Origin: a bacterium | Lineage (GTDB): Bacteria > Patescibacteriota > Patescibacteriia > Patescibacteriales > UBA12465 | Direction of reading: 5' to 3' | DNA length: 64,000 bases | NCBI GenBank assembly: GCA_035400585.1 | Contig: DAOMZR010000001.1 | Coordinates: forward strand, 63,347-127,346 | Part shown: piece by piece, positions 1 through 64,000 of the stretch | Layout: each line of letters begins with the position of its first letter | Numbering within the stretch: position 1 is the stretch's first letter | The notes under the pieces: generated by a model | The model's input: only the letters and a program-made list of their open reading frames with translations | What the model was told of the DNA's origin: nothing | Database searches by the model: none | Made by a program: the position numbers and the translations under genes

Positions 1-1
1 C

Positions 2-2227
2 ACTGCTTTTGTTTATGATCCAAGTGTTAGCGATGAAAATGAATTTGATTCTCGATTAAAACCATTTAGAAAAGTTAGTCGCAAAGAAGCTTATAATTGC
101 GATATAACTTACGGCACTAACAATGAATTCGGTTTTGATTATTTGAAAGACAACATGGTTTCTGATTTGAGTCGGATGGTTCAAAGAGATTTTTATTACG
201 CTATCGTTGATGAAATCGATTCTATCTTAATTGATGAGGCCAGAACTCCTTTGATTATTAGTGCTCCCGCCGAGGATTCTAATGATAAATATGCTCGTTT
301 TGCCGAATTAGTTAGAAATTTAAAAGAAAACGAAGATTATAATGTTGATGAAAAAATGAGAGCAGCCACTTTGACTGAGGAAGGTATCTCTAAAATGGAA
401 AAATGGTTGGGAGTTGAAAATATTTATGTCGCTGGAGGAGTTAAAGATGTTCATCACATTGAGCAAGCCTTGAAAGCTCAAGTTTTGTTTAAAAGAGATA
501 AAGACTACGTAGTAAAAGACGGCGAAATATTAATAGTTGATGAATTCACTGGACGTTTAATGCCCGGTCGTCGTTATAGCGAAGGTTTACATCAAGCTAT
601 TGAAGCTAAAGAGGGTGTAATAGTCCAAAGAGAATCACAAACCTTAGCAACAGTAACTTTTCAAAATTATTTTAGAATGTATCCCAAGCTTTCTGGTATG
701 ACTGGAACAGCGGTTACCGAAGCTGAAGAGTTTTATAAAATTTATAATTTAGAAACCATAATCATCCCTACAAACAAACCAAACATCAGGCAAGATGCCA
801 ATGATTTAATTTATAGAACTAAAGAAGGAAAATTCACGGCTGTAATTAGGGAGGTGAAAGAAAGAAATGAAAAAGGACAACCAGTTTTAATAGGTACTGT
901 TTCTATTGAAGATAATGAACTTTTAGGAACAATGATGGAAAGAGAGGGCTTGCACCCTAATATTTTAAATGCCAAGAATCACTTTAGAGAGGCTGAAATC
1001 ATTTCACAGGCCGGTAAGCCAGGAGCAATAACTATTGCTACTAATATGGCCGGTCGTGGTGTTGATATTATTTTAGGCGGAAATCCTCCAGTGAAAGAAG
1101 ATCAATCAAAGGTTAGAGAATTGGGTGGATTACATGTTATTGGTACTGAAAGACACGAATCTCGTCGTATTGATAACCAGCTTCGTGGTCGTGCCGGTCG
1201 TCAAGGCGATCCTGGATCTAGTCAATTTTACATCTCAGCTGATGATGATTTGATGAGAATATTTGGTGGCGACAGATTGAAGGCAATTATGAATACTTTA
1301 AAATTGCCAGAAGACATGCCAATTCAAAACAAGTTGGTTTCTAGTTCAATTGAATCAGCTCAAAAAAGAGTTGAAGGAAATAATTTTGATTTACGTAAAC
1401 ACGTAGTTGAATATGATGATGTTATTAATAAACATCGTGAGGCTATCTATAAAAAACGCCGCGAAATATTAAATTCTTATAATACTCAAAAAGAAAAATT
1501 AGAAAACACTGGTAGAGTTTTATCAGAAATTATTTTGGAAATGGTTGAAGACGAGATTGGGCAAACTGTTAGCTTTCACACTGCTTCCGAAGATATTAAA
1601 GAATGGAATTTAAAAGAAATTTCCGAAACCATCAATACTATTTTTTCTTTAAGCGGTGAACAGAAAAATAAAATATTATCATTTGAAAGTGACGGAAATC
1701 TTGAAAATTCTAGAAAAAATTTAAATGATTATTTAGTTTCTTTAGCTAGAGAAAATTATCAAAAAATGGCCGAAGGATTTAAAGATTTGGAAATAAATTT
1801 TATTGAAATTGAAAAAGGAATACTTCTTCGTTCAATTGACAATCTTTGGATTGAACATCTAGAAACGGTTGATTATTTAAGAAAGGGCATAGGACTTCGT
1901 GGCTATGGACAAAGAGATCCGTTAGTTGAGTATAAAAAAGAAGCCTATAGAATGTATCATGAATTGTTAGCTTTAATTCAGAAACAAGTAGCTTATTCCA
2001 TCTATAAAACTGGTGATGTTAGCAATTTTATAGCTCCTAGTATCATGGAAAGGGCTAGTAATTTTTCAGCCCCAGCCAAAGAAATGGCCAAAAGAACCGG
2101 AAACAGTACCGGAACTATAGATTTGGTAAAAGACAAAGTAAAAGACAGTGAGGGAAATAAGGTTGGCAGGAACGACCTTTGTCCTTGTGGTAGTGGTAAA
2201 AAATACAAGAAGTGTTGTGGAAAATAA
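2..2227 (+). CDS. secA: Preprotein translocase ATPase SecA, 5' end cut by the window edge
   Basis: The frame is open from nt 2. Translation upstream of the listed Met reads ...DITYGTNNEFGFDYLKDNMV. It continues through DEIDSILIDEARTPLIIS, MAGRGVDI and RIDNQLRGRAGRQGDPG. The C-terminal zinc finger is CPCGSGKKYKKCCG. Confidence 0.95.
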   Translation, partial: TAFVYDPSVSDENEFDSRLKPFRKVSRKEAYNCDITYGTNNEFGFDYLKDNMVSDLSRMVQRDFYYAIVDEIDSILIDEARTPLIISAPAEDSNDKYARFAELVRNLKENEDYNVDEKMRAATLTEEGISKMEKWLGVENIYVAGGVKDVHHIEQALKAQVLFKRDKDYVVKDGEILIVDEFTGRLMPGRRYSEGLHQAIEAKEGVIVQRESQTLATVTFQNYFRMYPKLSGMTGTAVTEAEEFYKIYNLETIIIPTNKPNIRQDANDLIYRTKEGKFTAVIREVKERNEKGQPVLIGTVSIEDNELLGTMMEREGLHPNILNAKNHFREAEIISQAGKPGAITIATNMAGRGVDIILGGNPPVKEDQSKVRELGGLHVIGTERHESRRIDNQLRGRAGRQGDPGSSQFYISADDDLMRIFGGDRLKAIMNTLKLPEDMPIQNKLVSSSIESAQKRVEGNNFDLRKHVVEYDDVINKHREAIYKKRREILNSYNTQKEKLENTGRVLSEIILEMVEDEIGQTVSFHTASEDIKEWNLKEISETINTIFSLSGEQKNKILSFESDGNLENSRKNLNDYLVSLARENYQKMAEGFKDLEINFIEIEKGILLRSIDNLWIEHLETVDYLRKGIGLRGYGQRDPLVEYKKEAYRMYHELLALIQKQVAYSIYKTGDVSNFIAPSIMERASNFSAPAKEMAKRTGNSTGTIDLVKDKVKDSEGNKVGRNDLCPCGSGKKYKKCCGK

Positions 2228-2375
2228 AAAAATGGAATAAAAGGGTGGGTTTAAAAAAATGATTATTCTTGATGAGCCGTAATTTTTTAAATATATTTTC
2301 TTAAAAATTTTTTTTCAAGAATTATATAATTTCTAAGCAATATAATTAATTTTTTATAAAACTAAAATCATTTTT

Positions 2376-3479
2376 ATGATTTGCATTAAAAGGAAGAGGG
2401 CCTTCACCCTCATCGAACTCCTAGTAGTAATAGCCATAATAGGCATACTAGCAACACTTGCAGTAGTAGCCCTACAACAAGCAAGATCTAGAGCTAGAGA
2501 CTCTAAAAGAATGGCTGACATGAAACAAGTTCAAACTGCTCTAGAACTGTTTTTTAATGAAAATGGCAGATACCCTACTACTGATGAATGGAGTAGTGGC
2601 ACCATTATATCTTCTTCTAGCGGTGAAACATTTATGTATTCCATTCCTTCTGCCCCTTCTCCTGCCGATGGTGATTGTCTAGAAGCCTCTAATACTTATG
2701 TCTACACCCCTCAAAACAATGGAGCCAGTTATACTATTGATTTTTGTACCGGCAAACAAGTATCAGATTTACCCGAAGGAGCCAAACAGATGACACCAGG
2801 AGGAATAATTTTAGCTAGTGGTGGTTCAGGTGGAGGTGGTGGAACAACTACTTGTGAGCCTGCTTGTGGCGATGGTTACAATTGTGTAGATGGTTCTTGT
2901 GTTTTAGCTGGTAGTGATATTTATCACGTTGCAACAATTGCTGACAACTCAGTACCGTATTTAAAAAATTCTTATAATATTGCTATGAGCGGAAATTATA
3001 TCTTTATTACTGATTTTAGCAATCATTTGGAAGTTTTAGATATATCTAATCAAGGTAATCCAACACATAGCAATATGTTGAGTAATTTATATTCTCCCAG
3101 AACTATTTTTATTTCTGGTAATTTCGCTTATGTTGGTGGTGGGGAGGGTTTAATAATTATTGATATTTCTGATCCATCAAATCCGATTCAGCGAGGAACC
3201 GCCAACTTTGGCAATCTTAGTAATTCAAATTCTAGATTCTATGTTTCCGGTAATTATGTCTATAGCGTTGTTGATCAGTATTTTACAATTGTTGATGTTT
3301 CTGACCCTAATAATCCTTCTTTTGTAGCCGAGTTTAATAGATTTGATGACTTTAATCCAATTCCAGTTCTCGCTCAACCACAAGGAATAGTTATTAACGG
3401 GAATTATGCTTATGTTATAAATAATGGTTATAATCCAGGGGCGGGTATTTATAATGCGTTAGAAGTTTTTGATATTTAA
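2376..3479 (+). CDS. Type IV pilin-like N-terminal module fused to an LVIVD-repeat beta-propeller, first segment (ends at an in-frame TAA)
   Basis: Basic leader MICIKRKRA is followed by [17 protein letters not shown], a prepilin cleavage/methylation-type motif with Glu at +5. Next come a Gly-rich stretch and the 4-Cys linker CEPACGDGYNCVDGSCV. Four blades of the form SGNYxYV...L.V.DIS.P.NP follow. Confidence 0.8.
   Translation: MICIKRKRAFTLIELLVVIAIIGILATLAVVALQQARSRARDSKRMADMKQVQTALELFFNENGRYPTTDEWSSGTIISSSSGETFMYSIPSAPSPADGDCLEASNTYVYTPQNNGASYTIDFCTGKQVSDLPEGAKQMTPGGIILASGGSGGGGGTTTCEPACGDGYNCVDGSCVLAGSDIYHVATIADNSVPYLKNSYNIAMSGNYIFITDFSNHLEVLDISNQGNPTHSNMLSNLYSPRTIFISGNFAYVGGGEGLIIIDISDPSNPIQRGTANFGNLSNSNSRFYVSGNYVYSVVDQYFTIVDVSDPNNPSFVAEFNRFDDFNPIPVLAQPQGIVINGNYAYVINNGYNPGAGIYNALEVFDI
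3477..3479 (+). other. Single in-frame TAA separating 2376..3479 from 3534..4964 (same reading frame)
   Basis: Both ORF start coordinates are divisible by 3. The read-through text is LEVFDI*NPLAISLVTRIVNGGAGGMVID. The stop occupies the Ser position of the recurring D(I/V)SNP blade motif. Confidence 0.9.
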
Positions 3480-3533
3480 AATCCTTTAGCCATTTCTCTT
3501 GTAACCAGAATTGTTAATGGTGGTGCTGGTGGA

Positions 3534-4964
3534 ATGGTGATTGATGTTCCTACTAACCTAACCATTTCTGGTAATTATTTGTATTTCGTTAACACTAATT
3601 ATTATGCCAATAGTGGTAGCATGGATTTGTCTCTGGAAATTATGAATATTTCTAATCCAGGGTCACCTGTGCATGTTAATAATTTTAATTTAAATAATAC
3701 GGAGTTTCCGGTTGGAATGAAAATAACAAACAATAAAGCTTATATTGCCTCGGTTGATTATGCTCTACAAGATTCAGGAACAGTTACAACCATTGATTTA
3801 AGCAATGTTAGCAATCCTGTTAAGTTGGATGAGATAAGAAATGGTGAAGATGGAGCAGAGATTTTTCCCACCAGTGGACTGGAAGTTTCTGGTAATTATG
3901 TTTATATTAGCAATTCCAATTATTCGGTTGAGGTTTTAGACGTCTCTAATCCTTCACAAATACAACATCATGATATTATAAGACACGGAGAAGAAGGAGT
4001 GTTGTTGGAGTATCCTGCCACGGTTTTTTATTCTAATGATTATGTTTATGTTGGAAGTGATGTTGGTTTACAAATATTCAATGTTTCCAATAAAAGCAAT
4101 CCGATTAAGGCTGGAAATATAGTTGATAAAAATAATAATGCCAAGTTAGACTCTCCTTACGGCATAGATGTTGTTGGTAATTACGCTTATATAGCATCTT
4201 ATCAGAGTGATGCTCTGGAAATAGTTGATATTAGCAATAAGGCCAATCCAGTGCATAAAGGATTTTTATCCAACTTGTCTGGCGGAGCAAAGCTTAACGG
4301 TCCATATTCCGTAAAAGTAAAAGATAATTACGCTTATCTTGTTAGCTATTATGATAGTGCCATGGAAGTTGTTAATGTTTCTGATCCAGCCAATCCTGTC
4401 CATGCAGCAAATATTGTTAATAATTATTCAACTGTTAATCTTTATCATCCTTATTCAATTTTTATTTCCGGCAATTATGCTTATGTGGCTGGGGTTAGGG
4501 GTTTGCAAATAATAGATATATCCAACCCATCTTCACCAATTGCTAAAGATAGTTTTTTGGATGGCGATGATGATATTTATTTTGAGCCTTGGTCAGTTTT
4601 TGTGAGCGGAGATTATGCCTATTTAGCTAGTTATTGGCCAGGCAAATTGGTTATTTTAAATATATCAGATCCAAATAATATTGTTTTTGCTGGCGAACTA
4701 AATCATGGAACAGATAATGCTAATTTAGAATGCGCTAACAGTATTTATGTTTCTAATAATTATGCCTATATAACCAACGATTGTGATTATGCTTTGGAGG
4801 TTGTTAATGTGTCTAATCCATCAACGCCAACACACGTTACTAAAATAGATAATTCTACTGGTGCCGAATTTGAAGGGCCAATATCTGTTTCGGTTAACAA
4901 TGGCTACGCTTTTATAGCCTCTAATTATAATAATATTTTTGAAGTAATAAAAGTTCCTAATTAA
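3534..4964 (+). CDS. LVIVD-repeat beta-propeller, continuation of 2376..3479 (no leader of its own)
   Basis: Ten further blades are present, for example SGNYVYISNSNYSVEVLDVSNPSQ, VGNYAYIASYQSDALEIVDISNKANP and SGNYAYVAGVRGLQIIDISNPSSP. The frame matches the upstream ORF. There is no signal or leader sequence. Confidence 0.7.
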   Translation: MVIDVPTNLTISGNYLYFVNTNYYANSGSMDLSLEIMNISNPGSPVHVNNFNLNNTEFPVGMKITNNKAYIASVDYALQDSGTVTTIDLSNVSNPVKLDEIRNGEDGAEIFPTSGLEVSGNYVYISNSNYSVEVLDVSNPSQIQHHDIIRHGEEGVLLEYPATVFYSNDYVYVGSDVGLQIFNVSNKSNPIKAGNIVDKNNNAKLDSPYGIDVVGNYAYIASYQSDALEIVDISNKANPVHKGFLSNLSGGAKLNGPYSVKVKDNYAYLVSYYDSAMEVVNVSDPANPVHAANIVNNYSTVNLYHPYSIFISGNYAYVAGVRGLQIIDISNPSSPIAKDSFLDGDDDIYFEPWSVFVSGDYAYLASYWPGKLVILNISDPNNIVFAGELNHGTDNANLECANSIYVSNNYAYITNDCDYALEVVNVSNPSTPTHVTKIDNSTGAEFEGPISVSVNNGYAFIASNYNNIFEVIKVPN

Positions 4965-4977
4965 TTTTTATAAAACT

Positions 4978-5418
4978 ATGCAACAAACAAAAAAAATTTA
5001 TCGATCACGCGATGATCGTATAATATTTGGTGTTTGCGGAGGTATCGCCAAATATTTTGAGGTTGATGTCTTGATAGTTCGTTTAATTTTTCTGGCCCTA
5101 GTTTTTGGTGGTGGCTCGGGGCTTATAATTTATTTAATTTGTGCTCTTTTAATACCATCAGAGGATAAAAAAAATAATAATGGCTTTGTTAATGAAGAAA
5201 AAGCCGAAGAATTCGTTGAAAAAATAGGGGAAAAAATAAAAGATTTAAGCTCGGAAACAAAAAAAGGCGATTGGAGATTTTTATTCGGAATGCTTTTGGT
5301 TTTGGCTGGTTTTATTTTTTTAATTGATAATATTTTTGATTTAAGAAATTTTTGGTCTAATTTTTGGCCAATATTTTTAGTTTTAGTTGGTTTGATTATT
5401 CTTTTTAAAAGAAAATAA
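4978..5418 (+). CDS. PspC-domain membrane protein
   Basis: The N-terminus IYRSRDDRIIFGVCGGIAKYFEVDVLIVRLIFLAL matches the PspC domain pattern. Additional TM helices follow. Confidence 0.8.
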   Translation: MQQTKKIYRSRDDRIIFGVCGGIAKYFEVDVLIVRLIFLALVFGGGSGLIIYLICALLIPSEDKKNNNGFVNEEKAEEFVEKIGEKIKDLSSETKKGDWRFLFGMLLVLAGFIFLIDNIFDLRNFWSNFWPIFLVLVGLIILFKRK

Positions 5419-5443
5419 ATCTTTATAATTAATTTATAAAAAT

Positions 5444-6037
5444 ATGGAAGACAAATATGAACAAAAAGAAGAATTAAAAAATCAAGAAAATAAAGAAAAC
5501 AAAGTAGAAGAAGCAAAAATAGAGATTAAAAAAGAAAATAAAAAAGAAGAAAAAAAAGATAATTTTAAAGACTATAATGAGAAGATGGGTCTTAAATCTT
5601 TTTTTGGTTTATTAATTATTTTACTCGGACTATTTTATTTAGGCAGAAATATGGGTTGGTGGAATTTTCATTTTAATCAAGCTGTTTTTTGGCCATTAGT
5701 TTTAATGATGGTTGGTCTTTTAATTATCGGAAATCGCTTTATTCTAAGATGGCTACTTATTATGATTTCTCTTTTTGTGGCTGTCGTTTTGATATCCTCT
5801 CTATTTTTTTATGCTAAAGATAATAAAAAAATAGAAAAAGGACCAGAAAATCAAGTGAAAACCAGTGTTTATCAAACCAGTGCTTACCAAAACAATCGTG
5901 GTGATTATAATATCTATTTTTTTGGTAATTTAGAGAGGGGTGAGGTTGAGGCTAAAATTGAATCAATTTTAGATTCAATTTATGGATCAAATCGAGATGA
6001 CAAGCCTTATGTTGAAGTAAGAATAGATAAAAAATAA
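5444..6037 (+). CDS. Membrane protein with a Lys/Glu-rich N-terminus, function unknown
   Basis: Long ORF tightly packed after the PspC gene. It has a K/E low-complexity head, 3-4 hydrophobic helices and a small C-terminal domain. Confidence 0.5.
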   Translation: MEDKYEQKEELKNQENKENKVEEAKIEIKKENKKEEKKDNFKDYNEKMGLKSFFGLLIILLGLFYLGRNMGWWNFHFNQAVFWPLVLMMVGLLIIGNRFILRWLLIMISLFVAVVLISSLFFYAKDNKKIEKGPENQVKTSVYQTSAYQNNRGDYNIYFFGNLERGEVEAKIESILDSIYGSNRDDKPYVEVRIDKK

Positions 6038-6044
6038 AGAAATT

Positions 6045-7154
6045 ATGAAAATATTATATCTGATAACCAAAGCTGAAATTGGTGGTGCTCAGGTCTTTGT
6101 AGCTAATTTAAGTCGGAAATTTTATGCCTTAAGTCATCAGGTAATAGTGGCTTCTGGTCAAACAGGTTATTTATCTAATTTTGCTAAAAAAAATAATATA
6201 GATTTTAAATTAATAAAAGGATTGGAGAAGAGTTCCAATCCTTTTAATATTATTAAGTTTCTGTTTAATTTTTATCTTTTAATCAGGGAGGTTAAGCCGG
6301 AAATTGTCCATTTAAACAGTTCTAATGCTCTTTTAGGTGCTTTTATAGCTAAAATGACCAATATGAGCATTAAAACAGTTTTTACCGTTCATGGTCTTTC
6401 TGTTTTAGATCAAAATTATAAGAGTAATAGTTTAAAATCTTTAATCTTCAAAGTATTTTTTAAATTTGGTTTCTTCTTTGTTGATGAGCTGGTGTTTGTT
6501 AGTCAGAATAATTTCAAATCAGCTATAGACAGAAAGATGGTAATGTCAGGAAAAGTGGTGTATAATGGGGTTGAAACCAATTTTTTAAACAGAGAAGAGG
6601 CGAGGAAATATCTTTTTTCTAAAGCGGGAATTGAAAATCAGGATGTTTTTATTATTGGATCCATTGGTAGATTAGCTTATCCCAAAAATTATGAGTTTTT
6701 AATAGCTAATTTTGATAAAATATTAGAAGTTAAGCCCAATTCTAGACTAATTTTGATAGGTGATGGTCCAGAAGAAGTAAAATACAGGGAAATAGCTGAA
6801 AAATTTGCAGGAAAAATTAATTTTTTAGGCAAAATAGATAACGCCAGCAAATATTTAAAAGCTTTTGACTTATTTATTTTACCTTCTATTTATGAGGGGC
6901 TATCACTTTCTTTAATAGAGGCTTATATGTCTGGTATAAAAATTGTGGCCAGTGATGTTGGCGGTAATAGCGAGGTAATAGGCAGTGAAAACTGCTATAA
7001 GCTGGATAAAATAGATGATTTTATTAATGTTTTTAAGAAAAATATAAGTACTGAACAAAAAAGTTGTACAGACATAAATAAAAACAATTTAAATAGAGCT
7101 AAGTTTTCTTTAGATAAAATGTTTGAGAAATATCTGGAGATTTATAAAAAATAG
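6045..7154 (+). CDS. Glycosyltransferase, GT4 family
   Basis: N-terminal MKILYLITKAEIGGAQ. The C-terminal E-x7-E region reads PSIYEGLSLSLIEAYMSGIKIVASDVGGNSEVI. Confidence 0.85.
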   Translation: MKILYLITKAEIGGAQVFVANLSRKFYALSHQVIVASGQTGYLSNFAKKNNIDFKLIKGLEKSSNPFNIIKFLFNFYLLIREVKPEIVHLNSSNALLGAFIAKMTNMSIKTVFTVHGLSVLDQNYKSNSLKSLIFKVFFKFGFFFVDELVFVSQNNFKSAIDRKMVMSGKVVYNGVETNFLNREEARKYLFSKAGIENQDVFIIGSIGRLAYPKNYEFLIANFDKILEVKPNSRLILIGDGPEEVKYREIAEKFAGKINFLGKIDNASKYLKAFDLFILPSIYEGLSLSLIEAYMSGIKIVASDVGGNSEVIGSENCYKLDKIDDFINVFKKNISTEQKSCTDINKNNLNRAKFSLDKMFEKYLEIYKK

Positions 7155-7174
7155 ATTAATTTATTTAAAATATT

Positions 7175-8116
7175 ATGAGAATTTTAGTTAGTGGTGGCTC
7201 GGGCTTTATCGGTTCTTTTTTATGTGAAAAACTGTTGTCTGAAGGGCATCAGGTTGTTTGTTTGGATAATCTTTTTACTGGAAATAAGGAAAATATTGAA
7301 CATTTGAAAGATAATCCTAATTTTAGCTTTGTTTCGCATGATATTATAGAGCCTTTTTATATTGAAGACAAAATTGATCAGATATACAATCTAGCTTGTC
7401 CAGCTTCTCCTATCCATTATCAAAAAAATCCAGTTAGGACAATTAAGGCCAATACAATTGGTGTGATAAACATGTTGGGCTTGGCTAGGGCTCATCAGGC
7501 TAGTATTTTGCAAGCCTCAACCAGTGAGGTTTATGGAGATCCAGAAGTTAGCCCTCAAAGCGAGAATTATCGTGGGGCGGTCAACACTATTGGCCCCAGA
7601 GCTTGTTATGACGAGGGCAAAAGATGTGCGGAAACCTTATTTTTTGATTATAGAAGAATGCACGGCATGGATATTAAGGTTATTAGAATATTTAATACCT
7701 ACGGACCAAAAATGGCTCTAAATGATGGTCGAGTGATGTCAAATTTTATTGTTCAGGCTTTAAAAGGGGAGGATATAACAATTTATGGAGATGGTAGTCA
7801 GACCAGGAGTTTTTGTTATGTTGGTGATTTGGTGGATGGCATGATTAAAATGATGAATTCTGATTTAACAGGGCCAGTTAACTTGGGAAACCCTAATGAG
7901 ATAACTATTAAGACTCTAGCTCAAAGAATAATTGAAAAATTAAACAGTAAAAGCAAGTTAATATTTATGAACTTGCCAGAAGATGATCCTAAACAACGTT
8001 GTCCGGACATTTCTTTGGCTAAGAGTAAGCTAAACTGGGAACCTAAAGTTTCTCTGGATGAGGGATTGAATTATATATCTGATTTTTTTAGGCAAAAACT
8101 GGAGAACGAGAAATAA
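7175..8116 (+). CDS. UDP-glucuronate decarboxylase (UDP-xylose synthase), SDR family
   Basis: Motifs are [67 protein letters not shown] and [13 protein letters not shown]. Confidence 0.9.
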
Positions 8117-8126
8117 AATTTTTAAC

Positions 8127-10409
8127 ATGAAAGAAAATAAAAAAATATTAATATTTTCCACTGCTTATTTTCCTTTTGTGGGAGGAGCTGAGGTAGCCGT
8201 TAAAGAAATCACTAATCGTCTTGGCGATGATTTTTCTTTTGATTTAATAACTGCCAAAATGAAAAAAGATTTGCCCAGATTGGAACGAATTGGGCAAGTT
8301 AATGTTTATAGATTGGGTATTGGTCATCCTTTATTTGATAAGCTTTTTTTGGCTTTTTTTGGCTGGATTAAAGCTAAAAAACTACATAAACAAAATAACT
8401 ATTTATTTTCTTGGGCGATTATGGCTAGCTTTGGAGGGTTGTCGGCCTTATTTTTTAAAAAAAGATGCAAGGTTCCTTTGTTTTTGACTTTGCAGGAAGG
8501 CGATGATCTAGAATATATTAAGAAAAAAAGTTCTTATATCAGAAAAAGTTTCTTAGAAATTTTTTCTCAAGCTGATTTTATACAAGTAATTAGTAGTTTT
8601 TTAAAACATTGGGCAGTCAGAAATGGGGCGGAATCAGAAATTAGAATAATTCCTAATGGAGTTGATTTTTTAAAATTTAAAAGGGATGAAAATTTTAAAA
8701 GAGATGAATTTAGAAAACAGCTAGGCTTTGGTGAAAATGATAAGTTGATAATAACCACATCTAGGTTGGTTAAAAAAAATGGAGTCAAAGATTTACTCAA
8801 AAGTTTGTCTTATTTAGAAAATGAATTTAAGTTTTTGATATTAGGAGAAGGTGAAGAAAAAGATGATTTACTTAAGTTGGCTGAAGAATTAAATTTAAAA
8901 AACAGGGTCTATTTTTTGGGAACGATTAGCCATCAAGAATTACCAAAATATCTTTGGGTTAGTGATGTTTTTTGTCGTCCATCATTATCAGAAGGTTTGG
9001 GTAATTCTTTTTTAGAGGCCATGGCCGCTGGAATTCCAGTTGTAGCCACTGAAGTTGGCGGTATTCCTGATTTTTTGTGCCATGGAGAAAATGGTTTATT
9101 TTGTGAGACAGAAAATCCTAAAAGCATTGCTGATCAAATCAAACAAATTTTTAAGGATGAAGATTTGAGAGTAAAAATAATTAAAAACGGAATAAAGACA
9201 ATCCAAGAAATTTATACTTGGGATTTGGTGGCTAGTCGGATGTCTAAGGCTTTTTCCGATTTGAGAGAAAAAAATAGAGAAAGAAAAATAAGCATTTTAA
9301 TTGCTACCGGAATTTTTCCACCCGACATTGGTGGGCCAGCAACTTATAGTAAATTGCTTTTAAAAGAACTACCTAAAAGAAATTTCAATGTTTCACTTTT
9401 AAGTTTCTCCCATTTTAGGGATAAATATCCTAAAATAATTAGTCATTTTTTATATTTTTTAAATATTTTAAAATTAGGCAGAAAAGTAGAAATAATTTAT
9501 GTTCAAGATCCGGTCAGTGTTGGTTTGCCAGTAGCGTTAGCTAATATTTTTTTGAATAAAAAAATGATACTTAAGGTTGTTGGTGATTATGCTTGGGAGC
9601 AGGGATCTCAAAGATTCGGAGTTAAGGATTTTTTAGATGATTTCTCTGTAAAATATAACGATTATTCTTGGCCGGTTAAAATTTTAAAAAAGATTCAACT
9701 TTTTTCAGCTAGAAGGGCTAAAAACATAGTTGTTCCTAGTAATTATTTAAAAAAAATAGTTTCTAATTGGGGAGTTAATCCTGATAAAATAAAAGTTATT
9801 TATAATGCTTTCGATGGTATTAATTGTGATTTTAGCAAAGAGGAAGCAAGAAGAGAACTGAAACTTGATTTTGATGATAAAATTATAATTAGTTCCGGTC
9901 GTTTGGTTCCTTGGAAGGGCTTTGATGTTTTAATTAAGGCTTTCAAAAACTTTAATGATAAATGTTCAAAATCAAAATTATTAATAGCTGGTGAGGGAGG
10001 AGAAAGAGAAAATTTACTCAATTTAATTAAAGATTTAAAATTAGAAAATAAAGTAATTTTGCTAGGCAGATTAGATAGGAATTTGCTGATGAAATATTTG
10101 AAAACCAGCGATTTGTTTGTTTTAAACACGTCTTATGAGGGATTTTCTCACCAATTGCTGGAAGTAATGGCCTTAGGTTTACCACTTTTAACAACCAGAG
10201 TGGGTGGTAATGTTGAACTAGTAACTGACAGAGAAAATGGATTATTTTTTGATTTTAATGATTTAAATAAAATAAATGAATTAATGTTTGAATTCTTTGC
10301 TGATTCGGTTTTGCGTTATAAACTTTCAGAAAATTCTAAAAAGAGAATTGAGGACTTTACGGAGTATAAAATGTTAGATAGTTTAAATAATTTTTTAAGA
10401 AATATATAA
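8127..10409 (+). CDS. Fused double GT4 glycosyltransferase (two complete catalytic modules)
   Basis: Module 1 has FPFVGGAEVAV ... SLSEGLGNSFLEAMAAGIPVVATEVGGIPDFL. Module 2 has PPDIGGPATYS ... SYEGFSHQLLEVMALGLPLLTTRVGGNVELV. Confidence 0.85.
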   Translation: MKENKKILIFSTAYFPFVGGAEVAVKEITNRLGDDFSFDLITAKMKKDLPRLERIGQVNVYRLGIGHPLFDKLFLAFFGWIKAKKLHKQNNYLFSWAIMASFGGLSALFFKKRCKVPLFLTLQEGDDLEYIKKKSSYIRKSFLEIFSQADFIQVISSFLKHWAVRNGAESEIRIIPNGVDFLKFKRDENFKRDEFRKQLGFGENDKLIITTSRLVKKNGVKDLLKSLSYLENEFKFLILGEGEEKDDLLKLAEELNLKNRVYFLGTISHQELPKYLWVSDVFCRPSLSEGLGNSFLEAMAAGIPVVATEVGGIPDFLCHGENGLFCETENPKSIADQIKQIFKDEDLRVKIIKNGIKTIQEIYTWDLVASRMSKAFSDLREKNRERKISILIATGIFPPDIGGPATYSKLLLKELPKRNFNVSLLSFSHFRDKYPKIISHFLYFLNILKLGRKVEIIYVQDPVSVGLPVALANIFLNKKMILKVVGDYAWEQGSQRFGVKDFLDDFSVKYNDYSWPVKILKKIQLFSARRAKNIVVPSNYLKKIVSNWGVNPDKIKVIYNAFDGINCDFSKEEARRELKLDFDDKIIISSGRLVPWKGFDVLIKAFKNFNDKCSKSKLLIAGEGGERENLLNLIKDLKLENKVILLGRLDRNLLMKYLKTSDLFVLNTSYEGFSHQLLEVMALGLPLLTTRVGGNVELVTDRENGLFFDFNDLNKINELMFEFFADSVLRYKLSENSKKRIEDFTEYKMLDSLNNFLRNI

Positions 10410-10412
10410 GTT

Positions 10413-11516
10413 ATGAATATTTTGAGTTTAAGTAGTGATAAAACTTTTTTTGATAAAAATTCGGATACCTTTAATAGGATAAAAGAATATTCTAAACTAG
10501 TAAATCAGGTTGTGGTGGTTGTTTTTAATCAAAAAAAAGAATATTTAGAGATTGATAATAAAATTTTTATTTATTCCATTAAAAGTAAAAATATTTTTTG
10601 TGGTTTTATTAAATCAATTTTTTTTGCTTTTTTTATTAAAAGAAAACATAAAATAGATGTTGTTACTTCTCAAGATCCATTTTTAAATGGATTCGCTTCT
10701 TTAATTTTTAGTAAAATAATTGGAGCTAAACTGCTTTGTTCTGTTTATGGAACAAATATCTTTGATTCCTATTGGAGTAGTAAAAAATCCTTGTTTTTTA
10801 AAAGGTTGCTAGCCAAATTTGTTTTTAAAAACAGCCACGCTATTCAGGCTGATGGTCTGGAGGCTATTGATGATTTAAAAAAGAAATATGGCGACAAGGT
10901 TTTTTGGAAACCAATGATACCTTACAATATTAAAGATTTTTTTAAAGACAAAATAAGTCATTCTGAAATTAATATTATTTATGTTGGTAGAATGGTTGAA
11001 CAAAAAAATATTCCATTATTAATTGATATCTTGGAAAAAGTAGTGGGCGATAATCGGGGAATTAATTTTAGATTTAAGATAGTCGGTCAGGGACCATTTT
11101 TAAATTATTTTCAAGAACAAATAAAATTAAGAAAGATCGATGGTTTTATTGATTTTCACAAATCTTTAAATAGGGATGAAATAGTAGATCTTTTTTTGAG
11201 GGGTGATTTTTTTATTTTATGTTCAAGATTTGAAGGATTTCCCCGTGTTTTTATGGAATCAGCTGCTTCAGCCTTGCCGGTTGTAACCACCAGAGTCGGA
11301 GGAATTAAGGGTATTTTGAAGGATGGAGAAAATTCTTTTATTATTGAACAGGGTGATTTTTCTGGTTTTGTTGATAGGGTTAATTTATTAATAAGAGATA
11401 ATGATTTAAGGAAAAAAATGTCAGAGGCTATTAAAAATAATTTTAGAAATAATTATAGTTTTGAATTGACCATCGATAGTCAAAAAAAGATATTCGATTA
11501 TTTAGAGGCTTTATGA
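10413..11516 (+). CDS. Glycosyltransferase, GT4 family
   Basis: CSRFEGFPRVFMESAASALPVVTTRVGGIKGIL. The TGA stop overlaps the next start (ATGA). Confidence 0.8.
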   Translation: MNILSLSSDKTFFDKNSDTFNRIKEYSKLVNQVVVVVFNQKKEYLEIDNKIFIYSIKSKNIFCGFIKSIFFAFFIKRKHKIDVVTSQDPFLNGFASLIFSKIIGAKLLCSVYGTNIFDSYWSSKKSLFFKRLLAKFVFKNSHAIQADGLEAIDDLKKKYGDKVFWKPMIPYNIKDFFKDKISHSEINIIYVGRMVEQKNIPLLIDILEKVVGDNRGINFRFKIVGQGPFLNYFQEQIKLRKIDGFIDFHKSLNRDEIVDLFLRGDFFILCSRFEGFPRVFMESAASALPVVTTRVGGIKGILKDGENSFIIEQGDFSGFVDRVNLLIRDNDLRKKMSEAIKNNFRNNYSFELTIDSQKKIFDYLEAL

Positions 11517-12580
11517 ATTTATTAATACTAACTCAAAAAGTAGATAAAAACGATAGCAATCTCGGTTTTTTTCATCGATGGTTGGAGGAATTTTCAAAAA
11601 AATGTGAAAAAATCACAGTTATTTGTCTTTATAAAGGAGAATGTGGCTTGCCTGAGAATGTTAAAGTTTTATCTTTGGGCAAAGAAAAGGGGATTTGTCG
11701 TCTAAAATATTTATTTAATTTTTATAAATACATTTTTAAATATAGAAAAGAATACGACAGTGTTTTTGTGCATATGAATCAGATTTATATTATTTTAGGG
11801 GGTTTTTGGTGGAAAATGATGAATAAGAAAATTGCTTTGTGGTATGCTCATGGTGGTATCAGCAATTCCCTAAAGATAGCCAAAAAAATAACTGACATCA
11901 TTTTTACTTCAACTTCTTCTGGTTTTAGATTAAAAAGTGACAAAATAAAAATAGTAGGGCAGGGAATAGATACAAATATTTTCAAATCTAACAAGGAGAG
12001 AAGAGATAAAAATATTTTTAAAATTATTACTGTTGGCAGAATATCACCAGTCAAAGATTATGAAACTTTGATTTCTGCCGTTGAAATAACTAAAAATAAG
12101 ATAGACAATTTAAAAGTAGATATTGTTGGCGATGCTTGCACCGAAAATGACAAAAAATATTTATTAAAATTAAAAGAGATGGTTAAGATTAAAAATTTAG
12201 AAAATATTATTAATTTCGTTGGTCCGCTTATTAATGAAAAAGTAGTTTCTTATTTACAATCTTCTAATTTGTTTGTTAATATGAGTTATACTGGTAGCCT
12301 AGATAAAGCCATACTTGAGGCTATGTCCTGTGGTTGTTTGGTTCTTACTTGTAATGAAGCTTTTTTAGCCCTAGATCTGGAAGATAAAGGAAACTTAATG
12401 TTTACAAAAAGTGATTTTCAAGAGTTGGCCGATAAAATATTAAAACATTATTCTATGTCAGAAATAGATAGAAATAATTTAGAATCTTATCTTTCTGCAA
12501 ATATAAAAGAAAATTTTTCTCTTTATTTATTAATTAATAAAATAATTAAAAATTATGCTCTCAATAATCAGGGATCTTGA
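11513..12580 (+). CDS. Glycosyltransferase, GT4-like
   Basis: MSYTGSLDKAILEAMSCGCLVLTCNEAF in the C-terminal Rossmann half. Its position in the cluster supports the call. Confidence 0.7.
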   Translation: MNLLILTQKVDKNDSNLGFFHRWLEEFSKKCEKITVICLYKGECGLPENVKVLSLGKEKGICRLKYLFNFYKYIFKYRKEYDSVFVHMNQIYIILGGFWWKMMNKKIALWYAHGGISNSLKIAKKITDIIFTSTSSGFRLKSDKIKIVGQGIDTNIFKSNKERRDKNIFKIITVGRISPVKDYETLISAVEITKNKIDNLKVDIVGDACTENDKKYLLKLKEMVKIKNLENIINFVGPLINEKVVSYLQSSNLFVNMSYTGSLDKAILEAMSCGCLVLTCNEAFLALDLEDKGNLMFTKSDFQELADKILKHYSMSEIDRNNLESYLSANIKENFSLYLLINKIIKNYALNNQGS

Positions 12581-13178
12581 ATATAAAAAAATATCCGATC
12601 TAGAGTTGTTTGGTAAAATTTTAGACTTAGGGGGGAGTAAAAAATCCGGCTACCATAATTTAATTAAAGGTAATCATGAAATTACAACGGTGAATATAAA
12701 TACTGATTATGGCTGTGATCTTGTTTTTGATATAGAAAAAAAATTTCCTATTGGCGATAGTAGTTTTGATAATATTTTTCTTATAAATGTTTTGGAACAT
12801 ATTTATAACTTTGAAAATGTTTTTTTAGAATCTAATCGAATTTTAAAAAAGGGTGGTTGTATTTATGCAGCAACCCCATTTATGCATCAAATTCATGGAT
12901 CGCCAAACGATTTTTTTAGATACTCAAAATCTGCAATAGAAAAAATTGCAAAAAATTACGGCTTTGAGGTTATAAAACTGGAAGAATTAGGTTTTGGTTT
13001 TTTATCTCTTGGTTATCAAACGTTTTTTATTGGTTTTATCCCAACTATTTTATTAAAAAGATTGTTCAAAAGTTTTTTTATTTTTATAGATAAAATAATT
13101 TTAAAATATTCATCAAAATATCGTCGTTGGAGCAGAAACAATCCTCTTGGTTATTGGTTTATAATTAAAAAAATATAA
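12555..13178 (+). CDS. Class I SAM-dependent methyltransferase (type 11-like)
   Basis: ILDLGGSKKSGY ... FLINVLEHI ... LKKGG motifs. It overlaps the upstream gene by 26 nt. Confidence 0.65.
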   Translation: MLSIIRDLEYKKISDLELFGKILDLGGSKKSGYHNLIKGNHEITTVNINTDYGCDLVFDIEKKFPIGDSSFDNIFLINVLEHIYNFENVFLESNRILKKGGCIYAATPFMHQIHGSPNDFFRYSKSAIEKIAKNYGFEVIKLEELGFGFLSLGYQTFFIGFIPTILLKRLFKSFFIFIDKIILKYSSKYRRWSRNNPLGYWFIIKKI

Positions 13179-13184
13179 GTTTAC

Positions 13185-14285
13185 ATGAGAATGATTTATT
13201 GTACATCTATAACTTTTCCTTCCACTTTGGCTAATAGAATCCAAATTATTAATATGTCCGCCGAATTTCAAAAGATTTTAGGAAAAAATTTTTATTTAGG
13301 ATGTAATAATTTTGATTTAAGTAAAAATAAGTATAATATCAATATTGTTAATTTTTATAGCAAAAAAGCATTATTTTTATCCTTAAAGTATTTGTTTTTT
13401 TGTAAAAAAAATAAAATTAATCATATCTATTGTCGAGAAAACAGACTTTTGTTCTTTTTAATTATTTTTAATAAGATTTTTTTTCGTTTAAATATTAAAT
13501 ATGTTTATGGTGTTCACTGGCTTGGCGCTAATAAAGTTGATTTTTATATTGATAGATTTTTAATAAATTATATTAATCATTTTGTTTTTATAACGAATTG
13601 TTTAAAAAATTCTTTTTTTAAAGCTCACATTAAAAAAGAAAATTCATTTTCTTTTATCATTAGTCCGGATGGTGTTAATGTCAATAATTTTTCTTTCAAC
13701 TTAAATAAAAATGATATAAAAAGTTTACTGTGTTTACCAATTGACAAAAAAATAATTTTATACTCAGGTAGTTTAAAAGTATATGATTGGAAGGGCGTTG
13801 ATATTTTTTTGGAGTCAATAAAATTTTTTAGTGAAAATTATTATTTTGTCATGGTTGGAGGAAGAGAAAGCAGTGTTGAGTCAATAAAAAGCAAGTATGA
13901 TTATAAAAATTTATTTTTAACTGGATATATTAGCCACGAAAAGGTTCCGTTGTATTTAAAATCGGCTGACGTTTTGATTTTGCCCAATAAAAGAGGTAAT
14001 ATAATATCAGAATGTTACACATCGCCTTTAAAGCTTTTTGAATATATGGCATCTGGTGTGCCAATAATAGCCTCTGATTTACCGTCCATTAGGGAGATAT
14101 TAAATAAAGATAATAGTTTTTTATTTGAAGCTAATAATGTTAATAATTTGTCAGAAAAAATAAATTTTGTTTTAGAAAATGAAGATGAAGCAGAAAAAAG
14201 AGCAAAAAAAGCACTCGAAGATGTGAAAAAATATACATGGAAAAAGAGAGCTGAAAATATAATAAATTTTATAAAAAATAATTGA
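13185..14285 (+). CDS. Glycosyltransferase, GT4 family
   Basis: TSPLKLFEYMASGVPIIASDLPSIREIL, with a VGGRES Rossmann half. Confidence 0.75.
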   Translation: MRMIYCTSITFPSTLANRIQIINMSAEFQKILGKNFYLGCNNFDLSKNKYNINIVNFYSKKALFLSLKYLFFCKKNKINHIYCRENRLLFFLIIFNKIFFRLNIKYVYGVHWLGANKVDFYIDRFLINYINHFVFITNCLKNSFFKAHIKKENSFSFIISPDGVNVNNFSFNLNKNDIKSLLCLPIDKKIILYSGSLKVYDWKGVDIFLESIKFFSENYYFVMVGGRESSVESIKSKYDYKNLFLTGYISHEKVPLYLKSADVLILPNKRGNIISECYTSPLKLFEYMASGVPIIASDLPSIREILNKDNSFLFEANNVNNLSEKINFVLENEDEAEKRAKKALEDVKKYTWKKRAENIINFIKNN

Positions 14286-14295
14286 AATATAAGTT

Positions 14296-15075
14296 ATGAT
14301 TTTATTTACAAAAATCAAGAGATTGTTGAAAGTAATAAATTATTCTTTTGTTTTATCCGGAGATTTTGTTTCTTTTTTTCTTTTTTTGTTTTTATTTTTT
14401 TCTTTTAAATTTTTTAATAAATTTAAGGGAATTAAAGTAAAAATGAAGTTTAAAGGTAAGAAATTTAATTTTTATATAACCGATAGATCGGATTTAAGCA
14501 TAATAGAAGAAATGTTTGTTATGGAGGAATATAAAATAGAAAATATAAATCCATCAATTATTTTTGACATAGGTTCAAACGTCGGATTGTCAGCTATTTA
14601 TTTTTCTTTAAAATATCCAGGCTCCAAAATATATGCTTTTGAGCCAAATAAAAAAACATTTTTGAAAATGAAGAGAAATGTTGGCAGTTTTAATAATATT
14701 GAGATTTTTAATTGGGCTGTAGCTGATCATGATGGACAAGTTGAGTTTTTTGAAAATGAAAGAAGTATGTCGTCTTCCATAATTAAAAGAAGTGAAAAAC
14801 AAGAAGCTGTTTTAGTTGATTGTTATAAATTAGATTCTATTCTTGAAAAACTAAATATAGAAAAGATTGATTTATTGAAATTTGATGTTGAAGGATTTGA
14901 ATATAATGTTTTTAGTACGTTTACTAAGTGGAATAAAGTTGACTATTTTATTGGCGAGGTTCATTTAGATTTAATGAAAGAAAATTTAAACCAATTTACT
15001 GATTTGTTTGTTAATTATAAAATTGATTTACATAAAAACTCCGAAAAAAGATTCGTTTTAAGAGCTAAAAAATAA
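14296..15075 (+). CDS. FkbM-family methyltransferase
   Basis: FDIGSNVGLSAIYF ... AFEPNKKTF ... NWAVADHDGQVEFF ... DLLKFDVEGFEYNVF. Confidence 0.75.
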   Translation: MILFTKIKRLLKVINYSFVLSGDFVSFFLFLFLFFSFKFFNKFKGIKVKMKFKGKKFNFYITDRSDLSIIEEMFVMEEYKIENINPSIIFDIGSNVGLSAIYFSLKYPGSKIYAFEPNKKTFLKMKRNVGSFNNIEIFNWAVADHDGQVEFFENERSMSSSIIKRSEKQEAVLVDCYKLDSILEKLNIEKIDLLKFDVEGFEYNVFSTFTKWNKVDYFIGEVHLDLMKENLNQFTDLFVNYKIDLHKNSEKRFVLRAKK

Positions 15076-15083
15076 TATTTATT

Positions 15084-15554
15084 ATGTTTTTAAGTATTTA
15101 TAAAAAATTTTTTTATTTAAAAATTAAGCTGAGAACTTTTTATTGGAAAAGGCTTTTTAGCTCTTTTGGTTTGGGTTCTAAAGTCTTTGGTAAAATAATT
15201 GTTTATAATCCGGAAAACGTTAGCATTGGATTTTGCTCTACTTTAAATTACGGCGTTTTTTTAAATGCCAGAGACAAGATAATTATAGGGGATCATGTTC
15301 ACATATCCCCCTATGTAATTATAAATACCGGTTATTTGAACTATAAAATGATTGGACTTGAAAGAGTCCATTTAAAAGGAGTTGTCGTTATAAAAAATGG
15401 AGCTTGGATAGGTTCAAATGTTATAATAAATCCAGGAGTTATTATAGGTGAAAATTTTGTAATAGGTGCTGGGGCTGTGGTTACAAAAGATGTTCCTGAT
15501 AATTCCATCTCTGTTGGTGTTCCGGCGGAAGTTAAGAAAAAAATAAATGATTAA
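15084..15554 (+). CDS. Hexapeptide-repeat (LbH) sugar O-acetyltransferase
   Basis: GAWIGSNVIINPGVIIGENFVIGAGAVVTKDVPDNSISVGVPA. Confidence 0.8.
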   Translation: MFLSIYKKFFYLKIKLRTFYWKRLFSSFGLGSKVFGKIIVYNPENVSIGFCSTLNYGVFLNARDKIIIGDHVHISPYVIINTGYLNYKMIGLERVHLKGVVVIKNGAWIGSNVIINPGVIIGENFVIGAGAVVTKDVPDNSISVGVPAEVKKKIND

Positions 15555-16801
15555 TTTTTATTCATTATTTTTAGAACCAATAAGTTAAAGCAGTAATTTA
15601 TTATTTTAGCTATTACAGCACCCATAATATTAAACTTATATATTAACAATGAGTTTGTTATTATACTAAAAATTGGAGTTATAATATTAAATTTATATAA
15701 CATTTTTGTTTTTTTATCAGCCTGAAGTATAGATGTTAATACAAATATTGGTCCAGCCAGCACTAAAGACAATGAGAATACTTGAGAAAAAAATATTGAT
15801 TCTCTGTATTCCGGAAAGAGGATATTAAAAGCTATAGGAGCCACTAATATATATACCAAAAATAATATGATCAAAATTAAGATCATTTTTATTATTTTTG
15901 GCCATATTTGTTTTTTTGTTTGTTCTAGATTAATTGAGCTAAACTTCGGCAACATTAAAGAATTTGTTACTTTTATCAATCCTTTCATTTGTTCAATTGG
16001 GGCAATTGCTATAGAATATATTGCTAATTCATGAGCGCCAAAGAAATGAAATAATAATAATTTATCTATGTAAAAAGAAAAAGTATTCAAAACCCCCATC
16101 AAACTCAAATGTTTCCCATAAGAAATAGTTTCTGGATCGTTTTCTGTATTAAGCTTATTTTTTAAAAAAGTTATTTTAAAAAAAATTATTCTAAGCAAAG
16201 TATTGATAGTAAAATAAGAGGCTATTATCAAAAAAATATTTTTGGTTAAAAAAATTGCCCCAACCATTACTATCATTGAAACTATTCGAGTAATAATGGT
16301 GTAATTACTTAAAGCTTTGAAATTTTTTTTACCATTTAAGTAAGAGTCGTATATTAAAAGAGAGTCCATAAATGGCACAAAAACAGCCGTTATCAAAAAG
16401 GAAATTGCTAAAGTATTATTTCCTTGAAAATAATAATATCCAGTTAAAATCAGAGATGCTAGCCCTCCCAATAACCCCCATTTAACTTTAGTTTTAAAAG
16501 CTGGCATAACCGATCCTTCATAGCCACGAGCCACAGCCTGTATTATGGCCGTGTTCATTCCAGCTAATGTTGGTATAGCTAGTAGCGAAACTATAGACAT
16601 TATATATTTATAAGTTCCGTAAGTTTCTTTGGGCAGTAAATTGGCAAAGGCTATAGCCAACAAAAAAGACGAGACGCTGGAAACGCCTTGTCCTAAGGTT
16701 AGCCAAAAACCGCCTTTAGCTAAATAAATCATATCGGTTTTGGTCCATTTTTCTGATTTTTTAAGCAGTTTGTAGACTGCTATTTTTATTTTTTCAATCA
16801 T
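15551..16801 (-). CDS. Polysaccharide flippase (Wzx/MOP-superfamily-like)
   Basis: 416 aa polytopic membrane protein with about 12 hydrophobic segments, inside the glycan cluster. The N-terminal pattern resembles polysaccharide biosynthesis protein families. Confidence 0.7.
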   Translation of the reverse strand: MIEKIKIAVYKLLKKSEKWTKTDMIYLAKGGFWLTLGQGVSSVSSFLLAIAFANLLPKETYGTYKYIMSIVSLLAIPTLAGMNTAIIQAVARGYEGSVMPAFKTKVKWGLLGGLASLILTGYYYFQGNNTLAISFLITAVFVPFMDSLLIYDSYLNGKKNFKALSNYTIITRIVSMIVMVGAIFLTKNIFLIIASYFTINTLLRIIFFKITFLKNKLNTENDPETISYGKHLSLMGVLNTFSFYIDKLLLFHFFGAHELAIYSIAIAPIEQMKGLIKVTNSLMLPKFSSINLEQTKKQIWPKIIKMILILIILFLVYILVAPIAFNILFPEYRESIFFSQVFSLSLVLAGPIFVLTSILQADKKTKMLYKFNIITPIFSIITNSLLIYKFNIMGAVIAKIINYCFNLLVLKIMNKN

Positions 16802-16803
16802 TT

Positions 16804-17817
16804 TTATATTTGGTGATATTTCTTATACCAATCAATAAAATTCTCAACCCCTTTTTCAATATTAGTTTGAGGTTTAAAATTCAACATTTTTTCAGCTTTA
16901 GAAATATTAGCAAAAGTTATTTCGACATCTCCTGGTTGGATTGGTTCTAGTTTAATTTTAGCTTTTTTATTTAAAGCTTTTTCTAGTAATTCAATTAAAT
17001 ATTTCACCTCAACTGTCTGTGAATTTCCTAAGTTGAATATTTCATAAGGATAAGCTTTTTCTAAGGATTTAATTATACCATCAACGATATCGTCAATATA
17101 GGTAAAGTCTCGAAGCATCTTGCCGTAGTTAAATAATTTAACCTCACGATTATTAACTATCTCATTGGTAAATAAATACATAGCCATATCAGGACGACTA
17201 CTTGGTCCATAGGCAGTAAAAAATCTTAGTCCAGTACAATTTAAACCAAATAAATGATGATAGTTATGAGCAATTAATTCATTGGCTTTCTTAGTGGCTG
17301 CATATAATGATATGGGATGGTCAACGCTATCTTCCTCACTAAAACCAGTTTCTCTCATTTTATTTTTTCCATAAACCGAAGAACTGGAGGCGTAGATAAA
17401 ATCTTTTATATCAAAATTTCTGGCGCATTCTATGATGTTTATAAATCCTTGTAAATTACTTTGATGATAGGCACCTGGATTCTGCAGTGAATATCTGACT
17501 CCGGCTTGAGCGGCTAGATGGCAAATTTTATCAATTTTATTTTCTTCAAATATTTTTTTTAATTCTTTTTCTTGACTGATATCAGTTTGATAAAATTTAT
17601 AATTATTATATTTTTTTAAAATATTGTTGCGATGATTCTTTAATTTGGGGTCATAATAATCATTAATTGAGTCTAGGCCAACTATCTTTACCCCCATTTC
17701 TAATAGTTTTTGACTAGTATGAAAACCAATAAAACCGGCAGAACCGGTTACTAAAATAGTTTTATTTCTTAAATCATTTTCCATATCTTTTAAATTGTTA
17801 TCGTCCTTCCTGCCCAA
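16804..17817 (-). CDS. NAD-dependent nucleotide-sugar epimerase, UDP-glucuronate 4-epimerase-like
   Basis: ILVTGSAGFIGFH, HLAAQAGVRYSLQNPGAY, ASSSSVYG, LYAATKKANEL, LRFFTAYGPSSRPDMA. Confidence 0.85.
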   Translation of the reverse strand: MGRKDDNNLKDMENDLRNKTILVTGSAGFIGFHTSQKLLEMGVKIVGLDSINDYYDPKLKNHRNNILKKYNNYKFYQTDISQEKELKKIFEENKIDKICHLAAQAGVRYSLQNPGAYHQSNLQGFINIIECARNFDIKDFIYASSSSVYGKNKMRETGFSEEDSVDHPISLYAATKKANELIAHNYHHLFGLNCTGLRFFTAYGPSSRPDMAMYLFTNEIVNNREVKLFNYGKMLRDFTYIDDIVDGIIKSLEKAYPYEIFNLGNSQTVEVKYLIELLEKALNKKAKIKLEPIQPGDVEITFANISKAEKMLNFKPQTNIEKGVENFIDWYKKYHQI

Positions 17818-19174
17818 GAGCAGTTTTAATTGTTTTTAAAATTATACCTAAATCCAAATAAATCGATCTATTCTTAATGTAAAATAAATCATATTGTAAT
17901 TTTTTGTAAGTATCTTCAATGGAGGGGGAGTGATATTCTCCTGAAATTTGATCCCAGCCAGTTATTCCCGGCTTAACTAAGCTTCTGATGTTGTAAAAAG
18001 GGATATTATTGGATAGTTCTTTTATTAATTCTGGTCTTTCTGGTCGAGGACCAACAAAACTCATATCTCCTTTTAAAACATTAAACAGTTGTGGAATTTC
18101 ATCCAAACGACTTTTTCTAAAGAATTTACCAATCTTAGTTATTCGAGGATCATTTTTTTCGGTCGGAGCTTGATTATTATTATTGATTCTCATTGTTCTA
18201 AATTTATAGAAATTAAATTCTTTGTTGTTCTTGCCTAACCTTGTTTGTTTGAAAATAACTGGTCCGGGACTAGTAAGTTTTATTAAGATTACTATTAGAA
18301 CACAAAAGGGAAGTGATAGAATTATGAAAATAGAAGATAAACAAATATCAAAAACCCTTTTTATTCTTTCAAAGTTTTTCTTCTCAGCTAAATTTAGATT
18401 TTCCAAAAACCAAGCTTTATTTAATATCTCTAAAGGAATCTGTCCGCTTATTTCTTCGTAGAAATTTATGAGGTTGTAATAATTTATTCCACTTGGCAAT
18501 AAATTAAATAATGTTTTTTGCAAGTCTTTCATTTCGGTAATATCTTTTTCCAAAATTAGACTGTCTATTTTATAATCTTTAATGGCTCGTGATAATTGGT
18601 TAACATCCTCAATAATGGTTAGTCCATACATTTCGGCTATATCAATTAAAACATTGTTTTTGTTGGTTAATATAAATTTGACATTAAAGCCTAATTGAGG
18701 ATTCTTTTTAATGGCTGTGATTGTTTTTCTAATTATTTCATTATAACCAATAATAGCGATATTAGAATAAGACAAATACTTCCTGTTGATTGACAAGAAA
18801 AATATTCTCCATAACAAAAATAAAACCAAAAAGAAACCCGAAAAGATAATTAAATTAGTTTTAGGAGTAATTTGAGCGTAGGGAACTAAATAAAAAATTA
18901 TCATGGAAACAAAAAAGGAGGCCAAGACACTTTTTATAGTTTTCTCAACCAGCTTGTTTTGGTTGATAATTTTCTTAAAATCATATAAGCTATTGATATA
19001 TAGTATCGTTAACCAGATTAAGAAAATCGGGGCAAATATTTGAAAATGTTGTTTTTCTAAAACAGGGTTTATTTTGTTGGCGTATCTTAGTATCAGGGTT
19101 GTTTTTAGAGAAATAATCAATATCAGCAAATCAACCGATAATAGAACTAGCTGTTTTAATCTTTTATGATTCAT
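17798..19174 (-). CDS. Initiating polyprenyl-phosphate glycosylphosphotransferase (bacterial sugar transferase, WbaP-like)
   Basis: N-terminal TM bundle, then a C-terminal catalytic domain with FKQTRLGKNNKEFNFYKFRTM, DPRITKIGKFFRKSRLDEIPQLFNVLKGDMSFVGPRPERP. Confidence 0.9.
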   Translation of the reverse strand: MNHKRLKQLVLLSVDLLILIISLKTTLILRYANKINPVLEKQHFQIFAPIFLIWLTILYINSLYDFKKIINQNKLVEKTIKSVLASFFVSMIIFYLVPYAQITPKTNLIIFSGFFLVLFLLWRIFFLSINRKYLSYSNIAIIGYNEIIRKTITAIKKNPQLGFNVKFILTNKNNVLIDIAEMYGLTIIEDVNQLSRAIKDYKIDSLILEKDITEMKDLQKTLFNLLPSGINYYNLINFYEEISGQIPLEILNKAWFLENLNLAEKKNFERIKRVFDICLSSIFIILSLPFCVLIVILIKLTSPGPVIFKQTRLGKNNKEFNFYKFRTMRINNNNQAPTEKNDPRITKIGKFFRKSRLDEIPQLFNVLKGDMSFVGPRPERPELIKELSNNIPFYNIRSLVKPGITGWDQISGEYHSPSIEDTYKKLQYDLFYIKNRSIYLDLGIILKTIKTALGQEGR

Positions 19175-19247
19175 AATTTTAAAAGATTTTTTATTTTTAT
19201 TAAGTATATTATAGCAATAATTAGTCTAATAAATCAAATACAAAAAT

Positions 19248-21551
19248 ATGTCAGAGAAGAATTATGTTTGGCTTTTAAAAATTGGAGTTTTTTCCTCTTT
19301 ATTAACTCTTTTTTTCGCTTTTTCAGGATTACTTTTTCCTTTTGTAACCTCTAAGCAACTAATCTTTAATATTTTATTAGAAGTCCTATTAGTTTTTTGG
19401 CTGGTTTTTGTTTTAAAATATCCAGCTTATAGACCAAAAAAATCTTATATTACTTTTGGCTTGTTAGGATATTTTATAGCCATCTTGCTTTCAATGTTTG
19501 TTAGTGTCGATTTTAATCTTAGTTTTTGGGGCGACCTGGAAAGGCTTCTAGGTTTTTTTCATCTTTTACATTTCTTAGGCTTATATCTGGTAACAATTAC
19601 TGTTTTTAAAACTAAAGAAGATTATTATTGGCTATTTAATGCCATGCTACTTGCTTGTTTAATCGTATCTTTGGTTATGATTGGCTCTTCAGCTCAAAAA
19701 TACTCTCAAAGCCTTTTGGGCAACAGAGCTTATTTTGCTGCTTTCATGTTGTTTGCCATTTTTTTGGATATATTAATGTTTTCTAAATCTAAAAATTGGT
19801 GGATAAAGTCGGCCTATTTAGTTTCTTTGTTTTTATTTCTTTATGGTCTTATTAAATCTGATATTTCCGGTTCTCACGCTGGTCTAGTTGTCGGTCTTTT
19901 TTTCTCCCTTTTGATTTTTGTTGCTTTTTCTAAAAACAAGAAAGTGCGATATGGTGGAATTTCTTCTCTGGTTGTTTTCATAGTTTTAATATCAACTTTG
20001 TTTTATTTTAAATCCAGTCCAGTTTTTGATAATAATTATTTAGGTCGAGCTTTAAGAAGTTTTTCTTGGGAAAATACAACCCTTAAAACCCGCTTGATTT
20101 CTTGGAAGGCAGCCGGTAATTATTTGACTAACCATCCTCTTAATCTTGTTTTCGGCGTCGGTTTAGGTAATTATGCTTTGGTTTTTGATAAATATTTTGA
20201 TGCTAAATTTTACGATTATGATCGTCATGCCACTTATTTTGACAGAGCTCACAATAATTTAGTTGATATTACGGCGACCACCGGTGTTATTGGTTTGATA
20301 AGTTATTTATCATTTATTTTCTTGTTATTTTACTTTTTACTTAAATCTTATTTAACTTACAGAAAAAATAATGATAATCCTAACGCTTTAAATCTTTGGG
20401 AGTTCTCAGCTTTAAGTGGTTTACTGGTGGCTTATTTTGTTCAAAACTTGGCGGTTTTTGATTCTTTTTCAACCTATATGTACTTGATGTTTTTTGCTGC
20501 CTACGTTTCTTTTTTGGAATTATCAAATAGGCCAAAAACAGAGCCAATTAAAAAAGAAGGAGTTAAAATAAAAGATGGGGTTTTGTACTTATTTTTTGGG
20601 GCAATCTTTTTAATCCTTATTTTTAATATTAATGTTCGAGCTATAAAAGTGGCTAAAACCACAATTGATGGCTACATATCTTTGGGTCGTGGGGAAGTAA
20701 TGGAAAGCTATAACAATTTTAAGAAAGCCTTTGAGTCTAATTCTGTTTTAGTAAGAGATAGTCATGAATCTTTTATCACTTTAATGACTACTAATTTTGA
20801 TTCAATGTTTGATAAGGTTTCTACGGATGATTTGGAGAAAATTGTTCTTTTAGGAATTTATGCCGCTGATTCTAATTTAAGTTATAATGTTAATGACAGT
20901 TTGATGCTTTTTAGAGCGGCTAAAATTTATGAAATGGCTGGTCGTTTTTATGCTAAAAAGGGCGACAATGAAAAAGCTTCACAATATAATTCTATTGCTT
21001 TAAAAATGATTGATTTATCAATTGATTCTAGCCCGCAAAGAGTGCCTTTGTACTCTTTTAAATCCAGTATTCTTTTAAATTTCGGCAAAGATCAAGAGGC
21101 GGTTGATACTTTAAATTATGCCAAAAATATAAATCAAAAAATGCCTGATGCTTTCTGTCAGGTGGCTAATTTATATTTTTTAAATAATGATTTTGATAAT
21201 TTTTTAATAGATTTTGAATCTTGTGTTAATAATCGGGGATTAGATTTGATGAATTTTGATTCTTTTATATCAAGTTTTGAGGAGAAATTATTGGAAGAAA
21301 AAAAATTCGATAGTATTGTTAAAATGTATGATATTGTTTTGAAAAAATATCCAGATAGTATTGATTGGTTGTCTCGCGGTGGTTTGGCTTATTATTTAGC
21401 TGGTGATTTTTCTAAAGCAAGAGATTGTGCCCACAGAATATTAGAGCTAGATGGATCTTATAAAGAGGATGTTGAAATTTTTTTAGAACAACTTGATGTT
21501 GAGGAAAAAGAAAAAAATCAAGAATCAAATATATCAGAAAACAATAATTAA
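19248..21551 (+). CDS. Wzy_C / O-antigen-ligase-like polytopic membrane protein with a C-terminal TPR domain
   Basis: About 12 TM helices. The loop motif is RLISWKAAGNYLTNHP...VFGVGLGNY...FDRAHNNLVDITATTGVIG, which includes the conserved Arg and the AHN His of WaaL/PglL/Wzy_C proteins. TPR-like repeats occupy the last 300 aa or so. Confidence 0.75.
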   Translation: MSEKNYVWLLKIGVFSSLLTLFFAFSGLLFPFVTSKQLIFNILLEVLLVFWLVFVLKYPAYRPKKSYITFGLLGYFIAILLSMFVSVDFNLSFWGDLERLLGFFHLLHFLGLYLVTITVFKTKEDYYWLFNAMLLACLIVSLVMIGSSAQKYSQSLLGNRAYFAAFMLFAIFLDILMFSKSKNWWIKSAYLVSLFLFLYGLIKSDISGSHAGLVVGLFFSLLIFVAFSKNKKVRYGGISSLVVFIVLISTLFYFKSSPVFDNNYLGRALRSFSWENTTLKTRLISWKAAGNYLTNHPLNLVFGVGLGNYALVFDKYFDAKFYDYDRHATYFDRAHNNLVDITATTGVIGLISYLSFIFLLFYFLLKSYLTYRKNNDNPNALNLWEFSALSGLLVAYFVQNLAVFDSFSTYMYLMFFAAYVSFLELSNRPKTEPIKKEGVKIKDGVLYLFFGAIFLILIFNINVRAIKVAKTTIDGYISLGRGEVMESYNNFKKAFESNSVLVRDSHESFITLMTTNFDSMFDKVSTDDLEKIVLLGIYAADSNLSYNVNDSLMLFRAAKIYEMAGRFYAKKGDNEKASQYNSIALKMIDLSIDSSPQRVPLYSFKSSILLNFGKDQEAVDTLNYAKNINQKMPDAFCQVANLYFLNNDFDNFLIDFESCVNNRGLDLMNFDSFISSFEEKLLEEKKFDSIVKMYDIVLKKYPDSIDWLSRGGLAYYLAGDFSKARDCAHRILELDGSYKEDVEIFLEQLDVEEKEKNQESNISENNN

Positions 21552-21556
21552 TTTTG

Positions 21557-21585
21557 TTGTTTTTTTTGTTAATATTTGCTATAAT
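21557..21585 (+). promoter_or_regulatory. Candidate sigma70-type promoter for pilin gene 21635 (TTGTTT, 17-nt spacer ending in TGc, TATAAT)
   Basis: An extended -10 TGcTATAAT lies at 21577-21585, with TTGTTT 17 nt upstream. AT-rich background limits confidence. Confidence 0.4.
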
Positions 21586-21634
21586 AGCTCTAATAACGTT
21601 TATTATAAAATTTAAATATAATTAAAATCGTTTT

Positions 21635-23794
21635 ATGATTTCCAACGCAAAAAAAAGAGGGTTCACCCTCATCGAACTTCTGGTAGTAATAGCCATTATT
21701 GGCATATTAGCTACTTTAGCGGTAGTAGCTCTACAACAAGCTAGAAGTAGGGCCAGGGATTCCAAGAGAATGGCTGACATGAAACAGCTTCAAACAGCCA
21801 TGGAATTGTTTTTTAGTGAAAATGGTCGTTATCCAACCACTGAAGAATGGAATAGTGGTGCTATAATTTCTTCTTCTAGTGGAGAAACGTTTATGTATTC
21901 TATTCCAACTGCTCCATCTCCAGCTGATGGAGATTGTACTATGGCTTCAAATTCTTATACTTATATTCCTCAAAACAATGGAGCTAGTTATACTATTGAT
22001 TTTTGTATTGGTAAACAGGTATCTGATTTGAATGCTGGCTACAAACAACTTGTCCCTGGTGGAATAATTGATTTTAGTGGTAGTGACCCAGTTGACAGTG
22101 GTGGTGATTCAACTGCCAATTCTTCAGAAAGGTTTTTGGTTGTGAATTCATCAATTCCTGGTGGTGTTAGAGGTTTGCTTGAATCTTCTGATGGTGGTTA
22201 TGTGTTTGGATCATTTACACCAACAAATGGTTATGATGCTATTTTAGCTAAAACAGATTCTTCTGGTAATGAAATTTGGAGAAAAACTTTTGGAGATTCA
22301 AGTGAACAAGCAGTTAGTTTTGTTATGGAGGCATCAGATGGTGGTTATGTTTTGCTTGGATATACAAGAACTTACGGAACACCTGATTATTATCTTGTTA
22401 AAACAGACAGCTCTGGTAATGAGCTTTGGACAGAGGTCTTTGATGCTGGATTAAGGGAATATCCTAGTTTTATAATAGAAACTTCAGATAATGGTTTTCT
22501 TATTTCTGGATCAACTGATTATGGCACCAAAGGTTCTTATATAGTTAAAACAGATTCTTCTGGCAACGAATCTTGGAATACAATATTAAGCGATGGATAT
22601 GTTTCATCTATAGAGCAAGTTAGTGATGGATATTTGCTTTTTATGACAACCCCATATGTTTATGGTGTTGATCCTAGTTATTTTGTAAAAAAAATAAATT
22701 TTTCTGGAACCGAAGAATGGACAGAGCAAGTTTTTACTTCTTATTCATCAGCCGGAGGATTTAGAGGTTTCTTATTGCCAGATGGAGGATATATTTTTGT
22801 TATAGTAACAGATTCTCTTGAAATTCGTTTATCTAAATTTGATTCTAATTTTTCAGAACAATGGAGCAAATACTACAGTGGTTTAAGTTCTTCTAACTTA
22901 GATATTTCTTCTTTATTAAGTGATAGTGATGGTGGCTATGTTATAACGGGAAGTGTTTCTGGAATGGATTTTGCTGATATTTATTTGATTAAAACTGATA
23001 GTGCTGGTAATGAGTTGTGGAGAAAGAAATATATGGGATTTAATATGGAAAGTACTTATCCCAATTCAAGTATAGTAGCTTCCAATGGTGGGTACTTGCT
23101 TGGTGGCACAGTTTGTGACCCTTCTTATTCTAACTGTTCAACTTTATTAATAAAAACAGAATCCGACGGAACATATAATTGCGTTGATTCAGAATGGGTT
23201 CCAGATGAGAGTACTTATTCTGGGATACAAACACAGACTAGTGATTGTGGCAATACCAGAGATTATGCTGGAACCTGTGTGCCAGATTGTTCTGGAAAGA
23301 ACTGTGGTGAGGATGGATGCGGTGGTTCCTGTGGAACTTGCACTTATCCAGATGTTTGTACGGATGGTGTATGTACTTATGTTTGTTTTTTGTCTGGTAC
23401 AAAAATATCTATGGCTGACGGCAGCTTGAAAAACATTGAAGAAGTTAAGATCGGTGACATGGTTAGAAGTTATGATTTTGTTTCTAAAAAAATTGTTCCA
23501 GCTGAGGTGTCAGATTTAATATATCATGAAGCCGAGAAGGTTGACTCTTATTTAATTATAAATAATTTCTTAAAAGTTACACCTAATCATGAAATACTTA
23601 TAAATGGTTACTGGCAAGAGATAGGTGATGCTCAAATCGGAAGCGTTTTACAATCAGAATCGGGAAAACCAGTATTTATAAATTCTATTGAAAAGATTGA
23701 AGATCATGTACCTACCTATAATATAGAAGTGAAAGATTATCACAATTATTATGCCGATCATATATTAGTTCATAATATTCCCGGCGGTTGTTAA
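21635..23794 (+). CDS. Type IV pilin-like module + 7-blade beta-propeller + Cys-rich region + C-terminal Hint (intein-like) domain
   Basis: Leader MISNAKKRG then [17 protein letters not shown]. Seven repeats have the form DGGYV..G......[13 protein letters not shown]. The Cys-rich stretch is [36 protein letters not shown]. The Hint domain runs from [14 protein letters not shown] to ILVHN. Confidence 0.85.
23384..23776 (+). other. Hint / bacterial intein-like domain (aa 584-714 of the 21635 ORF)
   Basis: Block A is [14 protein letters not shown] (Cys1). Block B is VTPNHEIL (TxxH). Blocks F/G are [21 protein letters not shown]. The residue after HN is Ile, and only IPGGC follows before the stop. 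Confidence 0.8.
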
Positions 23795-23806
23795 AATCTA
23801 TAAAAA

Positions 23807-23838
23807 AGAGGGTTGTTTTTAGGGCAACTCTCTTTTTG
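23807..23838 (+). terminator. Rho-independent terminator after the pilin-Hint gene
   Basis: AGAGGGTTG / CAACTCTCT form a 9-bp stem with one G-T pair, followed by a TTTTTGATTT run. Confidence 0.7.
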
Positions 23839-23846
23839 ATTTCTTA

Positions 23847-23875
23847 TTGACTTTTTTATATATTTATGATATAAA
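23847..23875 (+). promoter_or_regulatory. Candidate promoter for 23926 (TTGACT, 17-nt spacer ending in TGa, TATAAA)
   Basis: TTGACT at 23847-23852, a 17-nt spacer ending in TGa, and TATAAA at 23870-23875. Confidence 0.5.
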
Positions 23876-23925
23876 GGAGGGTTAAATTTTATTTTTTTTG
23901 CACGTTAAAATTAAAAGGAGAAAAC

Positions 23926-24636
23926 ATGAAAAGAATCTGCTCTTTGTGGAAAAAATATTTTAATTTATTTTTAGAATTTTTTTCCTATGTAGGCGATCAG
24001 GAAAAAAAGATGGGAAAAACTTTTGATTGGCAAATGTCAGAACTCGAAAAGAAGGGAATTCCAGCTGTTATTTTAGAAAAGTTGAAGAAAAAAAAGAGAA
24101 GCGTAGTTTTTTACGCTTGTCATCAGGTTTATTATCCCAATTATTTTGAGATGATTGATTTTTTTCCAGTGATTCCTTTCTCGGTTTTAAAAGAAAAATT
24201 TGATTTTCCGTTATTTAGTATTAATCAAGAAGATGGCTGTTTAATGAATATTTGTGAGTCAATTGATACTGATAAAATTTATAATAATTCTGGACCAGAA
24301 ACGAATGAACCTTATTTCGTTTTTGGTGCTGAAAGTGGTCTTAATGAGAACTCTATTTCTGGCGTTTCACCACGAAGCGCTTTGCGCATTTTTGAAAAGG
24401 TTCAAATTAAACCAATGAATTTAACGGAAGCACTTTCTTTTTTGATGCTGTACGGAAATCTTTACAACGGTAATGGAGAAAAAATTTCAGTTCTTGATTC
24501 TCGTTATCGAAAAGATTCTTTTGTGCCTGAATTTTCCAGAAGTCGAAAAGGGTTTAAACTTTTAGATGATTTATTAGATAGTAACGACAGAAAAAAAGTT
24601 TATCCCGCAATACTTCAAAGACATTTTTATTCTTGA
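23926..24636 (+). CDS. Hypothetical cytoplasmic protein, no recognisable family
   Basis: 236-aa ORF with the only clear Shine-Dalgarno in the window (AAAAGGAGAAAACATG). It has its own promoter-like element and a downstream terminator. Confidence 0.6.
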   Translation: MKRICSLWKKYFNLFLEFFSYVGDQEKKMGKTFDWQMSELEKKGIPAVILEKLKKKKRSVVFYACHQVYYPNYFEMIDFFPVIPFSVLKEKFDFPLFSINQEDGCLMNICESIDTDKIYNNSGPETNEPYFVFGAESGLNENSISGVSPRSALRIFEKVQIKPMNLTEALSFLMLYGNLYNGNGEKISVLDSRYRKDSFVPEFSRSRKGFKLLDDLLDSNDRKKVYPAILQRHFYS

Positions 24637-24653
24637 ATAGTTTAAGACTGTTC

Positions 24654-24683
24654 AAAAAAGCGATCTGTTAGATCGCTTTTTTT
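24654..24683. terminator. Bidirectional hairpin terminator between convergent genes
   Basis: AAAAAAGCGATC / GATCGCTTTTTT form a 12-bp stem with loop TGTTA. A-runs and T-runs flank it on both sides. Confidence 0.75.
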
Positions 24684-25822
24684 ATTTCTTCCAATATTTT
24701 TTCGGCATATTTCTCTTCGCCTATTTGCGGAAGCTCGGCCCCGATATATTTGGAGAAGTTAGAGCAAAAATAATCTATTTTATTAATTAAATCGTGAGAG
24801 TTTTTAGCTTCAAATAATATGCCTTTATATTTTTTAATTAATTCGCTTATTCCTCCTAAATCTGAGGCGATTACTGGCAAATTGAAAGCCGAAGCCTCAT
24901 AAATAACAGTGGGGGAGTTTTCATAACAAAGAGAAGGAACTATCAGACAATCATGTTTCAAGAGTTCATTTTTAACTTCTTCTCCATTTTTCTTTCCTAA
25001 AAATATTATATTTTTGTTGTTGTTAGCTAATTCTTGTGCCTCATTCATTAAACTTCCGTCTCCGACAATGGTTAGTTTGATGTTTTCTTTATTTTTAATA
25101 CGATTAAAAGTTTTAATTAAAAAAATAACTCCTTTATGTTCTTCTATTTGACCGACAAAAATAAAGTTATAATTTTGTTTATCTTCGGTAGCTTCTTTTT
25201 TTATTTCAACTTTTTTAAAAGCCAAGGGGTTATCTAATATTAATTTTTTACTTTTTCTAAAAAAGCCTCTTCTTAAATGTTTTTCTAATAACCATTTTGA
25301 GGGAGATACGATCAAATCAGGGGAAGAACTTATTTTTTTATTAAGCATTTGATAAATTCTAGCTGCTAAAGTATCAGCAATTTTTTCTTTGCGATAAAAA
25401 ATTAATCCTGATGGATGAATCAACTGAACGTCGTGCAATATATGAACATGTTTTATCTTCAACTGTCTGATTACAAAAAAACTTAAAAAAGATAAGCCCA
25501 TTAAATTATTGCTGATAATTAAATCTGGTTTTTCTTTTTTCAAAATTCTTCTTAATCTTAAAGCCTTTCTAGTGTTAAAAACATTTTCTATTTGCCAGAA
25601 AAAACGGTAAGTATAACTATAATCTTTTAGATTGTAATATTTAGAGTTTATATAGTATGTTTTTGGTGAAGAATTTTCTTCTTTTTTACTGCTTGGTTTG
25701 GTGGTAACCAAAAAAACCTGGTGGCCCAAAGATTGTAGTTGATTGATTGTTATTTCAGCTACTTTTTCGGCACCACCTTTTTGGTAGGGTTTGTATAAAT
25801 TATTGATTACAGCTACTTTCAT
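24668..25822 (-). CDS. Glycosyltransferase, GT4 family
   Basis: MKVAVINNLYKPYQKGGAEK ... PSLCYENSPTVIYEASAFNLPVIASDLGGISELI. Confidence 0.85.
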   Translation of the reverse strand: MKVAVINNLYKPYQKGGAEKVAEITINQLQSLGHQVFLVTTKPSSKKEENSSPKTYYINSKYYNLKDYSYTYRFFWQIENVFNTRKALRLRRILKKEKPDLIISNNLMGLSFLSFFVIRQLKIKHVHILHDVQLIHPSGLIFYRKEKIADTLAARIYQMLNKKISSSPDLIVSPSKWLLEKHLRRGFFRKSKKLILDNPLAFKKVEIKKEATEDKQNYNFIFVGQIEEHKGVIFLIKTFNRIKNKENIKLTIVGDGSLMNEAQELANNNKNIIFLGKKNGEEVKNELLKHDCLIVPSLCYENSPTVIYEASAFNLPVIASDLGGISELIKKYKGILFEAKNSHDLINKIDYFCSNFSKYIGAELPQIGEEKYAEKILEEIKKAI

Positions 25823-25937
25823 AAGCCTATTTTAACAGAAGCAAGGAATAGCAACAATATTGACATTTATTGATAAATATGATATTATTTTCGGTTGATC
25901 TTTGAAAATAATATTTAATTTAAAAAAAATAAAAATC

Positions 25938-26141
25938 ATGAAAAAACGGATAACTTGTGACAAAAAACAGAGAATTTGTGATATTTTAGATCTAATAAAT
26001 TTTTTTCTTTTACTTTTTTTACTTTTTATTGGAATATTTGCTCTTAGGGGTATGTTTGAAAATATTCGAGCAAACAATCAAAATTTGAGATTTCAGGTTG
26101 AGAATTTAAAATCTCAAAATGAAAGAATTACAAATAATTAA
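25938..26141 (+). CDS. Small bitopic membrane protein with a coiled-coil tail (FtsB/DivIC-like shape, tentative)
   Basis: MKKRIT..., one TM segment (LINFFLLLFLLFIGIFAL), then NNQNLRFQVENLKSQNERI. A strong terminator follows. The start was chosen at the internal Met of track ORF 25902..26141. Confidence 0.35.
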   Translation: MKKRITCDKKQRICDILDLINFFLLLFLLFIGIFALRGMFENIRANNQNLRFQVENLKSQNERITNN

Positions 26142-26180
26142 AAATTTCAATACGGCGAAAAAAAATAATTGATTGAAAAT

Positions 26181-26210
26181 GCTAGCACTAGTTTGCTAGC
26201 TTTTTATTTT
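26181..26210. terminator. Bidirectional hairpin terminator
   Basis: GCTAGCA / TGCTAGC form a perfect 7-bp stem with loop CTAGTT, followed by TTTTTATTTT. Confidence 0.7.
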
Positions 26211-27307
26211 AACAATTCTTTTGTTTTTGAAACAAATACTCCCTTAGAATATTTTTTTTCAGCTAAGATTCTTGCTTCTTGCCCCATCTTATTTCTTGTT
26301 TCGGTGCTTTCTATTATGTAAGTTAATTTGTTTTTTAAATCATTAATGTTTTTTGGTTCTATCTTTAACCCAGATATATTGTTTTCAAAGACATTTCTTA
26401 CTCCTGGTAGGTTAGAAGCAATTACTGGCGTAGCGCAAGCCATAGATTCTATTAATACTATGCCAAAAGCTTCATTGCTGTTAATAGATGGTAACACTAA
26501 AACATCAGCTTTTTGATAGTAATTAATAAGCTCTTCTGTGTCTGGTTTGCCAATAAAATTAATTTCATTTTCTATGTTTAAAGTTTTAACTAGATTTTGA
26601 TAATCTTTTTTTAATTCACCCTCTCCGGCAATTAGCAATTTGGTGTTTTTTAGATTGGCCTGGAAAAAGGCTTGAATTAAAATATCAACCCCTTTAAAAT
26701 AATGAGCCTTGTCTAATCCACCGATAAATAAAATTTCCTTGCTTTCTTTGTTGTTTTTTTTGTTTAAATCGGGGTAAAATTTGTTGGTATCTATAAAAAA
26801 GGGAATCTCTGTAAACTTTCCTGGCCAAAGCGAATAATATTTTTTTATCTGACTATGTTTAACATAATCAAGCGAAGCGCAAACTATTTTGTCAGCCATT
26901 TTGAACAATGATTTTCTGATTAATATTTCTGGCCAAGACGAAACTTTAAAAAATATGTTTTTGTGTCTAACATCCATGTGATAATGGATAATCAGTTTTT
27001 TTTGAGGATTTAATAATTTAAATAGCCAAATTATAAGTGATGTCCCAAAAAATGGGTAGTGAAAATAAATCAAATCAAATTTTTTTAATTCCTTTAATAA
27101 TTGCCACAATATGCCAGCATGTCCAAAGTTCAAAAAAGCTTTTAATCTGATTATTTTTTTTTCCTGTTGCTGGTCTATTTCTTTATTTTTTTTAGTAAAA
27201 ACAAAAGACTCATGTTCTTTTTCAAACACTTCTTGATTTTTATAAGCTGATGTTCCAATTCCACCAGCGTAGGGAGGATAAACGCAGACTACTTGAGCAA
27301 TTTTCAT
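26204..27307 (-). CDS. Glycosyltransferase, GT4 family
   Basis: MKIAQVVCVYPPYAGGIGT ... PSINSNEAFGIVLIESMACATPVIASNLPGVRNVF. Confidence 0.85.
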   Translation of the reverse strand: MKIAQVVCVYPPYAGGIGTSAYKNQEVFEKEHESFVFTKKNKEIDQQQEKKIIRLKAFLNFGHAGILWQLLKELKKFDLIYFHYPFFGTSLIIWLFKLLNPQKKLIIHYHMDVRHKNIFFKVSSWPEILIRKSLFKMADKIVCASLDYVKHSQIKKYYSLWPGKFTEIPFFIDTNKFYPDLNKKNNKESKEILFIGGLDKAHYFKGVDILIQAFFQANLKNTKLLIAGEGELKKDYQNLVKTLNIENEINFIGKPDTEELINYYQKADVLVLPSINSNEAFGIVLIESMACATPVIASNLPGVRNVFENNISGLKIEPKNINDLKNKLTYIIESTETRNKMGQEARILAEKKYSKGVFVSKTKELLK

Positions 27308-27335
27308 ATTATCTTTTTTTTGTTATAGTATTGAT

Positions 27336-29306
27336 ATGAGAATTTTTGAGATTTTAAGAAAAAACATTTTATTAATTTCACTCTTTTTTATTTCCAGTAT
27401 AATTATTATTGGCTCTTTTTTATATTATTTTTGGGTTTTAAATAATATTTCTTATTTTATTCTTCTTTTCTTAAGTCTTATATCAACCACTATTTTCTCT
27501 TATTTTATCATTTATAAGTCTTATCGGCAAGAAATAGAGGAAAAGGTGAGTGTTAATTTAAAAACAAAAAAAATTAATTTACTATTGTTTATATTAAATT
27601 TTTTTCTATTTCTATTTCTTGTTTTTGTTTTAATAAAAAGTTCTAGCAACTCGGCCATAATATCTCCTTGGCATTTAGTTCCGAATTATTTTTATTTAAT
27701 TTTAGCTCTGTTTTTGGTTTTAGTATTTTTTTCTTTTTATTTTCAATCCATTTTTTCTAAAACATTAGTTGTATTTATTTATTTTCTTTTTTTCTCAATT
27801 TCTTTTTTTATTTACAAGATAGCTTTTGGCTATGATCAATTACTCCATCAAAGGGCTTTAAGTGAAATATTGCAGTTCGGTCTTATAAACCCTAAAACCT
27901 TTTACTACATTGGGCAATATTCTTTGGAGTTCTTTTTGGTTAAAACATTGCCTTTCAAATTAGAACTTATTAGTCGGGTTTTGGTTCCGGTTTTGTCAGC
28001 CATTCTTATTCCTTTGAGTTTTTTTAAAGTTTTTAAAAATAAATTAAAGTCTAGTTATTATATCTTAATTTTGTTGTTGCTTTTGCCTTTTTCTATTTTT
28101 ACCTATACAGTTCCACAAAATTTGGCTTTTCTTTTTTTAACCATTTTGATTATTTTTTCTTTAAATAGAGATTTTGTTTCAGAAAGAAAAAACTATATTT
28201 TTTTATCCGCTTTATCTTTAGCTTCTTTTTTTGTTCATCCTTTAGCCGGTGTTCCAGCAGTGATTTTTGTTTTTATTCTTTTTTTATCAAATTTTAGAAT
28301 AATAAAGCAATCATTTTGGCAAAGAGTTTTAAAAAAAGAAAATAAAATTGAAATTATTAGAAAAACATTAATTATAATTTCTTATCTTACTCAAATATTT
28401 ATTTTGCCAATTCTTTTATTTTTTGTTGGCGGAAAGTTGTCTTGGCCTCAAATTAATTTTAGTTTTTTAATTCCTAGATTCTTGGGACAAGAAAATGTTT
28501 TTTTGAATCTTATTTATTTTTTGTTTTTTAATAGATTTTATATATTTTTAATCTTGTTTTTGGTTGGGATTTATTTTTGGTTTAAAAAGAATAAGGAAGA
28601 GAAAAATAGAGAAGATTGGTCTAATATTTATTTTTATAATTTTTTAGCCTTATTTTCATCTTATATCTTAAGTTTGTTTGTTTCTTTTTCGTTTTTGAGT
28701 GATATTGATAAAAATTCTTATTCTCAAAGGGTTTTAATTATTTCTTTATTGTTTTTAATACCTGTTTTTTTGAATTTATTTTTAGAAATAATTGAAAGAG
28801 TTAAAAAACAGGAAAAGAGTTTTAAATTTTATTCTCTTTTATTCTTATTATTGTTCTTGCTATCATCACTTTATCTAAATTATCCCCGCAAAGATAATTA
28901 TTTTAATTCTCGTGGTTATTCGGTTTCTAGTTCTGATTTTGAAACAGTAAAGCTCATTGAGGATGTTAAAATTAATGATAATTACATAGTTTTAGCCAAC
29001 CAACAGGTGGGCGCAGCCGCTATTAAAGAGTTGGGATTTAAAAGATATTATGACGGTTGGCTTTATTATTCAGTTCAAACCGGAGGATTGTTTTATGATT
29101 ATTATCTAAAAATGTTAGACAGGCCAAGCAGGGGCTTAATAGAAGAGTTGCTTTCTCAAATAGAGGCTGATAATGCCTATGTAGTAGTTAATGATTATTG
29201 GTGGGCTTATGAGCGAATAATAAATGAGATGAAAATTGAGGCTGATAGTTATTATCAAACGAGTGATGGAAAAGCTTCGATATTTCATTTTAGATTTGAT
29301 AAATAA
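27336..29306 (+). CDS. Large polytopic membrane protein with a C-terminal soluble domain (GT-C-like shape; function unassigned)
   Basis: 656 aa with more than 12 hydrophobic segments, then a non-membrane tail of about 150 aa. It sits at the edge of the glycan locus. Confidence 0.55.
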   Translation: MRIFEILRKNILLISLFFISSIIIIGSFLYYFWVLNNISYFILLFLSLISTTIFSYFIIYKSYRQEIEEKVSVNLKTKKINLLLFILNFFLFLFLVFVLIKSSSNSAIISPWHLVPNYFYLILALFLVLVFFSFYFQSIFSKTLVVFIYFLFFSISFFIYKIAFGYDQLLHQRALSEILQFGLINPKTFYYIGQYSLEFFLVKTLPFKLELISRVLVPVLSAILIPLSFFKVFKNKLKSSYYILILLLLLPFSIFTYTVPQNLAFLFLTILIIFSLNRDFVSERKNYIFLSALSLASFFVHPLAGVPAVIFVFILFLSNFRIIKQSFWQRVLKKENKIEIIRKTLIIISYLTQIFILPILLFFVGGKLSWPQINFSFLIPRFLGQENVFLNLIYFLFFNRFYIFLILFLVGIYFWFKKNKEEKNREDWSNIYFYNFLALFSSYILSLFVSFSFLSDIDKNSYSQRVLIISLLFLIPVFLNLFLEIIERVKKQEKSFKFYSLLFLLLFLLSSLYLNYPRKDNYFNSRGYSVSSSDFETVKLIEDVKINDNYIVLANQQVGAAAIKELGFKRYYDGWLYYSVQTGGLFYDYYLKMLDRPSRGLIEELLSQIEADNAYVVVNDYWWAYERIINEMKIEADSYYQTSDGKASIFHFRFDK

Positions 29307-29330
29307 AAAACAAAATATATTTTAGCACTT

Positions 29331-29360
29331 AAAACCATTATAAAAAATAATGGTTTTTTT
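29331..29360 (+). terminator. Rho-independent terminator
   Basis: AAAACCATTAT / ATAATGGTTTT form an 11-bp stem with loop AAAAA, followed by a T-run. Confidence 0.8.
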
Positions 29361-29414
29361 ATAATTAATTTAAATTTTAAATAATTTGTTTGTGATATAT
29401 TAATGCAGATTTAT

Positions 29415-29443
29415 TTGACTTAAAAATAATTCTAATATAATAT
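29415..29443 (+). promoter_or_regulatory. Candidate promoter of the toxin-antitoxin operon (TTGACT -17- TAATAT)
   Basis: TTGACT at 29415-29420. The -10-like element overlaps the left arm of the palindrome. Confidence 0.45.
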
Positions 29444-29475
29444 ATCAATATAACAATTTTGTTATATTGATATAT
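29440..29475. promoter_or_regulatory. Perfect 17-bp inverted repeat (2-nt spacer), probable antitoxin operator
   Basis: ATATATCAATATAACAA tt TTGTTATATTGATATAT ends 8 nt before the toxin ATG. Confidence 0.65.
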
Positions 29476-29483
29476 GACTATCA

Positions 29484-29849
29484 ATGAACAAAATCAACGA
29501 ATATTTAAATTCTAGAGGTGATAATGTTATTTTAGTATATATTAATAACTTAGCAAAAACTGGTCGACTAGATCATGCTAAAAAAATATTAAAAACAATA
29601 GAAAGATTGGAAAATAATGAACTAGGATTGTTATTAAAAATTAAATTAGTTAAGAAATTAAAAGGGTTTAATAATATATTCGAACTTATTATTAATTGGA
29701 AAGACGCTAATTATAGAATATTTTTTTCTATTATAGATAACATTTTTTGTTTAACTAATATTTTTAATAAGAAAAGACAAAAAACTTCAATAAAGGAAAT
29801 AAAACTAGCAGAAGTAAGAAAAAAAGAAATTATAAATAATTTAAAATAA
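29484..29849 (+). CDS. Type II toxin, HigB / Gp49-like (RelE/ParE superfamily)
   Basis: The C-terminal pattern NYRIFFSIIDNIFCLTNIFNKKRQKTSIKEIKLAEVRKKE is typical of Gp49-like toxins. The gene lies directly upstream of an XRE HTH gene. Confidence 0.7.
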   Translation: MNKINEYLNSRGDNVILVYINNLAKTGRLDHAKKILKTIERLENNELGLLLKIKLVKKLKGFNNIFELIINWKDANYRIFFSIIDNIFCLTNIFNKKRQKTSIKEIKLAEVRKKEIINNLK

Positions 29850-29850
29850 T

Positions 29851-30162
29851 ATGAGTGTTAATAATTTAAAAAAAGAATTATTTAAAAACAAAAAGTTCAA
29901 AAAATATTATAACAATTCTTCCGATTTAAGTCTGGAAATATCAGAAAACATTATTAATGCCAGACTAAAAAATGGTTTAACCCAAAAAGATTTGGCCGAG
30001 TTATTAAAAACTAAACAATCCAGTATTTCTCGACTAGAAAAAGGTTTGTCTTTGCCTAGTTTGAGTTTTTTATTAAAAATCGCTGAAGCTTTGGGAATGA
30101 AATTGTCGGCTCCAAAACTTTTTACATATCCCGTTAGTGTCTCCTGTAAGAGTAATGTTTGA
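29851..30162 (+). CDS. XRE-family HTH antitoxin (HigA-like)
   Basis: LKNGLTQKDLAELLKTKQSSISRLEKGLSLPSLSFLLKIAEALGMKL. Confidence 0.8.
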   Translation: MSVNNLKKELFKNKKFKKYYNNSSDLSLEISENIINARLKNGLTQKDLAELLKTKQSSISRLEKGLSLPSLSFLLKIAEALGMKLSAPKLFTYPVSVSCKSNV

Positions 30163-30177
30163 TGTTTTAATAAATAA

Positions 30178-30204
30178 AAAAAGGAAACGTTAAGTTTCCT
30201 TTTT
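30178..30204. terminator. Bidirectional hairpin terminator
   Basis: AAAAAGGAAAC / GTTTCCTTTTT form an 11-bp stem with loop GTTAA. Confidence 0.8.
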
Positions 30205-30219
30205 GGCTTTATATTAATT

Positions 30220-30831
30220 TTATGGCTTCCAAATAAAACCTAATTTTAAGAGTTGGGAGCCGTTTAAAAAATCCCAGCCAACATCAGTGTAGGCTGAAAA
30301 ATTTTTATTTATTGTTTGATTGTATTTTAACGAAGCGGTGTGTTGTGGTTTGTTATTCATATAATTAATCAAACAATAAGTAGTGGTAAATCGCCAGATG
30401 TGAATATTCGCAGCATTAACTGCAAAAATGAATTGGCTATTTTGGAGATCAATTTTTTCTCCTGGATTTCCCATAATCCAACCAAACCAATGCAAGGTAC
30501 TGAAATGTTTGCTTGGATTTATAGTTAACATCGGCCCTCCATAAGGAACATTATAAAAATATCCAATATTTGGGCCAAAGTATGCCTTTCCTTTAAATAA
30601 TTGAAAAAGATAAGTGAGCTCTAGATCATTTTCGCTTAAACAAACTTGAAAAATATTACCATTGTTTTCCATGTTTAGATAAGCATAAAGCCCAGATGTT
30701 ACCGCCCCCTTTCCGGAGGAAATTTCTATATTGGATAATGTAAAGTTCTTTTTTGAATCGATTGAGTCAGTTTGAGCGACAATTACGATAAAAGATAACA
30801 TTATTCCAGTTAATAGCAGAATTTTTTTCAT
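30220..30831 (-). CDS. Secreted protein with beta-barrel-like alternating pattern, unknown family
   Basis: The signal peptide is MKKILLLTGIMLSFIVIVAQ. Amphipathic beta-strand-like segments run throughout. The C-terminus is LLKLGFIWKP. Confidence 0.6.
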   Translation of the reverse strand: MKKILLLTGIMLSFIVIVAQTDSIDSKKNFTLSNIEISSGKGAVTSGLYAYLNMENNGNIFQVCLSENDLELTYLFQLFKGKAYFGPNIGYFYNVPYGGPMLTINPSKHFSTLHWFGWIMGNPGEKIDLQNSQFIFAVNAANIHIWRFTTTYCLINYMNNKPQHTASLKYNQTINKNFSAYTDVGWDFLNGSQLLKLGFIWKP

Positions 30832-30839
30832 TTTCTTTT

Positions 30840-31397
30840 TTATTTAAAGTTAATAGCTAAAGATACTACTCCTTTTATTTTTTCATCTTCCAGATCGTAA
30901 AGAGGAGCTGCCCATAAAGTAAAATCTTTTGTTAATTTTACTTCCATTCTTGGTCCAACACCATTAAATCTTCTAGCCATTATTCCAGCAGAGATTTTTT
31001 TCCATGATTTCATTGTTTGGGTGTGATACCAGTAATTGTCGTCTCCTTGTCCCTTTTCGGCCACCAAAAGAAAATGTATTCCAGATTTGAAAGCTATAAA
31101 AGCACTAGTTGCCATTCGGAATTTATTTCCACCGGTTTCAATTCCAGCCGAAACAGAAAAACATGAATTAGCAGTGGGCGAGAAAGTCGGCCCAAAATTT
31201 GCCTCAGCCCAACCAGCTTCACTTATTAAAGAAAAAAAGGTTAAACCAAATTTTTCATTAAAACTTTTATTGGTTGAAAAATTGATTACAGGCGTAATTC
31301 TTTCTTTGTTTATTTGTCCAAAAAATTCCATTTTTTGTCCAAAAACAGAAATGGGGAGGATGGATAGTAAAAAAAGTGCAAAAAGTAAATTTTTCAT
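30840..31397 (-). CDS. Secreted protein with beta-barrel-like alternating pattern, unknown family
   Basis: The signal peptide is MKNLLFALFLLSILPISVFGQ. The C-terminus is KGVVSLAINFK. Confidence 0.6.
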   Translation of the reverse strand: MKNLLFALFLLSILPISVFGQKMEFFGQINKERITPVINFSTNKSFNEKFGLTFFSLISEAGWAEANFGPTFSPTANSCFSVSAGIETGGNKFRMATSAFIAFKSGIHFLLVAEKGQGDDNYWYHTQTMKSWKKISAGIMARRFNGVGPRMEVKLTKDFTLWAAPLYDLEDEKIKGVVSLAINFK

Positions 31398-31672
31398 GAC
31401 GATTTATTTTTAAGTTTAACAATTAGATTATTTAGTAAAACTATTTTTACCAAACAATTTTGCTAAATAACCTAATTATAAACTGTTTTTTAAAGTGCGG
31501 ATACTAACCTTAAATTATATCATATTTAAACTATTTTGTCAATGTTAAATAATATGTTGTAATGTTTTTTAGAAAATAATTTTTATTGACTTTTATCTTT
31601 AAATAGTGTAGATTGCTTTAATACTTGATGTATTGGACATTAAAATTCATTATTAATTTTAAATTTTAATAA

Positions 31673-32005
31673 ATGCCGAAAAGAAGAAATATTCTGGTCG
31701 TCAGCGATCAACAGTTAATAGCGGAGTTTAAATGTTTATTCCGTTATGGTTTTAATGTTTTTTTTCTTCCACCAAAAGAAGCTTTTTCTTTTTTTCTCAA
31801 TAGTGAAATTGATTTCGTTTTTGTTTTTATGAATAATAACGAAATAGAAAAAATTGAAAGAGTTCTTCATGATATTGAGTTTTTTGCTGGAGAGGATGTC
31901 GAAATTTTTTGCTTAGGTTTTGTGGAAAATGGAAAGGGGATTAAAGAAAATTATATTCAACTTCCTCTTGATTCGCAAAAACTTTTAGATATCGTTAAAT
32001 GTTAA
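31673..32005 (+). CDS. Stand-alone receiver-like (pseudo-receiver) domain protein
   Basis: NILVVSDQQ ... GFNVFFLPPKEAFSFF ... IDFVFVFMNNN ... YIQLPLDSQKLLDIV follows the CheY-like layout. Phe occupies the expected phospho-acceptor Asp position. Confidence 0.4.
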   Translation: MPKRRNILVVSDQQLIAEFKCLFRYGFNVFFLPPKEAFSFFLNSEIDFVFVFMNNNEIEKIERVLHDIEFFAGEDVEIFCLGFVENGKGIKENYIQLPLDSQKLLDIVKC

Positions 32006-32011
32006 CTAATG

Positions 32012-32036
32012 GCTATCCCTCGGGATAGCTTTTTAT
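32012..32036 (+). terminator. Rho-independent terminator
   Basis: GCTATCC / GGATAGC stem followed by TTTTTATTT. Confidence 0.7.
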
Positions 32037-32086
32037 TTGAAAATTGTTATTTAAATTGATATAATTTAATAAAATTAAATTTTAAT

Positions 32087-32830
32087 ATGAAAAATATTTT
32101 AAAACATAAAAATAATTGGGAAAAATTAGGCGAACTCGATCCTTTATGGGCTGTTTTGTCTGATAATAGCAAAAGATTTAATAATTGGAACATAGAAGAA
32201 TTTTTATCCACTGGATTATCTGAAGTGGAAAATGTCTTTTCTGTTATGAAAGAATTGCAAATCGGTCAAAATAGAGGGTATATGCTTGATTTTGGTTGTG
32301 GCGTTGGACGTTTGGCTCGTCATTGGTTAAAGCATTTTGATAAATATATTGGCTCTGACATATCTTCTAATATGTTGGAAAGGGCTAAAAAAATAAACCA
32401 AGATTTGGAGGTTAATTTTTTAGAAAATGGTGAAGATTTAAAAATATTTGAAAATGATAAATTTGATTTTATTTATTCTGGAATAGTTTTACAACACATG
32501 CCCAATAGAGAAACTATTAAAAAATATATTCTAGAATTTTATAGAATTTTGAAAAAGGATGGTGTTTTAGTTTTTCAATTACCAGCTAAAATTCCTTGGC
32601 GTTTTCGTTTACAACCAATTAGAAAAGCTTATTCGGTCTTAAAATTTTTGGGTTTAAGCGATGATTTTCTTTATAATCATTTAGGACTATATCCCATTAA
32701 GATGAATTTTATTTCAGAAAATGATATGAAAAATTTTTTAGAAAAGGTTGGTTTAAAAGTTGTGGATGTTAAACAAGATACTTATTGCGGTCCCTTGGTT
32801 AAAAGTTGTACTTATTACTGTCAAAAATAA
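32087..32830 (+). CDS. Class I SAM-dependent methyltransferase
   Basis: MLDFGCGVGRLARHW, IGSDISSNMLERAKK, FDFIYSGIVLQHMPN, LKKDGVLVFQLP. Confidence 0.8.
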   Translation: MKNILKHKNNWEKLGELDPLWAVLSDNSKRFNNWNIEEFLSTGLSEVENVFSVMKELQIGQNRGYMLDFGCGVGRLARHWLKHFDKYIGSDISSNMLERAKKINQDLEVNFLENGEDLKIFENDKFDFIYSGIVLQHMPNRETIKKYILEFYRILKKDGVLVFQLPAKIPWRFRLQPIRKAYSVLKFLGLSDDFLYNHLGLYPIKMNFISENDMKNFLEKVGLKVVDVKQDTYCGPLVKSCTYYCQK

Positions 32831-32836
32831 TTTGAT

Positions 32837-33943
32837 ATGGAAAATTTAATTAAAAAATTAAATGAACTTAGAGAAAAAGTTTTACGGGTTAAAAAGACTC
32901 TAAATATTGAAAGAAAAAAGGTTAAATTAAAAGATCTTAATTTTTTAATTGGGCAAGATGATTTTTGGACTGATAGAAATGAGGCCGTTAGAATAAGCCA
33001 AGAAGCCGAAGATTTAAAATTAGAAATTTCTCGTTTTGAAGAGTTAGAAGATGAGATTAAATCAATGGAAGAATTAGCTGCTTTAGCTAGTGAATATCAA
33101 GATGAATCGGTTTATGATGATATCAATGATCGTTTTCAAAATTTAGAAAAGAAATTTTCTCAATTAGAATTTTTATTGCTTTTTTCTGGTGAAGATGATA
33201 ATAGTCCAGCTATTTTGTCGATTCATGCTGGAACGGGCGGGGTCGATGCTCAAGATTGGGCGGAGATGTTAGAAAGAATGTATTTAAGGTTTGCCGAGAA
33301 AAAAGGTTTTAAAGTCGAAATTCTTGATAGAGTAACTGCCAACGAGGCTGGTATTAAAAATTCTACTTTTAGAATTAGTGGCGCCTATGCCTATGGTTAT
33401 TTTAAAAGTGAAAATGGCGTTCATCGTTTGGTGCGCATATCTCCTTTTGATGCCGAGCAAATGAGACATACTTCTTTTGCCGGAGTAGAGGTTGTTCCAG
33501 AATTAAGAGATGATTCGAGCATTGAATTGGAGGAGAAAGATTTGCGAATAGATGTTTATCGTTCATCTGGCCCAGGAGGGCAAAGCGTTAATACCACTGA
33601 CTCGGCCGTTCGAATTGTTCATCTTCCAACTAATATTTCAGTGGCCTGTCAAAGTGAGAGATCTCAACATCAAAATAAAGAGAGAGCTTTATCAATTTTA
33701 AAATCTAAATTATATAAAAAACAAAAAGAAGAAAAAGAAGAAAAGGAACGCAAAATCAAAGGTAGTGCTGGGCAGGGAACATGGGGAAAACAAATAAGGT
33801 CTTATGTTTTTCAGCCCTATCAAATGGTTAAAGATCATCGCACCAATCTTTCTTTAACTGATATTAATTCTGTTATGGATGGCGATTTGGATCAATTTAT
33901 TGAATCTTATTTATCTTTGATTTTAAAAAATAAAAATATATAA
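32837..33943 (+). CDS. prfB: Peptide chain release factor 2, single uninterrupted frame
   Basis: SPFDAEQMRHTSFA (SPF motif), SSGPGGQSVNTTDSAVRIVHLPT (GGQ), and QSERSQHQNKERAL. Confidence 0.95.
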   Translation: MENLIKKLNELREKVLRVKKTLNIERKKVKLKDLNFLIGQDDFWTDRNEAVRISQEAEDLKLEISRFEELEDEIKSMEELAALASEYQDESVYDDINDRFQNLEKKFSQLEFLLLFSGEDDNSPAILSIHAGTGGVDAQDWAEMLERMYLRFAEKKGFKVEILDRVTANEAGIKNSTFRISGAYAYGYFKSENGVHRLVRISPFDAEQMRHTSFAGVEVVPELRDDSSIELEEKDLRIDVYRSSGPGGQSVNTTDSAVRIVHLPTNISVACQSERSQHQNKERALSILKSKLYKKQKEEKEEKERKIKGSAGQGTWGKQIRSYVFQPYQMVKDHRTNLSLTDINSVMDGDLDQFIESYLSLILKNKNI

Positions 33944-33985
33944 TTTATCTTTAATTTTAATAGTTTTTATTTTGTTATTTGTATA

Positions 33986-34010
33986 ATACCGCTTTGAATA
34001 AGCGGTATTT
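33986..34010 (+). terminator. Hairpin directly after prfB and abutting the comEC start
   Basis: ATACCGCTT / AAGCGGTAT form a 9-bp stem with loop TGAAT, followed by TTATGTTTTT. Confidence 0.55.
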
Positions 34011-35540
34011 ATGTTTTTAGAGTATTTTTGGTTAATTGTTTCTATTTCTTTTTCTTTGGGAATAATTTTGGCTAATTATTTTTTTGTCTTTTTGAGGGGA
34101 AGGGGTTTTTTGTTTTTTATTATTTTTTGTTGTTTTTTTGTTGGAATTTTTATCGCTTTAAACTTAAAAAATATTTTAAAGCGAGATCAACTAGCTTTGT
34201 TTTTTGTTTTTCTTTCTTTTTTATCTTTAGCTTTTTGGCGTTATTTAGTTTCTTGGTCAACCATCAATTCTTTTAGTATAGAAAATTATAGCAATCAAAC
34301 TGTTAGCTTAATTGGGTCTATTAATTCCGAGGTTTATTTTAAAAATGAACAGCAGAAAATAAAAATAAAAGTTTTAAAAATAATTAAAGATAAAAAAGAA
34401 ATTAAAGTCGTTGGCAATGTTTTAGTAACCACCACCATGTATCCATTATATAGTCTCGGAGATATTTTGGAAATTAACGGAAAGTTGGTTTCTGGTGGTT
34501 TTATAGATAATTTTAATTACGATTTGTATCTTAAAAGAAATAATATTTCATTACTTGTTCATCATCCTAATATTGAGAAAATTGGTGTAACTAAAAATAA
34601 TTTTTTTATTAAAAAAATAATTCTTCGTTTCAAAAATATTATTATCTCTTTGTTTGATTTAAATCTTTCGCTAGATTCTTCTTCTTTGGCTAAGGCTATT
34701 TTATTGGGCGATAAAAGTGACTTGAGTTTAGAACAAAGACAAATTTTTTCTCAATCAGGTATTAGTCACGTTGTGGCCATTTCTGGTTTGCATATTAGCT
34801 TATTGTCTTCTTATCTCTTTAGTTTTTTATTGTTTGTTGGTTTGAATCGAAAAAAATCTTTTTACTTGGTCAACTCTTTTCTATTACTATATTTAATTTT
34901 AATCGCTTGGCCGGCCTCGGCTATTAGGGCTTGTTTGATGGGGTTTTTATCTTCATTAGCTATTTATTTAAACAGAAAAAGCGATATTTCTAATATTTTA
35001 TTTTTTTCATCTTTTGTTTTAATATTTTCCAACCCTTTTTTACTTTTAATTGATCTCGGATTTCAATTATCTTTTCTAGCTGTTTTAGGTATCATTTATG
35101 TTTATCCGAAATTAAAAGAAAAATCCGATATTATTCTAAAAAGAAATAAATTTTTTAAAAATAATAAAAAAATTTTTGTTAAAATATTTGATATTATAAA
35201 TATAACTATCTCGGCTCAAATCACTACCGCTCCTATTTTGATTAAAAATTTTGAACAATTTTCTTTAGTAGCCCCGTTATCAAATTTTTTGATTCTTTGG
35301 ACGATACCTTTAATAATTATTTTTTTAATTCTAGCTTCAATTCTTTCTTGTGTTTTGCCGTTTTTTTCTTTTTTATTTTTTTTGCCAGTTGAAATTTTAT
35401 CTAAATATTTATTTTTTGTTTCCAAAAACGTTTTATTAATTCCAAAATCTTTTATTGATTTTGATTATTGGCCATTTTGGTTCTCGTTACTTTATTATGG
35501 TTTAATTTTTTATTGGCTTTTTAGAAAAACAAAAAAATAG
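34011..35540 (+). CDS. comEC: ComEC/Rec2-family DNA-uptake channel, lacking the C-terminal metallo-beta-lactamase domain
   Basis: AKAILLGDKSDLSLEQRQIFSQSGISHVVAISGLHISLL is the competence-domain core. The protein is polytopic and ends at 509 aa inside the membrane region. Confidence 0.85.
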   Translation: MFLEYFWLIVSISFSLGIILANYFFVFLRGRGFLFFIIFCCFFVGIFIALNLKNILKRDQLALFFVFLSFLSLAFWRYLVSWSTINSFSIENYSNQTVSLIGSINSEVYFKNEQQKIKIKVLKIIKDKKEIKVVGNVLVTTTMYPLYSLGDILEINGKLVSGGFIDNFNYDLYLKRNNISLLVHHPNIEKIGVTKNNFFIKKIILRFKNIIISLFDLNLSLDSSSLAKAILLGDKSDLSLEQRQIFSQSGISHVVAISGLHISLLSSYLFSFLLFVGLNRKKSFYLVNSFLLLYLILIAWPASAIRACLMGFLSSLAIYLNRKSDISNILFFSSFVLIFSNPFLLLIDLGFQLSFLAVLGIIYVYPKLKEKSDIILKRNKFFKNNKKIFVKIFDIINITISAQITTAPILIKNFEQFSLVAPLSNFLILWTIPLIIIFLILASILSCVLPFFSFLFFLPVEILSKYLFFVSKNVLLIPKSFIDFDYWPFWFSLLYYGLIFYWLFRKTKK

Positions 35541-35560
35541 GCTGTTAACCTATTTTTTTT
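35531..35560. terminator. Bidirectional hairpin terminator between comEC and rpmB
   Basis: AAAAATAGG / CCTATTTTT stem with a 7-nt loop, flanked by A-runs and T-runs. Confidence 0.7.
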
Positions 35561-35575
35561 ATCTCCAATTTCTTG

Positions 35576-35884
35576 TTATTTTTTGCTTGTTTTTTTTACT
35601 GTTTTTTTTACTGCCTTTTTCTTTTCTACCTTCTTAACTTCTTTTTTTACTGTTTTATTTTTAGCCTCAGTTTGTTTAAGAGTATTTTTCATCTTTTTTT
35701 CTGCTTCAATTTTGTCATTTTTTTTCATTGTTCTTAAACAAGTAGTACAGATTTTAGCTTTAATTCCCATGATATTTCTGTTTTGTAAATTAATACCTTG
35801 TCTTTTTAAAGTTTTGATATTAGAGTGTGATCTGCTGGCGCCTTTAGTTGAGCTTCTTCCACAGATGTCGCATTTCTTTCCCAT
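35576..35884 (-). CDS. rpmB: Ribosomal protein L28 (Cys-containing form) with a Lys-rich C-terminal tail
   Basis: MGKKCDICGRSSTKGASRSHSNIKTLKRQGINLQ ... CTTCLRT matches the L28 pattern. A K-rich extension of about 45 aa follows. Confidence 0.75.
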   Translation of the reverse strand: MGKKCDICGRSSTKGASRSHSNIKTLKRQGINLQNRNIMGIKAKICTTCLRTMKKNDKIEAEKKMKNTLKQTEAKNKTVKKEVKKVEKKKAVKKTVKKTSKK

Positions 35885-36045
35885 ATAGTTTGATTAAGGT
35901 TTATAAATTTTATATTTTCTTCTAAATATGAAGTAATTGTAGCATAAATTTAAAAATAATCAAGGGGATTTATTCTTTTTCAAAAATTGCTCCAACTTTT
36001 ATATTTTGTTATACTTAATTCAAAGTTTAATTTAAGATTATATTT

Positions 36046-36732
36046 ATGTCAATTACCATTCTTTCTATAGCAATTTTAATATTTTCCATCATAGTTCATG
36101 AAGTTTCTCATGCTTGGATGGCTGATAAACTAGGCGATTCAACTGCTAGAACTTTGGGTCGTTTAACCTTAAACCCGATTCCACACATTGATCTTTTTGG
36201 TTCAATTTTATTGCCATTATTTTTTGTCTTGAGCGGGTCAAATTTTTTATTAGCTTGGGCCAAGCCAGTTCCTTATAATCCTTATCTCATAAAAGACAAA
36301 AAGTTTGGTGATTTAAAGGTTGCTTTAGCTGGTCCTGGTTCTAATATTATTTTAGCTTTATTTTTTGGATTAATTGCTCGATTTATTCCTCTGGCAACTA
36401 ATTTAAAGCAATCGTTGACCGTTTCTTATTTTTCAGGTGATTCTAATTTTATTTTAAGCAATATGTCCGGTAATTTTTTGGTGGTTATTTTTGTAATGTC
36501 TATTATTTTTTGTTTTCTGAATTTATTATTAGCTTTTTTTAATTTAGTCCCAATTCCTCCACTAGATGGCTCTAAAATATTGGCCAATTTTTTACCAGCT
36601 AAAGCTAAAATGAAGTTTTTTCTGTTTGAAAGATATGGAATGTTTATTCTTTTATTTTTTTTAGTTCTAGGATTGTTTGAGCTTCTGTTTTATCCGCTAA
36701 TTTATTCTTTTTCTTTTATTATCGGTATCTAG
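36046..36732 (+). CDS. Site-2 protease family (peptidase M50) membrane metalloprotease
   Basis: HEVSHAWMADKLGD (HExxH), GRLTLNPIPHIDLFGS, and NLVPIPPLDGSK. Confidence 0.85.
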   Translation: MSITILSIAILIFSIIVHEVSHAWMADKLGDSTARTLGRLTLNPIPHIDLFGSILLPLFFVLSGSNFLLAWAKPVPYNPYLIKDKKFGDLKVALAGPGSNIILALFFGLIARFIPLATNLKQSLTVSYFSGDSNFILSNMSGNFLVVIFVMSIIFCFLNLLLAFFNLVPIPPLDGSKILANFLPAKAKMKFFLFERYGMFILLFFLVLGLFELLFYPLIYSFSFIIGI

Positions 36733-36735
36733 TTT

Positions 36736-38919
36736 ATGACTACAATTATTAAAAAATCAAATAAAAAAAAATTTCAGGCTTTTACTCTTATTGAACTTTT
36801 AGTTGTTATAGCCGTTGTTGCCATAATTGCTACTTTGGCTGTTATAGCCTTACAACAAGCCAGATCTCGTGCTCGTGATTCAAAACGCATAGCTGATGTT
36901 AAACAGGTTCAAACAGCTTTAGAATTATTTTTTAACGAGCAGGGAAGATACCCTACTGTGGATGAATGGAATAGCGGATCTTTAATTACTTCTACTAGTC
37001 AGATATTAATGCAAGACATCCCAGTTGCCCCATATCCAGCCGATGGCTCTTGTGATTCTAATCAAAATAATTTCTATTATGAGCCAAGCGAAGATTATTC
37101 TACTTACAGTCTTTCCTTTTGTTTGGGAAATGATGTTTCTGATTTATCTGAAGGGTTAAAATGTTTAACTCCCGGGGGAATATTAGATTATGATTGTTCG
37201 AGTGGTAGCTCTGGTGGGGAAGGTGAAATAAGTGGTAATATTTGTTATCCCGATTGTCAATCTGGCTATATTTGTCAAACCGGTTCCTGTGTAGTTGATG
37301 CCTTTGAATGTGGTCAGTCCGTCTCCTACAACGGCTATACCTATCCAACAGTAGCTATTGGTAGTCAATGTTGGTTCAAAGAAAACCTCAAAACCGATAA
37401 ATTCAAAAATGGTGATTCTATTCCTAGAATTACTGGAAGTTGGGGCGGAACAACAATTTCTCCTTGGATATCTTATCATAACAACTCAGCTTATTATCCA
37501 GTTTATGATTTTTATCCAGGCGTTGATTCTTACGGTTATGTTTATTCCTCTCATGCCGTAATTGATCCACGTGGTTTATGCCCAGAAGGTTGGAGGGTTG
37601 CTACTCAAAGTGATTTTACTACTCTACTATCTAGTATTGGAACATACAATGCTTACAACCTGCGATCTTGTCGCCAAGTTAGTTCTCCTTTGGGTGGTTC
37701 TTGTGCTACTACCGAACATCCTCGTTGGGGTTCTGATACGGTATATGGAACCGATGACTTAGGTTTTTCTCTTTTACCAGGTGGACATAAGTATTCGACT
37801 CAATGGCCCTATTTTGGAACTGGTTACTATATTTGGACCTCAACTCCTAATTCTTTAGGCACTAGTTTTTATGAAATATCAAATACTGGTGGCAGTACTA
37901 TTGGTACAGCTGGAACAACCATAATTGATTCTATTTATGGTCGCTATATTAGATGTGTTAAAAAAACTGATCTTTCGCCAAAAACTATTCCAACAGTTAC
38001 AACTTCTAGCGTTACTAATATTAGTTCTACCAAAATATCTTCTGGCGGAAATGTAACTGCTGATGGAGGCACTCCTGTTTTTACCAAAGGACTTGTTTGG
38101 AGTCAGGGAAACAATCCTTTAATTGGTGATGGTGCTTCTAAATTTTTAAATACCACTTCTACCGGTAGTTCTTTTAGTTTGGATGTTTTCTATGGACTTG
38201 AACCGGGCAAAACTTATTATATTAGAGCTTATGCTGTTAATGAGGTTGGTATAGCTTATGGTAATGTTGTTTCTTTCACTACCACTAACCCATGTTCTGG
38301 ACTATCTTCCGTCTCCTACAACGGCTATACCTATCCAACAGTAGCTATTGGTAGTCAATGTTGGTTCAAAGAAAACCTCAAAACCGATAAATTCAAAAAT
38401 GGTGATTCTATTCCTAGAATTACTGGAAGTTGGAGTGGAATTACTACGCCAGTCTATGATTTTTATCCAGGTGTTGATTCTTACGGCTATGTTTATTCAG
38501 CTAACACAGTGATTGATTCTCGTGGTTTATGCCCAGAAGGTTGGAGGGTTGCTACTCAAAGTGATTTTACTACTCTACTATCTAGTATTGGAACATACAA
38601 TGCTTACAACCTGCGATCTTGTCGCCAAGTTAGTTCTCCTTTGGGTGGTTCTTGTACTACTACCGAACATCCTCGTTGGAATTCTAATTCTAATTATGGA
38701 ACTGATGACTTAGGTTTTTCTCTTTTGCCGGGCGGTAATAAATATTCAACTACTTGGAATTATTTTTTGACTGGCTATTATGTTTGGACTTCAACACTTG
38801 ATGGACCTGGAACGAGTCTTTATTATTTTGTAAATACTGGCGGCAACTCTCTTGGTAGTCAAATGACAAATCTAACGTCGGTTTATGGTATGTATACTAG
38901 ATGTATTAAAAGTGATTAA
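36736..38919 (+). CDS. Type IV pilin-like module + FISUMP lectin-like domain + Ig-like spacer + second FISUMP domain
   Basis: Leader [15 protein letters not shown] then [17 protein letters not shown]. The 4-Cys linker is [17 protein letters not shown]. The block [33 protein letters not shown] ... [18 protein letters not shown] ... GFSLLPGG ... YYIWTST ... IRCVK occurs twice, which is the Fibrobacter succinogenes major paralogous domain pattern. Confidence 0.85.
36778..37058 (+). repeat. 281-bp 5' cassette, 280/281 identical to 38975..39255 in the next gene
   Basis: Direct alignment of the two stretches shows a single mismatch (37020 C versus 39217 T). Identity ends abruptly after TGTGATTC. 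Confidence 0.9.
37318..37443 (+). repeat. 126-bp block identical to 38308..38433 within the same gene
   Basis: Both copies run from TCCGTCTCCTACAACGGCTATACC to ATTACTGGAAGTTGG. The flanks are diverged. Confidence 0.9.
37570..37728 (+). repeat. 159-bp block, 158/159 identical to 38521..38679 within the same gene
   Basis: Both copies run from CGTGGTTTATGCCCAGAAGG to CATCCTCGTTGG. The single difference is 37705 G versus 38656 A. Confidence 0.9.
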
Positions 38920-38944
38920 ATATATCATCTTATTAAAATTTAAT

Positions 38945-40834
38945 ATGATTGTTCAAAATAAAACAAACAAAAAAGCTTTTACTCTTATTGAACTTTTAGT
39001 TGTTATAGCCGTTGTTGCCATAATTGCTACTTTGGCTGTTATAGCCTTACAACAAGCCAGATCTCGTGCTCGTGATTCAAAACGCATAGCTGATGTTAAA
39101 CAGGTTCAAACAGCTTTAGAATTATTTTTTAACGAGCAGGGAAGATACCCTACTGTGGATGAATGGAATAGCGGATCTTTAATTACTTCTACTAGTCAGA
39201 TATTAATGCAAGACATTCCAGTTGCCCCATATCCAGCCGATGGCTCTTGTGATTCAACTACTAACAATTTTTATTACCAACCCAACGGAGATTATTCTAA
39301 TTATTCAATATCTTTTTGCTTGGGAAATGATATTTCCGGTTTGTCAGATGGTTTAAAATGTATGACACCCGGAGGAATTTTGGAAGAAGATTGTCTTCCA
39401 GAATCAGTCCAACCAGAAGTTGTTTGTGAACCTGCTTGTGGGGCAGGGTATGTTTGCAGCGAGGAAGCTGTTTGTGTTATAGACTTTGAAAATGATGGAC
39501 AGAATCTTATACATAATTGTGGTAACGAATCCGGTGTTACGCCCGGAACAACTTGTGGCGGTGGTGTTGTTTTTTATAATGGCACAGACATCTATTCCGG
39601 CGGAAATATCATTTTAATTGCAGCAGCTAAAAATGCTTGGTATGCCTGGAATAATAACAGTACTGATGATCCAGCCACAATTTGGGGTTGTTATAATACT
39701 CTAATAGGTGGTACTAGTCAGGAAATCGGTTCAGGTAAAAACAATACCAATTTAATAATTGTTAATTGTGCAGAATCGGGAGCTGCTAAAAAAGTTGATG
39801 AATATACCGATGGTTTTTATACTGATTGGTTTTTAGCTTCTTCCGAAGAAATGAAAAGATTTAGAAGTTATAGGGGCCAAGCTGACTTTGTCAGAAACAT
39901 GACCTGGACTTCTTCGGAGGTGTCTAATATTGGGGCCTATTCTGTTAGCATGAACGATGGTAGCGCATCTAATTACTCAAAATCCAATAATGTTTATTTT
40001 AGACCAGTAAGAATGATTAAATATAATCCAGGCGTTCCAAAATTAAATACAATTTCAGTTGAAAATATAACCGGAAATACAGCAACGATAAATGCAGAGA
40101 TAAGTAATGAGGGCAGCTCTAGTGTTATTGAAAGAGGTTTCGTTTGGAGTCTTAATCCTAATCCGACAACGAACAACAGTAAACTAGTTGTTGGTTCTGG
40201 TGTTGGACAATTTTCTGGCCAACTAACCGGTCTTAGCTCCGTTACTAAATATTACGTTAGAGCCTATGCAATAAATAGTAATGGTTTGGCTTACGGTGAT
40301 AGCATGTCTTTTACAACCGTTTATTCTGAATGTTTACCGAGTGCTTCTTTAGGAAGTGTTTGTGGCGGTGGTGTTGTTTTTTATAATGGCACAGACATCT
40401 ATTCCGGTGGAAATATCATTTTAATTGCAGCAGCTAAAAATGCTTGGTATGTTTGGAATAATAATAGTACCGATGACCCCACATCTATTTGGGGTTGTAA
40501 TTATAGCTTGATGGGTAGTGCCAACCAACAAATTGGTGCTGGCAAAAATAATACTGATTTAATAGTCGCTAATTGTGCCGAATCTGGGGCCGCTAAAAAA
40601 GTTAGTGAATATAATGATAATTTTTACACTGATTGGTTTTTAGCTTCGTCCCAAGAAGCTTTAGAATTTAGAAAGTATAGAGCCCAGGCTTCTTATGCTA
40701 GAAATTCTTTTTGGACATCATCAGAGGTTTCGGATAATGGCGCTTATAACCTAAGAATGGACAATTCGTCTCTTTCTAATCATTCAAAAAATAATCAAAA
40801 TAATTTTAGACCAATTAGATCAGTTAAATATTAA
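38945..40834 (+). CDS. Type IV pilin-like module + DUF1566-like domain + Ig-like spacer + second DUF1566-like domain
   Basis: The start was set at [11 protein letters not shown] followed by [17 protein letters not shown]; the track ORF starts 60 nt earlier, inside the previous gene. The linker is [18 protein letters not shown]. The block [10 protein letters not shown] ... IGSGKNNT ... [11 protein letters not shown] ... WTSSEV ... FRPVR occurs twice. Confidence 0.8.
38975..39255 (+). repeat. Partner copy of the 281-bp pilin 5' cassette (see 36778..37058)
   Basis: Same alignment as for 36778..37058. Confidence 0.9.
39554..39644 (+). repeat. 91-bp block, 90/91 identical to 40361..40451 within the same gene
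   Basis: Both copies run from TGTGGCGGTGGTGTTGTTTTTTATAATGGCACAGAC to GCTTGGTATG, with one C/T difference. Confidence 0.85.
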
Positions 40835-40863
40835 TTATTATTATCAACTGAATAATTTTGCTC

Positions 40864-40892
40864 TTGACAATAATCCCAATTATCTATATAAT
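40864..40892 (+). promoter_or_regulatory. Consensus sigma70-type promoter (TTGACA -17- TATAAT) upstream of the infA / r-protein / rpoA block
   Basis: TTGACA at 40864-40869, an exact 17-nt spacer, and TATAAT at 40887-40892, about 100 nt before the infA ATG. Confidence 0.65.
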
Positions 40893-40996
40893 TTTATTAT
40901 AGAAAATATTTTTAAAATATTTGTTTTTTGTATTTTGTGAAATTGATATAAATTGCTTGATTTTATTGAGTAATTTCTATCGTTTTCTGTTTTTTG

Positions 40997-41236
40997 ATGG
41001 ACAACAAAGAGAATCAAATAATCGATTCAAAAGATTTTATTGAATTAAAGGGTGAAGTCGTTGAGCTTATGCCAGCTGCAACTTTTAAAGTTCAGTTGGA
41101 GAATGGTCATGAAATTTTAGCTCATTTATCGGGCAAGATGAGAATGAATAAAATTCGTCTTCTTCCTGGTGATAAGGTTAAAATCCAAATGAGTCCTTAT
41201 GATTTAAGCAAAGGAAGAATAATTTTCCGCCTTTAA
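40997..41236 (+). CDS. infA: Translation initiation factor IF-1
   Basis: [63 protein letters not shown]. The ATG at 40997 is preferred over the TTG at 40994. Confidence 0.9.
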
Positions 41237-41352
41237 TTCTCTTGTTTCAATGAATAGTTTATAAATTAAAGAACTGACATTTATCCTTAAATTTTTGTTT
41301 TATTGGACTTAATTCCGAAATAAAAATTTATAATGTTTAGTTAATATTAAAT

Positions 41353-41466
41353 ATGAAAGTTAGAGCTAGTGCTAAAAAGATATGTAAAGATTGCAAAATA
41401 GTTCGTCGCAAGGGACGAGTTTACGTTATTTGTAAAAATCCTAAACATAAACAACGTCAAGGTTAA
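41353..41466 (+). CDS. rpmJ: Ribosomal protein L36 (not in the ORF track; 37 aa)
   Basis: Manual translation gives [37 protein letters not shown]. The gene sits in the canonical position between infA and rpsM. Confidence 0.9.
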
Positions 41467-41495
41467 TTAATTTTTTTAAATAACAAAATAAATTT

Positions 41496-41891
41496 ATGGC
41501 AGTAAGAATATCGGGAGTTACAATTCCAAATGATAAAAGAGTAGAGGTTGCTTTAACCTATATTTATGGTATTGGTCCTAAATTTTCTAAAGATATTTTA
41601 GAAATGGCCAAAGTTAATAAAGACACCAGAGTTAAAGATTTAAAAGAATCAGAAATTAATACTTTGAGAGATATTATTGAAAAAAAATATTTAACTGAAG
41701 GTGATTTACGCAGAGAAGTTGCTAGCAATATAAAAAGAGTTAAAGAAATTGGCGCTAGAAGAGGAATTTGTCATTCCAAGAATTTACCTGTTAGAGGACA
41801 AAGAACCAAAACAAACAGCAGAACTGTGAGAGGAAACAAGAGGGTAACCATGGGTTCTGGTAAGAGCAAGGCTGCTGCTCAAAAAACTTAA
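41496..41891 (+). CDS. rpsM: Ribosomal protein S13
   Basis: [27 protein letters not shown] ... [10 protein letters not shown]. Confidence 0.95.
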
Positions 41892-41922
41892 TATAATATT
41901 AATTAAGATAAAAATATAAAAT

Positions 41923-42531
41923 ATGTCAGAAGAAAAAAAAGACAATAAATTAGAAGAAAAAGAATTAAAAGCTGATGTAGCAACTGATGAGGGTGCTTTA
42001 GCTGATGATTTTTCTGTTGGCGATTTAGATGATGATCTATTTTCTGATGGAGCCAGTAGTGAAGAAAAAAAAGATCAAACAGAAGATTTACCAGAAGAAA
42101 TAAAACAAAAATTGGAAAAAAATAAACAAGCCAGAAGTAAAAAGAAAATTATAAAAAAGAAAAAAAAGAAAGAAAGTGTTAAGGTTAAATCCGGTCATGC
42201 TTATATTAGTGCTACTTACAACAATACAATTCTTTCTTTAACTGATAAAACTGGAAATGTTATTTCTTGGGCTAGTGCTGGTATGGCCGGCTTTAAAGGT
42301 GCTAAAAAAGCTACTCCTTATGCTTCTCAAATTATAACCAAAATAGCTGTTATGAAAGCTAGAGAGGAATACGGCCTAGAAAGCGTGAAGGTTTTCGTAT
42401 CTGGCGTTGGTACTGGTCGTGAAGGTGCTATTAGAGCTCTTAATGCTAATGGTTTAGAAATAGAATCAATTAAAGATACTACCCCAGTTCCTCATAATGG
42501 ATGTCGACCTAAAAAACCTAGAAGAGTATAA
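41923..42531 (+). CDS. rpsK: Ribosomal protein S11 with an N-terminal acidic then basic extension of about 85 aa
   Basis: The core is [46 protein letters not shown] ... [12 protein letters not shown]. It is preceded by [16 protein letters not shown] and [12 protein letters not shown] low-complexity sequence. Confidence 0.9.
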
Positions 42532-42552
42532 AATATTTAATTATCATATAAT

Positions 42553-43188
42553 ATGGGAAAAAATTTAGATGCAAAATGTAAGCAATGCCGACGTATCGGA
42601 GAAAAGCTTTTACTAAAAGGAGAAAGATGTTCTTCTGCTAAATGTGCCATGGTTAAAAGAAATTATCCTCCAGGATTTCACGGACCTAAAGGAAAAAAGA
42701 GATCTAGTGATTACGGTTTGCAATTAAACGAAAAACAAAAAGCTAGAAAATACTATGGTTTAAGTGAAAGCCAATTTAAAATATCTTTCGACAAAGTCCA
42801 GGCAAAAGGGGGCGATGTTGGTACTAATTTCTTGAAGTTTTTAGAAATGAGATTGGATAGTGTTATTTATAGAGCTGGTTTTGCTTCTTCTAGAACTCTA
42901 GCTAGACAATTAGTAAATCATGGACATTTTAAAGTTAATGATAGAAAGGTTAATGTTCCTTCTTATCAAGTTAAGATTGGTCAGGTGATAACAATTAGAA
43001 AAAGTTCTATGAATAATAGATATTTCAAAATGTTACCAGAGAAATTAAAGGGATTAGCATCTGAACAAAAAAGTTGGCTAGGAATAGAAGCTAAAGAATT
43101 GTCAATAAAAGTTTTACACGAACCAAGAAATCAAGACTTACCTTTAAATATCAAGACACACATGATTATTGAGTATTACTCAAAATAA
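42553..43188 (+). CDS. rpsD: Ribosomal protein S4 (Cys-cluster form)
   Basis: CKQCRRIGEKLLLKGERCSSAKC, YGLQLNEKQKARKYYG, RLDSVIYRAGFASSRTLARQLVNHGHFKVN. Confidence 0.95.
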   Translation: MGKNLDAKCKQCRRIGEKLLLKGERCSSAKCAMVKRNYPPGFHGPKGKKRSSDYGLQLNEKQKARKYYGLSESQFKISFDKVQAKGGDVGTNFLKFLEMRLDSVIYRAGFASSRTLARQLVNHGHFKVNDRKVNVPSYQVKIGQVITIRKSSMNNRYFKMLPEKLKGLASEQKSWLGIEAKELSIKVLHEPRNQDLPLNIKTHMIIEYYSK

Positions 43189-43218
43189 TATATAAATTAA
43201 ATAATTTACTCTATTTAT

Positions 43219-44016
43219 ATGGAAAAAATAGCCTTAGCTAAAAAAATAGAATTCAATCAGGATGCCAAATCTAATAATGGCTCAATTGTAGTTGAACCAC
43301 TTTATCCTGGATATGGTATGACTTTAGGCAATTCTTTGAGAAGGGTTTTATTGTCTTCTCTTTCTGGGGCTGCTGTTGTTGGTGTTAAGATAAAAGGGGT
43401 AAAACATGAATTCATGTCTCTTCCTGGAGTTAAGGAAGATGTTATTGATATTATTTTGAATTTAAAGCAGTTAAGATTGAAAATTTTTGCCGAAACAGAA
43501 GATGTCATAAAATTAGAAGTTAATGTTAAGGGTAAAAAACAAGTAACTGCAGCCGATATCGAAAAAAATAGCCAAGTAGAAATAGTTAGCAAGGACCTAG
43601 TTTTGGCTAATACAACCGAAGCTACATCTAATTTGAGTATGGAAATTTATGTTGCCAAGGGAAGGGGGTATTCTTTAGTTGAAAAGAATAAAAAAGATAG
43701 TAAAGAAATTGATTATATTGAAATTGATTCAATTTTTTCACCAATATTAGCTGTTAGTGCTAAGGTTGAAAATGTTCGTGTTGGTAAAATGACCAACTGG
43801 GATAAACTTGTTTTAGATGTTGAAACTGACGGAACATTGACCGTTAAAGATGCTTTTGAAAAATCAGTTAATATTTTAATAGAACAATTTAGCTCATTAA
43901 TTTCTCTTAATGAGGAAAAATCTGTTAAAAAAGAGGAAAAAGAAGAAAAAGAAGAAGATGGTGCTGAAACTAAAACCGAAAAGAAAGCTACAAAACAAAA
44001 AAAAGAAAAAAAATAA
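43219..44016 (+). CDS. rpoA: RNA polymerase alpha subunit, N-terminal domain only, with a K/E-rich tail
   Basis: PLYPGYGMTLGNSLRRVLLSSLSGAAVVGVKIKGVKHEF ... VENVRVGKMTNWDKLVLDVETDG. After about residue 228 only EEKSVKKEEKEEKEEDGAETKTEKKATKQKKEKK follows. Confidence 0.9.
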   Translation: MEKIALAKKIEFNQDAKSNNGSIVVEPLYPGYGMTLGNSLRRVLLSSLSGAAVVGVKIKGVKHEFMSLPGVKEDVIDIILNLKQLRLKIFAETEDVIKLEVNVKGKKQVTAADIEKNSQVEIVSKDLVLANTTEATSNLSMEIYVAKGRGYSLVEKNKKDSKEIDYIEIDSIFSPILAVSAKVENVRVGKMTNWDKLVLDVETDGTLTVKDAFEKSVNILIEQFSSLISLNEEKSVKKEEKEEKEEDGAETKTEKKATKQKKEKK

Positions 44017-44038
44017 TAAATAAAAATAATATTTTTAT

Positions 44039-44389
44039 ATGAGACACAGAAATAAAGTTAAGACTTTAGACAGAACTAAAGAAGCTCGGGGATTGATGCT
44101 TAGAAATTTAGTTTCAAGTATTATTATTCACGAAAAAGTTAAAACAACCAAGGCTAAGGCTAAAGTTGCTAAGTCTTTTATTGAAAAAACTATAACTATT
44201 GCTAAAAAAGGCGATTTAAGTTCTAGAAGAGCTTTGCTTAAAACATTGGTTCAGCCAAAAGCAGTTGAAAAAGCAATCTCCGTTTTAAGTGAAAAATACA
44301 AAGAGAAAAACGGTGGTTATGTTAGAATTATTAAACTTGGTAATCGTCAGGGTGATGGAGCTGAGATGGTTCAAATTGAATTAGTATAA
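44039..44389 (+). CDS. rplQ: Ribosomal protein L17
   Basis: MRHRNKVKTLDRTKEARGLMLRNLVSSIIIHEKVKTT ... GGYVRIIKLGNRQGDGAEM. Confidence 0.9.
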   Translation: MRHRNKVKTLDRTKEARGLMLRNLVSSIIIHEKVKTTKAKAKVAKSFIEKTITIAKKGDLSSRRALLKTLVQPKAVEKAISVLSEKYKEKNGGYVRIIKLGNRQGDGAEMVQIELV

Positions 44390-44409
44390 TTAATTTAAAG
44401 ATTTATAAT

Positions 44410-44766
44410 ATGAAAAATATTGAAAGAAAGCTACACAAAATAGATGCTGAGGGCCAAACCATCGGTAGATTGGCAACCAATATAGCCAATATTTTAAGAG
44501 GAAAAAATAAACCAGAATTTGAACCGCACTTAGATTTAGGCGATGTGGTTGAGGTTATTAATATTGGAAAAGTTAAATTTAGTGGAAAGAAATTAGATCA
44601 AAAGAAATATTTTAGTTATTCTGGATATCGCGGTGGTTTAAAAGAGAAAAAGATGAAAGACGTTTTTGATTCTAATCCAGCTGATGTTTTAAAAAGAGCT
44701 GTCAGGGAGATGTTAGCTCCAACAAAAATGAGAAATGATTTATTAAAGAGATTAATTATTAGATAA
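44410..44766 (+). CDS. rplM: Ribosomal protein L13 (short form)
   Basis: [41 protein letters not shown] ... YSGYRGGLK. Confidence 0.85.
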
Positions 44767-44776
44767 TATTTATAAT

Positions 44777-45298
44777 ATGAGCGAAACTAAAAAAACTTCT
44801 CAAAAGAAAGTTGTTAAAAAAGAGAGTGTTAAAAAGGTCAAAAAAACCAAGGAAACTGTTAAAGAAACATCAGTTGTTGAAAAAACACCAAGCAAAAAGA
44901 CTGTTTCTTCTGGTAAATATGTTAGAGCTATTGGTAGAAGAAAAACAGCTGTAGCTCAAATTAGACTTTACTATCCTGGTAAAGGCGATGTTGTTATAAA
45001 CGATAAAAAAGCTTCAGATTTTTTTTCAGAAGATAATTTGAATACCATTTTACAACCATTAAAAGTTTGTTCTAAGTTAAAAGATTTTGATTTTACTGTG
45101 ATTGTAAGAGGTGGTGGATCTTTTGGTCAAATAGAAGCTATTAGACATGGTGTTGCTAGGGCTCTATTAAAATATGATCCAGAATTAAAATCAATTTTAA
45201 AAATCAATGGTTATTTAACCAGAGATCCTCGTCAAAAAGAAAGAAAGAAACCTGGCCTTAAAAAAGCTCGTAAGGCTCCTCAATGGTCAAAACGTTAA
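44777..45298 (+). CDS. rpsI: Ribosomal protein S9 with a Lys-rich N-terminal extension of about 45 aa
   Basis: The core is [14 protein letters not shown] ... [19 protein letters not shown] ... [27 protein letters not shown]. Confidence 0.9.
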
Positions 45299-45315
45299 TA
45301 TTCTAAAATATAAAA

Positions 45316-45340
45316 TAAGGCGCCTTAGGCGCTTTATTTG
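45316..45340 (+). terminator. Hairpin terminator closing the r-protein block
   Basis: AAGGCGCC TTA GGCGCTTT stem (GC core plus A-T and G-T pairs), followed by ATTTGTTT. Confidence 0.6.
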
Positions 45341-45352
45341 TTTATATTGTTT

Positions 45353-46378
45353 ATGAAAATTATTGTCGGTTTTATAACTTACAATCAAAATAGTTTTAAA
45401 TATTTACCATTCTTTTTGCCGAGTCTAAAATCTTCTTTAATGGTCTTGAAAGACGACTATGAAATTTTTGTTTTAGATAATAGTGTTAATTTTAGTGGAA
45501 ATCAAGAATATATATCAAAGTTTGCCAAAGAAAACAATTTAGATGACAAAATTTCTTTTTTTTCCCTTGGATTTAATTCTGGTTTTGCCAAAGGTTTTAA
45601 CTTTCTCATAAATAAATCTATAGCCATTAAAGCTGATTTGTTTATGGCGATTAATCCAGACACAATTTTAGAAGAATCATCGATATCAGAATTGATTAAA
45701 AAATTTAATAATGATGATAAAATTTCATCTCTGACCCCAAAGATATTAAATTGGGATTTTGTTAATAATAAAAAGACTAATATTATTGATAGTTTAGGAA
45801 TCGGGATAGATAAATTTCACCATTTTTTTGATATTGGACAGGGAAAAATTGATAACAACAATCAGTCTATTGAAGTTTTTGGAGCCTCTGGAGCTGCAGT
45901 TGTTTATAATATTAAAGCCCTACAAGAAGTTGCTTTTGATAATGGAAAATCATTGGAATTTTTTGACGAACTAATGTTTATGTACAAGGAAGATGTTGAT
46001 CTGTCTTATAGATTAAGACTGGCTGGTTGGAAATCTTTTGTTGTTCCTGAATCAATTATTTATCACGACAGAAGTTTATCCTCTTTGTCTTATGATGTAT
46101 TTTCTTTAATTTTTAAGAAAAAGGACAGTTTTAGATCCTTGTCTTATCTAAATCAACTGATAGTGCTTTTGAAATTTAGAAAACTTAATTTTTCTTTTAA
46201 GATTAAGTTTTTTTCCTTTCTGAGATTTTTTTTATTGGTTTTTTATGGTTTATTTTTTAATTTTGTTCAAATTAAACAAATAATAAAATTAATGCCAGAG
46301 ATAGAAAAGAGGAGAAAACACTTGAAAATAATAGAATATTGTGTTCAAGATATTGAGCGCCTTATAAAAAAAGCTTGA
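45353..46378 (+). CDS. Glycosyltransferase, GT2 family
   Basis: MKIIVGFITYNQ, FVLDNS, GFNSGFAKGFN, AINPDT, YKEDVDLSYRLRLAGW. The ATG at 45353 is preferred over the TTG at 45338, which lies inside the terminator. Confidence 0.75.
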   Translation: MKIIVGFITYNQNSFKYLPFFLPSLKSSLMVLKDDYEIFVLDNSVNFSGNQEYISKFAKENNLDDKISFFSLGFNSGFAKGFNFLINKSIAIKADLFMAINPDTILEESSISELIKKFNNDDKISSLTPKILNWDFVNNKKTNIIDSLGIGIDKFHHFFDIGQGKIDNNNQSIEVFGASGAAVVYNIKALQEVAFDNGKSLEFFDELMFMYKEDVDLSYRLRLAGWKSFVVPESIIYHDRSLSSLSYDVFSLIFKKKDSFRSLSYLNQLIVLLKFRKLNFSFKIKFFSFLRFFLLVFYGLFFNFVQIKQIIKLMPEIEKRRKHLKIIEYCVQDIERLIKKA

Positions 46379-46457
46379 TTTTATTGACTAAAATTACTAT
46401 TGACTTATTTTTAAAAATATGATTTAATTACTTAGTAATAATTATGAATAAAAATAT

Positions 46458-47483
46458 ATGAAAGATGTTTTTAAAAAGATAATTAAAGAAAAGAAAAAGG
46501 ATGAATTGATTAAACTGAACGCTGTTGAGATAGTTAATCAAATTTTTTCCGAACTTCAAGAGAGAGAAAAAGACATTTTGTCTCGTCGTTTTGCTTTGGG
46601 TGGTCACGATTCTCAAACATTAGAAGAAATTGGCAAATTACATAGTTTAACCAGAGAAAGGGTTAGACAAATTGAAAGAGCTAGTTTAGAAAAAATAAAA
46701 AAATTGGATAGCCTAGACGAAAAATTGGCAACAGTTAGGGAGGTTGTTGAAGATATATTGGATGAACATGGCGGAGTTATGGAAAGGGATTTTTTGTTGG
46801 ATGTTTTGTCAGTTTTAACCCTACAACTTGAAGATGGAGAATTGGAAAATCAAAAAGATGATTATAAAAATTATTTTGATTTTATTTTATCAAATCTTTT
46901 AAATAATTATATTGAAAAAATTGATAATTCTAATCGTTTTGCTACTTTTTATAAGTTAAAAGATAGAACTATTAGTTATTTAGAGGATTTAGCAGATGAA
47001 TTAAAAGAAAAAATGTTATCTATTAAAAAAACTGTTAAATTTGATGAAATTTTAGAAATGATTAAGGGTTTAAAAACCTTTAATTCGAACAAGGACAAAA
47101 TAATTAAAGATAAAGACGGTTTAGATTTAACTGATATTTTTAAAAACAAAATTTTTCCAGAAAAAGGGGAAACTATTAATGAGTATAAACCCTTGTATTC
47201 TATTTTACAGGCCGTAAAAGATATTAATAGAAACAAATTTGGTTATTGGGGACATGATAGTTGGTCAGAAATAAAACCAAAAAGAATTTCTGATAAAATT
47301 TATTTAATTTTAAAAGAAGAAAACAAACCAATGCATTTTAACGAAATTACTAAGAAAATCAATGAAATTGGGTTTGACCATAAAAAGGCTAACGTTGGTT
47401 CAGTTCATAACGAACTGATTTTAGATGATCGTTATACTCTTTTTGATAGAGGTGTTTATGGATTAAAAGAATGGCAAAAATAA
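46458..47483 (+). CDS. Protein combining a sigma-70 region-4-like HTH (N-terminal) with a HARE-HTH-like domain (C-terminal)
   Basis: The N-terminal part LQEREKDILSRRFALGGHDSQTLEEIGKLHSLTRERVRQIERASLEKIKKL resembles sigma region 4. The C-terminal part ISDKIYLILKEENKPMHFNEITKKINEIGF...SVHNELILDDRYTLFDRGVYGLKEW resembles the RpoE-delta/HARE-HTH pattern. Confidence 0.6.
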   Translation: MKDVFKKIIKEKKKDELIKLNAVEIVNQIFSELQEREKDILSRRFALGGHDSQTLEEIGKLHSLTRERVRQIERASLEKIKKLDSLDEKLATVREVVEDILDEHGGVMERDFLLDVLSVLTLQLEDGELENQKDDYKNYFDFILSNLLNNYIEKIDNSNRFATFYKLKDRTISYLEDLADELKEKMLSIKKTVKFDEILEMIKGLKTFNSNKDKIIKDKDGLDLTDIFKNKIFPEKGETINEYKPLYSILQAVKDINRNKFGYWGHDSWSEIKPKRISDKIYLILKEENKPMHFNEITKKINEIGFDHKKANVGSVHNELILDDRYTLFDRGVYGLKEWQK

Positions 47484-47503
47484 TCTTAAAATTTCAAATA
47501 ATT

Positions 47504-47531
47504 TAAGACCCCTTTGGGGTCTTATTTTTTT
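47504..47531 (+). terminator. Rho-independent terminator
   Basis: TAAGACCCC / GGGGTCTTA stem followed by TTTTTTT. Confidence 0.8.
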
Positions 47532-47596
47532 ATAAAAATTTTGATTTCATTTCAAATTATGTTATTATATAGACATATTTAAGCTTTTAACTAAAT

Positions 47597-49084
47597 ATGG
47601 ATATAGTTATTGACTTTACCCCCTTACAAGAGTTTTTTAGTCTGCCGCCCAGTCAGATGCTTTTTATATTTTTTATTCGTTTTGGTTGGTTGATTTTTGC
47701 TTTTTTATTTTTAGCAGCTTCTAGAATTTTGTGGCTGAAATATGTACAAGGAAAATGGTTTTCTGGTGTTAAATTTATTTTTCTAGCGATTGATATTCCT
47801 CGAGGAAATATTCAATCACCACGTGCAGTTGAAAACATGTTTAGTTATTTAGCTGGTGCTCACTCTACACAAAATTTTTTTGAAAAATGGTTTTTGGGCG
47901 AAGGACAATTATCTTTTAGTTTGGAAATAATTAGTTCTGAGGGGTATACGCAATTTTTAATCAGAACTCCAGAACAATTTAGAAATTTAGTTGAATCAGC
48001 TATTTATTCTCAATATCCTGACGCTGAGATTGTGGAGGTGGATGACTATTGCGAAGGCTTTCCAAATAAATTTCCCAACGAAGAATATGATGTTTGGGGA
48101 ACTGAGTTTATTCAAGGAAGTCACTACATGTATCCTATAAAAACATATAAAGAATTCGAGCATCAGTTTGGTCCAGACGAAACAGTTTTTAGAGATCCTA
48201 TGGCTGAATTAATGGAACTTTGTAGTAGCTTAAGAAAAGGAGAGCATCTTTGGTATCAAATTATTTTAATTCCAACTGGCTTTGATTGGACTGACGATGG
48301 TTTGAGTGAGATTAATAAAATTTTAGGAGAAGCTCCTAAAACTAGTTTTTTAAACAAAATTATTGATTCTGTGATTGATTTAATATCTGATTTAAGTGAG
48401 ATGATATTTTCTCTTTGGGGCGATGTTGAAAGCAAGACTAAGGAGTTTAAAAAGTTATCAATGATGGAATTAACCCCTAAACAGAAAAAGAAGATAGAGG
48501 GAATAGAAATTAAATCGTCCAAACTAGGTTTTTTATGTAAAATCAGGGTTGTTTACATGGCAAAAAAGGAGGTTATGAATAAGGCCAAAGTAGCTAATGG
48601 TTTTGTTGGTTACATTAAACAATTTGCTGCCTTAGACCTGAACAATCTAAAACCAGATTTAAAAATGACTGGAACAAAAGTTTCTTATTTCAACAAGGGA
48701 CCAAGGCTTATTAGAAGAAAAAATAATATAGTTAATAATTACATGAATAGAGATGACTGGGGTGGAAGAATTCCTTTTTTATTAAATACAGAAGAATTGG
48801 CCACCTTATGGCATTTTCCAATTGAGGCTACAGCTAACGCTCCTCTTATTCAAAAAACACCGGCTAAAAAATATAAACCACCGGCAAATTTGGTTTCGGA
48901 GGACGCTTCTTCTAATATTGATAATTTAAAAGAAGAGCTGCTTTTAGGTGACTTTTCTAAACAAAAATTAAAAAATAATAATGAAAATAATTTTGATAAC
49001 CAAAATTCTTACAAGCAAGAACAAGAGAAAACAATAGAAGATGATACTAAGGGATCTCCTCCGGCTAATTTACCACTAGGATAA
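47597..49084 (+). CDS. Hypothetical membrane-anchored protein
   Basis: 495-aa ORF. It has an N-terminal hydrophobic hairpin (MLFIFFIRFGWLIFAFLFLAA) and a large soluble domain. No nucleotide-binding motif was seen. Confidence 0.55.
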   Translation: MDIVIDFTPLQEFFSLPPSQMLFIFFIRFGWLIFAFLFLAASRILWLKYVQGKWFSGVKFIFLAIDIPRGNIQSPRAVENMFSYLAGAHSTQNFFEKWFLGEGQLSFSLEIISSEGYTQFLIRTPEQFRNLVESAIYSQYPDAEIVEVDDYCEGFPNKFPNEEYDVWGTEFIQGSHYMYPIKTYKEFEHQFGPDETVFRDPMAELMELCSSLRKGEHLWYQIILIPTGFDWTDDGLSEINKILGEAPKTSFLNKIIDSVIDLISDLSEMIFSLWGDVESKTKEFKKLSMMELTPKQKKKIEGIEIKSSKLGFLCKIRVVYMAKKEVMNKAKVANGFVGYIKQFAALDLNNLKPDLKMTGTKVSYFNKGPRLIRRKNNIVNNYMNRDDWGGRIPFLLNTEELATLWHFPIEATANAPLIQKTPAKKYKPPANLVSEDASSNIDNLKEELLLGDFSKQKLKNNNENNFDNQNSYKQEQEKTIEDDTKGSPPANLPLG

Positions 49085-50259
49085 TGATTAAAGAAACTAA
49101 AAAAATAGGAATAGACGCTAGGTTTTACGGCCCTTTTGCTAAGGGCCTTGGTCGTTATACTCAAGAAATAGTTGATAATATTTTAAAAATGGACAAAGAA
49201 AATCATTACGTTATTTTTTTAGGAAAACATAATTTTGATGAACTGATTATTGGTAATAATAAAAATGTTAAAAAGGTTTTAGTTGATATTAAGTGGTACT
49301 CATTAAAGGAGCAGTTTTTTTTCCCATACTATATTTGGAAAGAAAAATTGGATTTGATTCATTTTACTCATTTTAATGTCCCTATTTTTTGTCCAACAAA
49401 ATTTATAGTGACAATTCATGATTTAATTTTAACAAAGTTCAAAACTGTTAGAGCAACGACTAAGCATCCAATTGTTTATAATTTAAAAGATTTTTTTTAT
49501 CGATTGGTTATTAAAAGTGCTTTAAAAAAATCAGAGAAAATTATTACTGTTTCTAACTTCACTAAAAATGATATCGTTGAACAATTTAAAATAAAGCCAG
49601 ATAAAATAAAAGTTATTTATGAAGGGGTTTCTAATTTATCAAAGGGCAGGGATTCTTTGTTTATAGCTAAATTAAATAAGGATGAAATTTTGGGTGATTA
49701 TCACATTTCCTCTCCTTACTTTCTTTATGTTGGCAATGCTTATCCTCATAAGAATTTAGAATTTTTGGTTAAATCTTTTTTAGAATGGAGGTCTAAAAAT
49801 CCGGGATTCAAATTGGTTATGGTTGGCAAGGAAGATTTTTTTTATAAAAGAGTTAAAGATTACGCAGAGGAAATAATTACAAAAAATAAGTACGAAAATT
49901 CAATAATTTTTACTGGTTATGTGCCTGATGAAAAATTAGAAATACTTTATCAAGGAGCAATGATTTATATCTTTCCTTCATTGTATGAAGGCTTCGGATT
50001 GCCACCACTTGAAGCTCTTTTTAATTCTTGCCCAGTTTTAAGCTCGAAAGCAGCCAGCATGCCAGAAATTATTCAGGGGGGTGCTTTATATTTTGATCCA
50101 GAAAATTATTCCGATTTTTCAGAAAAATTGAATGCTTTGGTTGGGGATGATAATCTGCGTCAGGAATTGGTTTTGGCAGGAAAAGAAGTTTTAAAAAAAT
50201 ATAATTGGTGGGAGTGCGCTTTTAAAACTAAGGAAATTTATTCTCAACTACTAAGTTAG
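49084..50259 (+). CDS. Glycosyltransferase, GT4 family
   Basis: IGIDARFYGPFAKGLGRY ... PSLYEGFGLPPLEALFNSCPVLSSKAASMPEII. The start overlaps the upstream stop by 1 nt. Confidence 0.85.
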   Translation: MIKETKKIGIDARFYGPFAKGLGRYTQEIVDNILKMDKENHYVIFLGKHNFDELIIGNNKNVKKVLVDIKWYSLKEQFFFPYYIWKEKLDLIHFTHFNVPIFCPTKFIVTIHDLILTKFKTVRATTKHPIVYNLKDFFYRLVIKSALKKSEKIITVSNFTKNDIVEQFKIKPDKIKVIYEGVSNLSKGRDSLFIAKLNKDEILGDYHISSPYFLYVGNAYPHKNLEFLVKSFLEWRSKNPGFKLVMVGKEDFFYKRVKDYAEEIITKNKYENSIIFTGYVPDEKLEILYQGAMIYIFPSLYEGFGLPPLEALFNSCPVLSSKAASMPEIIQGGALYFDPENYSDFSEKLNALVGDDNLRQELVLAGKEVLKKYNWWECAFKTKEIYSQLLS

Positions 50260-50266
50260 TCCTTTT

Positions 50267-53050
50267 ATGTCCAAAATTAAAAAACATAAAATAGAAATAT
50301 TTGCAGAAGAGCGTTCTTCTGATTTTGTGGTTGATTTGAGAAAAGGAAAAAAAGAAATAATTAATACTAGCTTATTTTCGAAAGAGGAGAACAAGGAAAC
50401 AAATTTTGAAGGAAACACCATGATTTTTGGCAGTAGTATTGTTAGTAATAATTTTGCCCAAAAAGAAAAGAAAAATATAGGCAATAAAGTTTTTAATAAA
50501 AAGAAATTTGAAAAAATATTATTTTACCCCCTTTTAATGTTTATCTTTAAATTTTTTAAGAAGATTTATTATTTCTTTTTTGATTGGATAGTTGATATTT
50601 ATGTTTTTTTAAAAAAGATCACATTATTTAAAGCTCTTTTTAGGTTGTTTGTCGGTATTTTTGGTTTCTTTTTATTTCCTTTTAAAAGAATTTTTTATTT
50701 TTTTAAAAATAGTAGTTTTAGTTATAGAATAAAATTTAAATGGCCAAAATTTAAATTAAAAACAAAAAATAAACCTTTATTTGATTTTATCGATCAAGAG
50801 TCAAAACAACTACCATTATTTAAAAAATCATCACCTAAAAAAAACATCAAGTCTTTAATCTTCTTTTTTTTGTTTCTTTTATTGGTGGCCCTTATTTTTA
50901 AAGGTATAAATTATTATAATCTTTATAAAAAAAGTAATCTTCAAAATGAATTAATATCATTGTCTTTGTCTGGCATTCAAAGCTTTTCTTCTGCCTCGGA
51001 AGCTATTAGTGTTTTTGACTTTTATCAAGCCTATAATAAATTTAGTGAGGCCGGAGAAAATTTTGAATCACTTGATAATGAGTTGAAAAAAATTGATGAA
51101 TTGGTAATGTTTTTTAGTTTCTTTTCAGATGATAAAAAAATAAAAGCCTTTTCTCAATCCAAAAATTTTTCAAAAATTGGCGTTTATTTATCTTCAATGG
51201 GAAATAATTTAAGCTTATCTTTTAATTCTTTGTTTTTATTTTTTTCAGAGAAGAACCCTAAAAAGGATTTTAATGATTTTTCTGAGCACATTACTGACTC
51301 TTTGTCAGATTTAAAGAAAGTTAATAAATATTTAGATAAAATTAAAGTTGAGGCTATTCCCACCGATTATCAGTCTGATTTTATAAAAACTAGAAAAAAC
51401 TTGGTTTCTTTAGAGAATAATTTATCTATTTTTGTTCAATATTTGCCAGCAATTGAGGATTTTTTAGGGATAAATCATGATAAGAGATATTTATTGGTTT
51501 TTCAAAATAACTCAGAAATAAGGGCTAGTGGTGGTTTTATTGGTAGCTATGCCTTAATTGATATTAAAAATGGAAAAATAATTAATTTTGAAATTCCGGC
51601 CGGAGGTTCTTATGATACTGAGGGTGGGATGAAGGCCTTGGTAGAATCACCCAGACCATTGCATTTAGTTAAAAATAATTGGTATTTTTGGGACGCTAAT
51701 TGGTGGCCAGATTGGTTGTTGTCCGCTAAAAATTTAATGTGGTTTTTGGAAAAAAGTGGTGGTCCAAGCGTTGATGGTGTTATTAGTTTTACCCCTAATG
51801 TTTTAGGAGATTTATTGACAGTTTTTGGTTCAGTTGATTTATCATCTAAATACGGAGTAATTATTGACTCTAATAATTTTCAAGATAATTTACAAGAAGT
51901 GGTTGAGGTTATTGGTAATCCAGTACTGTATCAGGATCAACAATTAAAAACAGATATTTTAGGAAAAATTAAAAATAATCAGATAATTGTTAATGATTCC
52001 ATTGTCACCTCCACTTCTTCATCTTCGGACAATTTTATTATTAATAATTCTTATTTAGAAGAAACTAGCAGTACTTCCACAAAAAATCTTTTTTCATCTG
52101 ATTTATTATCTACCACCTCATCTACTACTTTAAACGCTTTTAATCAAAATAAACCAAAAGAAATTATTGGTGAGGTTTTCGATGTTTTGTTAGACAGAGT
52201 TGTTTCGGATATTGATAAGGATAAAATTTTAAAAACATTTTTTCTATTACTTGATAATTTAGACAAAAAGAACATTCTTTTATATTTTGAAAATAAAAAA
52301 TTACAAGAAATGGTGGAATTTTATTCTTGGGGAGGAAGGTTGAAGAAAGCTGATAATGATTATTTGATGATTGTTGATACCAATATTGCTGGAGCCAAAA
52401 GTGATCGTTTTTTGAAAAAAAATTATTATCTTCAATCTGAAATTAAAAAAGACGGAACTATTATTAATAAATTAAGAATAGAAAGAGATCGTCGCAACGA
52501 AGAAAATAGTTTATTTTCTGGATTAAGAAATGTTAATTGGTTGAGAGTTTATGTTCCTTTGGGAAGTAAGCTAATTAGTGCTAGTGGTTTTGCTTCTCCA
52601 GATGAAAAGTATTTTAAAACTTCTAATATTTCTTTGGAAAAAAATAGTTTTTTAGAAAAAACAGAAAATAAAGCCGAAATAGATTTAAAAAGTGGGTTGA
52701 AAATTTATCAGGAATCCGGGAAAACTGTTTTTGCTAATTGGACAATGACCGATATTGGACAACTTTCAACAATTGAAATTGAATATGAACTTCCCGGAAA
52801 TATTTTCATGCAAGAAAGAAATATTTCTTCTTTGGAGAAAATTTTTGTAGCTGAAGAAAACCTTTTTAAGCATTCATTGTTATGGCAAAAACAGGCCGGA
52901 GCAGAGAATTCTAATTTTTATTTTTCTTGGGCAAATAATACTAGTTTAAATACAGTTTGGTTTTCGGATCAAATTCAAAAAGAAAAAAATACTTTTAGTA
53001 GATCAGGCGAACTTGATTTGGATAAATATTTTACTATTATCTTAAAATAA
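50267..53050 (+). CDS. DUF4012-like membrane-anchored envelope protein
   Basis: N-terminal TM region. The motif RYLLVFQNNSEIRASGGFIGSYALIDIKNGKI is characteristic of DUF4012, recognised from memory of the family. Confidence 0.65.
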   Translation: MSKIKKHKIEIFAEERSSDFVVDLRKGKKEIINTSLFSKEENKETNFEGNTMIFGSSIVSNNFAQKEKKNIGNKVFNKKKFEKILFYPLLMFIFKFFKKIYYFFFDWIVDIYVFLKKITLFKALFRLFVGIFGFFLFPFKRIFYFFKNSSFSYRIKFKWPKFKLKTKNKPLFDFIDQESKQLPLFKKSSPKKNIKSLIFFFLFLLLVALIFKGINYYNLYKKSNLQNELISLSLSGIQSFSSASEAISVFDFYQAYNKFSEAGENFESLDNELKKIDELVMFFSFFSDDKKIKAFSQSKNFSKIGVYLSSMGNNLSLSFNSLFLFFSEKNPKKDFNDFSEHITDSLSDLKKVNKYLDKIKVEAIPTDYQSDFIKTRKNLVSLENNLSIFVQYLPAIEDFLGINHDKRYLLVFQNNSEIRASGGFIGSYALIDIKNGKIINFEIPAGGSYDTEGGMKALVESPRPLHLVKNNWYFWDANWWPDWLLSAKNLMWFLEKSGGPSVDGVISFTPNVLGDLLTVFGSVDLSSKYGVIIDSNNFQDNLQEVVEVIGNPVLYQDQQLKTDILGKIKNNQIIVNDSIVTSTSSSSDNFIINNSYLEETSSTSTKNLFSSDLLSTTSSTTLNAFNQNKPKEIIGEVFDVLLDRVVSDIDKDKILKTFFLLLDNLDKKNILLYFENKKLQEMVEFYSWGGRLKKADNDYLMIVDTNIAGAKSDRFLKKNYYLQSEIKKDGTIINKLRIERDRRNEENSLFSGLRNVNWLRVYVPLGSKLISASGFASPDEKYFKTSNISLEKNSFLEKTENKAEIDLKSGLKIYQESGKTVFANWTMTDIGQLSTIEIEYELPGNIFMQERNISSLEKIFVAEENLFKHSLLWQKQAGAENSNFYFSWANNTSLNTVWFSDQIQKEKNTFSRSGELDLDKYFTIILK

Positions 53051-53066
53051 TTTTATATAAAAATAT

Positions 53067-55040
53067 ATGGAAAAAGAAAAAGTAGAATTTAAAAAGCATA
53101 AAATTTCTGGTGATGAAAACCCAATGAATATAGAAAAAGAGATTAAAAAAGAACAGAGAAACGAAGAGGTAGAAAGTGATTTGTTTGAAATTTATGCTGA
53201 TGAAACCGGACAGATTAGCGATTTAAGCAAAATAAAAGTTAAAAGAAAAAGATCATTTATTATTTCTTTATTTTTTTCTTTAATTTTTTTATCATTTTTT
53301 TCTATATTAGCTTATGGTGTTTATAATTATATAAATAATCAAAGAAATTCATCTTTTGATTTGGATGTTAAAATTACAGCCCCCTCTAAAATAGTTTTGG
53401 GTGAGCCATTTTATTATGAAATTGAATATAAAAATTCTAGTAAACAAAATTTACAAAACATAAATTTTGAAGCTAATTTTCCAGCAAATTTTATTTATTT
53501 AGAATCATATCCAACTCCTAATTTTAATAATAATTCTTGGACGATTGAAAATCTTCCGTCAGAAGCCGGTGGTAAAATTAAGATTAATGGCTTGATAATT
53601 AATAAAGAGGGTTTAAATAATTTATTGTCAGTTAAGGCCGGTTATGAGATACCTGGCTTTTCCTCTTATTTTAAAAAAGAATTTTTTTATTCTGTTTCAG
53701 TGAGTTCAATTCCTTTTTCTATTAATTTAGATTTCTTTTCAACTGCCTTGGTTGGAGAAGAATATCTTTTAAAGTTTTCCTTGAAAGATTTTAAACAGCT
53801 AACTGATTCCAGATTATTTCTATCAGTTTTTCCTTCTGATAATGTTGAATTTTCCTTGCCAGGAGAAGAGTTTGGTGGTGATTCTAATAATATTCTAAAA
53901 ATTGATCAATCAGAAAAAAATGTTTTTGAAATATCTTTCAGGGAGAATGTTGCTAGTTCTAGTTTTGAAAATTTATCGACCGATTCCTATGATTTTTATT
54001 TAAAGTATAAAGTATTGGATAAAATTAGTGATACAGAAAAGATTGCCTGGCAGTTAAAATACTTGGATAAAAATAGTAATAATTTTGTTTTTTTAGAAAA
54101 AGATTTTTCTTTATCTGTTGTTAAGAGTGATCTTAGTTTAAATTTATCTGTTAATGAAAATTCATCTGATCAGGCAGTAGATTTTGGTCAAGCCTTAAAC
54201 TATAGTATAAATTATTCTAATAAAGGTGATAAGCAAATGAAAGATGTAGTAATTATGGCCGTTTTAGAGAGTGATTTTCTGGATTGGAGTAGTTTCGATG
54301 ATTTAAACGGAGGAAGGGTCAATCGAAAAACAATTAGTTGGACATCAAAAGAAATGTCGGAATTAAAGGAGTTGGATCCTGGTCAAGAGGGTGTTATTAA
54401 TTTTTCTATAAATATTTTACCTTTTACAAAAATATCTTATGGACAAGAATTAAAGATTGAAAGTTATGCTCAATTTACTATCGGCAATGTTGAAGAGTTG
54501 GGTGACGAAATAAGAGTTTCAGATAATAAAAGCAATGTTATAATTAATATGATTAACAGTAATTTTTCCGCTAAAGAAGAAATAAGATATTTTGATGATG
54601 ATAATATTCCCGTCGGCTCTGGTCCGTTGCCACCAAAAGTTGGTGAAAAATCAACTTTTAGAGTTTATTGGAATATTGATAATTCCTTACATGAGTTGAA
54701 AGATTTACAAGCCGAATTATTTTTACCAGAATATATGATTTGGGAGAACAAATATAATGTTAGCGCTGGTGAAATAAATTATGATTTAATTAATCATAAA
54801 GTAAATTGGACTTTAGGAAGATTACCATTAGGTATTGATGAAATAGAGGTAAGTTTTGATATTTCTATGGTTCCTAGTGATTTTGAATATAACAAAATAC
54901 TAATAATTTCACCTGGAAGCACTTTTGAGGCTTTTGATGTCGAAACTAATTCGTTAATTGAAAGAAAAACAGAAATAAAGACCACAAAACTGGAAGATGA
55001 TCTAATAGCCGGTCTAAGTAGTGATGGTCGAATAAAATAA
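53067..55040 (+). CDS. Membrane-anchored surface protein with DUF11/CARDB-like beta-sandwich repeats
   Basis: It has an N-terminal K/E-rich head and one TM segment. Two segments fit the DUF11-like pattern: VKITAPSKIVLGEPFYYEIEYKNSSKQNLQNINFEANFP...WTIENLPSEAGGKIKING and ALNYSINYSNKGDKQMKDVVIMAVL...ISWTSKEMSELKELDPGQEG. Confidence 0.5.
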   Translation: MEKEKVEFKKHKISGDENPMNIEKEIKKEQRNEEVESDLFEIYADETGQISDLSKIKVKRKRSFIISLFFSLIFLSFFSILAYGVYNYINNQRNSSFDLDVKITAPSKIVLGEPFYYEIEYKNSSKQNLQNINFEANFPANFIYLESYPTPNFNNNSWTIENLPSEAGGKIKINGLIINKEGLNNLLSVKAGYEIPGFSSYFKKEFFYSVSVSSIPFSINLDFFSTALVGEEYLLKFSLKDFKQLTDSRLFLSVFPSDNVEFSLPGEEFGGDSNNILKIDQSEKNVFEISFRENVASSSFENLSTDSYDFYLKYKVLDKISDTEKIAWQLKYLDKNSNNFVFLEKDFSLSVVKSDLSLNLSVNENSSDQAVDFGQALNYSINYSNKGDKQMKDVVIMAVLESDFLDWSSFDDLNGGRVNRKTISWTSKEMSELKELDPGQEGVINFSINILPFTKISYGQELKIESYAQFTIGNVEELGDEIRVSDNKSNVIINMINSNFSAKEEIRYFDDDNIPVGSGPLPPKVGEKSTFRVYWNIDNSLHELKDLQAELFLPEYMIWENKYNVSAGEINYDLINHKVNWTLGRLPLGIDEIEVSFDISMVPSDFEYNKILIISPGSTFEAFDVETNSLIERKTEIKTTKLEDDLIAGLSSDGRIK

Positions 55041-55050
55041 ATTAATTACA

Positions 55051-56175
55051 ATGAAGAAAATAAAAACAATCAAAACAAAACATGGAGTGTTAAAGTTGCC
55101 ATTTTTTATGCCAGACGCTACCAGAGGCTTTCTTAAGACCTGTAATAATAAGGAAATTATTGAAACTGGCATTGAGTCTATGGTGGTAAATACTTTTCAT
55201 CTTTATCTTCAGCCGGGCTTAAAAGTTATTAAAAAAGCTGGTGGTATTCATAATTTTATGAATTGGCAAAAACCATTAGTTTCTGATAGTGGTGGTTTCC
55301 AGATTTTTTCTTTAATCCACAAGAACAAAGAGATGGGCAAAATAAATGATGATGGTGCATTTTTTAAATCTCCACTTGATGGCTCTAGGCACGAAATAAC
55401 TCCCGAAAAATCAATCCAAATTCAATTTGAGCTCGGTACCGATTTTATGGTTTGTTTAGATGATTGTCCGCCTTATGTGTTTACGGAAAAAAATATTGAA
55501 GATTCGGTTGAAAGGACTTTGAAGTGGGCCAGAAGATGCCGAATCGAATATATTAAACAAATTAAAAAAAGAAAAATAAAGGAAGAAGACAGGCCAAAAC
55601 TTATTGCCGTTATACAAGGTGGTTTAAGCAAGGAATTTCGAAAAAAATGTCTCGATGGCCTTCTGCAGATAGAAAAAGAAATTGTTTTGGGAGAGATAAT
55701 TCCTTTTGCTGGTTATGGTTTTGGCGGCCGACCCGTTGATGATAGTGGTAAGTTTTTGTATAACATTTTGGATTATACAGCCAAACTTATTCCTGACGAT
55801 AGATTAAAGTTTGCCTTAGGAATAGGATCACCACTAGATATTGTTCGTTGTTATAAAATGGGATGGAATATGTTTGATTGTGTTATTCCTACTAGAGAGG
55901 GAAGACACGGTAAGCTTTACCAATTTGCTAGCGAAAAAATCACAAATCTTAAGAATTTTTATAAAGAAGTTAATATTAAAAATAGTAAAAATTTATTGAA
56001 TTTTAAAAAAATAAGTAAAAATTCAAAAATAGATGATTTAAAAAGCCTTTCGGTTGCTTATCTGTATCATTTATTTAAATTAAATGAAGCGTTGGGACAT
56101 AAATTGGCCAGTTTGAATAACCTGGAGTTTTATGCTAATTTAATTAATAAACTGAGACAAAAGCAACAAAACTAA
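55051..56175 (+). CDS. tgt: tRNA-guanine transglycosylase family protein (canonical zinc-site cysteines absent)
   Basis: FFMPDATRG, VVNTFHLYLQPG, LVSDSGGFQIFSL, LGIGSPLDIV, MFDCVIPTREGRHG. Confidence 0.8.
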   Translation: MKKIKTIKTKHGVLKLPFFMPDATRGFLKTCNNKEIIETGIESMVVNTFHLYLQPGLKVIKKAGGIHNFMNWQKPLVSDSGGFQIFSLIHKNKEMGKINDDGAFFKSPLDGSRHEITPEKSIQIQFELGTDFMVCLDDCPPYVFTEKNIEDSVERTLKWARRCRIEYIKQIKKRKIKEEDRPKLIAVIQGGLSKEFRKKCLDGLLQIEKEIVLGEIIPFAGYGFGGRPVDDSGKFLYNILDYTAKLIPDDRLKFALGIGSPLDIVRCYKMGWNMFDCVIPTREGRHGKLYQFASEKITNLKNFYKEVNIKNSKNLLNFKKISKNSKIDDLKSLSVAYLYHLFKLNEALGHKLASLNNLEFYANLINKLRQKQQN

Positions 56176-56221
56176 ATATTGAAAAATACAAAATGAGCCA
56201 GTTTTTATCTGGTCTTTTTGT

Positions 56222-56249
56222 TTGAATTAGTTGTGTTTTGTGTTATAAT
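56222..56249 (+). promoter_or_regulatory. Candidate promoter for cysS-dus (TTGAAT, 16-nt spacer ending in TGt, TATAAT)
   Basis: TTGAAT at 56222-56227. The extended -10 TGtTATAAT ends at 56249. Confidence 0.45.
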
Positions 56250-56272
56250 TTTATTATAACAAAATAAATTAT

Positions 56273-57691
56273 ATGAAAAAAATTGTATTATATAATACTT
56301 TAAATAGAAAAAAGGAAGAATTTAAACCACTTAAGGCTGGTCATCTTTCTTTTTATTATTGTGGTCCAACAGTTTACTGGACTCAGCATATAGGGAACTT
56401 AAGAGGTTCAGTTTGTGCCGATTTAATTCATAGAACATTTAAATATTTGAATTATGATGTTTCTATGGTTAGAAATTATACAGACGTTGGTCACCTGACA
56501 TCAGACGAGGACAGTGGCGAGGATAAAATGGAAAAAACTGCCAAAAAGGAAAATCTTGATCCTAATCAAATAGCTGAAAAATATATAGAAATATATAATC
56601 AAGATACTAAAAAAATAAATATTTTAGATCCTAAATACAAACCACGAGCAACTGAAAATATTGAACAGATGATTGATTTTATACAAGTTTTAATGGCCAA
56701 AGGATATGCTTATTCGACTGATTTAGCTATTTATTTTGATGTTTCCAAGTTTGAAGATTACACGGCTTTGTCTAGGCAAAAATTAGAGAAAAACAAAAGT
56801 GGGGCTGGTAGTGGTGAAATTTTTGATCATAATAAAAAAAATTCAGCTGATTTTTCTTTGTGGTTTTTTAGAGCAGGGGAACATAAAAATTCTTTGCAAT
56901 ATTGGCCATCACCCTTTTATTCACCCTTGGTTGAAAATGGTTATGGTTTTCCTGGTTGGCATTTAGAATGTTCAGCTATGATAAAGAGGTATTTAGGAAG
57001 TACTATTGATATTCATATGGGCGGAATAGAGCATGTTAGTGTTCATCATACCAATGAAATAGCTCAAAGTGAGGCAGCCAATGGTGTTAAATTGGCTAAT
57101 TATTGGTTGCATAACGAACATCTTTTGGTTAATAATGGCAAAATGTCAAAATCTCAGGGAACAAGTTATAGTTTAAGCGAAATAGAAGAAAAGGGCTTTA
57201 AACCAACAGCTTTAAGATATTTTTTTCTACAATCTCATTATCGATCCAAACAAAATTTCACTTTTGAAGCTTTAAAAGCCGCTCAAAAAGGTTTGAGTAA
57301 TATAGAATCCAAAATATCTAAATTAGGGAAAGAAATCGGTGAAATTAACAATGATTTTAAAGAAAAATTTTTAGATGATTTATTGGATGATTTTAATGTT
57401 CCAAAATCTTTGTCTATTATCTCTGATATCTTAAAGTCAGAATTAAGTGATAGAGATAAATTAGCTACTATTTTTGATTTTGATCAAGTTTGGGGTTTGA
57501 ATCTAAATTTTGTTTTAAGTAAAGAAAATCAAAATGATCTCAATGAAGAAATCAAAGAATTAATTCTTAAGAGAGATGAAGCCAGAAAAAATAAAAATTT
57601 TATTGAATCTGATGAAATTAGAAAGGAAATAGAAAAACTTGGTTATAAAGTTGAGGATTCTACTGATGGTACAAAAGTTTTTAAGTTATGA
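56273..57691 (+). CDS. cysS: Cysteinyl-tRNA synthetase
   Basis: YYCGPTVYWTQHIGNLRG (HIGH-type), GWHLECSAM, and NGKMSKSQG (KMSKS). Confidence 0.95.
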   Translation: MKKIVLYNTLNRKKEEFKPLKAGHLSFYYCGPTVYWTQHIGNLRGSVCADLIHRTFKYLNYDVSMVRNYTDVGHLTSDEDSGEDKMEKTAKKENLDPNQIAEKYIEIYNQDTKKINILDPKYKPRATENIEQMIDFIQVLMAKGYAYSTDLAIYFDVSKFEDYTALSRQKLEKNKSGAGSGEIFDHNKKNSADFSLWFFRAGEHKNSLQYWPSPFYSPLVENGYGFPGWHLECSAMIKRYLGSTIDIHMGGIEHVSVHHTNEIAQSEAANGVKLANYWLHNEHLLVNNGKMSKSQGTSYSLSEIEEKGFKPTALRYFFLQSHYRSKQNFTFEALKAAQKGLSNIESKISKLGKEIGEINNDFKEKFLDDLLDDFNVPKSLSIISDILKSELSDRDKLATIFDFDQVWGLNLNFVLSKENQNDLNEEIKELILKRDEARKNKNFIESDEIRKEIEKLGYKVEDSTDGTKVFKL

Positions 57692-58635
57692 TTAATTTTT
57701 GGGAAAAAATAAAAAAAAATAAAAAAGGAAAACCGATTTTAGCACTAGCTCCTTTAGCTGGTTATACTGATTCCTCTTTTCGGTCTATTTGTAAAGATTT
57801 TGGAGCTGATGTTTTGTACAGTGAAATGGCCTCTGTTTCAGCTATACATTATAAATCGGATAAAACTTTAGATTTGTTGAAGTTTTCTAAAAAAGAAAGA
57901 CCATACGTTGTACAGCTTTTTGGATCTGATAAAAATCATTTTATTGAAGCAATTAAAGTAATTGAAAAAGAAATTAATCCGGATGGTTTTGATATTAATT
58001 TTGGTTGTCCGGTTAAAAAGGTTTTAAAACAAGGAGCGGGGTCAAAATTAATGTCCAATTTAAAATTATCAAGAGAGATAATCGAGGCTGTTTTAAATAC
58101 TACCACCAAACCACTCTCGATCAAGGTTAGAACTCAAGCCTTTTCTGTTGGCTTAATAGACTTTTTGAAAAATATCCAAGATTTGCCAATATCAGCTTTG
58201 ATGATTCATGGAAGAACGTTGAAGCAATTGTTTTCTGGACCCATAGATTTAAAAATAATTAAAGAAAGTAAAAAATATTTTAAAGGATTAATTTTAGCTA
58301 ATGGTGGAATAGAAAATTATCAAGACATTGAAAAAATAATTAGCAGAACCGGTGTTGATGGTGTTGGTATTGGTCGTGGAGCTTTAGGTTTTCCTTGGAT
58401 TTTTTCTGAAGATTTTAAAAATTTATCTAAAATAGATAGAAAAGAAATGGTTAAAAAGATAGCTTTAAAACATTTAAAGCTACATTCTAAGAATAAAGGT
58501 CACTTAGGATTAGGTGAATTAAAAGGTCATTTAGTTTGGTATTTTAAGGGTTTTAATGGAGCCTCAAAATTAAGGACCATGATTATGTCATCTCAAAATT
58601 ATCAAGAAATAGAAAATATTTTGTTAAAATTATAA
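57688..58635 (+). CDS. tRNA-dihydrouridine synthase
   Basis: LAPLAGYTDSSFRSICKDFGADVLYSEM, DINFGCPVKKV, IHGRT. An ATGA overlap links it to cysS. Confidence 0.9.
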   Translation: MINFWEKIKKNKKGKPILALAPLAGYTDSSFRSICKDFGADVLYSEMASVSAIHYKSDKTLDLLKFSKKERPYVVQLFGSDKNHFIEAIKVIEKEINPDGFDINFGCPVKKVLKQGAGSKLMSNLKLSREIIEAVLNTTTKPLSIKVRTQAFSVGLIDFLKNIQDLPISALMIHGRTLKQLFSGPIDLKIIKESKKYFKGLILANGGIENYQDIEKIISRTGVDGVGIGRGALGFPWIFSEDFKNLSKIDRKEMVKKIALKHLKLHSKNKGHLGLGELKGHLVWYFKGFNGASKLRTMIMSSQNYQEIENILLKL

Positions 58636-58699
58636 ATTTTTAGAACTCATTAAATTTAAAATAAATTTGTTGTTGTTTTAAGTTGTAAATATAATTTAG

Positions 58700-60202
58700 A
58701 TGCAACATTATATAAAAAACATGAATAATAAAATTTTAAAACACTTTGTATTTTGCTTATCGTTATTTTTCTTATCTTTTTTATTTTTTTCCGATGTTGA
58801 AGCTTCAAGTTTATCCTCGCGTTTATCGGGTAGGATACTTTTGCAGGTTGAAAGCAAGGGTGAGGCATATTATGTAAACCCAACTGACTTAAAAAGATAT
58901 TATCTTGGAAGACCGGATGATGCTTTTAAAATAATGCGTTCTTTTGGTTTGGGGGCTACCAATGTTGATATTAATAACTTTTTAAAGAATGGTGCTAGAG
59001 CTAATTTATCCGGCAAAATTCTTCTTCAGGTCCAAGACAAAGGGCAAGCCTATTATGTAAACCCCTTGAATCTAAGACTTTATTATCTAGGTAGGCCGGC
59101 TGATGCTTTTTCAGTAATGCGTCAATTAGGACTAGGAATTAAAAACTATGACTTAAGCCTAATTCCAGTTGGTGATTTGGGAGTTGTTAGTAACAGCTCT
59201 GGCTCAACCGTTAAACCAGGAGAAAAATTGGTTTTATTTAGTTGGAAATATAAAAACAAGCAGTATTCTTTGGAGCAAATTTTTTCTGACAATCTTTACA
59301 ATTCTTACAAAAATTCAGACAAAAACTATTATTATCCAGCTAACAACCCTCCAGAAAATTTAAGAGAGGAATATTATAATATTTTTTTAACCCAAAAAAG
59401 TGGTGACGATTCAATTGAAAAATTAATTTCTGGTTTAAGATCAATTGCTGATAAAGAAGGCTTTAGTGATGACGAGTTTGTTGAATTTGTTTTAGCTTTA
59501 GTTCAATACTTGCCGTATGATTTTTCTAAAAAATCAACTGATGCCCAAAACTTTCCTTACGAAACTTTATATACTGGAACTGGAATTTGTTCTGATACCA
59601 CCTTTCTGTCAGTTTTAATATTGAGAAAACTGGGTTACGGGGCAGCCGTTTTTGATTATCCAGATGCCAAGCATTCAGCAGCGGCTGTTCTTTGTTCTGG
59701 TAATTCATCTTATGGTTCTGGCTATTGTTTTGCGGAAACAACTAATTATTTTCCGATTGGAGTTTTTCCATCAAGTATTGGCACTGGTCAAGCAGAAGGG
59801 TCTACTTCTAGTTGGGGGTCTTTATTTTCTGGTTCTAATTTGGGACAAGTGGAAATCTTGCAAAAAACAGGAGGTAAAAGCTATTCTGGAATTTCAAATA
59901 CCATAAATAAAGTTAATTCTATAATTAAAATGCAAGAAAATCTTGTAGAAAAGGGAAACGAATTGAAATCTCTTCAGAATCAATTAAACTTAATAAAAAC
60001 ACAATTGGATCAAATATTAGCTCAAGCTGAGACCTATAAGCAGTCAAATGATTGGACTAATTATAATTTAAAAGTTGAGGAATATAACTCTAAGGCTGAG
60101 GAATATAATTCAGTTTTAGCTAATTATCGATTAAAATTAGATGTCTACAATTTTGATGTAGTGTTATTTAATCAAACGGTTAAAGATTTTTATCAGAATT
60201 AA
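58700..60202 (+). CDS. Secreted protein: two ~50-aa tandem repeats + Cys-containing globular region + C-terminal coiled coil
   Basis: The signal peptide is ...ILKHFVFCLSLFFLSFLFFSDVEAS (the start may be the internal MNNK at 58721). The repeats are GRILLQVESKGEAYYVNPTDLKRYYLGRPDDAFKIMRSFGLG and GKILLQVQDKGQAYYVNPLNLRLYYLGRPADAFSVMRQLGLG. Confidence 0.6.
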   Translation: MQHYIKNMNNKILKHFVFCLSLFFLSFLFFSDVEASSLSSRLSGRILLQVESKGEAYYVNPTDLKRYYLGRPDDAFKIMRSFGLGATNVDINNFLKNGARANLSGKILLQVQDKGQAYYVNPLNLRLYYLGRPADAFSVMRQLGLGIKNYDLSLIPVGDLGVVSNSSGSTVKPGEKLVLFSWKYKNKQYSLEQIFSDNLYNSYKNSDKNYYYPANNPPENLREEYYNIFLTQKSGDDSIEKLISGLRSIADKEGFSDDEFVEFVLALVQYLPYDFSKKSTDAQNFPYETLYTGTGICSDTTFLSVLILRKLGYGAAVFDYPDAKHSAAAVLCSGNSSYGSGYCFAETTNYFPIGVFPSSIGTGQAEGSTSSWGSLFSGSNLGQVEILQKTGGKSYSGISNTINKVNSIIKMQENLVEKGNELKSLQNQLNLIKTQLDQILAQAETYKQSNDWTNYNLKVEEYNSKAEEYNSVLANYRLKLDVYNFDVVLFNQTVKDFYQN

Positions 60203-60217
60203 TTTAGAAAATATTGT

Positions 60218-61843
60218 ATGTTTAGAAAAAATAAAAAAGCCTTCACTCTCATTGAATTACTAGTAGTGATAGCCATTATTGGTATACTAGCCACTTTGGC
60301 CGTAGTGGCTCTACAACAAGCCAGAAGCAGGGCTCGTGATTCTAAGCGTGTGGCTGATGTTAAACAAGTTCAAACAGCTCTGGAATTATTTTTTAATGAA
60401 AATGGTAGATATCCTACTAATGAAGAGTGGGATTCTGGGTCTATTCTTTCTTCTACTACAGGTGAAGTTTTTATGCACAACATTCCTTCTGCTCCAACCC
60501 CAGCTGATGGGGACTGTTTAGAAGCTTCCAATACTTATGAATATGTTCAAATAAATAATGGATCATCTTATGAAATATCTTTTTGTTTAGGAAAACAACT
60601 TTCTAATTTACCTGATGGACCAAAATGTTTAACTCCCGGAGGTATTATTTCTAGCGATTGTTCAACTGAAAGATATGTCGCACCCGAATATACCGAAATA
60701 AAATATGGAGCATTATATAATTGGTATGTTACTCAAGATGTTAGACTTATACCAGAAAATATGAAAAACAAGGGATGGGATGTTGGAACAGATGCACAAT
60801 GGATATCTCTAAGAGATTATGGTGGTGGCAGTCCTGCAGTTTCAAGAAAATTAAAAACCACAGGGACTGTTTATTGGAACAGTGACAACGGAACTGATAA
60901 TTTTAAGTTTAATTGGAAGGGTAGTGGTGTTAGAAATTTAGACGGGTCTTTTCAGTCTGTTAGAGAGTTTAGTTCTATATATGGAAAAACAAATTGGTAT
61001 GGTCTTTATTCTGGTTCCGATCAAACTTTTTATAGATATTCATACGCGACAATGTCTCCCTCTCAGGGAAGATCTATTCGTTTGGTTAGATCGGCAAATA
61101 CAGAGGAATTATCACTTGAAGATGGTTCTTACGTTGATCCTTATATCGGGAATAATGGTTATGTCTATAGAGCTGTTAAAATAGATGATAAGATATGGTT
61201 AGCAGAACATTTGGCAGAAACAAAATGGAATGATGGTAGCGATATTCCAGTGGTTACTGATAACTCGCAATGGTCTAAGGGTGGTAGATTTGATTATACT
61301 GATTGGTTTCTTCCAAGTGAAAATGAATTAGCCCTAGTTTATAACAACATCAAAAATCAAGGAATAGGATCTTGGTCTGGTGAATACTGGAGCTCTACTG
61401 AAGTAGATGCAAACAATGCTCGTAAAATTAATTTTGTTTATGGAACAGCTGGAAATTATCCCAAGGGAAGTGGTGGTATGAGTAAAAGGCCTGTTAGAAA
61501 ATTCACCTTAAGTGAGTCTAGTCCAAGTTATTCTGTTAGGGATATCGGTCCGGCCGGTGGTTGGATATTTCATGTTGTAGATAATGGTAATAATACTTGG
61601 GATTATTATGAGGTTGGGAAAAACGATGTTGTTTCTGCTTCAACTGCTTGGAGTAGCATAACGAATGTTTTGATAGGTACTACCGAGTCTTCTGTGGGTA
61701 GTGGGTTTTCTAATACTTTAGATATTATTAATCAGCATGGTGTGAGTGGCAGTAGTGCCGCTAAGAGTTGTGATGACTATTCTTATACTAGGCCAGAGGG
61801 ATTGATGTGTTATTATGGTAACAATAAAGATCTTTACGAGTAG
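60218..61843 (+). CDS. Type IV pilin-like module + FISUMP-like domain + FISUMP/DUF1566 hybrid segments
   Basis: Leader MFRKNKKA then [23 protein letters not shown] marks are YGALYNWY ... SIRLVRS. YRAVKIDDKIWLAEHL is a FISUMP start. DUF1566 marks are YTDWFLPSENELALVYNN ... YWSSTE ... RPVRKF. Confidence 0.8.
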   Translation: MFRKNKKAFTLIELLVVIAIIGILATLAVVALQQARSRARDSKRVADVKQVQTALELFFNENGRYPTNEEWDSGSILSSTTGEVFMHNIPSAPTPADGDCLEASNTYEYVQINNGSSYEISFCLGKQLSNLPDGPKCLTPGGIISSDCSTERYVAPEYTEIKYGALYNWYVTQDVRLIPENMKNKGWDVGTDAQWISLRDYGGGSPAVSRKLKTTGTVYWNSDNGTDNFKFNWKGSGVRNLDGSFQSVREFSSIYGKTNWYGLYSGSDQTFYRYSYATMSPSQGRSIRLVRSANTEELSLEDGSYVDPYIGNNGYVYRAVKIDDKIWLAEHLAETKWNDGSDIPVVTDNSQWSKGGRFDYTDWFLPSENELALVYNNIKNQGIGSWSGEYWSSTEVDANNARKINFVYGTAGNYPKGSGGMSKRPVRKFTLSESSPSYSVRDIGPAGGWIFHVVDNGNNTWDYYEVGKNDVVSASTAWSSITNVLIGTTESSVGSGFSNTLDIINQHGVSGSSAAKSCDDYSYTRPEGLMCYYGNNKDLYE

Positions 61844-61861
61844 ATAGTAATTAGATGACAA

Positions 61862-61890
61862 TTGACTTAGTTTCTAAAATAATATATAAT
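61862..61890 (+). promoter_or_regulatory. Consensus-grade promoter-like element TTGACT -17- TATAAT in the 244-nt gap before rpsB
   Basis: TTGACT at 61862-61867, an exact 17-nt spacer, and TATAAT at 61885-61890. Confidence 0.45.
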
Positions 61891-61891
61891 C

Positions 61892-61917
61892 AAAACAGGC
61901 TTAAAACGACCTGTTTT
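61892..61917 (+). terminator. Hairpin after pilin gene 60218
   Basis: AAAACAGG / CCTGTTTT form an 8-bp stem with a 10-nt loop. Confidence 0.5.
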
Positions 61918-61952
61918 GAGCATTTTTATAATTTAAAAATCATGCTTTTCCT

Positions 61953-61980
61953 AAGGATTTAGTATCCTTTGTTTTTCTTG
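61953..61980 (+). terminator. Second small hairpin plus T-rich run
   Basis: AAGGAT / ATCCTT form a 6-bp stem with loop TTAGT, followed by TGTTTTTCTTG. Confidence 0.35.
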
Positions 61981-62087
61981 TTTATATTTGGTTTTTAACC
62001 TGTTAAACAATATAATAACTGAAAAGCAGTAGGTGTTTGCTAGTATTTGACTTTATTATCAATGCTAGTAAACCAAAAAAGAAAAAT

Positions 62088-62780
62088 ATGAATATTCCAA
62101 AATTGGAAGAAATGTTAAAAGCTGGTATGCACTTTGGTCACAGAACCAATCGTTGGCATCCAAAAATGGAACCATTTATTTTTACTAAAAAGAATGGTAT
62201 CTATATTATCAACATTGAAAAAACTCAAGAGCAATTAAAAAATGCCTTAGAGTATATGATTAAGTTAAAACAAGAAGACAAAATTATTCTTTTTGTTGGA
62301 ACCAAAAAACAAGTAAAATCAAAAATGAAGGAAATGGCTGAAGCCGTTAAATCTCCTTATATTGTTGGTAAATGGTTGGGTGGGTTGTTAACTAATTTTT
62401 TTGTTATTAAAAAATCAATTAAAAAATACCAAGATTTATTAGCCGACAAAGAGAGCGGTCGTTTGGCTAAATACACCAAAAAAGAACAATTAGATTTTGA
62501 CAGAGAAACCAAAAGATTAGAAGAAAGAGTTGGTGGTTTAACAGCCTTAACTCGTTTACCAGACGCAATTTTTATTTGGGATTTAAAAGAAGAGAAAACA
62601 GCCGTAGAAGAGGCTACTGCTAAAAATATTCCAATTATTGCTGTTTGTGATACTAATGTTAACCCAGAATTAGCTAAATTTCCAATCCCAGCTAATGATG
62701 ATGCTACTAAAACTGTTACTTTGCTCTTAGATTGTATTAAAGATAATCTTTCTAATGCAAAAAATATTAAATTAAGCTAA
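62088..62780 (+). CDS. rpsB: Ribosomal protein S2
   Basis: MNIPKLEEMLKAGMHFGHRTNRWHPKM ... the ATG at 62088 is preferred over the TTG at 62037 used by the track. Confidence 0.95.
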   Translation: MNIPKLEEMLKAGMHFGHRTNRWHPKMEPFIFTKKNGIYIINIEKTQEQLKNALEYMIKLKQEDKIILFVGTKKQVKSKMKEMAEAVKSPYIVGKWLGGLLTNFFVIKKSIKKYQDLLADKESGRLAKYTKKEQLDFDRETKRLEERVGGLTALTRLPDAIFIWDLKEEKTAVEEATAKNIPIIAVCDTNVNPELAKFPIPANDDATKTVTLLLDCIKDNLSNAKNIKLS

Positions 62781-62811
62781 ATTAAATTTCTATAATTAAT
62801 TTATAAAGTAT

Positions 62812-63606
62812 ATGGAACAAATAAAGGAATTAAGAGAAAGAACTGGTGCTGGAATGGTTGATTGTAAAAAAGCCCTAGATGAAGCTGGAGGAGATATAGA
62901 TAAAGCTATTGAAATTTTGAGAAAAAAGGGAATAGCCAAGGCAGCTAAAAGAAGTGAAAGAGATGCAGCTGAAGGTATTATCGTTGTTGATGTTAATAAT
63001 GACAAAACAGAAGCTTATGCAGTGGAATTAAATTCAGAAACTGATTTTGTAGCTAGAAATGAAAAATTTCAAGAATTAGCCAAACAGATATTAGAGGTTG
63101 TTAAAAACAACAAACCAGCCTCAGAAGAAGAATTGTTAAAGGCAAAATTAAATGATTCTACAGTTGAAGAAAATATTAGTAATTTAAGCGGCGTTATTGG
63201 TGAAAAACTAGCCTTAGGTAGATTTTCTGTTATTTCTGGCCAAACAGTTGCTTCTTATTCTCATTTAGGCGGTAAAATTGGTGTTTTGGTGGCTATTGAT
63301 CAACCAGGAAAAGATGAGTTAGCTTCAGATATTGCCATGCATGTTGCCGCTGCTAATCCTCGTTATTTAAAAAGCGAAGATGTTCCTAGCGCTGAAACCG
63401 ATAAAGAAAAAGAAGTTTATAGAGAACAGTTAATTAAAGAAGGCAAACCAGAAAATATGATTGATAATATCATGCAAGGTAAAATTAAAAAGTATTATTC
63501 AGAGGTTTGTTTGCTAGATCAAGAATATATCAAAGACGACAAGAAAAAAGTCAGTGATATTTTAGCTGGTTCTTCAATTTCTAAGTTCGTTAGATTATCT
63601 TTGTAA
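62812..63606 (+). CDS. tsf: Elongation factor Ts
   Basis: IKELRERTGAGMVDCKKALDEAGGDIDKAIEILRKKG ... ETDFVARNEKF. Confidence 0.95.
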   Translation: MEQIKELRERTGAGMVDCKKALDEAGGDIDKAIEILRKKGIAKAAKRSERDAAEGIIVVDVNNDKTEAYAVELNSETDFVARNEKFQELAKQILEVVKNNKPASEEELLKAKLNDSTVEENISNLSGVIGEKLALGRFSVISGQTVASYSHLGGKIGVLVAIDQPGKDELASDIAMHVAAANPRYLKSEDVPSAETDKEKEVYREQLIKEGKPENMIDNIMQGKIKKYYSEVCLLDQEYIKDDKKKVSDILAGSSISKFVRLSL

Positions 63607-63630
63607 TTTTTTTAAAAAAATAGACTATAA

Positions 63631-63660
63631 AATAAAACGAACTTATTGTTCGTTTTATTT
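63631..63660 (+). terminator. Rho-independent terminator after tsf
   Basis: AATAAAACGAAC / GTTCGTTTTATT stem with loop TTATT. Confidence 0.8.
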
Positions 63661-63675
63661 ATATAAATATAAATT

Positions 63676-64000
63676 ATGAAAGTTGTTCAAATACAATTTG
63701 CTTCTTGGGACAAAAAATATAATTTTGATCCAAGGGATTTAGATTTAAAAAAAGATGACATGGTGATAGTTGAAACTGAATTTGGTCAAGAAATTGGCAA
63801 GGTTTTTGATTTTAAGGAATTAAGTAGAGAAGAATTAGAAAAAATTGATGACGAAATTAAACCAGTTGTTAGATTAGCCGATGAATCTGATTTAATCAAA
63901 ATGGCTTCAGAAACTGAAAAAGAAGATGCTTTGGAATATTGTCGTAAATTAGTTAAAAAATATGACTTACCGATGAAGTTGGTTGATGTTCATTTTTCTT
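63676..64000 (+). CDS. PSP1-domain (RicT/YaaT-like) protein, 3' end cut by the window edge
   Basis: MKVVQIQFASWDKKYNFDPRDLDLKKDDMVIVETEFGQEIGKV fits the PSP1 N-terminal pattern. The frame is open to nt 64000. Confidence 0.6.
   Translation, partial: MKVVQIQFASWDKKYNFDPRDLDLKKDDMVIVETEFGQEIGKVFDFKELSREELEKIDDEIKPVVRLADESDLIKMASETEKEDALEYCRKLVKKYDLPMKLVDVHFS

What the first reader, a model, noticed from the sequence alone, without database searches (positions are those of the whole stretch)
23384..23794. Hedgehog-style C-terminal Hint (intein-like) domain on a pilin-anchored propeller protein
The last 136 aa of ORF 21635 carry all the intein/Hint blocks: [14 protein letters not shown] (Cys1), VTPNHEIL (TxxH) and [21 protein letters not shown]. 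Three features argue against an inserted intein. The domain is terminal, the residue after HN is Ile, and only IPGGC follows, so there is no C-extein and splicing is impossible. Established Hint chemistry predicts an N-S acyl shift at Cys584. That would give a thioester that releases the pilin-propeller portion or transfers its new C-terminus to a nucleophile, as in Hedgehog cholesterolysis or bacterial BIL domains. On a pilus-displayed adhesin this could mean self-release of the head, or covalent capture of a target or envelope component. I do not know of a described pilin with this arrangement.
Basis: partly seen in the sequence, partly recalled or inferred. Interest (0 to 1): 0.8.

Follow-up and report, generated by a model that had tools for sequence, protein, structure and literature searches.

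The report
Self-cleaving Hint domain capping a pilin adhesin
A surface protein of an ultrasmall (Patescibacteria) bacterium, built as pilin anchor, beta-propeller head and cysteine-rich stalk, ends in a real intein-like self-cleaving domain with no cargo behind it; this layout is not described in the papers searched, but similar ones are common among uncultured microbes.

Summary
Residues 584-714 of the 719-aa ORF 21635-23794 form a genuine Hint domain. Pfam PT-HINT scores above its cutoff, the modelled fold matches bacterial intein-like (BIL) domains, and all catalytic blocks are present. The domain is truly terminal: a TAA stop and a terminator follow, and four homologs end the same way.

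By sequence and fold this is an A-type BIL / PT-HINT domain. It is Hedgehog-like only in its position.

Three points need correction:
- Cleavage at Cys584 would shed the Hint, not the pilin-anchored head.
- "Splicing impossible" is too strong, because BILs can ligate without a +1 nucleophile.
- The 5-6-residue tail always ends in Gly-Cys. That Cys and Cys584 are the only cysteines in the module.

The arrangement is not unique. In 18-23% of close Hint relatives the last Hint lies 1-8 residues from the end, and at least four separate families carry prepilin leaders.

The head is swapped between closely related genomes, while the linker-Hint-GC cap is kept and conserved.

Most likely the Hint self-cleaves after export and leaves the adhesin. 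Covalent transfer of the adhesin's new C-terminus, as the closest solved relative does, stays open. I rate it a new variant of a known kind, of moderate interest.

The parts
21635..23794 (+). Whole gene: 719-aa pilin-fused adhesin with a C-terminal Hint domain (stop TAA at 23792-23794)
   Evidence: ORF list and sequence. A 99%-identical protein, P0001, was seen on 8 contigs. Full-length homologs are P0002 (49%), P0003 (41%) and P0006.
21635..21808 (+). Prepilin (class III) leader MISNAKKRG|FTLIELL..., with predicted cleavage after Gly9, followed by the hydrophobic N-terminal helix (aa 1-58)
   Evidence: PF07963 E 2e-9 and TIGR02532 36.4 bits against a cutoff of 16.3. AF2 helix at residues 12-58. 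F10-G23 are invariant in 9 homologs.
21809..22156 (+). Pilin globular part with the invariant Cys101/Cys124 pair, plus a Gly/Ser spacer (aa 59-174)
   Evidence: Invariant columns C101 and C124. Weak T2SSG, PilA and GspG matches. The same ~140-aa N-terminal module occurs in four other genes of the window. The model is low-confidence here.
22157..23164 (+). Beta-propeller head made of SDGGY...KTDSSGNE.W repeats of SBBP/delta-60 type (aa ~175-510)
   Evidence: NF047494 SBBP propeller E 7e-15. AF2 all-beta with pLDDT 70-91. Foldseek top hits are the CylK propeller (E 1.6e-15) and seven-bladed lectins. Thousands of homologs exist.
23180..23383 (+). Cysteine-rich linker (aa 516-583, 10 Cys) with the core motif CxPxCxGKxCGxDGCGGxCGxC...C..GVC, ending at Val583 (the -1 residue)
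   Evidence: Alignment A1. Cys positions and the even Cys count upstream of the Hint in all four full-length proteins. It is conserved together with the Hint where the head differs.
23384..23776 (+). Hint domain (aa 584-714) of A-type BIL / PT-HINT type. Motif residues: Cys584 (block A), Thr649 and His652 (block B, TPNH), Asn696 and His703 (block F), His713-Asn714 (block G).
   Evidence: The motif residues are invariant in the six-member alignment A2 and nearly invariant in 54 relatives.
23777..23791 (+). Five-residue tail IPGGC. The +1 residue is Ile, and the terminal Cys719 is the only other Cys in the module.
   Evidence: Tails are IPGGC, GLGGGC, IIGGC, ALPPGC and ALGGGC in the five distinct members. 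Cys census. The tail is not placed by AF2, with pLDDT below 50.
23803..23837 (+). Intrinsic-terminator-like hairpin followed by a T-run, directly after the stop
   Evidence: 16 pairs, loop of 3, T-rich tail.
19248..21551 (+). Context: upstream Wzy_C (O-antigen-ligase family) plus TPR membrane protein. Its position next to the pilin-Hint gene is kept in the homologous loci.
   Evidence: PF04932 E 1e-12. Synteny in L001 and L003. Identity 41% and 75%. A functional link was not tested.

Best explanation
The gene encodes an exported, pilin-type surface adhesin of a Patescibacteria bacterium.

Order of parts:
- prepilin leader and N-terminal helix, which anchor it in the membrane or in a type IV pilus-like fibre
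- small pilin domain
- beta-propeller binding head
- disulfide-rich stalk
- catalytically competent A-type BIL / PT-HINT domain as the last module

Proposed mechanism:
1. After export and folding, the Hint performs an N-to-S acyl shift at the Val583-Cys584 bond. This is inferred from intact block A, B, F and G residues and from the family's established chemistry.
2. The thioester is then resolved and the 15-kDa Hint is shed. The adhesin stays on its pilin anchor with a new C-terminus at the end of the stalk.
3. I take hydrolysis as the default resolution. No nucleophile-recruiting region follows the Hint, and BILs lacking a +1 nucleophile mainly give cleavage products.
4. The conserved His-Asn plus a short tail suggests that Asn714 cyclisation also still occurs and releases IPGGC.
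5. The invariant terminal Cys719, the only other Cys in the module, may gate or relay the reaction. It could form a disulfide with Cys584 until reduction, or act as a thiol acceptor. This step is speculative.

Shown: domain identity, fold, motif conservation, terminal position, modular conservation.
Inferred: export topology, catalytic activity, the fate of the acyl group, and any role of Cys719.
For: - Domain identity and fold.
- Catalytic residues are invariant in the subgroup. In 279 related domains, 269 start with Cys and 244 end in HN.
- Purifying selection: the Hint is the best-conserved part of P0002 (69%, against 52% for the pilin part, 41% for the head and 41% for the neighbouring Wzy_C gene). 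About 45% of conserved residues use different codons.
- Modularity: P0003 and P0006 keep the pilin part (79-85%) and the linker plus Hint (52-66%) around an unrelated head (11%). P0003 sits at the same chromosomal position as the window gene, in a closely related genome where Wzy_C is 75% identical.
- Genuine end of the gene.
- BILs without a +1 nucleophile give mainly N- and C-cleavage (PMC7664689; PMC7765530).
- Terminal Hints with 1-8-residue tails recur on proteins with signal peptides or prepilin leaders.
- Cys parity: 14, 12, 12 and 12 Cys upstream, and exactly Cys1 plus the last residue in the module.
- A catalytic-Cys disulfide toggle exists in a natural intein (PMC6195587).
Against: - There is no biochemical evidence. 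Activity, topology and timing are all inferred.
- A domain that only removes itself by hydrolysis has no obvious benefit, which favours a transfer or chaperone-type role.
- The closest solved relative conjugates rather than merely cleaves.
- Only one of the five pilin-fusion paralogs in the window has the Hint, so it is not needed for this protein class in general.
- The tail could not be modelled (pLDDT below 50), so Cys584-Cys719 proximity is untested.
- The GC tail rests on only five distinct sequences from one clade. Other pilin-Hint proteins lack it, for example P0190 with tail KVG.
- No pilus machinery lies in the window.
Confidence: 0.45

Rival explanations
1. Covalent conjugation. The Hint-generated thioester at Val583 is not hydrolysed but attacked by an external nucleophile. 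Candidates are a lysine or other amine, a hydroxyl, or a thiol on the host-cell surface, on the bacterium's own envelope or glycan, or on another subunit. The distal end of the adhesin would then become covalently attached while the Hint leaves. This would be a prokaryotic, extracellular analogue of Hedgehog cholesteroylation or of BUBL ubiquitin-like conjugation. Cys719 could carry the acyl group as a small peptide thioester after Asn714 cyclisation.
For: - The best sequence and structure match is Tetrahymena BIL2. It is reported to form a Lys-epsilon-amine isopeptide with the N-extein C-terminus and to conjugate it to various substrates without ATP (PMC8616854).
- The module is kept while the binding head is exchanged, as expected for a generic attachment device.
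- Terminal Hints are found in several episymbiotic or predatory lineages: Saccharibacteria, Nanoarchaeota, Oligoflexia, Polyangiales.
- The conserved terminal thiol is the only nucleophile in the tail.
- A self-removing domain needs a payoff, and transfer supplies one.
Against: - No region follows the Hint that could recruit a nucleophile, whereas Hedgehog has a sterol-recognition region. Here there are 5 residues.
- Bacterial A-type BILs tested so far give mainly cleavage.
- No acceptor is identifiable from sequence.
- The lineage pattern is anecdotal, since terminal Hints also occur in many free-living groups.
- The GC tail is clade-specific.
Confidence: 0.27
2. Mini-splicing. The Hint acts as BIL domains can, ligating without a +1 nucleophile. 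Asn714 cyclisation frees the alpha-amine of Ile715, or Cys719 first takes the acyl group. The pentapeptide is then joined to Val583, so the mature adhesin ends in ...TYV-IPGGC with a free C-terminal cysteine, and the Hint is excised.
For: - His-Asn is retained, and at least one residue always follows it: 0 of 61 terminal Hints in the family end at the Asn.
- The tail has a conserved length (5-6) and a conserved Gly-Cys end.
- BIL ligation without nucleophilic side chains is documented (Aranko 2013, cited in PMC7664689).
Against: - Adding five residues by way of a 131-aa domain has no evident advantage over encoding them directly.
- A-type BILs splice inefficiently unless mutated.
- One review states that A-type BILs cleave but cannot ligate.
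- Other terminal relatives have tails as short as a single Lys.
Confidence: 0.1
3. Non-catalytic relic or structural cap. The domain descends from a polymorphic-toxin PT-HINT or an internal BIL whose downstream cargo was lost. It now persists as an inert or merely structural or binding end-domain.
For: - PF07591 is the family of pre-toxin Hints, and many relatives carry 100-1000 aa after the Hint.
- Here nothing follows it, and no toxin or immunity family is detectable in the downstream gene.
Against: - All catalytic residues are invariant over sequences that differ at 31-40% of Hint positions, with heavy synonymous turnover.
- The Hint is more conserved than the rest of the protein and than a neighbouring gene in the distant pair.
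- The same end is kept in two different head cassettes.
- Terminal Hints form a recurrent class rather than sporadic truncations.
Confidence: 0.13
4. Artefact. The terminal position results from an assembly break, a frameshift or a recoded stop that hides a downstream extein or toxin.
For: None found.
Against: - The gene lies in the middle of a 64-kb window. The stop is TAA, and further in-frame stops follow.
- A terminator hairpin follows directly.
- The next gene has its own start 130 bp downstream and is a conserved separate protein.
- Four independent homologs from other assemblies end 5-6 residues after HN.
Confidence: 0.02

Closest known systems
A-type bacterial intein-like (BIL) domains (Amitai et al. 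2003), e.g. Clostridium thermocellum BIL, PDB 2lwy
   Same: - Hint fold (Foldseek E 6e-10, TM 0.80).
- N-terminal Cys, TxxH, and C-terminal His-Asn.
- Non-nucleophilic +1 residue.
- Located in a variable region of a non-conserved exported protein.
   Different: - Described BILs sit between two protein parts. Here the domain is the last module, with only a 5-residue Gly-Cys-ended tail.
- The host is a prepilin-leader protein.
- Activity is untested.
BIL2 of the Tetrahymena thermophila BUBL1 locus (PDB 6y75 / 6tmm)
   Same: - Best sequence hit (E 4e-10) and best structural hit (E 1e-11, TM 0.79).
- Same catalytic residues.
   Different: - BIL2 is eukaryotic and intracellular, flanked by ubiquitin-like domains. 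It transfers the upstream one onto lysines.
- Here the upstream part is an extracellular adhesin stalk, and there is no downstream domain.
- Identity is 27-29% in the Foldseek structural alignments.
Pre-toxin HINT (PF07591) of polymorphic toxin systems (Zhang et al. 2012)
   Same: - The HMM match is above the curated cutoff.
- The protein is exported, with a repeat or propeller region upstream.
- The locus is polymorphic, with cassette exchange.
   Different: - The family is defined by its position just before a C-terminal toxin, usually with an immunity gene. Here there is no toxin and no recognisable immunity gene.
- What varies is the head upstream of the Hint, not the C-terminal tip.
Hedgehog / Hog C-terminal autoprocessing domains
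   Same: - C-terminal position on a secreted protein.
- Predicted use of only the N-terminal acyl shift to process the upstream part.
   Different: - Only a distant relative: PF01079 is below its cutoff, and 1at0 ranks 44th at 14% identity.
- No sterol-recognition region.
- It keeps the His-Asn that Hog domains lack (the last point is from my own knowledge).
Large type IV pilin-like adhesins of Patescibacteria/CPR
   Same: - Canonical G|FTLIE leader, N-terminal helix and Cys pair.
- One of five such pilin-plus-head fusions in this window.
- Type IV pili are known to mediate episymbiosis in Saccharibacteria (PMC11623550, title and abstract).
   Different: None of the literature searches run found a described pilin carrying a Hint domain. 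Assembly of this protein into a fibre is unproven.

Membership tests
HINT superfamily | Hint (Hedgehog/intein) beta-fold | tested here: met
   AF2 model with pLDDT 81.5. 64 PDB hits at E<=1e-3, and the listed top 50 are all BILs, inteins, Vint or Hog.
HINT superfamily | Block A nucleophile (Cys/Ser) at position 1 and block B TxxH | tested here: met
   Cys584; Thr649-Pro-Asn-His652. Invariant in A2 and nearly invariant in 54 relatives.
HINT superfamily | Self-catalysed N-S acyl shift and cleavage | not testable with these tools
   Needs protein biochemistry.
A-type BIL domain | C-terminal His-Asn with a non-nucleophilic residue at +1 | tested here: met
   His713-Asn714, then Ile715. Homologs have Gly, Ile or Ala at +1.
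A-type BIL domain | Sits in a variable region of a non-conserved, usually secreted, bacterial protein and not in a conserved housekeeping site | tested here: met
   The host is a polymorphic pilin-fusion adhesin. The head is exchanged between close genomes.
A-type BIL domain | Closer to known BILs than to inteins or Hog domains | tested here: met
   BIL structures take ranks 1-5 by sequence and by fold.
A-type BIL domain | Flanked by polypeptide on both sides | tested here: inconclusive
   Only 5 residues follow. Whether this counts as a C-flank is a matter of definition. The tail is conserved.
PT-HINT of polymorphic toxins (PF07591) | HMM score above the Pfam gathering cutoff | tested here: met
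   34.6 and 39.2 bits against 27.7.
PT-HINT of polymorphic toxins (PF07591) | Located immediately before a C-terminal toxin domain | tested here: not met
   IPGGC, then the stop and a terminator. Definition from PMC3482391.
PT-HINT of polymorphic toxins (PF07591) | Cognate immunity gene downstream | tested here: not met
   The downstream 236-aa ORF has no Pfam, NCBIfam or PADLOC family. It is present in the P0003 locus (49% identical) but absent after P0002.
True intein | Cys/Ser/Thr at +1 and ligation of two functional exteins | tested here: not met
   The +1 residue is Ile, and the C-flank is 5 residues.
True intein | Inserted in a conserved site of a conserved host protein, with intein-less alleles that are continuous across the site | tested here: not met
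   Hint-less relatives (P0015, P0019, P0027, P0097) simply end after the propeller.
Hedgehog Hog domain | PF01079 membership and a sterol/adduct-recognition region after the Hint | tested here: not met
   PF01079 scores 24.9-26.2 bits against a cutoff of 29.7. No region follows the Hint. 1at0 ranks 44th.
Type IV pilin / pseudopilin-like protein | Class III signal peptide with G|F(T)LxE and a hydrophobic N-terminal helix | tested here: met
   PF07963 E 2e-9. TIGR02532 above its cutoff. Model helix at residues 12-58.
Type IV pilin / pseudopilin-like protein | Processed by a prepilin peptidase and assembled into a fibre by pilus machinery | not testable with these tools
   No PilB, PilC or PilD genes among the ORFs of this window that were scanned. 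The rest of the genome was not available.

The most novel reading that the evidence does not exclude
The terminal Hint is a one-shot covalent-attachment device on a pilus adhesin of an episymbiotic bacterium. After the propeller head binds, the Cys584 thioester would transfer the adhesin's C-terminus onto an amine, hydroxyl or thiol of the host-cell surface, or of the bacterium's own envelope glycan. The thioester might be kept latent by a Cys584-Cys719 disulfide, or handed to Cys719 as a peptide thioester. This would be an extracellular prokaryotic counterpart of Hedgehog lipidation and BUBL conjugation, and a functional analogue of the thioester adhesins of Gram-positive pili. The many other short-tailed terminal Hints on exported proteins of uncultured bacteria and archaea would then form an unrecognised class of self-ligating surface proteins.
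Probability: 0.2. Interest if true: 0.85.

Novelty: new variant of a known kind. Interest (0 to 1): 0.55.

Why it matters
How ultrasmall episymbiotic bacteria attach to their hosts is largely unknown. Their type IV pili and large pilin-fused proteins are prime candidates for this.

A self-processing Hint at the far end of such an adhesin implies a post-export maturation step. That step may create a chemically activated C-terminus on the cell surface.

The survey here also shows that terminal, cargo-less Hint domains are common: about one fifth of close relatives, across many bacterial and archaeal phyla. None of the papers read or searched here assigns them a function, so one well-chosen biochemical test would inform a large class of proteins. 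Small Hints that work outside the cell are also of practical interest for protein ligation.

If the domain merely hydrolyses itself off, the finding is a modest addition to BIL biology.

Tried and rejected
- **Assembly truncation or recoding:** rejected, given the TAA stop, the terminator, and four homologs with the same end.
- **True intein:** rejected. There is no +1 nucleophile, no extein and no conserved host site.
- **Classical polymorphic toxin:** rejected as membership. No toxin follows, and the downstream ORF has no family hit and is not consistently linked.
- **Hedgehog-type domain:** rejected as membership.
- **Single-sequence homolog search with the Hint:** returned only 2 proteins because of the word index.
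- **Profile search with the Hint alignment:** returned mostly short fragments and gave no architecture information.
- **Deeper alignment for structure prediction using genome loci:** The Hint model therefore rests on 7 sequences, and the tail stayed unmodelled.
- **Metagenome scan for more GC-tail members:** found only the two already known.
- **Codons of the Gly-Cys-stop end:** identical in all four genes (GGT TGT TAA). These are probably the preferred codons in such AT-rich genomes (my assumption; codon usage was not measured), so this says nothing about selection.
- **Anti-phage defence library:** nothing relevant.
- **Pilus machinery in the window:** none found among the ORFs scanned.
Full report
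**1. Observation**

The segment is a genuine Hint domain:
- Pfam PT-HINT (PF07591) scores 34.6 bits in the full protein and 39.2 bits (E 1e-9) alone, above the 27.7-bit cutoff. Weaker sub-threshold matches go to Hom_end_hint, Vint, Hint and Intein_splicing.
- NCBIfam intein_Cterm is above its cutoff.
- The best solved-structure sequence matches are the BIL2 domain of the Tetrahymena BUBL1 locus (E 4e-10) and the Clostridium thermocellum BIL (E 5e-7).
- An AlphaFold2 model of aa 548-719 (pLDDT 81.5, pTM 0.73) is all-beta. Its top Foldseek hits are the same BILs (E 1e-11, TM 0.79-0.80), then mini-inteins. Hedgehog Hog domains appear only at ranks 43-44.

The catalytic positions are Cys584, Thr649/His652 (TPNH), Asn696/His703 (block F) and His713-Asn714.

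**2. The rest of the protein**

- The N-terminus is a canonical prepilin leader (MISNAKKRG|FTLIELL; PF07963 E 2e-9, TIGR02532 above cutoff).
- The full-length model has a helix at residues 12-58.
- Cys101 and Cys124 are invariant in nine homologs.
- Residues ~175-510 are SDGGY...KTDSSGNE.W repeats. They model as all-beta with pLDDT 70-91 and match beta-propellers: CylK at E 1.6e-15, and seven-bladed bacterial lectins.
- A 68-residue linker with ten cysteines (core CxPxCxGKxCGxDGCGGxCGxC) leads to Val583.

'Pilin-anchored propeller protein' is therefore correct as a description of domains. Assembly into a pilus is not shown, and no pilus motor genes were found among the ORFs scanned in the window.

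**3. The terminal position is real**

- The stop is TAA, with further in-frame stops after it.
- A strong terminator-like hairpin lies at 23803-23837.
- The next gene starts at 23926 and is a separate protein, conserved (49% identity) next to the P0003 homolog.
- Homologs P0001 (99%), P0002 (49%), P0003 (41%) and P0006 come from other assemblies. All end 5-6 residues after HN.

**4.

(a) *A conserved tail.* The tails are IPGGC, GLGGGC, IIGGC, ALPPGC and, in fragment P0165, ALGGGC. They are variable in the middle and always end in Gly-Cys.

(b) *Cysteine parity.* In all four full-length proteins the number of cysteines upstream of the Hint is even (14, 12, 12, 12). The Hint plus tail holds exactly two: the catalytic Cys1 and the very last residue.

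(c) *A module that outlasts the head.*
- P0003 and P0006 share the pilin part (79-85%) and the linker plus Hint (52-66%) with the window protein, but their head is unrelated (11%).
- P0003 occupies the same chromosomal position: flippase, epimerase, Bac_transf, then Wzy_C-TPR, then the pilin-Hint gene. Its genome is closely related, with Wzy_C 75% identical.
- The head has therefore been replaced at one locus while the linker-Hint-GC cap was kept.

(d) *Selection on the Hint.*
- In the distant pair (P0002; neighbouring Wzy_C 41% identical) the Hint is the best-conserved region. It is 69% identical, against 52% for the pilin part and 41% for the head.
- About 45% of the conserved Hint residues use different codons. 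The conservation is therefore at the protein level.

(e) *Paralogs.* The window carries five pilin-fusion genes with nearly identical first ~140 residues and different heads (LVIVD propeller, Fib_succ_major, Lcl_C, SBBP propeller). Only this one has a Hint.

**5. How unusual is it?**

A full HMMER scan of 1.84 billion representatives found 10,115 relatives of this Hint (E<=1e-3), 122 of them at E<=1e-30. Many proteins hold 2-12 copies. I analysed three samples: 152 proteins (the 150 best representatives plus P0002 and P0006), 79 loci from species-representative genomes, and 80 metagenome loci.

- The last Hint lies 1-8 residues from the protein end in 25 of 136, 18 of 77 and 18 of 80 proteins (18-23%).
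- None of these 61 ends exactly at the Asn.
- In the representative sample, 269 of the 281 scored domain starts are Cys and 244 of 279 complete domain ends are HN.
- The +1 residue is mostly Lys, Ala, Gly, Ser or Asp. In the representative sample Lys is 43% and Cys/Ser/Thr about 10%.

The carriers are Patescibacteria, DPANN archaea, many Thermoplasmatota, Planctomycetes, Elusimicrobia, Omnitrophota, Oligoflexia, Bacteroidetes and others. Several of them have signal peptides.

Real prepilin leaders joined to a Hint occur in at least four further groups:
- P0190: Patescibacteria-type pilin with a terminal Hint and tail KVG.
- P0130.
- The 298-aa L023/L102/L115 family, with a Pro-rich tail of 16-20 residues.
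- L096, with two Hints.

A cargo-less terminal Hint on an exported protein is thus a recurrent and widespread design, and pilin hosts are one recurring case. The GC-ended tail is confined to one small Patescibacteria clade of five distinct sequences. The metagenome scan added none.

**6. Literature**

- BIL domains lack the +1 nucleophile and give mainly cleavage products. A single mutation turns them into efficient splicers, and ligation without nucleophilic side chains has been shown for the C. thermocellum BIL (PMC7664689).
- A-type BILs carry His-Asn and lie in hypervariable regions of non-conserved bacterial proteins (PMC7765530).
- Tetrahymena BIL2 forms a Lys-epsilon-amine isopeptide with the upstream domain's C-terminus and conjugates it to several substrates without ATP (PMC8616854).
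- PT-HINT is defined by its position just before a toxin domain. That survey never mentions pilins (PMC3482391).
- A natural intein's catalytic cysteine can be reversibly blocked by an intramolecular disulfide (PMC6195587).
- Searches combining Hint or intein-like with pilin, Patescibacteria or CPR found no description of this architecture. The library covers only open-access papers and bioRxiv.

**7. Mechanism**

*Topology (inferred from established pilin biology).* The class III leader directs Sec-dependent insertion. Everything after the N-terminal helix lies outside the membrane, so the Hint folds extracellularly.

*Chemistry (inferred from conserved residues and family behaviour).* An N-S acyl shift at Val583-Cys584 produces a thioester, and resolving it sheds the Hint.

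*Three outcomes are possible.*
- Hydrolysis. I take this as most likely (0.45), because nothing after the Hint could recruit a nucleophile and bacterial BILs mainly cleave.
- Transfer to an external nucleophile (0.27). This is favoured by the BIL2 precedent, and because a self-removing domain otherwise has no obvious payoff.
- Ligation of the IPGGC tail (0.10). This is suggested by the retained His-Asn, the rule that at least one residue always follows it, and the conserved tail.

An inert relic (0.13) is disfavoured by the conservation pattern. An artefact (0.02) is excluded.

The invariant terminal Cys may act as a redox latch or an acyl relay. That idea rests only on Cys parity and conservation in five sequences. 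The tail could not be modelled (pLDDT below 50).

**8. Verdict**

- The domain is a member of the HINT superfamily and fits the A-type BIL definition. It passes the PF07591 HMM cutoff but fails the architectural definition of a pre-toxin Hint. It is neither a true intein nor a Hog domain.
- Novelty: a new variant of a known kind. A BIL-type Hint serves as the terminal cap of a polymorphic pilin-fused adhesin, with a conserved Gly-Cys tail.
- Interest is moderate (0.55). The chemistry is expected for the family and the layout is common in metagenomes. However, none of the papers read or searched here assigns terminal prokaryotic Hints a function, the host protein is a likely host-attachment factor of an episymbiont, and a simple cleavage and mass-spectrometry experiment would decide between shedding, splicing and covalent transfer.

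Noticed in passing
window 19248-21551 (with 15551-19174 and 24668-27307): A Wzy_C (O-antigen-ligase family) plus TPR membrane protein sits directly upstream of the pilin-Hint gene. The adjacency is kept in L001 (41% identical) and L003 (75%). It lies inside a glycan cluster of flippase, epimerase, Bac_transf initiating transferase and GT4 transferases. Pilin O-oligosaccharyltransferases (PglL, PilO/TfpO) are Wzy_C proteins (my own knowledge), so this may be a pilin glycosylation locus.
   Followed up: partly
window 2376-3479, 36736-38919, 38885-40834, 60218-61843: Four more pilin-fusion genes share a nearly identical ~140-aa N-terminal pilin module with the Hint gene. Their heads differ: LVIVD propeller, two Fib_succ_major domains, Lcl_C, and Fib_succ_major plus Lcl_C. 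None has a Hint. This looks like a modular adhesin repertoire, possibly homogenised by gene conversion.
   Followed up: partly
window 21635-23794 versus L003 6001-8031: Two closely related genomes (neighbouring Wzy_C gene 75% identical) carry unrelated heads (11% identity) at the same locus, between a conserved pilin N-terminus and a conserved linker-Hint-GC end. Hint identity stays at 65-69% whatever the genome distance, which suggests cassette exchange.
   Followed up: partly
Hint relatives: 152 proteins (150 best representatives plus P0002, P0006), L006-L164: Among 61 proteins whose last Hint is within 8 residues of the end, none ends exactly at the Asn of His-Asn. At least one residue always follows, often a single Lys. 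Lys is the +1 residue in 43% of 279 domains in the representative sample. This hints that Asn cyclisation, or a +1 Lys nucleophile, matters even without cargo.
   Followed up: partly
L015, L031, L034, L062 (Thermoplasmatota archaea); P0129: Some proteins carry 4-12 Hint domains, several of them back to back with only 2-4 residues between one His-Asn and the next catalytic Cys (for example HN-TGV-CFL and HN-SVIT-CFP). What such arrays process is unexplained.
   Followed up: no
L071 (Bacteroidetes MAG): Four ORFs of about 380-440 aa, all in the same reading frame of one locus and apparently consecutive, each end in a Hint followed by a single Lys.
   Followed up: no
window 23926-24636: A 236-aa ORF downstream of the Hint gene has no Pfam, NCBIfam or PADLOC family. 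It is 49% identical to the ORF downstream of P0003 but is absent after P0002. No signal sequence is evident by eye, and its function is unknown.
   Followed up: partly
window 23180-23383 and homologs: The cysteine-rich motif CxPxCxGKxCGxDGCGGxCGxC...C..GVC precedes the Hint in both head types. Shorter Cys knots follow the pilin domain in the paralogs at 36736 and 38885. No family model matched it.
   Followed up: no
window 29484-29849: A small Gp49/HigB-like toxin-family ORF (PF05973, E 1e-11) lies a few kb downstream. It is probably part of a toxin-antitoxin pair unrelated to the finding.
   Followed up: no

Follow-up and report, generated by a model that had tools for sequence, protein, structure and literature searches.

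Two adjacent, co-oriented type IV pilin-like genes of an uncultured, ultrasmall member of the Patescibacteria share, at the start of their predicted mature products, a 281-bp block that is almost identical between them, and the way in which the sequences of this block group across two related lineages indicates that it has very probably evolved in concert by gene conversion. The process itself is already known, and the tandem pilin pair described here is a new example of it. All positions refer to the window, i.e., the whole 64-kb stretch of DNA that was analyzed.

Organization of the tandem pilin-like genes

The first gene of the pair (gene 1; Table 1) starts 3 nt after the stop codon of an M50 peptidase gene (36046 to 36732) and encodes, in this order, a prepilin leader, a type IV pilin module, a Cys-rich linker, a FISUMP domain, an FN3-like domain, and a second FISUMP domain. 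Gene 2, which follows after a spacer of 25 nt, has the order prepilin leader, pilin module, Cys-rich linker, Lcl_C/DUF1566-like domain, FN3-like domain, and second Lcl_C-like domain. Both genes are complete and lie within one operon-like string, with the genes for the M50 peptidase, L28, ComEC (1.2 kb upstream of the locus), infA, and ribosomal proteins as neighbors. Since the spacer is short and a perfect sigma-70 consensus was found only 3' of gene 2 (40864 to 40892), gene 2 is probably transcribed together with gene 1, and the pair probably represents two complete, cotranscribed type IV pilin-like genes.

The assignment to the type IV pilins draws on several lines of evidence. An N-terminal cleavage/methylation motif (G/A, cleavage site, FTLIE, with Glu5) can be read directly after a short basic leader, and PF07963 and TIGR02532 match all five paralogs of the window (those starting at 2376, 21635, 36736, 38945, and 60218). 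An AlphaFold2 model of the pilin module (pLDDT, 88) has a helix spanning residues 14 to 65, followed by five strands, giving the long N-terminal alpha helix on a small beta-sheet that is typical of pilins, and the top seven Foldseek matches in the PDB were pilins or pseudopilins, with weak E values (0.02 to 0.45). Neither a prepilin peptidase nor a pilus assembly ATPase or platform protein was found among the scanned open reading frames of the window, and RecA is likewise absent from that set. A sequence search of the PDB returned no solved relative of the FISUMP or Lcl_C heads, for which the label "lectin" comes from Pfam family names only.

Table 1. Positions in the window of the two pilin-like genes, their parts, and the dispersed paralogs
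Feature	Position	Strand	Remarks
Gene 1	36736..38919	+	727 aa; open reading frame; Pfam N_methyl and two Fib_succ_major (5e-55); TIGR02145, TIGR02532
Leader peptide codons, gene 1	36736..36777	+	14 protein letters; absent from gene 2
Converted block (very probable), copy 1	36778..37058	+	aa 15-108 of gene 1; Ala(-1)/Phe(+1) cleavage-site codons to Cys-Asp-(Ser)
Rest of pilin module, gene 1	37059..37197	+	disulfide-loop region, 4 predicted strands; not homogenized
FISUMP head D1, gene 1	37306..37971	+	profile matches
FISUMP head D2, gene 1	38308..38919	+	mosaic with D1
Divergent D2 patch	38434..38520	+	compared with D1: 14 substitutions and a 39-nt deletion
Gene 2	38945..40834	+	629 aa from ATG at 38945; open reading frame and profile matches
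Leader peptide codons, gene 2	38945..38974	+	10 protein letters
Converted block (very probable), copy 2	38975..39255	+	aa 11-104 of gene 2
Rest of pilin module, gene 2	39256..39394	+	dS ~2.0 relative to gene 1
Lcl_C-like head 1, gene 2	39530..40054	+	profile match
Lcl_C-like head 2, gene 2	40352..40834	+	second Lcl_C-like domain
Dispersed paralog	2376..3479	+	pilin module and LVIVD repeats; unconverted comparator
Dispersed paralog	21635..23794	+	pilin module, beta-propeller repeats, C-terminal Hint domain; unconverted comparator
Dispersed paralog	60218..61843	+	pilin module, FISUMP, Lcl_C; unconverted comparator

A near-identical block with sharp edges

At an offset of 2197, the two copies of the block are identical at 280 of 281 positions, the sole mismatch being C at 37020 versus T at 39217, which leaves perfect runs of 242 nt (36778 to 37019) and 38 nt (37021 to 37058). 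Both edges are sharp. On the 5' side, the leader codons are unrelated (57% nucleotide identity); on the 3' side, where both genes continue with the same homologous pilin module, identity drops to 72% of nucleotides (101 of 141, 37059 to 37199) and 72% of amino acids, so the one-base difference and the abrupt end of identity stated in the original prediction are both confirmed. The contrast between 1 mismatch in 281 positions and 40 in the following 141 is highly significant (Fisher p = 4e-20), and the chance of finding at most one synonymous difference in 66 synonymous sites, at a pS of 0.59 to 0.70, is 1e-24 to 1e-33. In the predicted model, the block product consists of the alpha-1 helix, the alpha-beta loop, and the first strand; the block thus ends at about residue 104 to 108, inside the globular fold of the pilin, with four of the five predicted beta-strands and some 46 further conserved pilin codons on its 3' side, and the heads begin about 85 codons past this edge.

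When dS was calculated per segment among all five paralogs, a check proposed along with the original prediction, it was low only in the block of the tandem pair. There, gene 1 and gene 2 differ by a dS of 0.015 and a dN of 0, versus about 2.0 and 0.18, respectively, in the 47 pilin-domain codons that follow, and every other paralog pair shows a dS of 1.0 to 1.9 over the block codons, at 71 to 90% amino acid identity. Between the paralogs at 2376 and 21635, these codons share 90% of amino acids and 80% of nucleotides (dS, 1.39), which bears out the many synonymous changes noticed earlier, while the accompanying remark that the protein is about equally conserved holds loosely (90% versus 100% amino acid identity). 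Since dS reaches about 2 just 3' of the block and within the same domain, a recent duplication of the whole gene is excluded.

Grouping by genome inside the block and by ortholog outside it

A second lineage (B; assemblies L004 and L013), genome-wide 96 to 97% identical to the lineage of the window (A), allowed the history of the block to be compared with that of its surroundings. Both lineages have both genes, with orthologous and diverged bodies. Ten sites of the block place the paralogs of one genome together (aabb) and none places orthologs together (abab), whereas between 37059 and 37199 the respective counts are 0 and 29; the pattern flips at the block edge (Fisher p = 1.6e-9). Over the block, the paralogs share 99.6% of nucleotides in lineage A and 94% in lineage B, where 17 sites distinguish them, and orthologs of the window and lineage B share 92 to 94%; just outside the block, the paralogs are 72 to 74% identical in both lineages. 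The leader codons of gene 1, for their part, have changed at 13 of 42 nt between A and B. Because both lineages carry orthologous diverged bodies, the duplication must be older than the lineage split and the block identity younger. Both hallmarks of conversion between paralogs, namely, greater similarity of paralogs within a genome over a delimited tract and a topology flip with a dS step at its boundary, are therefore present. Of the two alternatives offered in the original prediction, which had also suggested comparing related strains, gene conversion is strongly supported by this flip, and very recent duplication is refuted by the dS of about 2 outside the block.

Between lineages, the block itself is variable, with 15 to 22 differing sites for A versus B, mostly synonymous, and 27 variable sites in all, mostly at third positions. 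One further B strain (L006) has a mosaic block. As judged from these patterns, homogenization is episodic. As to the donor, 11 variable sites favor gene 2 and 5 favor gene 1, counts that come from two lineages only and do not fix the number, direction, or timing of conversion events.

Internal repeats and strain variation in the heads

The heads carry repeats of their own. In gene 1, D1 and D2 share perfect runs of 126 nt (37318 to 37443 and 38308 to 38433) and 135 nt (37570 to 37704 and 38521 to 38655), and between these runs lies the divergent D2 patch, which in three assemblies (L002, L012, and L094) is swapped exactly for D1 sequence. Site 38989 is T in the window but reads C in three sister assemblies; over 22.2 kb, this site and the D2 patch are all that distinguishes L094 from the window. 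Among near-identical strains, differences are confined to genes 1 and 2. In gene 2, the two Lcl_C domains share 76% of nucleotides in lineage A versus 98 to 99% over 480 nt in two B assemblies. These observations suggest that the head domains vary through recombination between their own internal repeats and that the repeats are homogenized in a lineage-specific manner, apparently by the same process as the block. The FN3-like domains of gene 1 and gene 2 are only 32 to 33% identical at the amino acid level. Strains also differ by seven single nucleotide polymorphisms in the FN3 region (37977 to 38213), for which no donor was found in the window and which probably came from another strain.

Versions of gene 1 with one, two, and three FISUMP domains were seen among the assemblies. 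The one-FISUMP variant (L003) was set aside, as its scaffold is interrupted by N's within the gene and combines segments resembling lineage A with others resembling lineage B, and the three-FISUMP variant (L005), from a contig with a coverage of 4x, is treated as unconfirmed.

Alternative explanations

The original prediction went on to propose that the block is a recombination-competent stalk for cassette-type head exchange, that is, a handle by which heads would be moved, in a programmed or selected manner, between expression sites. The locus clearly undergoes recombination, strains differ mainly within genes 1 and 2, head content is variable (the D2 patch, the homogenized Lcl_C domains, and the different FISUMP numbers), an allelic breakpoint falls within the block in one B strain, and ComEC is close by. 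However, FISUMP is always found on gene 1 and Lcl_C always on gene 2, in 8 of 8 independent assemblies and in 13 database protein variants, and none of these is a stalk/head recombinant (leader 1 with body 2 or leader 2 with body 1). Silent or truncated copies are likewise missing from the 64-kb window, in which tblastn searches with the block, post-block, head, and FN3 segments found copies only inside the five complete genes. On neither strand of the window is there a G4 motif (four times G3+, spaced by N1-7), its inverted repeats are only AT-rich matches of chance quality, and no recombinase or reverse transcriptase is encoded within 10 kb. The geometry also argues against exchange: the block stops partway through the pilin fold instead of at the stalk/head boundary, homology is one-sided, with no common 3' arm between the genes, a crossover between the direct repeats would delete the heads of gene 1 and not exchange them, and conversion affects the constant rather than the variable part. 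With recombinant junctions, silent copies, G4, and recombinase all missing, the proposal is not supported, and we consider head exchange very unlikely.

A collapsed or consensus-smoothed repeat, or a chimeric gene, could in principle mimic the block. Low-coverage assemblies do fail here, with L005 stopping 83 nt into gene 2 and L003 having a gap of 100 N's in the gene 1 block, and bubble collapsing could erase a few real copy differences or create the variants in which the D2 patch equals D1. Nevertheless, the structure, with the same two intact open reading frames, is reproduced in several assemblies that were made independently, with different pipelines and from different samples (ERZ795064, ERZ795061, ERZ795044, JGI 3300025866, GCA_046128295.1, and GCA_040364335.1), and the C/T difference at 37020/39217 is phased alike in all assemblies of lineage A, copy-specific phasing within the block being the work of metagenome assemblers. 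Lineage B, despite its 17 copy differences, yields the same assembled architecture; one path alone (leader 1, block, FISUMP body, leader 2, block, Lcl_C body) uses both unique heads; and 72% identity cannot become 99.6% by collapse. An assembly artifact is, in our judgment, highly improbable.

Still less credible is a very recent duplication of the pair, or of its 5' end, without conversion, for which the shared overall architecture of the tandem genes (pilin, Cys-rich linker, head, FN3-like domain, and head) would speak; against it stand the divergence of the same pilin domain outside the block, the unrelated leaders, and the orthologous diverged bodies in both lineages. Finally, nucleotide-level selection on an RNA or DNA element conserved in both genes can be dismissed almost entirely, since the block is free to vary at synonymous sites between lineages and differs between the B copies, and synonymous changes are saturated where the three other paralogs encode this module.

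Discussion

We propose that genes 1 and 2, both encoding type IV pilin-like adhesins, have long existed as a tandem pair, between whose members homologous recombination would repeatedly carry a short tract from one copy into the other, be it within the chromosome, between sister chromosomes, or through incoming DNA pairing with the wrong copy. The tract would begin at the prepilin cleavage site and extend as far as the first cysteine in the globular domain of the pilin, these 281 bp evolving in concert. Its sharp edges may arise because the flanks, at 57% and 72% identity, are too diverged for strand exchange, such that tracts would stop at the same homology limit each time, while strong purifying selection on the N-terminal polymerization helix may keep the copies of the segment alike enough to serve as a recombination substrate. 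The outcome would be the same assembly module on both head-bearing pilins; a benefit from sharing it is our inference, and homogenization could be a neutral by-product. The same ectopic recombination would also act on the duplicated head domains within each gene, so that strains would differ from one another mainly at this locus.

A more speculative reading, to which we assign a small chance, is that the pair forms a contingency locus for host attachment in a Patescibacteria episymbiont, with the block and head repeats kept as homology for frequent ectopic and interstrain recombination, ComEC being encoded close by. If so, patches in loops, changes in domain number, and imported alleles would reshape the adhesin heads and alter host range, and new head alleles could be imported with the block as their upstream homology arm.

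Bacterial paralogs that evolve in concert by gene conversion include tufA and tufB. Gene conversion has been surveyed across prokaryotes (PMC6053082), and the babA, babB, and babC adhesin genes of Helicobacter pylori undergo concerted evolution by partial gene conversion (reviewed in PMC5483490). As in bab-type cases, paralogs within a genome are closer than orthologs over a delimited tract with sharp synonymous steps, the genes encode putative surface adhesins, and events appear episodic and nonreciprocal. Unlike in bab, the tract is only 281 bp long, one-sided, and situated in the 5' part of the mature protein, the genes are tandem, co-oriented Patescibacteria pilin genes, and, in contrast to babA/B, no chimeric head-swapped alleles were found.

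In the pilE/pilS system of Neisseria, many silent, 5'-truncated copies serve as donors for conversion of the variable part of a single expressed gene, and variation is initiated by a G4/sRNA element (PMC2188579, PMC3547852, PMC13463697). The present case resembles it as gene conversion of type IV pilin genes with a constant N-terminal and a variable C-terminal part, the transition lying close to the first disulfide-region cysteine. It differs in that both genes are complete and probably expressed and in that, between the two genes, the constant N-terminal part is the one converted; neither silent donors nor a G4 element was found in the 64-kb window. In the shufflon of plasmid R64 (IncI), the C terminus of PilV is switched by Rci through site-specific inversion at short sfx repeats. 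Here, too, a constant pilin N-terminal part is joined to alternative adhesive C-terminal parts, but all genes of the locus lie on one strand, and neither inverted repeats nor a nearby recombinase corresponding to sfx and Rci was found. As for a diversity-generating retroelement, no reverse transcriptase family was found among the genes called within 10 kb on either side, and the differences between head repeats involve all bases and an indel instead of being adenine specific. With regard to biology, type IV pili are used for host binding in Saccharibacteria TM7x, where pili are implicated in host attachment and competition (PMC12206443). In both cases, the bacterium is ultrasmall, of the episymbiont type, and equipped with several pilin genes; that work, however, concerns pilus function in a cultured Saccharibacterium and describes neither head-bearing pilin paralogs nor conversion between paralogs.

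The locus offers a clean, population-supported case of concerted evolution in an unculturable lineage with little-known surface biology. Because the only differences over about 22 kb of otherwise identical strains fall inside genes 1 and 2, these genes likely constitute a fast-evolving interface with the host or substrate and should be useful strain markers. At the same time, short-read assemblies are broken, gapped, or possibly misthreaded at the 281-bp repeat and at the repeats within the heads, so that domain counts in such genes from metagenome-assembled genomes need long-read confirmation.

An exact 51-mer from an invariant part of the block had no match in metagenome contigs, and a search of genome contigs with the stalk protein returned only five distant pilins (35 to 44% identity). 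A protein search with the 193-aa N terminus gave no near-identical stalk on a foreign head, a result that is weak since the search did not return the locus's own cluster. In a survey of 80 metagenomic pilin loci, 23 had two or more adjacent pilins, and not one of these 23 had a 5' block of >95% identity, the best case being 90% over 173 nt; 5' homogenization is no general rule for tandem pilins. The nearest outside relatives belong to "Candidatus Falkowbacteria," with the best outside match to the 193-aa N terminus being 62% identical.

Conversion of a 5′ segment between two tandem pilin genes

The tandem pilin-adhesin genes g36736 (gene 1) and g38945 (gene 2) share a block of 281 bp that is identical at 280 positions, with perfect runs of 242 nt and 38 nt and a sole difference (C at 37020, T at 39217). 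The leader codons 5′ of the block are unrelated (57% identity), and identity drops at once 3′ of it (101/141, 72%), confirming as written the original prediction of a near-identical, sharply ending 5′ cassette.

By the Nei-Gojobori method, the block (93 codons) has a dS of 0.015 (1/65.7 sites) and a dN of 0 between the two genes, whereas the 47 codons that follow within this pilin module have a dS of ~2.0 (pS, 0.70) and a dN of 0.18 (mismatches, block versus post-block: Fisher P = 4e-20). As predicted, the other paralogs are rich in synonymous changes here: the block codons show a dS of 1.0 to 1.9 in every other pair, at 71 to 90% amino acid identity. The probability of at most one synonymous difference in the block is below 1e-24, and purifying selection on the protein cannot account for its identity. 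The pair had been proposed to be either homogenized or very recently duplicated. Homogenization is supported by the step in dS and by a flip in topology between lineages; a recent duplication of the entire gene is excluded, as synonymous sites are saturated in the remainder of this pilin domain.

Coordinates of features in the window
Feature	Position	Strand	Remarks
g2376			C-terminal part: LVIVD repeats
Cys-rich motif, g2376	2850-2900		
LVIVD-repeat gene	3534-4964	+	476 aa
g21635	21635-23794	+	C-terminal part: beta-propeller and Hint domain
Variable islet	~29484-30162	+	Gp49 (HigB-like) and HTH gene pair
g36736 (gene 1)	36736-38919	+	727 aa; C-terminal part: two FISUMP domains (D1, D2) with FN3-like domain between
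Leader, gene 1	36736-36777		L004 counterpart: 10001-10042
Block, gene 1	36778-37058		Residues 15-108
Post-block, gene 1	37059-37199		
Cys-rich motif, gene 1	37240-37300		
D2 patch	38434-38520		
g38945 (gene 2)	38945-40834	+	629 aa; C-terminal part: two Lcl_C/DUF1566-like domains with FN3-like domain between
Block, gene 2	38975-39255		Residues 11-104
Cys-rich motif, gene 2	39420-39480		
Sigma-70 consensus	40864-40892	+	TTGACA, 17 nt, TATAAT
g60218			C-terminal part: FISUMP and Lcl_C

Concerted evolution in two lineages

Related assemblies, collected through exact-protein look-ups and cluster members, formed two groups: lineage A (n = 4; the window, L002 [ERZ795061], L094 [ERZ795044], and L012 [JGI 3300025866]) and lineage B (L004 [GCA_046128295.1], L013 [GCA_040364335.1], L003, L005, and L006), which is ~96 to 97% identical to lineage A. 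We counted variable sites in a four-way alignment of both genes from the window and from L004. Block sites group by genome, with paralogs agreeing at 10 sites (aabb) and orthologs at none (abab), next to 16 sites private to one B copy and 1 discordant site (abba). Post-block sites group by ortholog (29 abab versus 0 aabb), with 2 private to one B copy and 11 others in which one A or B copy departs (abaa, 5; abac, 4; abcb, 2). This flip at the block edge (P = 1.6e-9) is the hallmark of concerted evolution. The lineage B copies are 94% identical to each other in the block (17 differences) versus 74% just outside. Lineage B therefore also underwent homogenization, at an earlier time and up to the same 3′ limit, and the event behind the near-identity in lineage A is younger. 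Nucleotide-level constraint is no explanation, since synonymous sites of the block vary freely between the lineages. In the lineage B strain L006, the gene 2 block is a mosaic: apart from an A-like stretch (36939 to 36996) and two gene-1-like sites, it resembles lineage B, and an A-like post-block region (98.5%) follows.

These data demonstrate a non-reciprocal transfer of the 281-bp tract between gene 1 and gene 2 after the A/B split, as well as additional recombination there, both ectopic and allelic. The sites disagree on the donor, 11 favoring gene 2 and 5 favoring gene 1. We infer that the exchange proceeds by ordinary homologous recombination, with tract edges set where homology is lost, in the leader and the post-block region. 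Because the N-terminal helix is under strong constraint at the protein level, the segment probably stays similar enough for renewed recombination, and a consequence, possibly a benefit, would be that one assembly machine meets the same polymerization module on both head-bearing pilins.

Beyond the block, A-B identity varies gene by gene over 26204 to 50259 (compared with L003/L004), being high for ComEC (99.7%), L28 (100%), and rpoA (99.9%) and lower for RF1 (95.5%) and a methyltransferase (94.8%); this mosaic suggests that the two lineages often exchange alleles by recombination. The gene 1 leader differs from that of L004 (MVITNKKLSQKKPQ) at 13/42 nt, although the M50 peptidase gene next to it is 97.7% identical and only 1/30 nt differ in the leader of gene 2. 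The Gp49-HTH gene pair of the small variable islet, present in lineage A, gives way to an NYN-domain gene in L004 and is missing from L003.

Variation in the head domains and alternative explanations

Homogenization of this kind also affects the head repeats within each gene. In the window, perfect runs of 126 nt and 135 nt shared by D1 and D2 flank a divergent patch (14 substitutions and a 39-nt indel). In L002, L012, and L094, the D2 patch has been exchanged exactly for D1 sequence; over 22.2 kb, L094 differs from the window only by this replacement and one synonymous block site (38989). In L002 and L012, the FN3-like domain carries a further 7 to 8 substitutions; most are synonymous, and as the window offers no donor for them, they probably came from another strain. 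Across ~22 kb (26736 to 48919), all substitutions and indels among the four lineage A assemblies fall inside the tandem pilin genes (37977 to 38520, 38989), the remaining ~18 kb outside them being identical. In gene 2, identity between the Lcl_C domains is 76% in lineage A but reaches 98 to 99% over 480 nt in two lineage B assemblies.

The block had been pictured as a shared stalk in front of the heads. However, its 3′ edge cuts the pilin fold just past the first conserved cysteine, leaving ~46 more codons of conserved module and four of five predicted strands 3′ of it, and the heads start only ~85 codons beyond; the block is therefore not that stalk. Exchange of heads between loci, as in cassette-type antigenic variation, finds no support in the present data, although it could occur at low frequency. 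The window contains neither silent nor truncated copies of any segment, no G4 motif on either strand, and no inverted repeats but AT-rich chance matches; the genes within 10 kb include no recombinase or reverse transcriptase; and a leader 1-gene 2 body joint, or its reciprocal, occurs in none of 8 assemblies or 13 protein variants. A 3′ homology arm common to both genes is lacking (FN3-like domains, 32 to 33% identical), and a direct-repeat crossover would remove the heads of gene 1, not swap them. Moreover, it is the constant part that is converted between the two genes, the opposite of Neisseria pilE/pilS.

Bubble collapsing during assembly could mask a few differences or generate alleles in which the patch equals D1. 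As an explanation of the block itself, however, an assembly artefact is made unlikely by independent assemblies that recover both genes intact, the C/T difference being phased identically in them, by the same architecture in lineage B despite 17 differences, and by a single path through the repeat that takes in both unique bodies. Low-coverage assemblies break or gap at the block, as expected of a true repeat: L003 (MAG scaffold GCA_964444855.1, 8789 to 9000) has a 100-N gap within the gene 1 block, and L005 (4845 to 4927) stops after the first 83 nt of the gene 2 block. The one-FISUMP gene 1 of L003 and the three-FISUMP gene 1 of L005 are considered unconfirmed, given the gap in the L003 scaffold and the 4x coverage of the L005 contig.

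Generality and genomic setting

Among 23 further metagenomic loci in which pilin genes lie side by side, none has a >95% identical 5′ block (best, 90% over 173 nt), and the state seen here is thus an occasional outcome, not the rule. Partial conversion of bacterial surface-protein paralogs is well known, from Helicobacter pylori bab genes (PMC5483490), Neisseria pilin genes (PMC2188579), and a prokaryote-wide survey (PMC6053082); our literature search on Patescibacteria, pilin, and gene conversion found no paper describing it in Patescibacteria. The finding is chiefly of value because it singles out an attachment locus that evolves fast in an uncultured bacterium of the episymbiont type.

The window (GC content, 29.7%) lies within ENA ERZ795064 NODE_7 (216,680 bp; coverage, 101). 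The M50 peptidase gene ends 3 nt before gene 1, 25 nt separate gene 1 from gene 2, and the only perfect sigma-70 consensus, a putative end marker of the pilin transcription unit, follows gene 2, just upstream of infA and ribosomal protein genes; accordingly, both genes are complete and probably cotranscribed.

The same module of ~150 residues opens all five paralogs, each with a prepilin cleavage/methylation motif (PF07963, TIGR02532) and weak GspG/PilA-type matches, and the parts behind it differ. An AlphaFold2 model of gene 2 residues 1 to 165 (pLDDT, 88) has a helix (14 to 65) and then five strands, its best PDB matches, at weak E-values, being pseudopilins and type IV pilins. In protein homology searches, stand-alone pilins of ~145 aa bearing this module were common in Patescibacteria, and the closest outside match (62% identical) was from Candidatus Falkowbacteria. 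Between module and heads, g2376, g36736, and g38945 carry a Cys-rich motif (C-x-P-x-C-x3-Y-x-C-x4-5-C) that matched no family. Directly after g2376 comes a second LVIVD-repeat protein without a pilin N terminus. Finally, the beta-propeller-like repeats of g21635 are followed by a C-terminal Hint/intein-type domain (PF07591 PT-HINT, 2.7e-8, aa 594 to 713) with a TIGR01443 intein C-terminal region match (last residues, VHNIPGGC), an autoprocessing-type domain that is unusual at a pilin C terminus.
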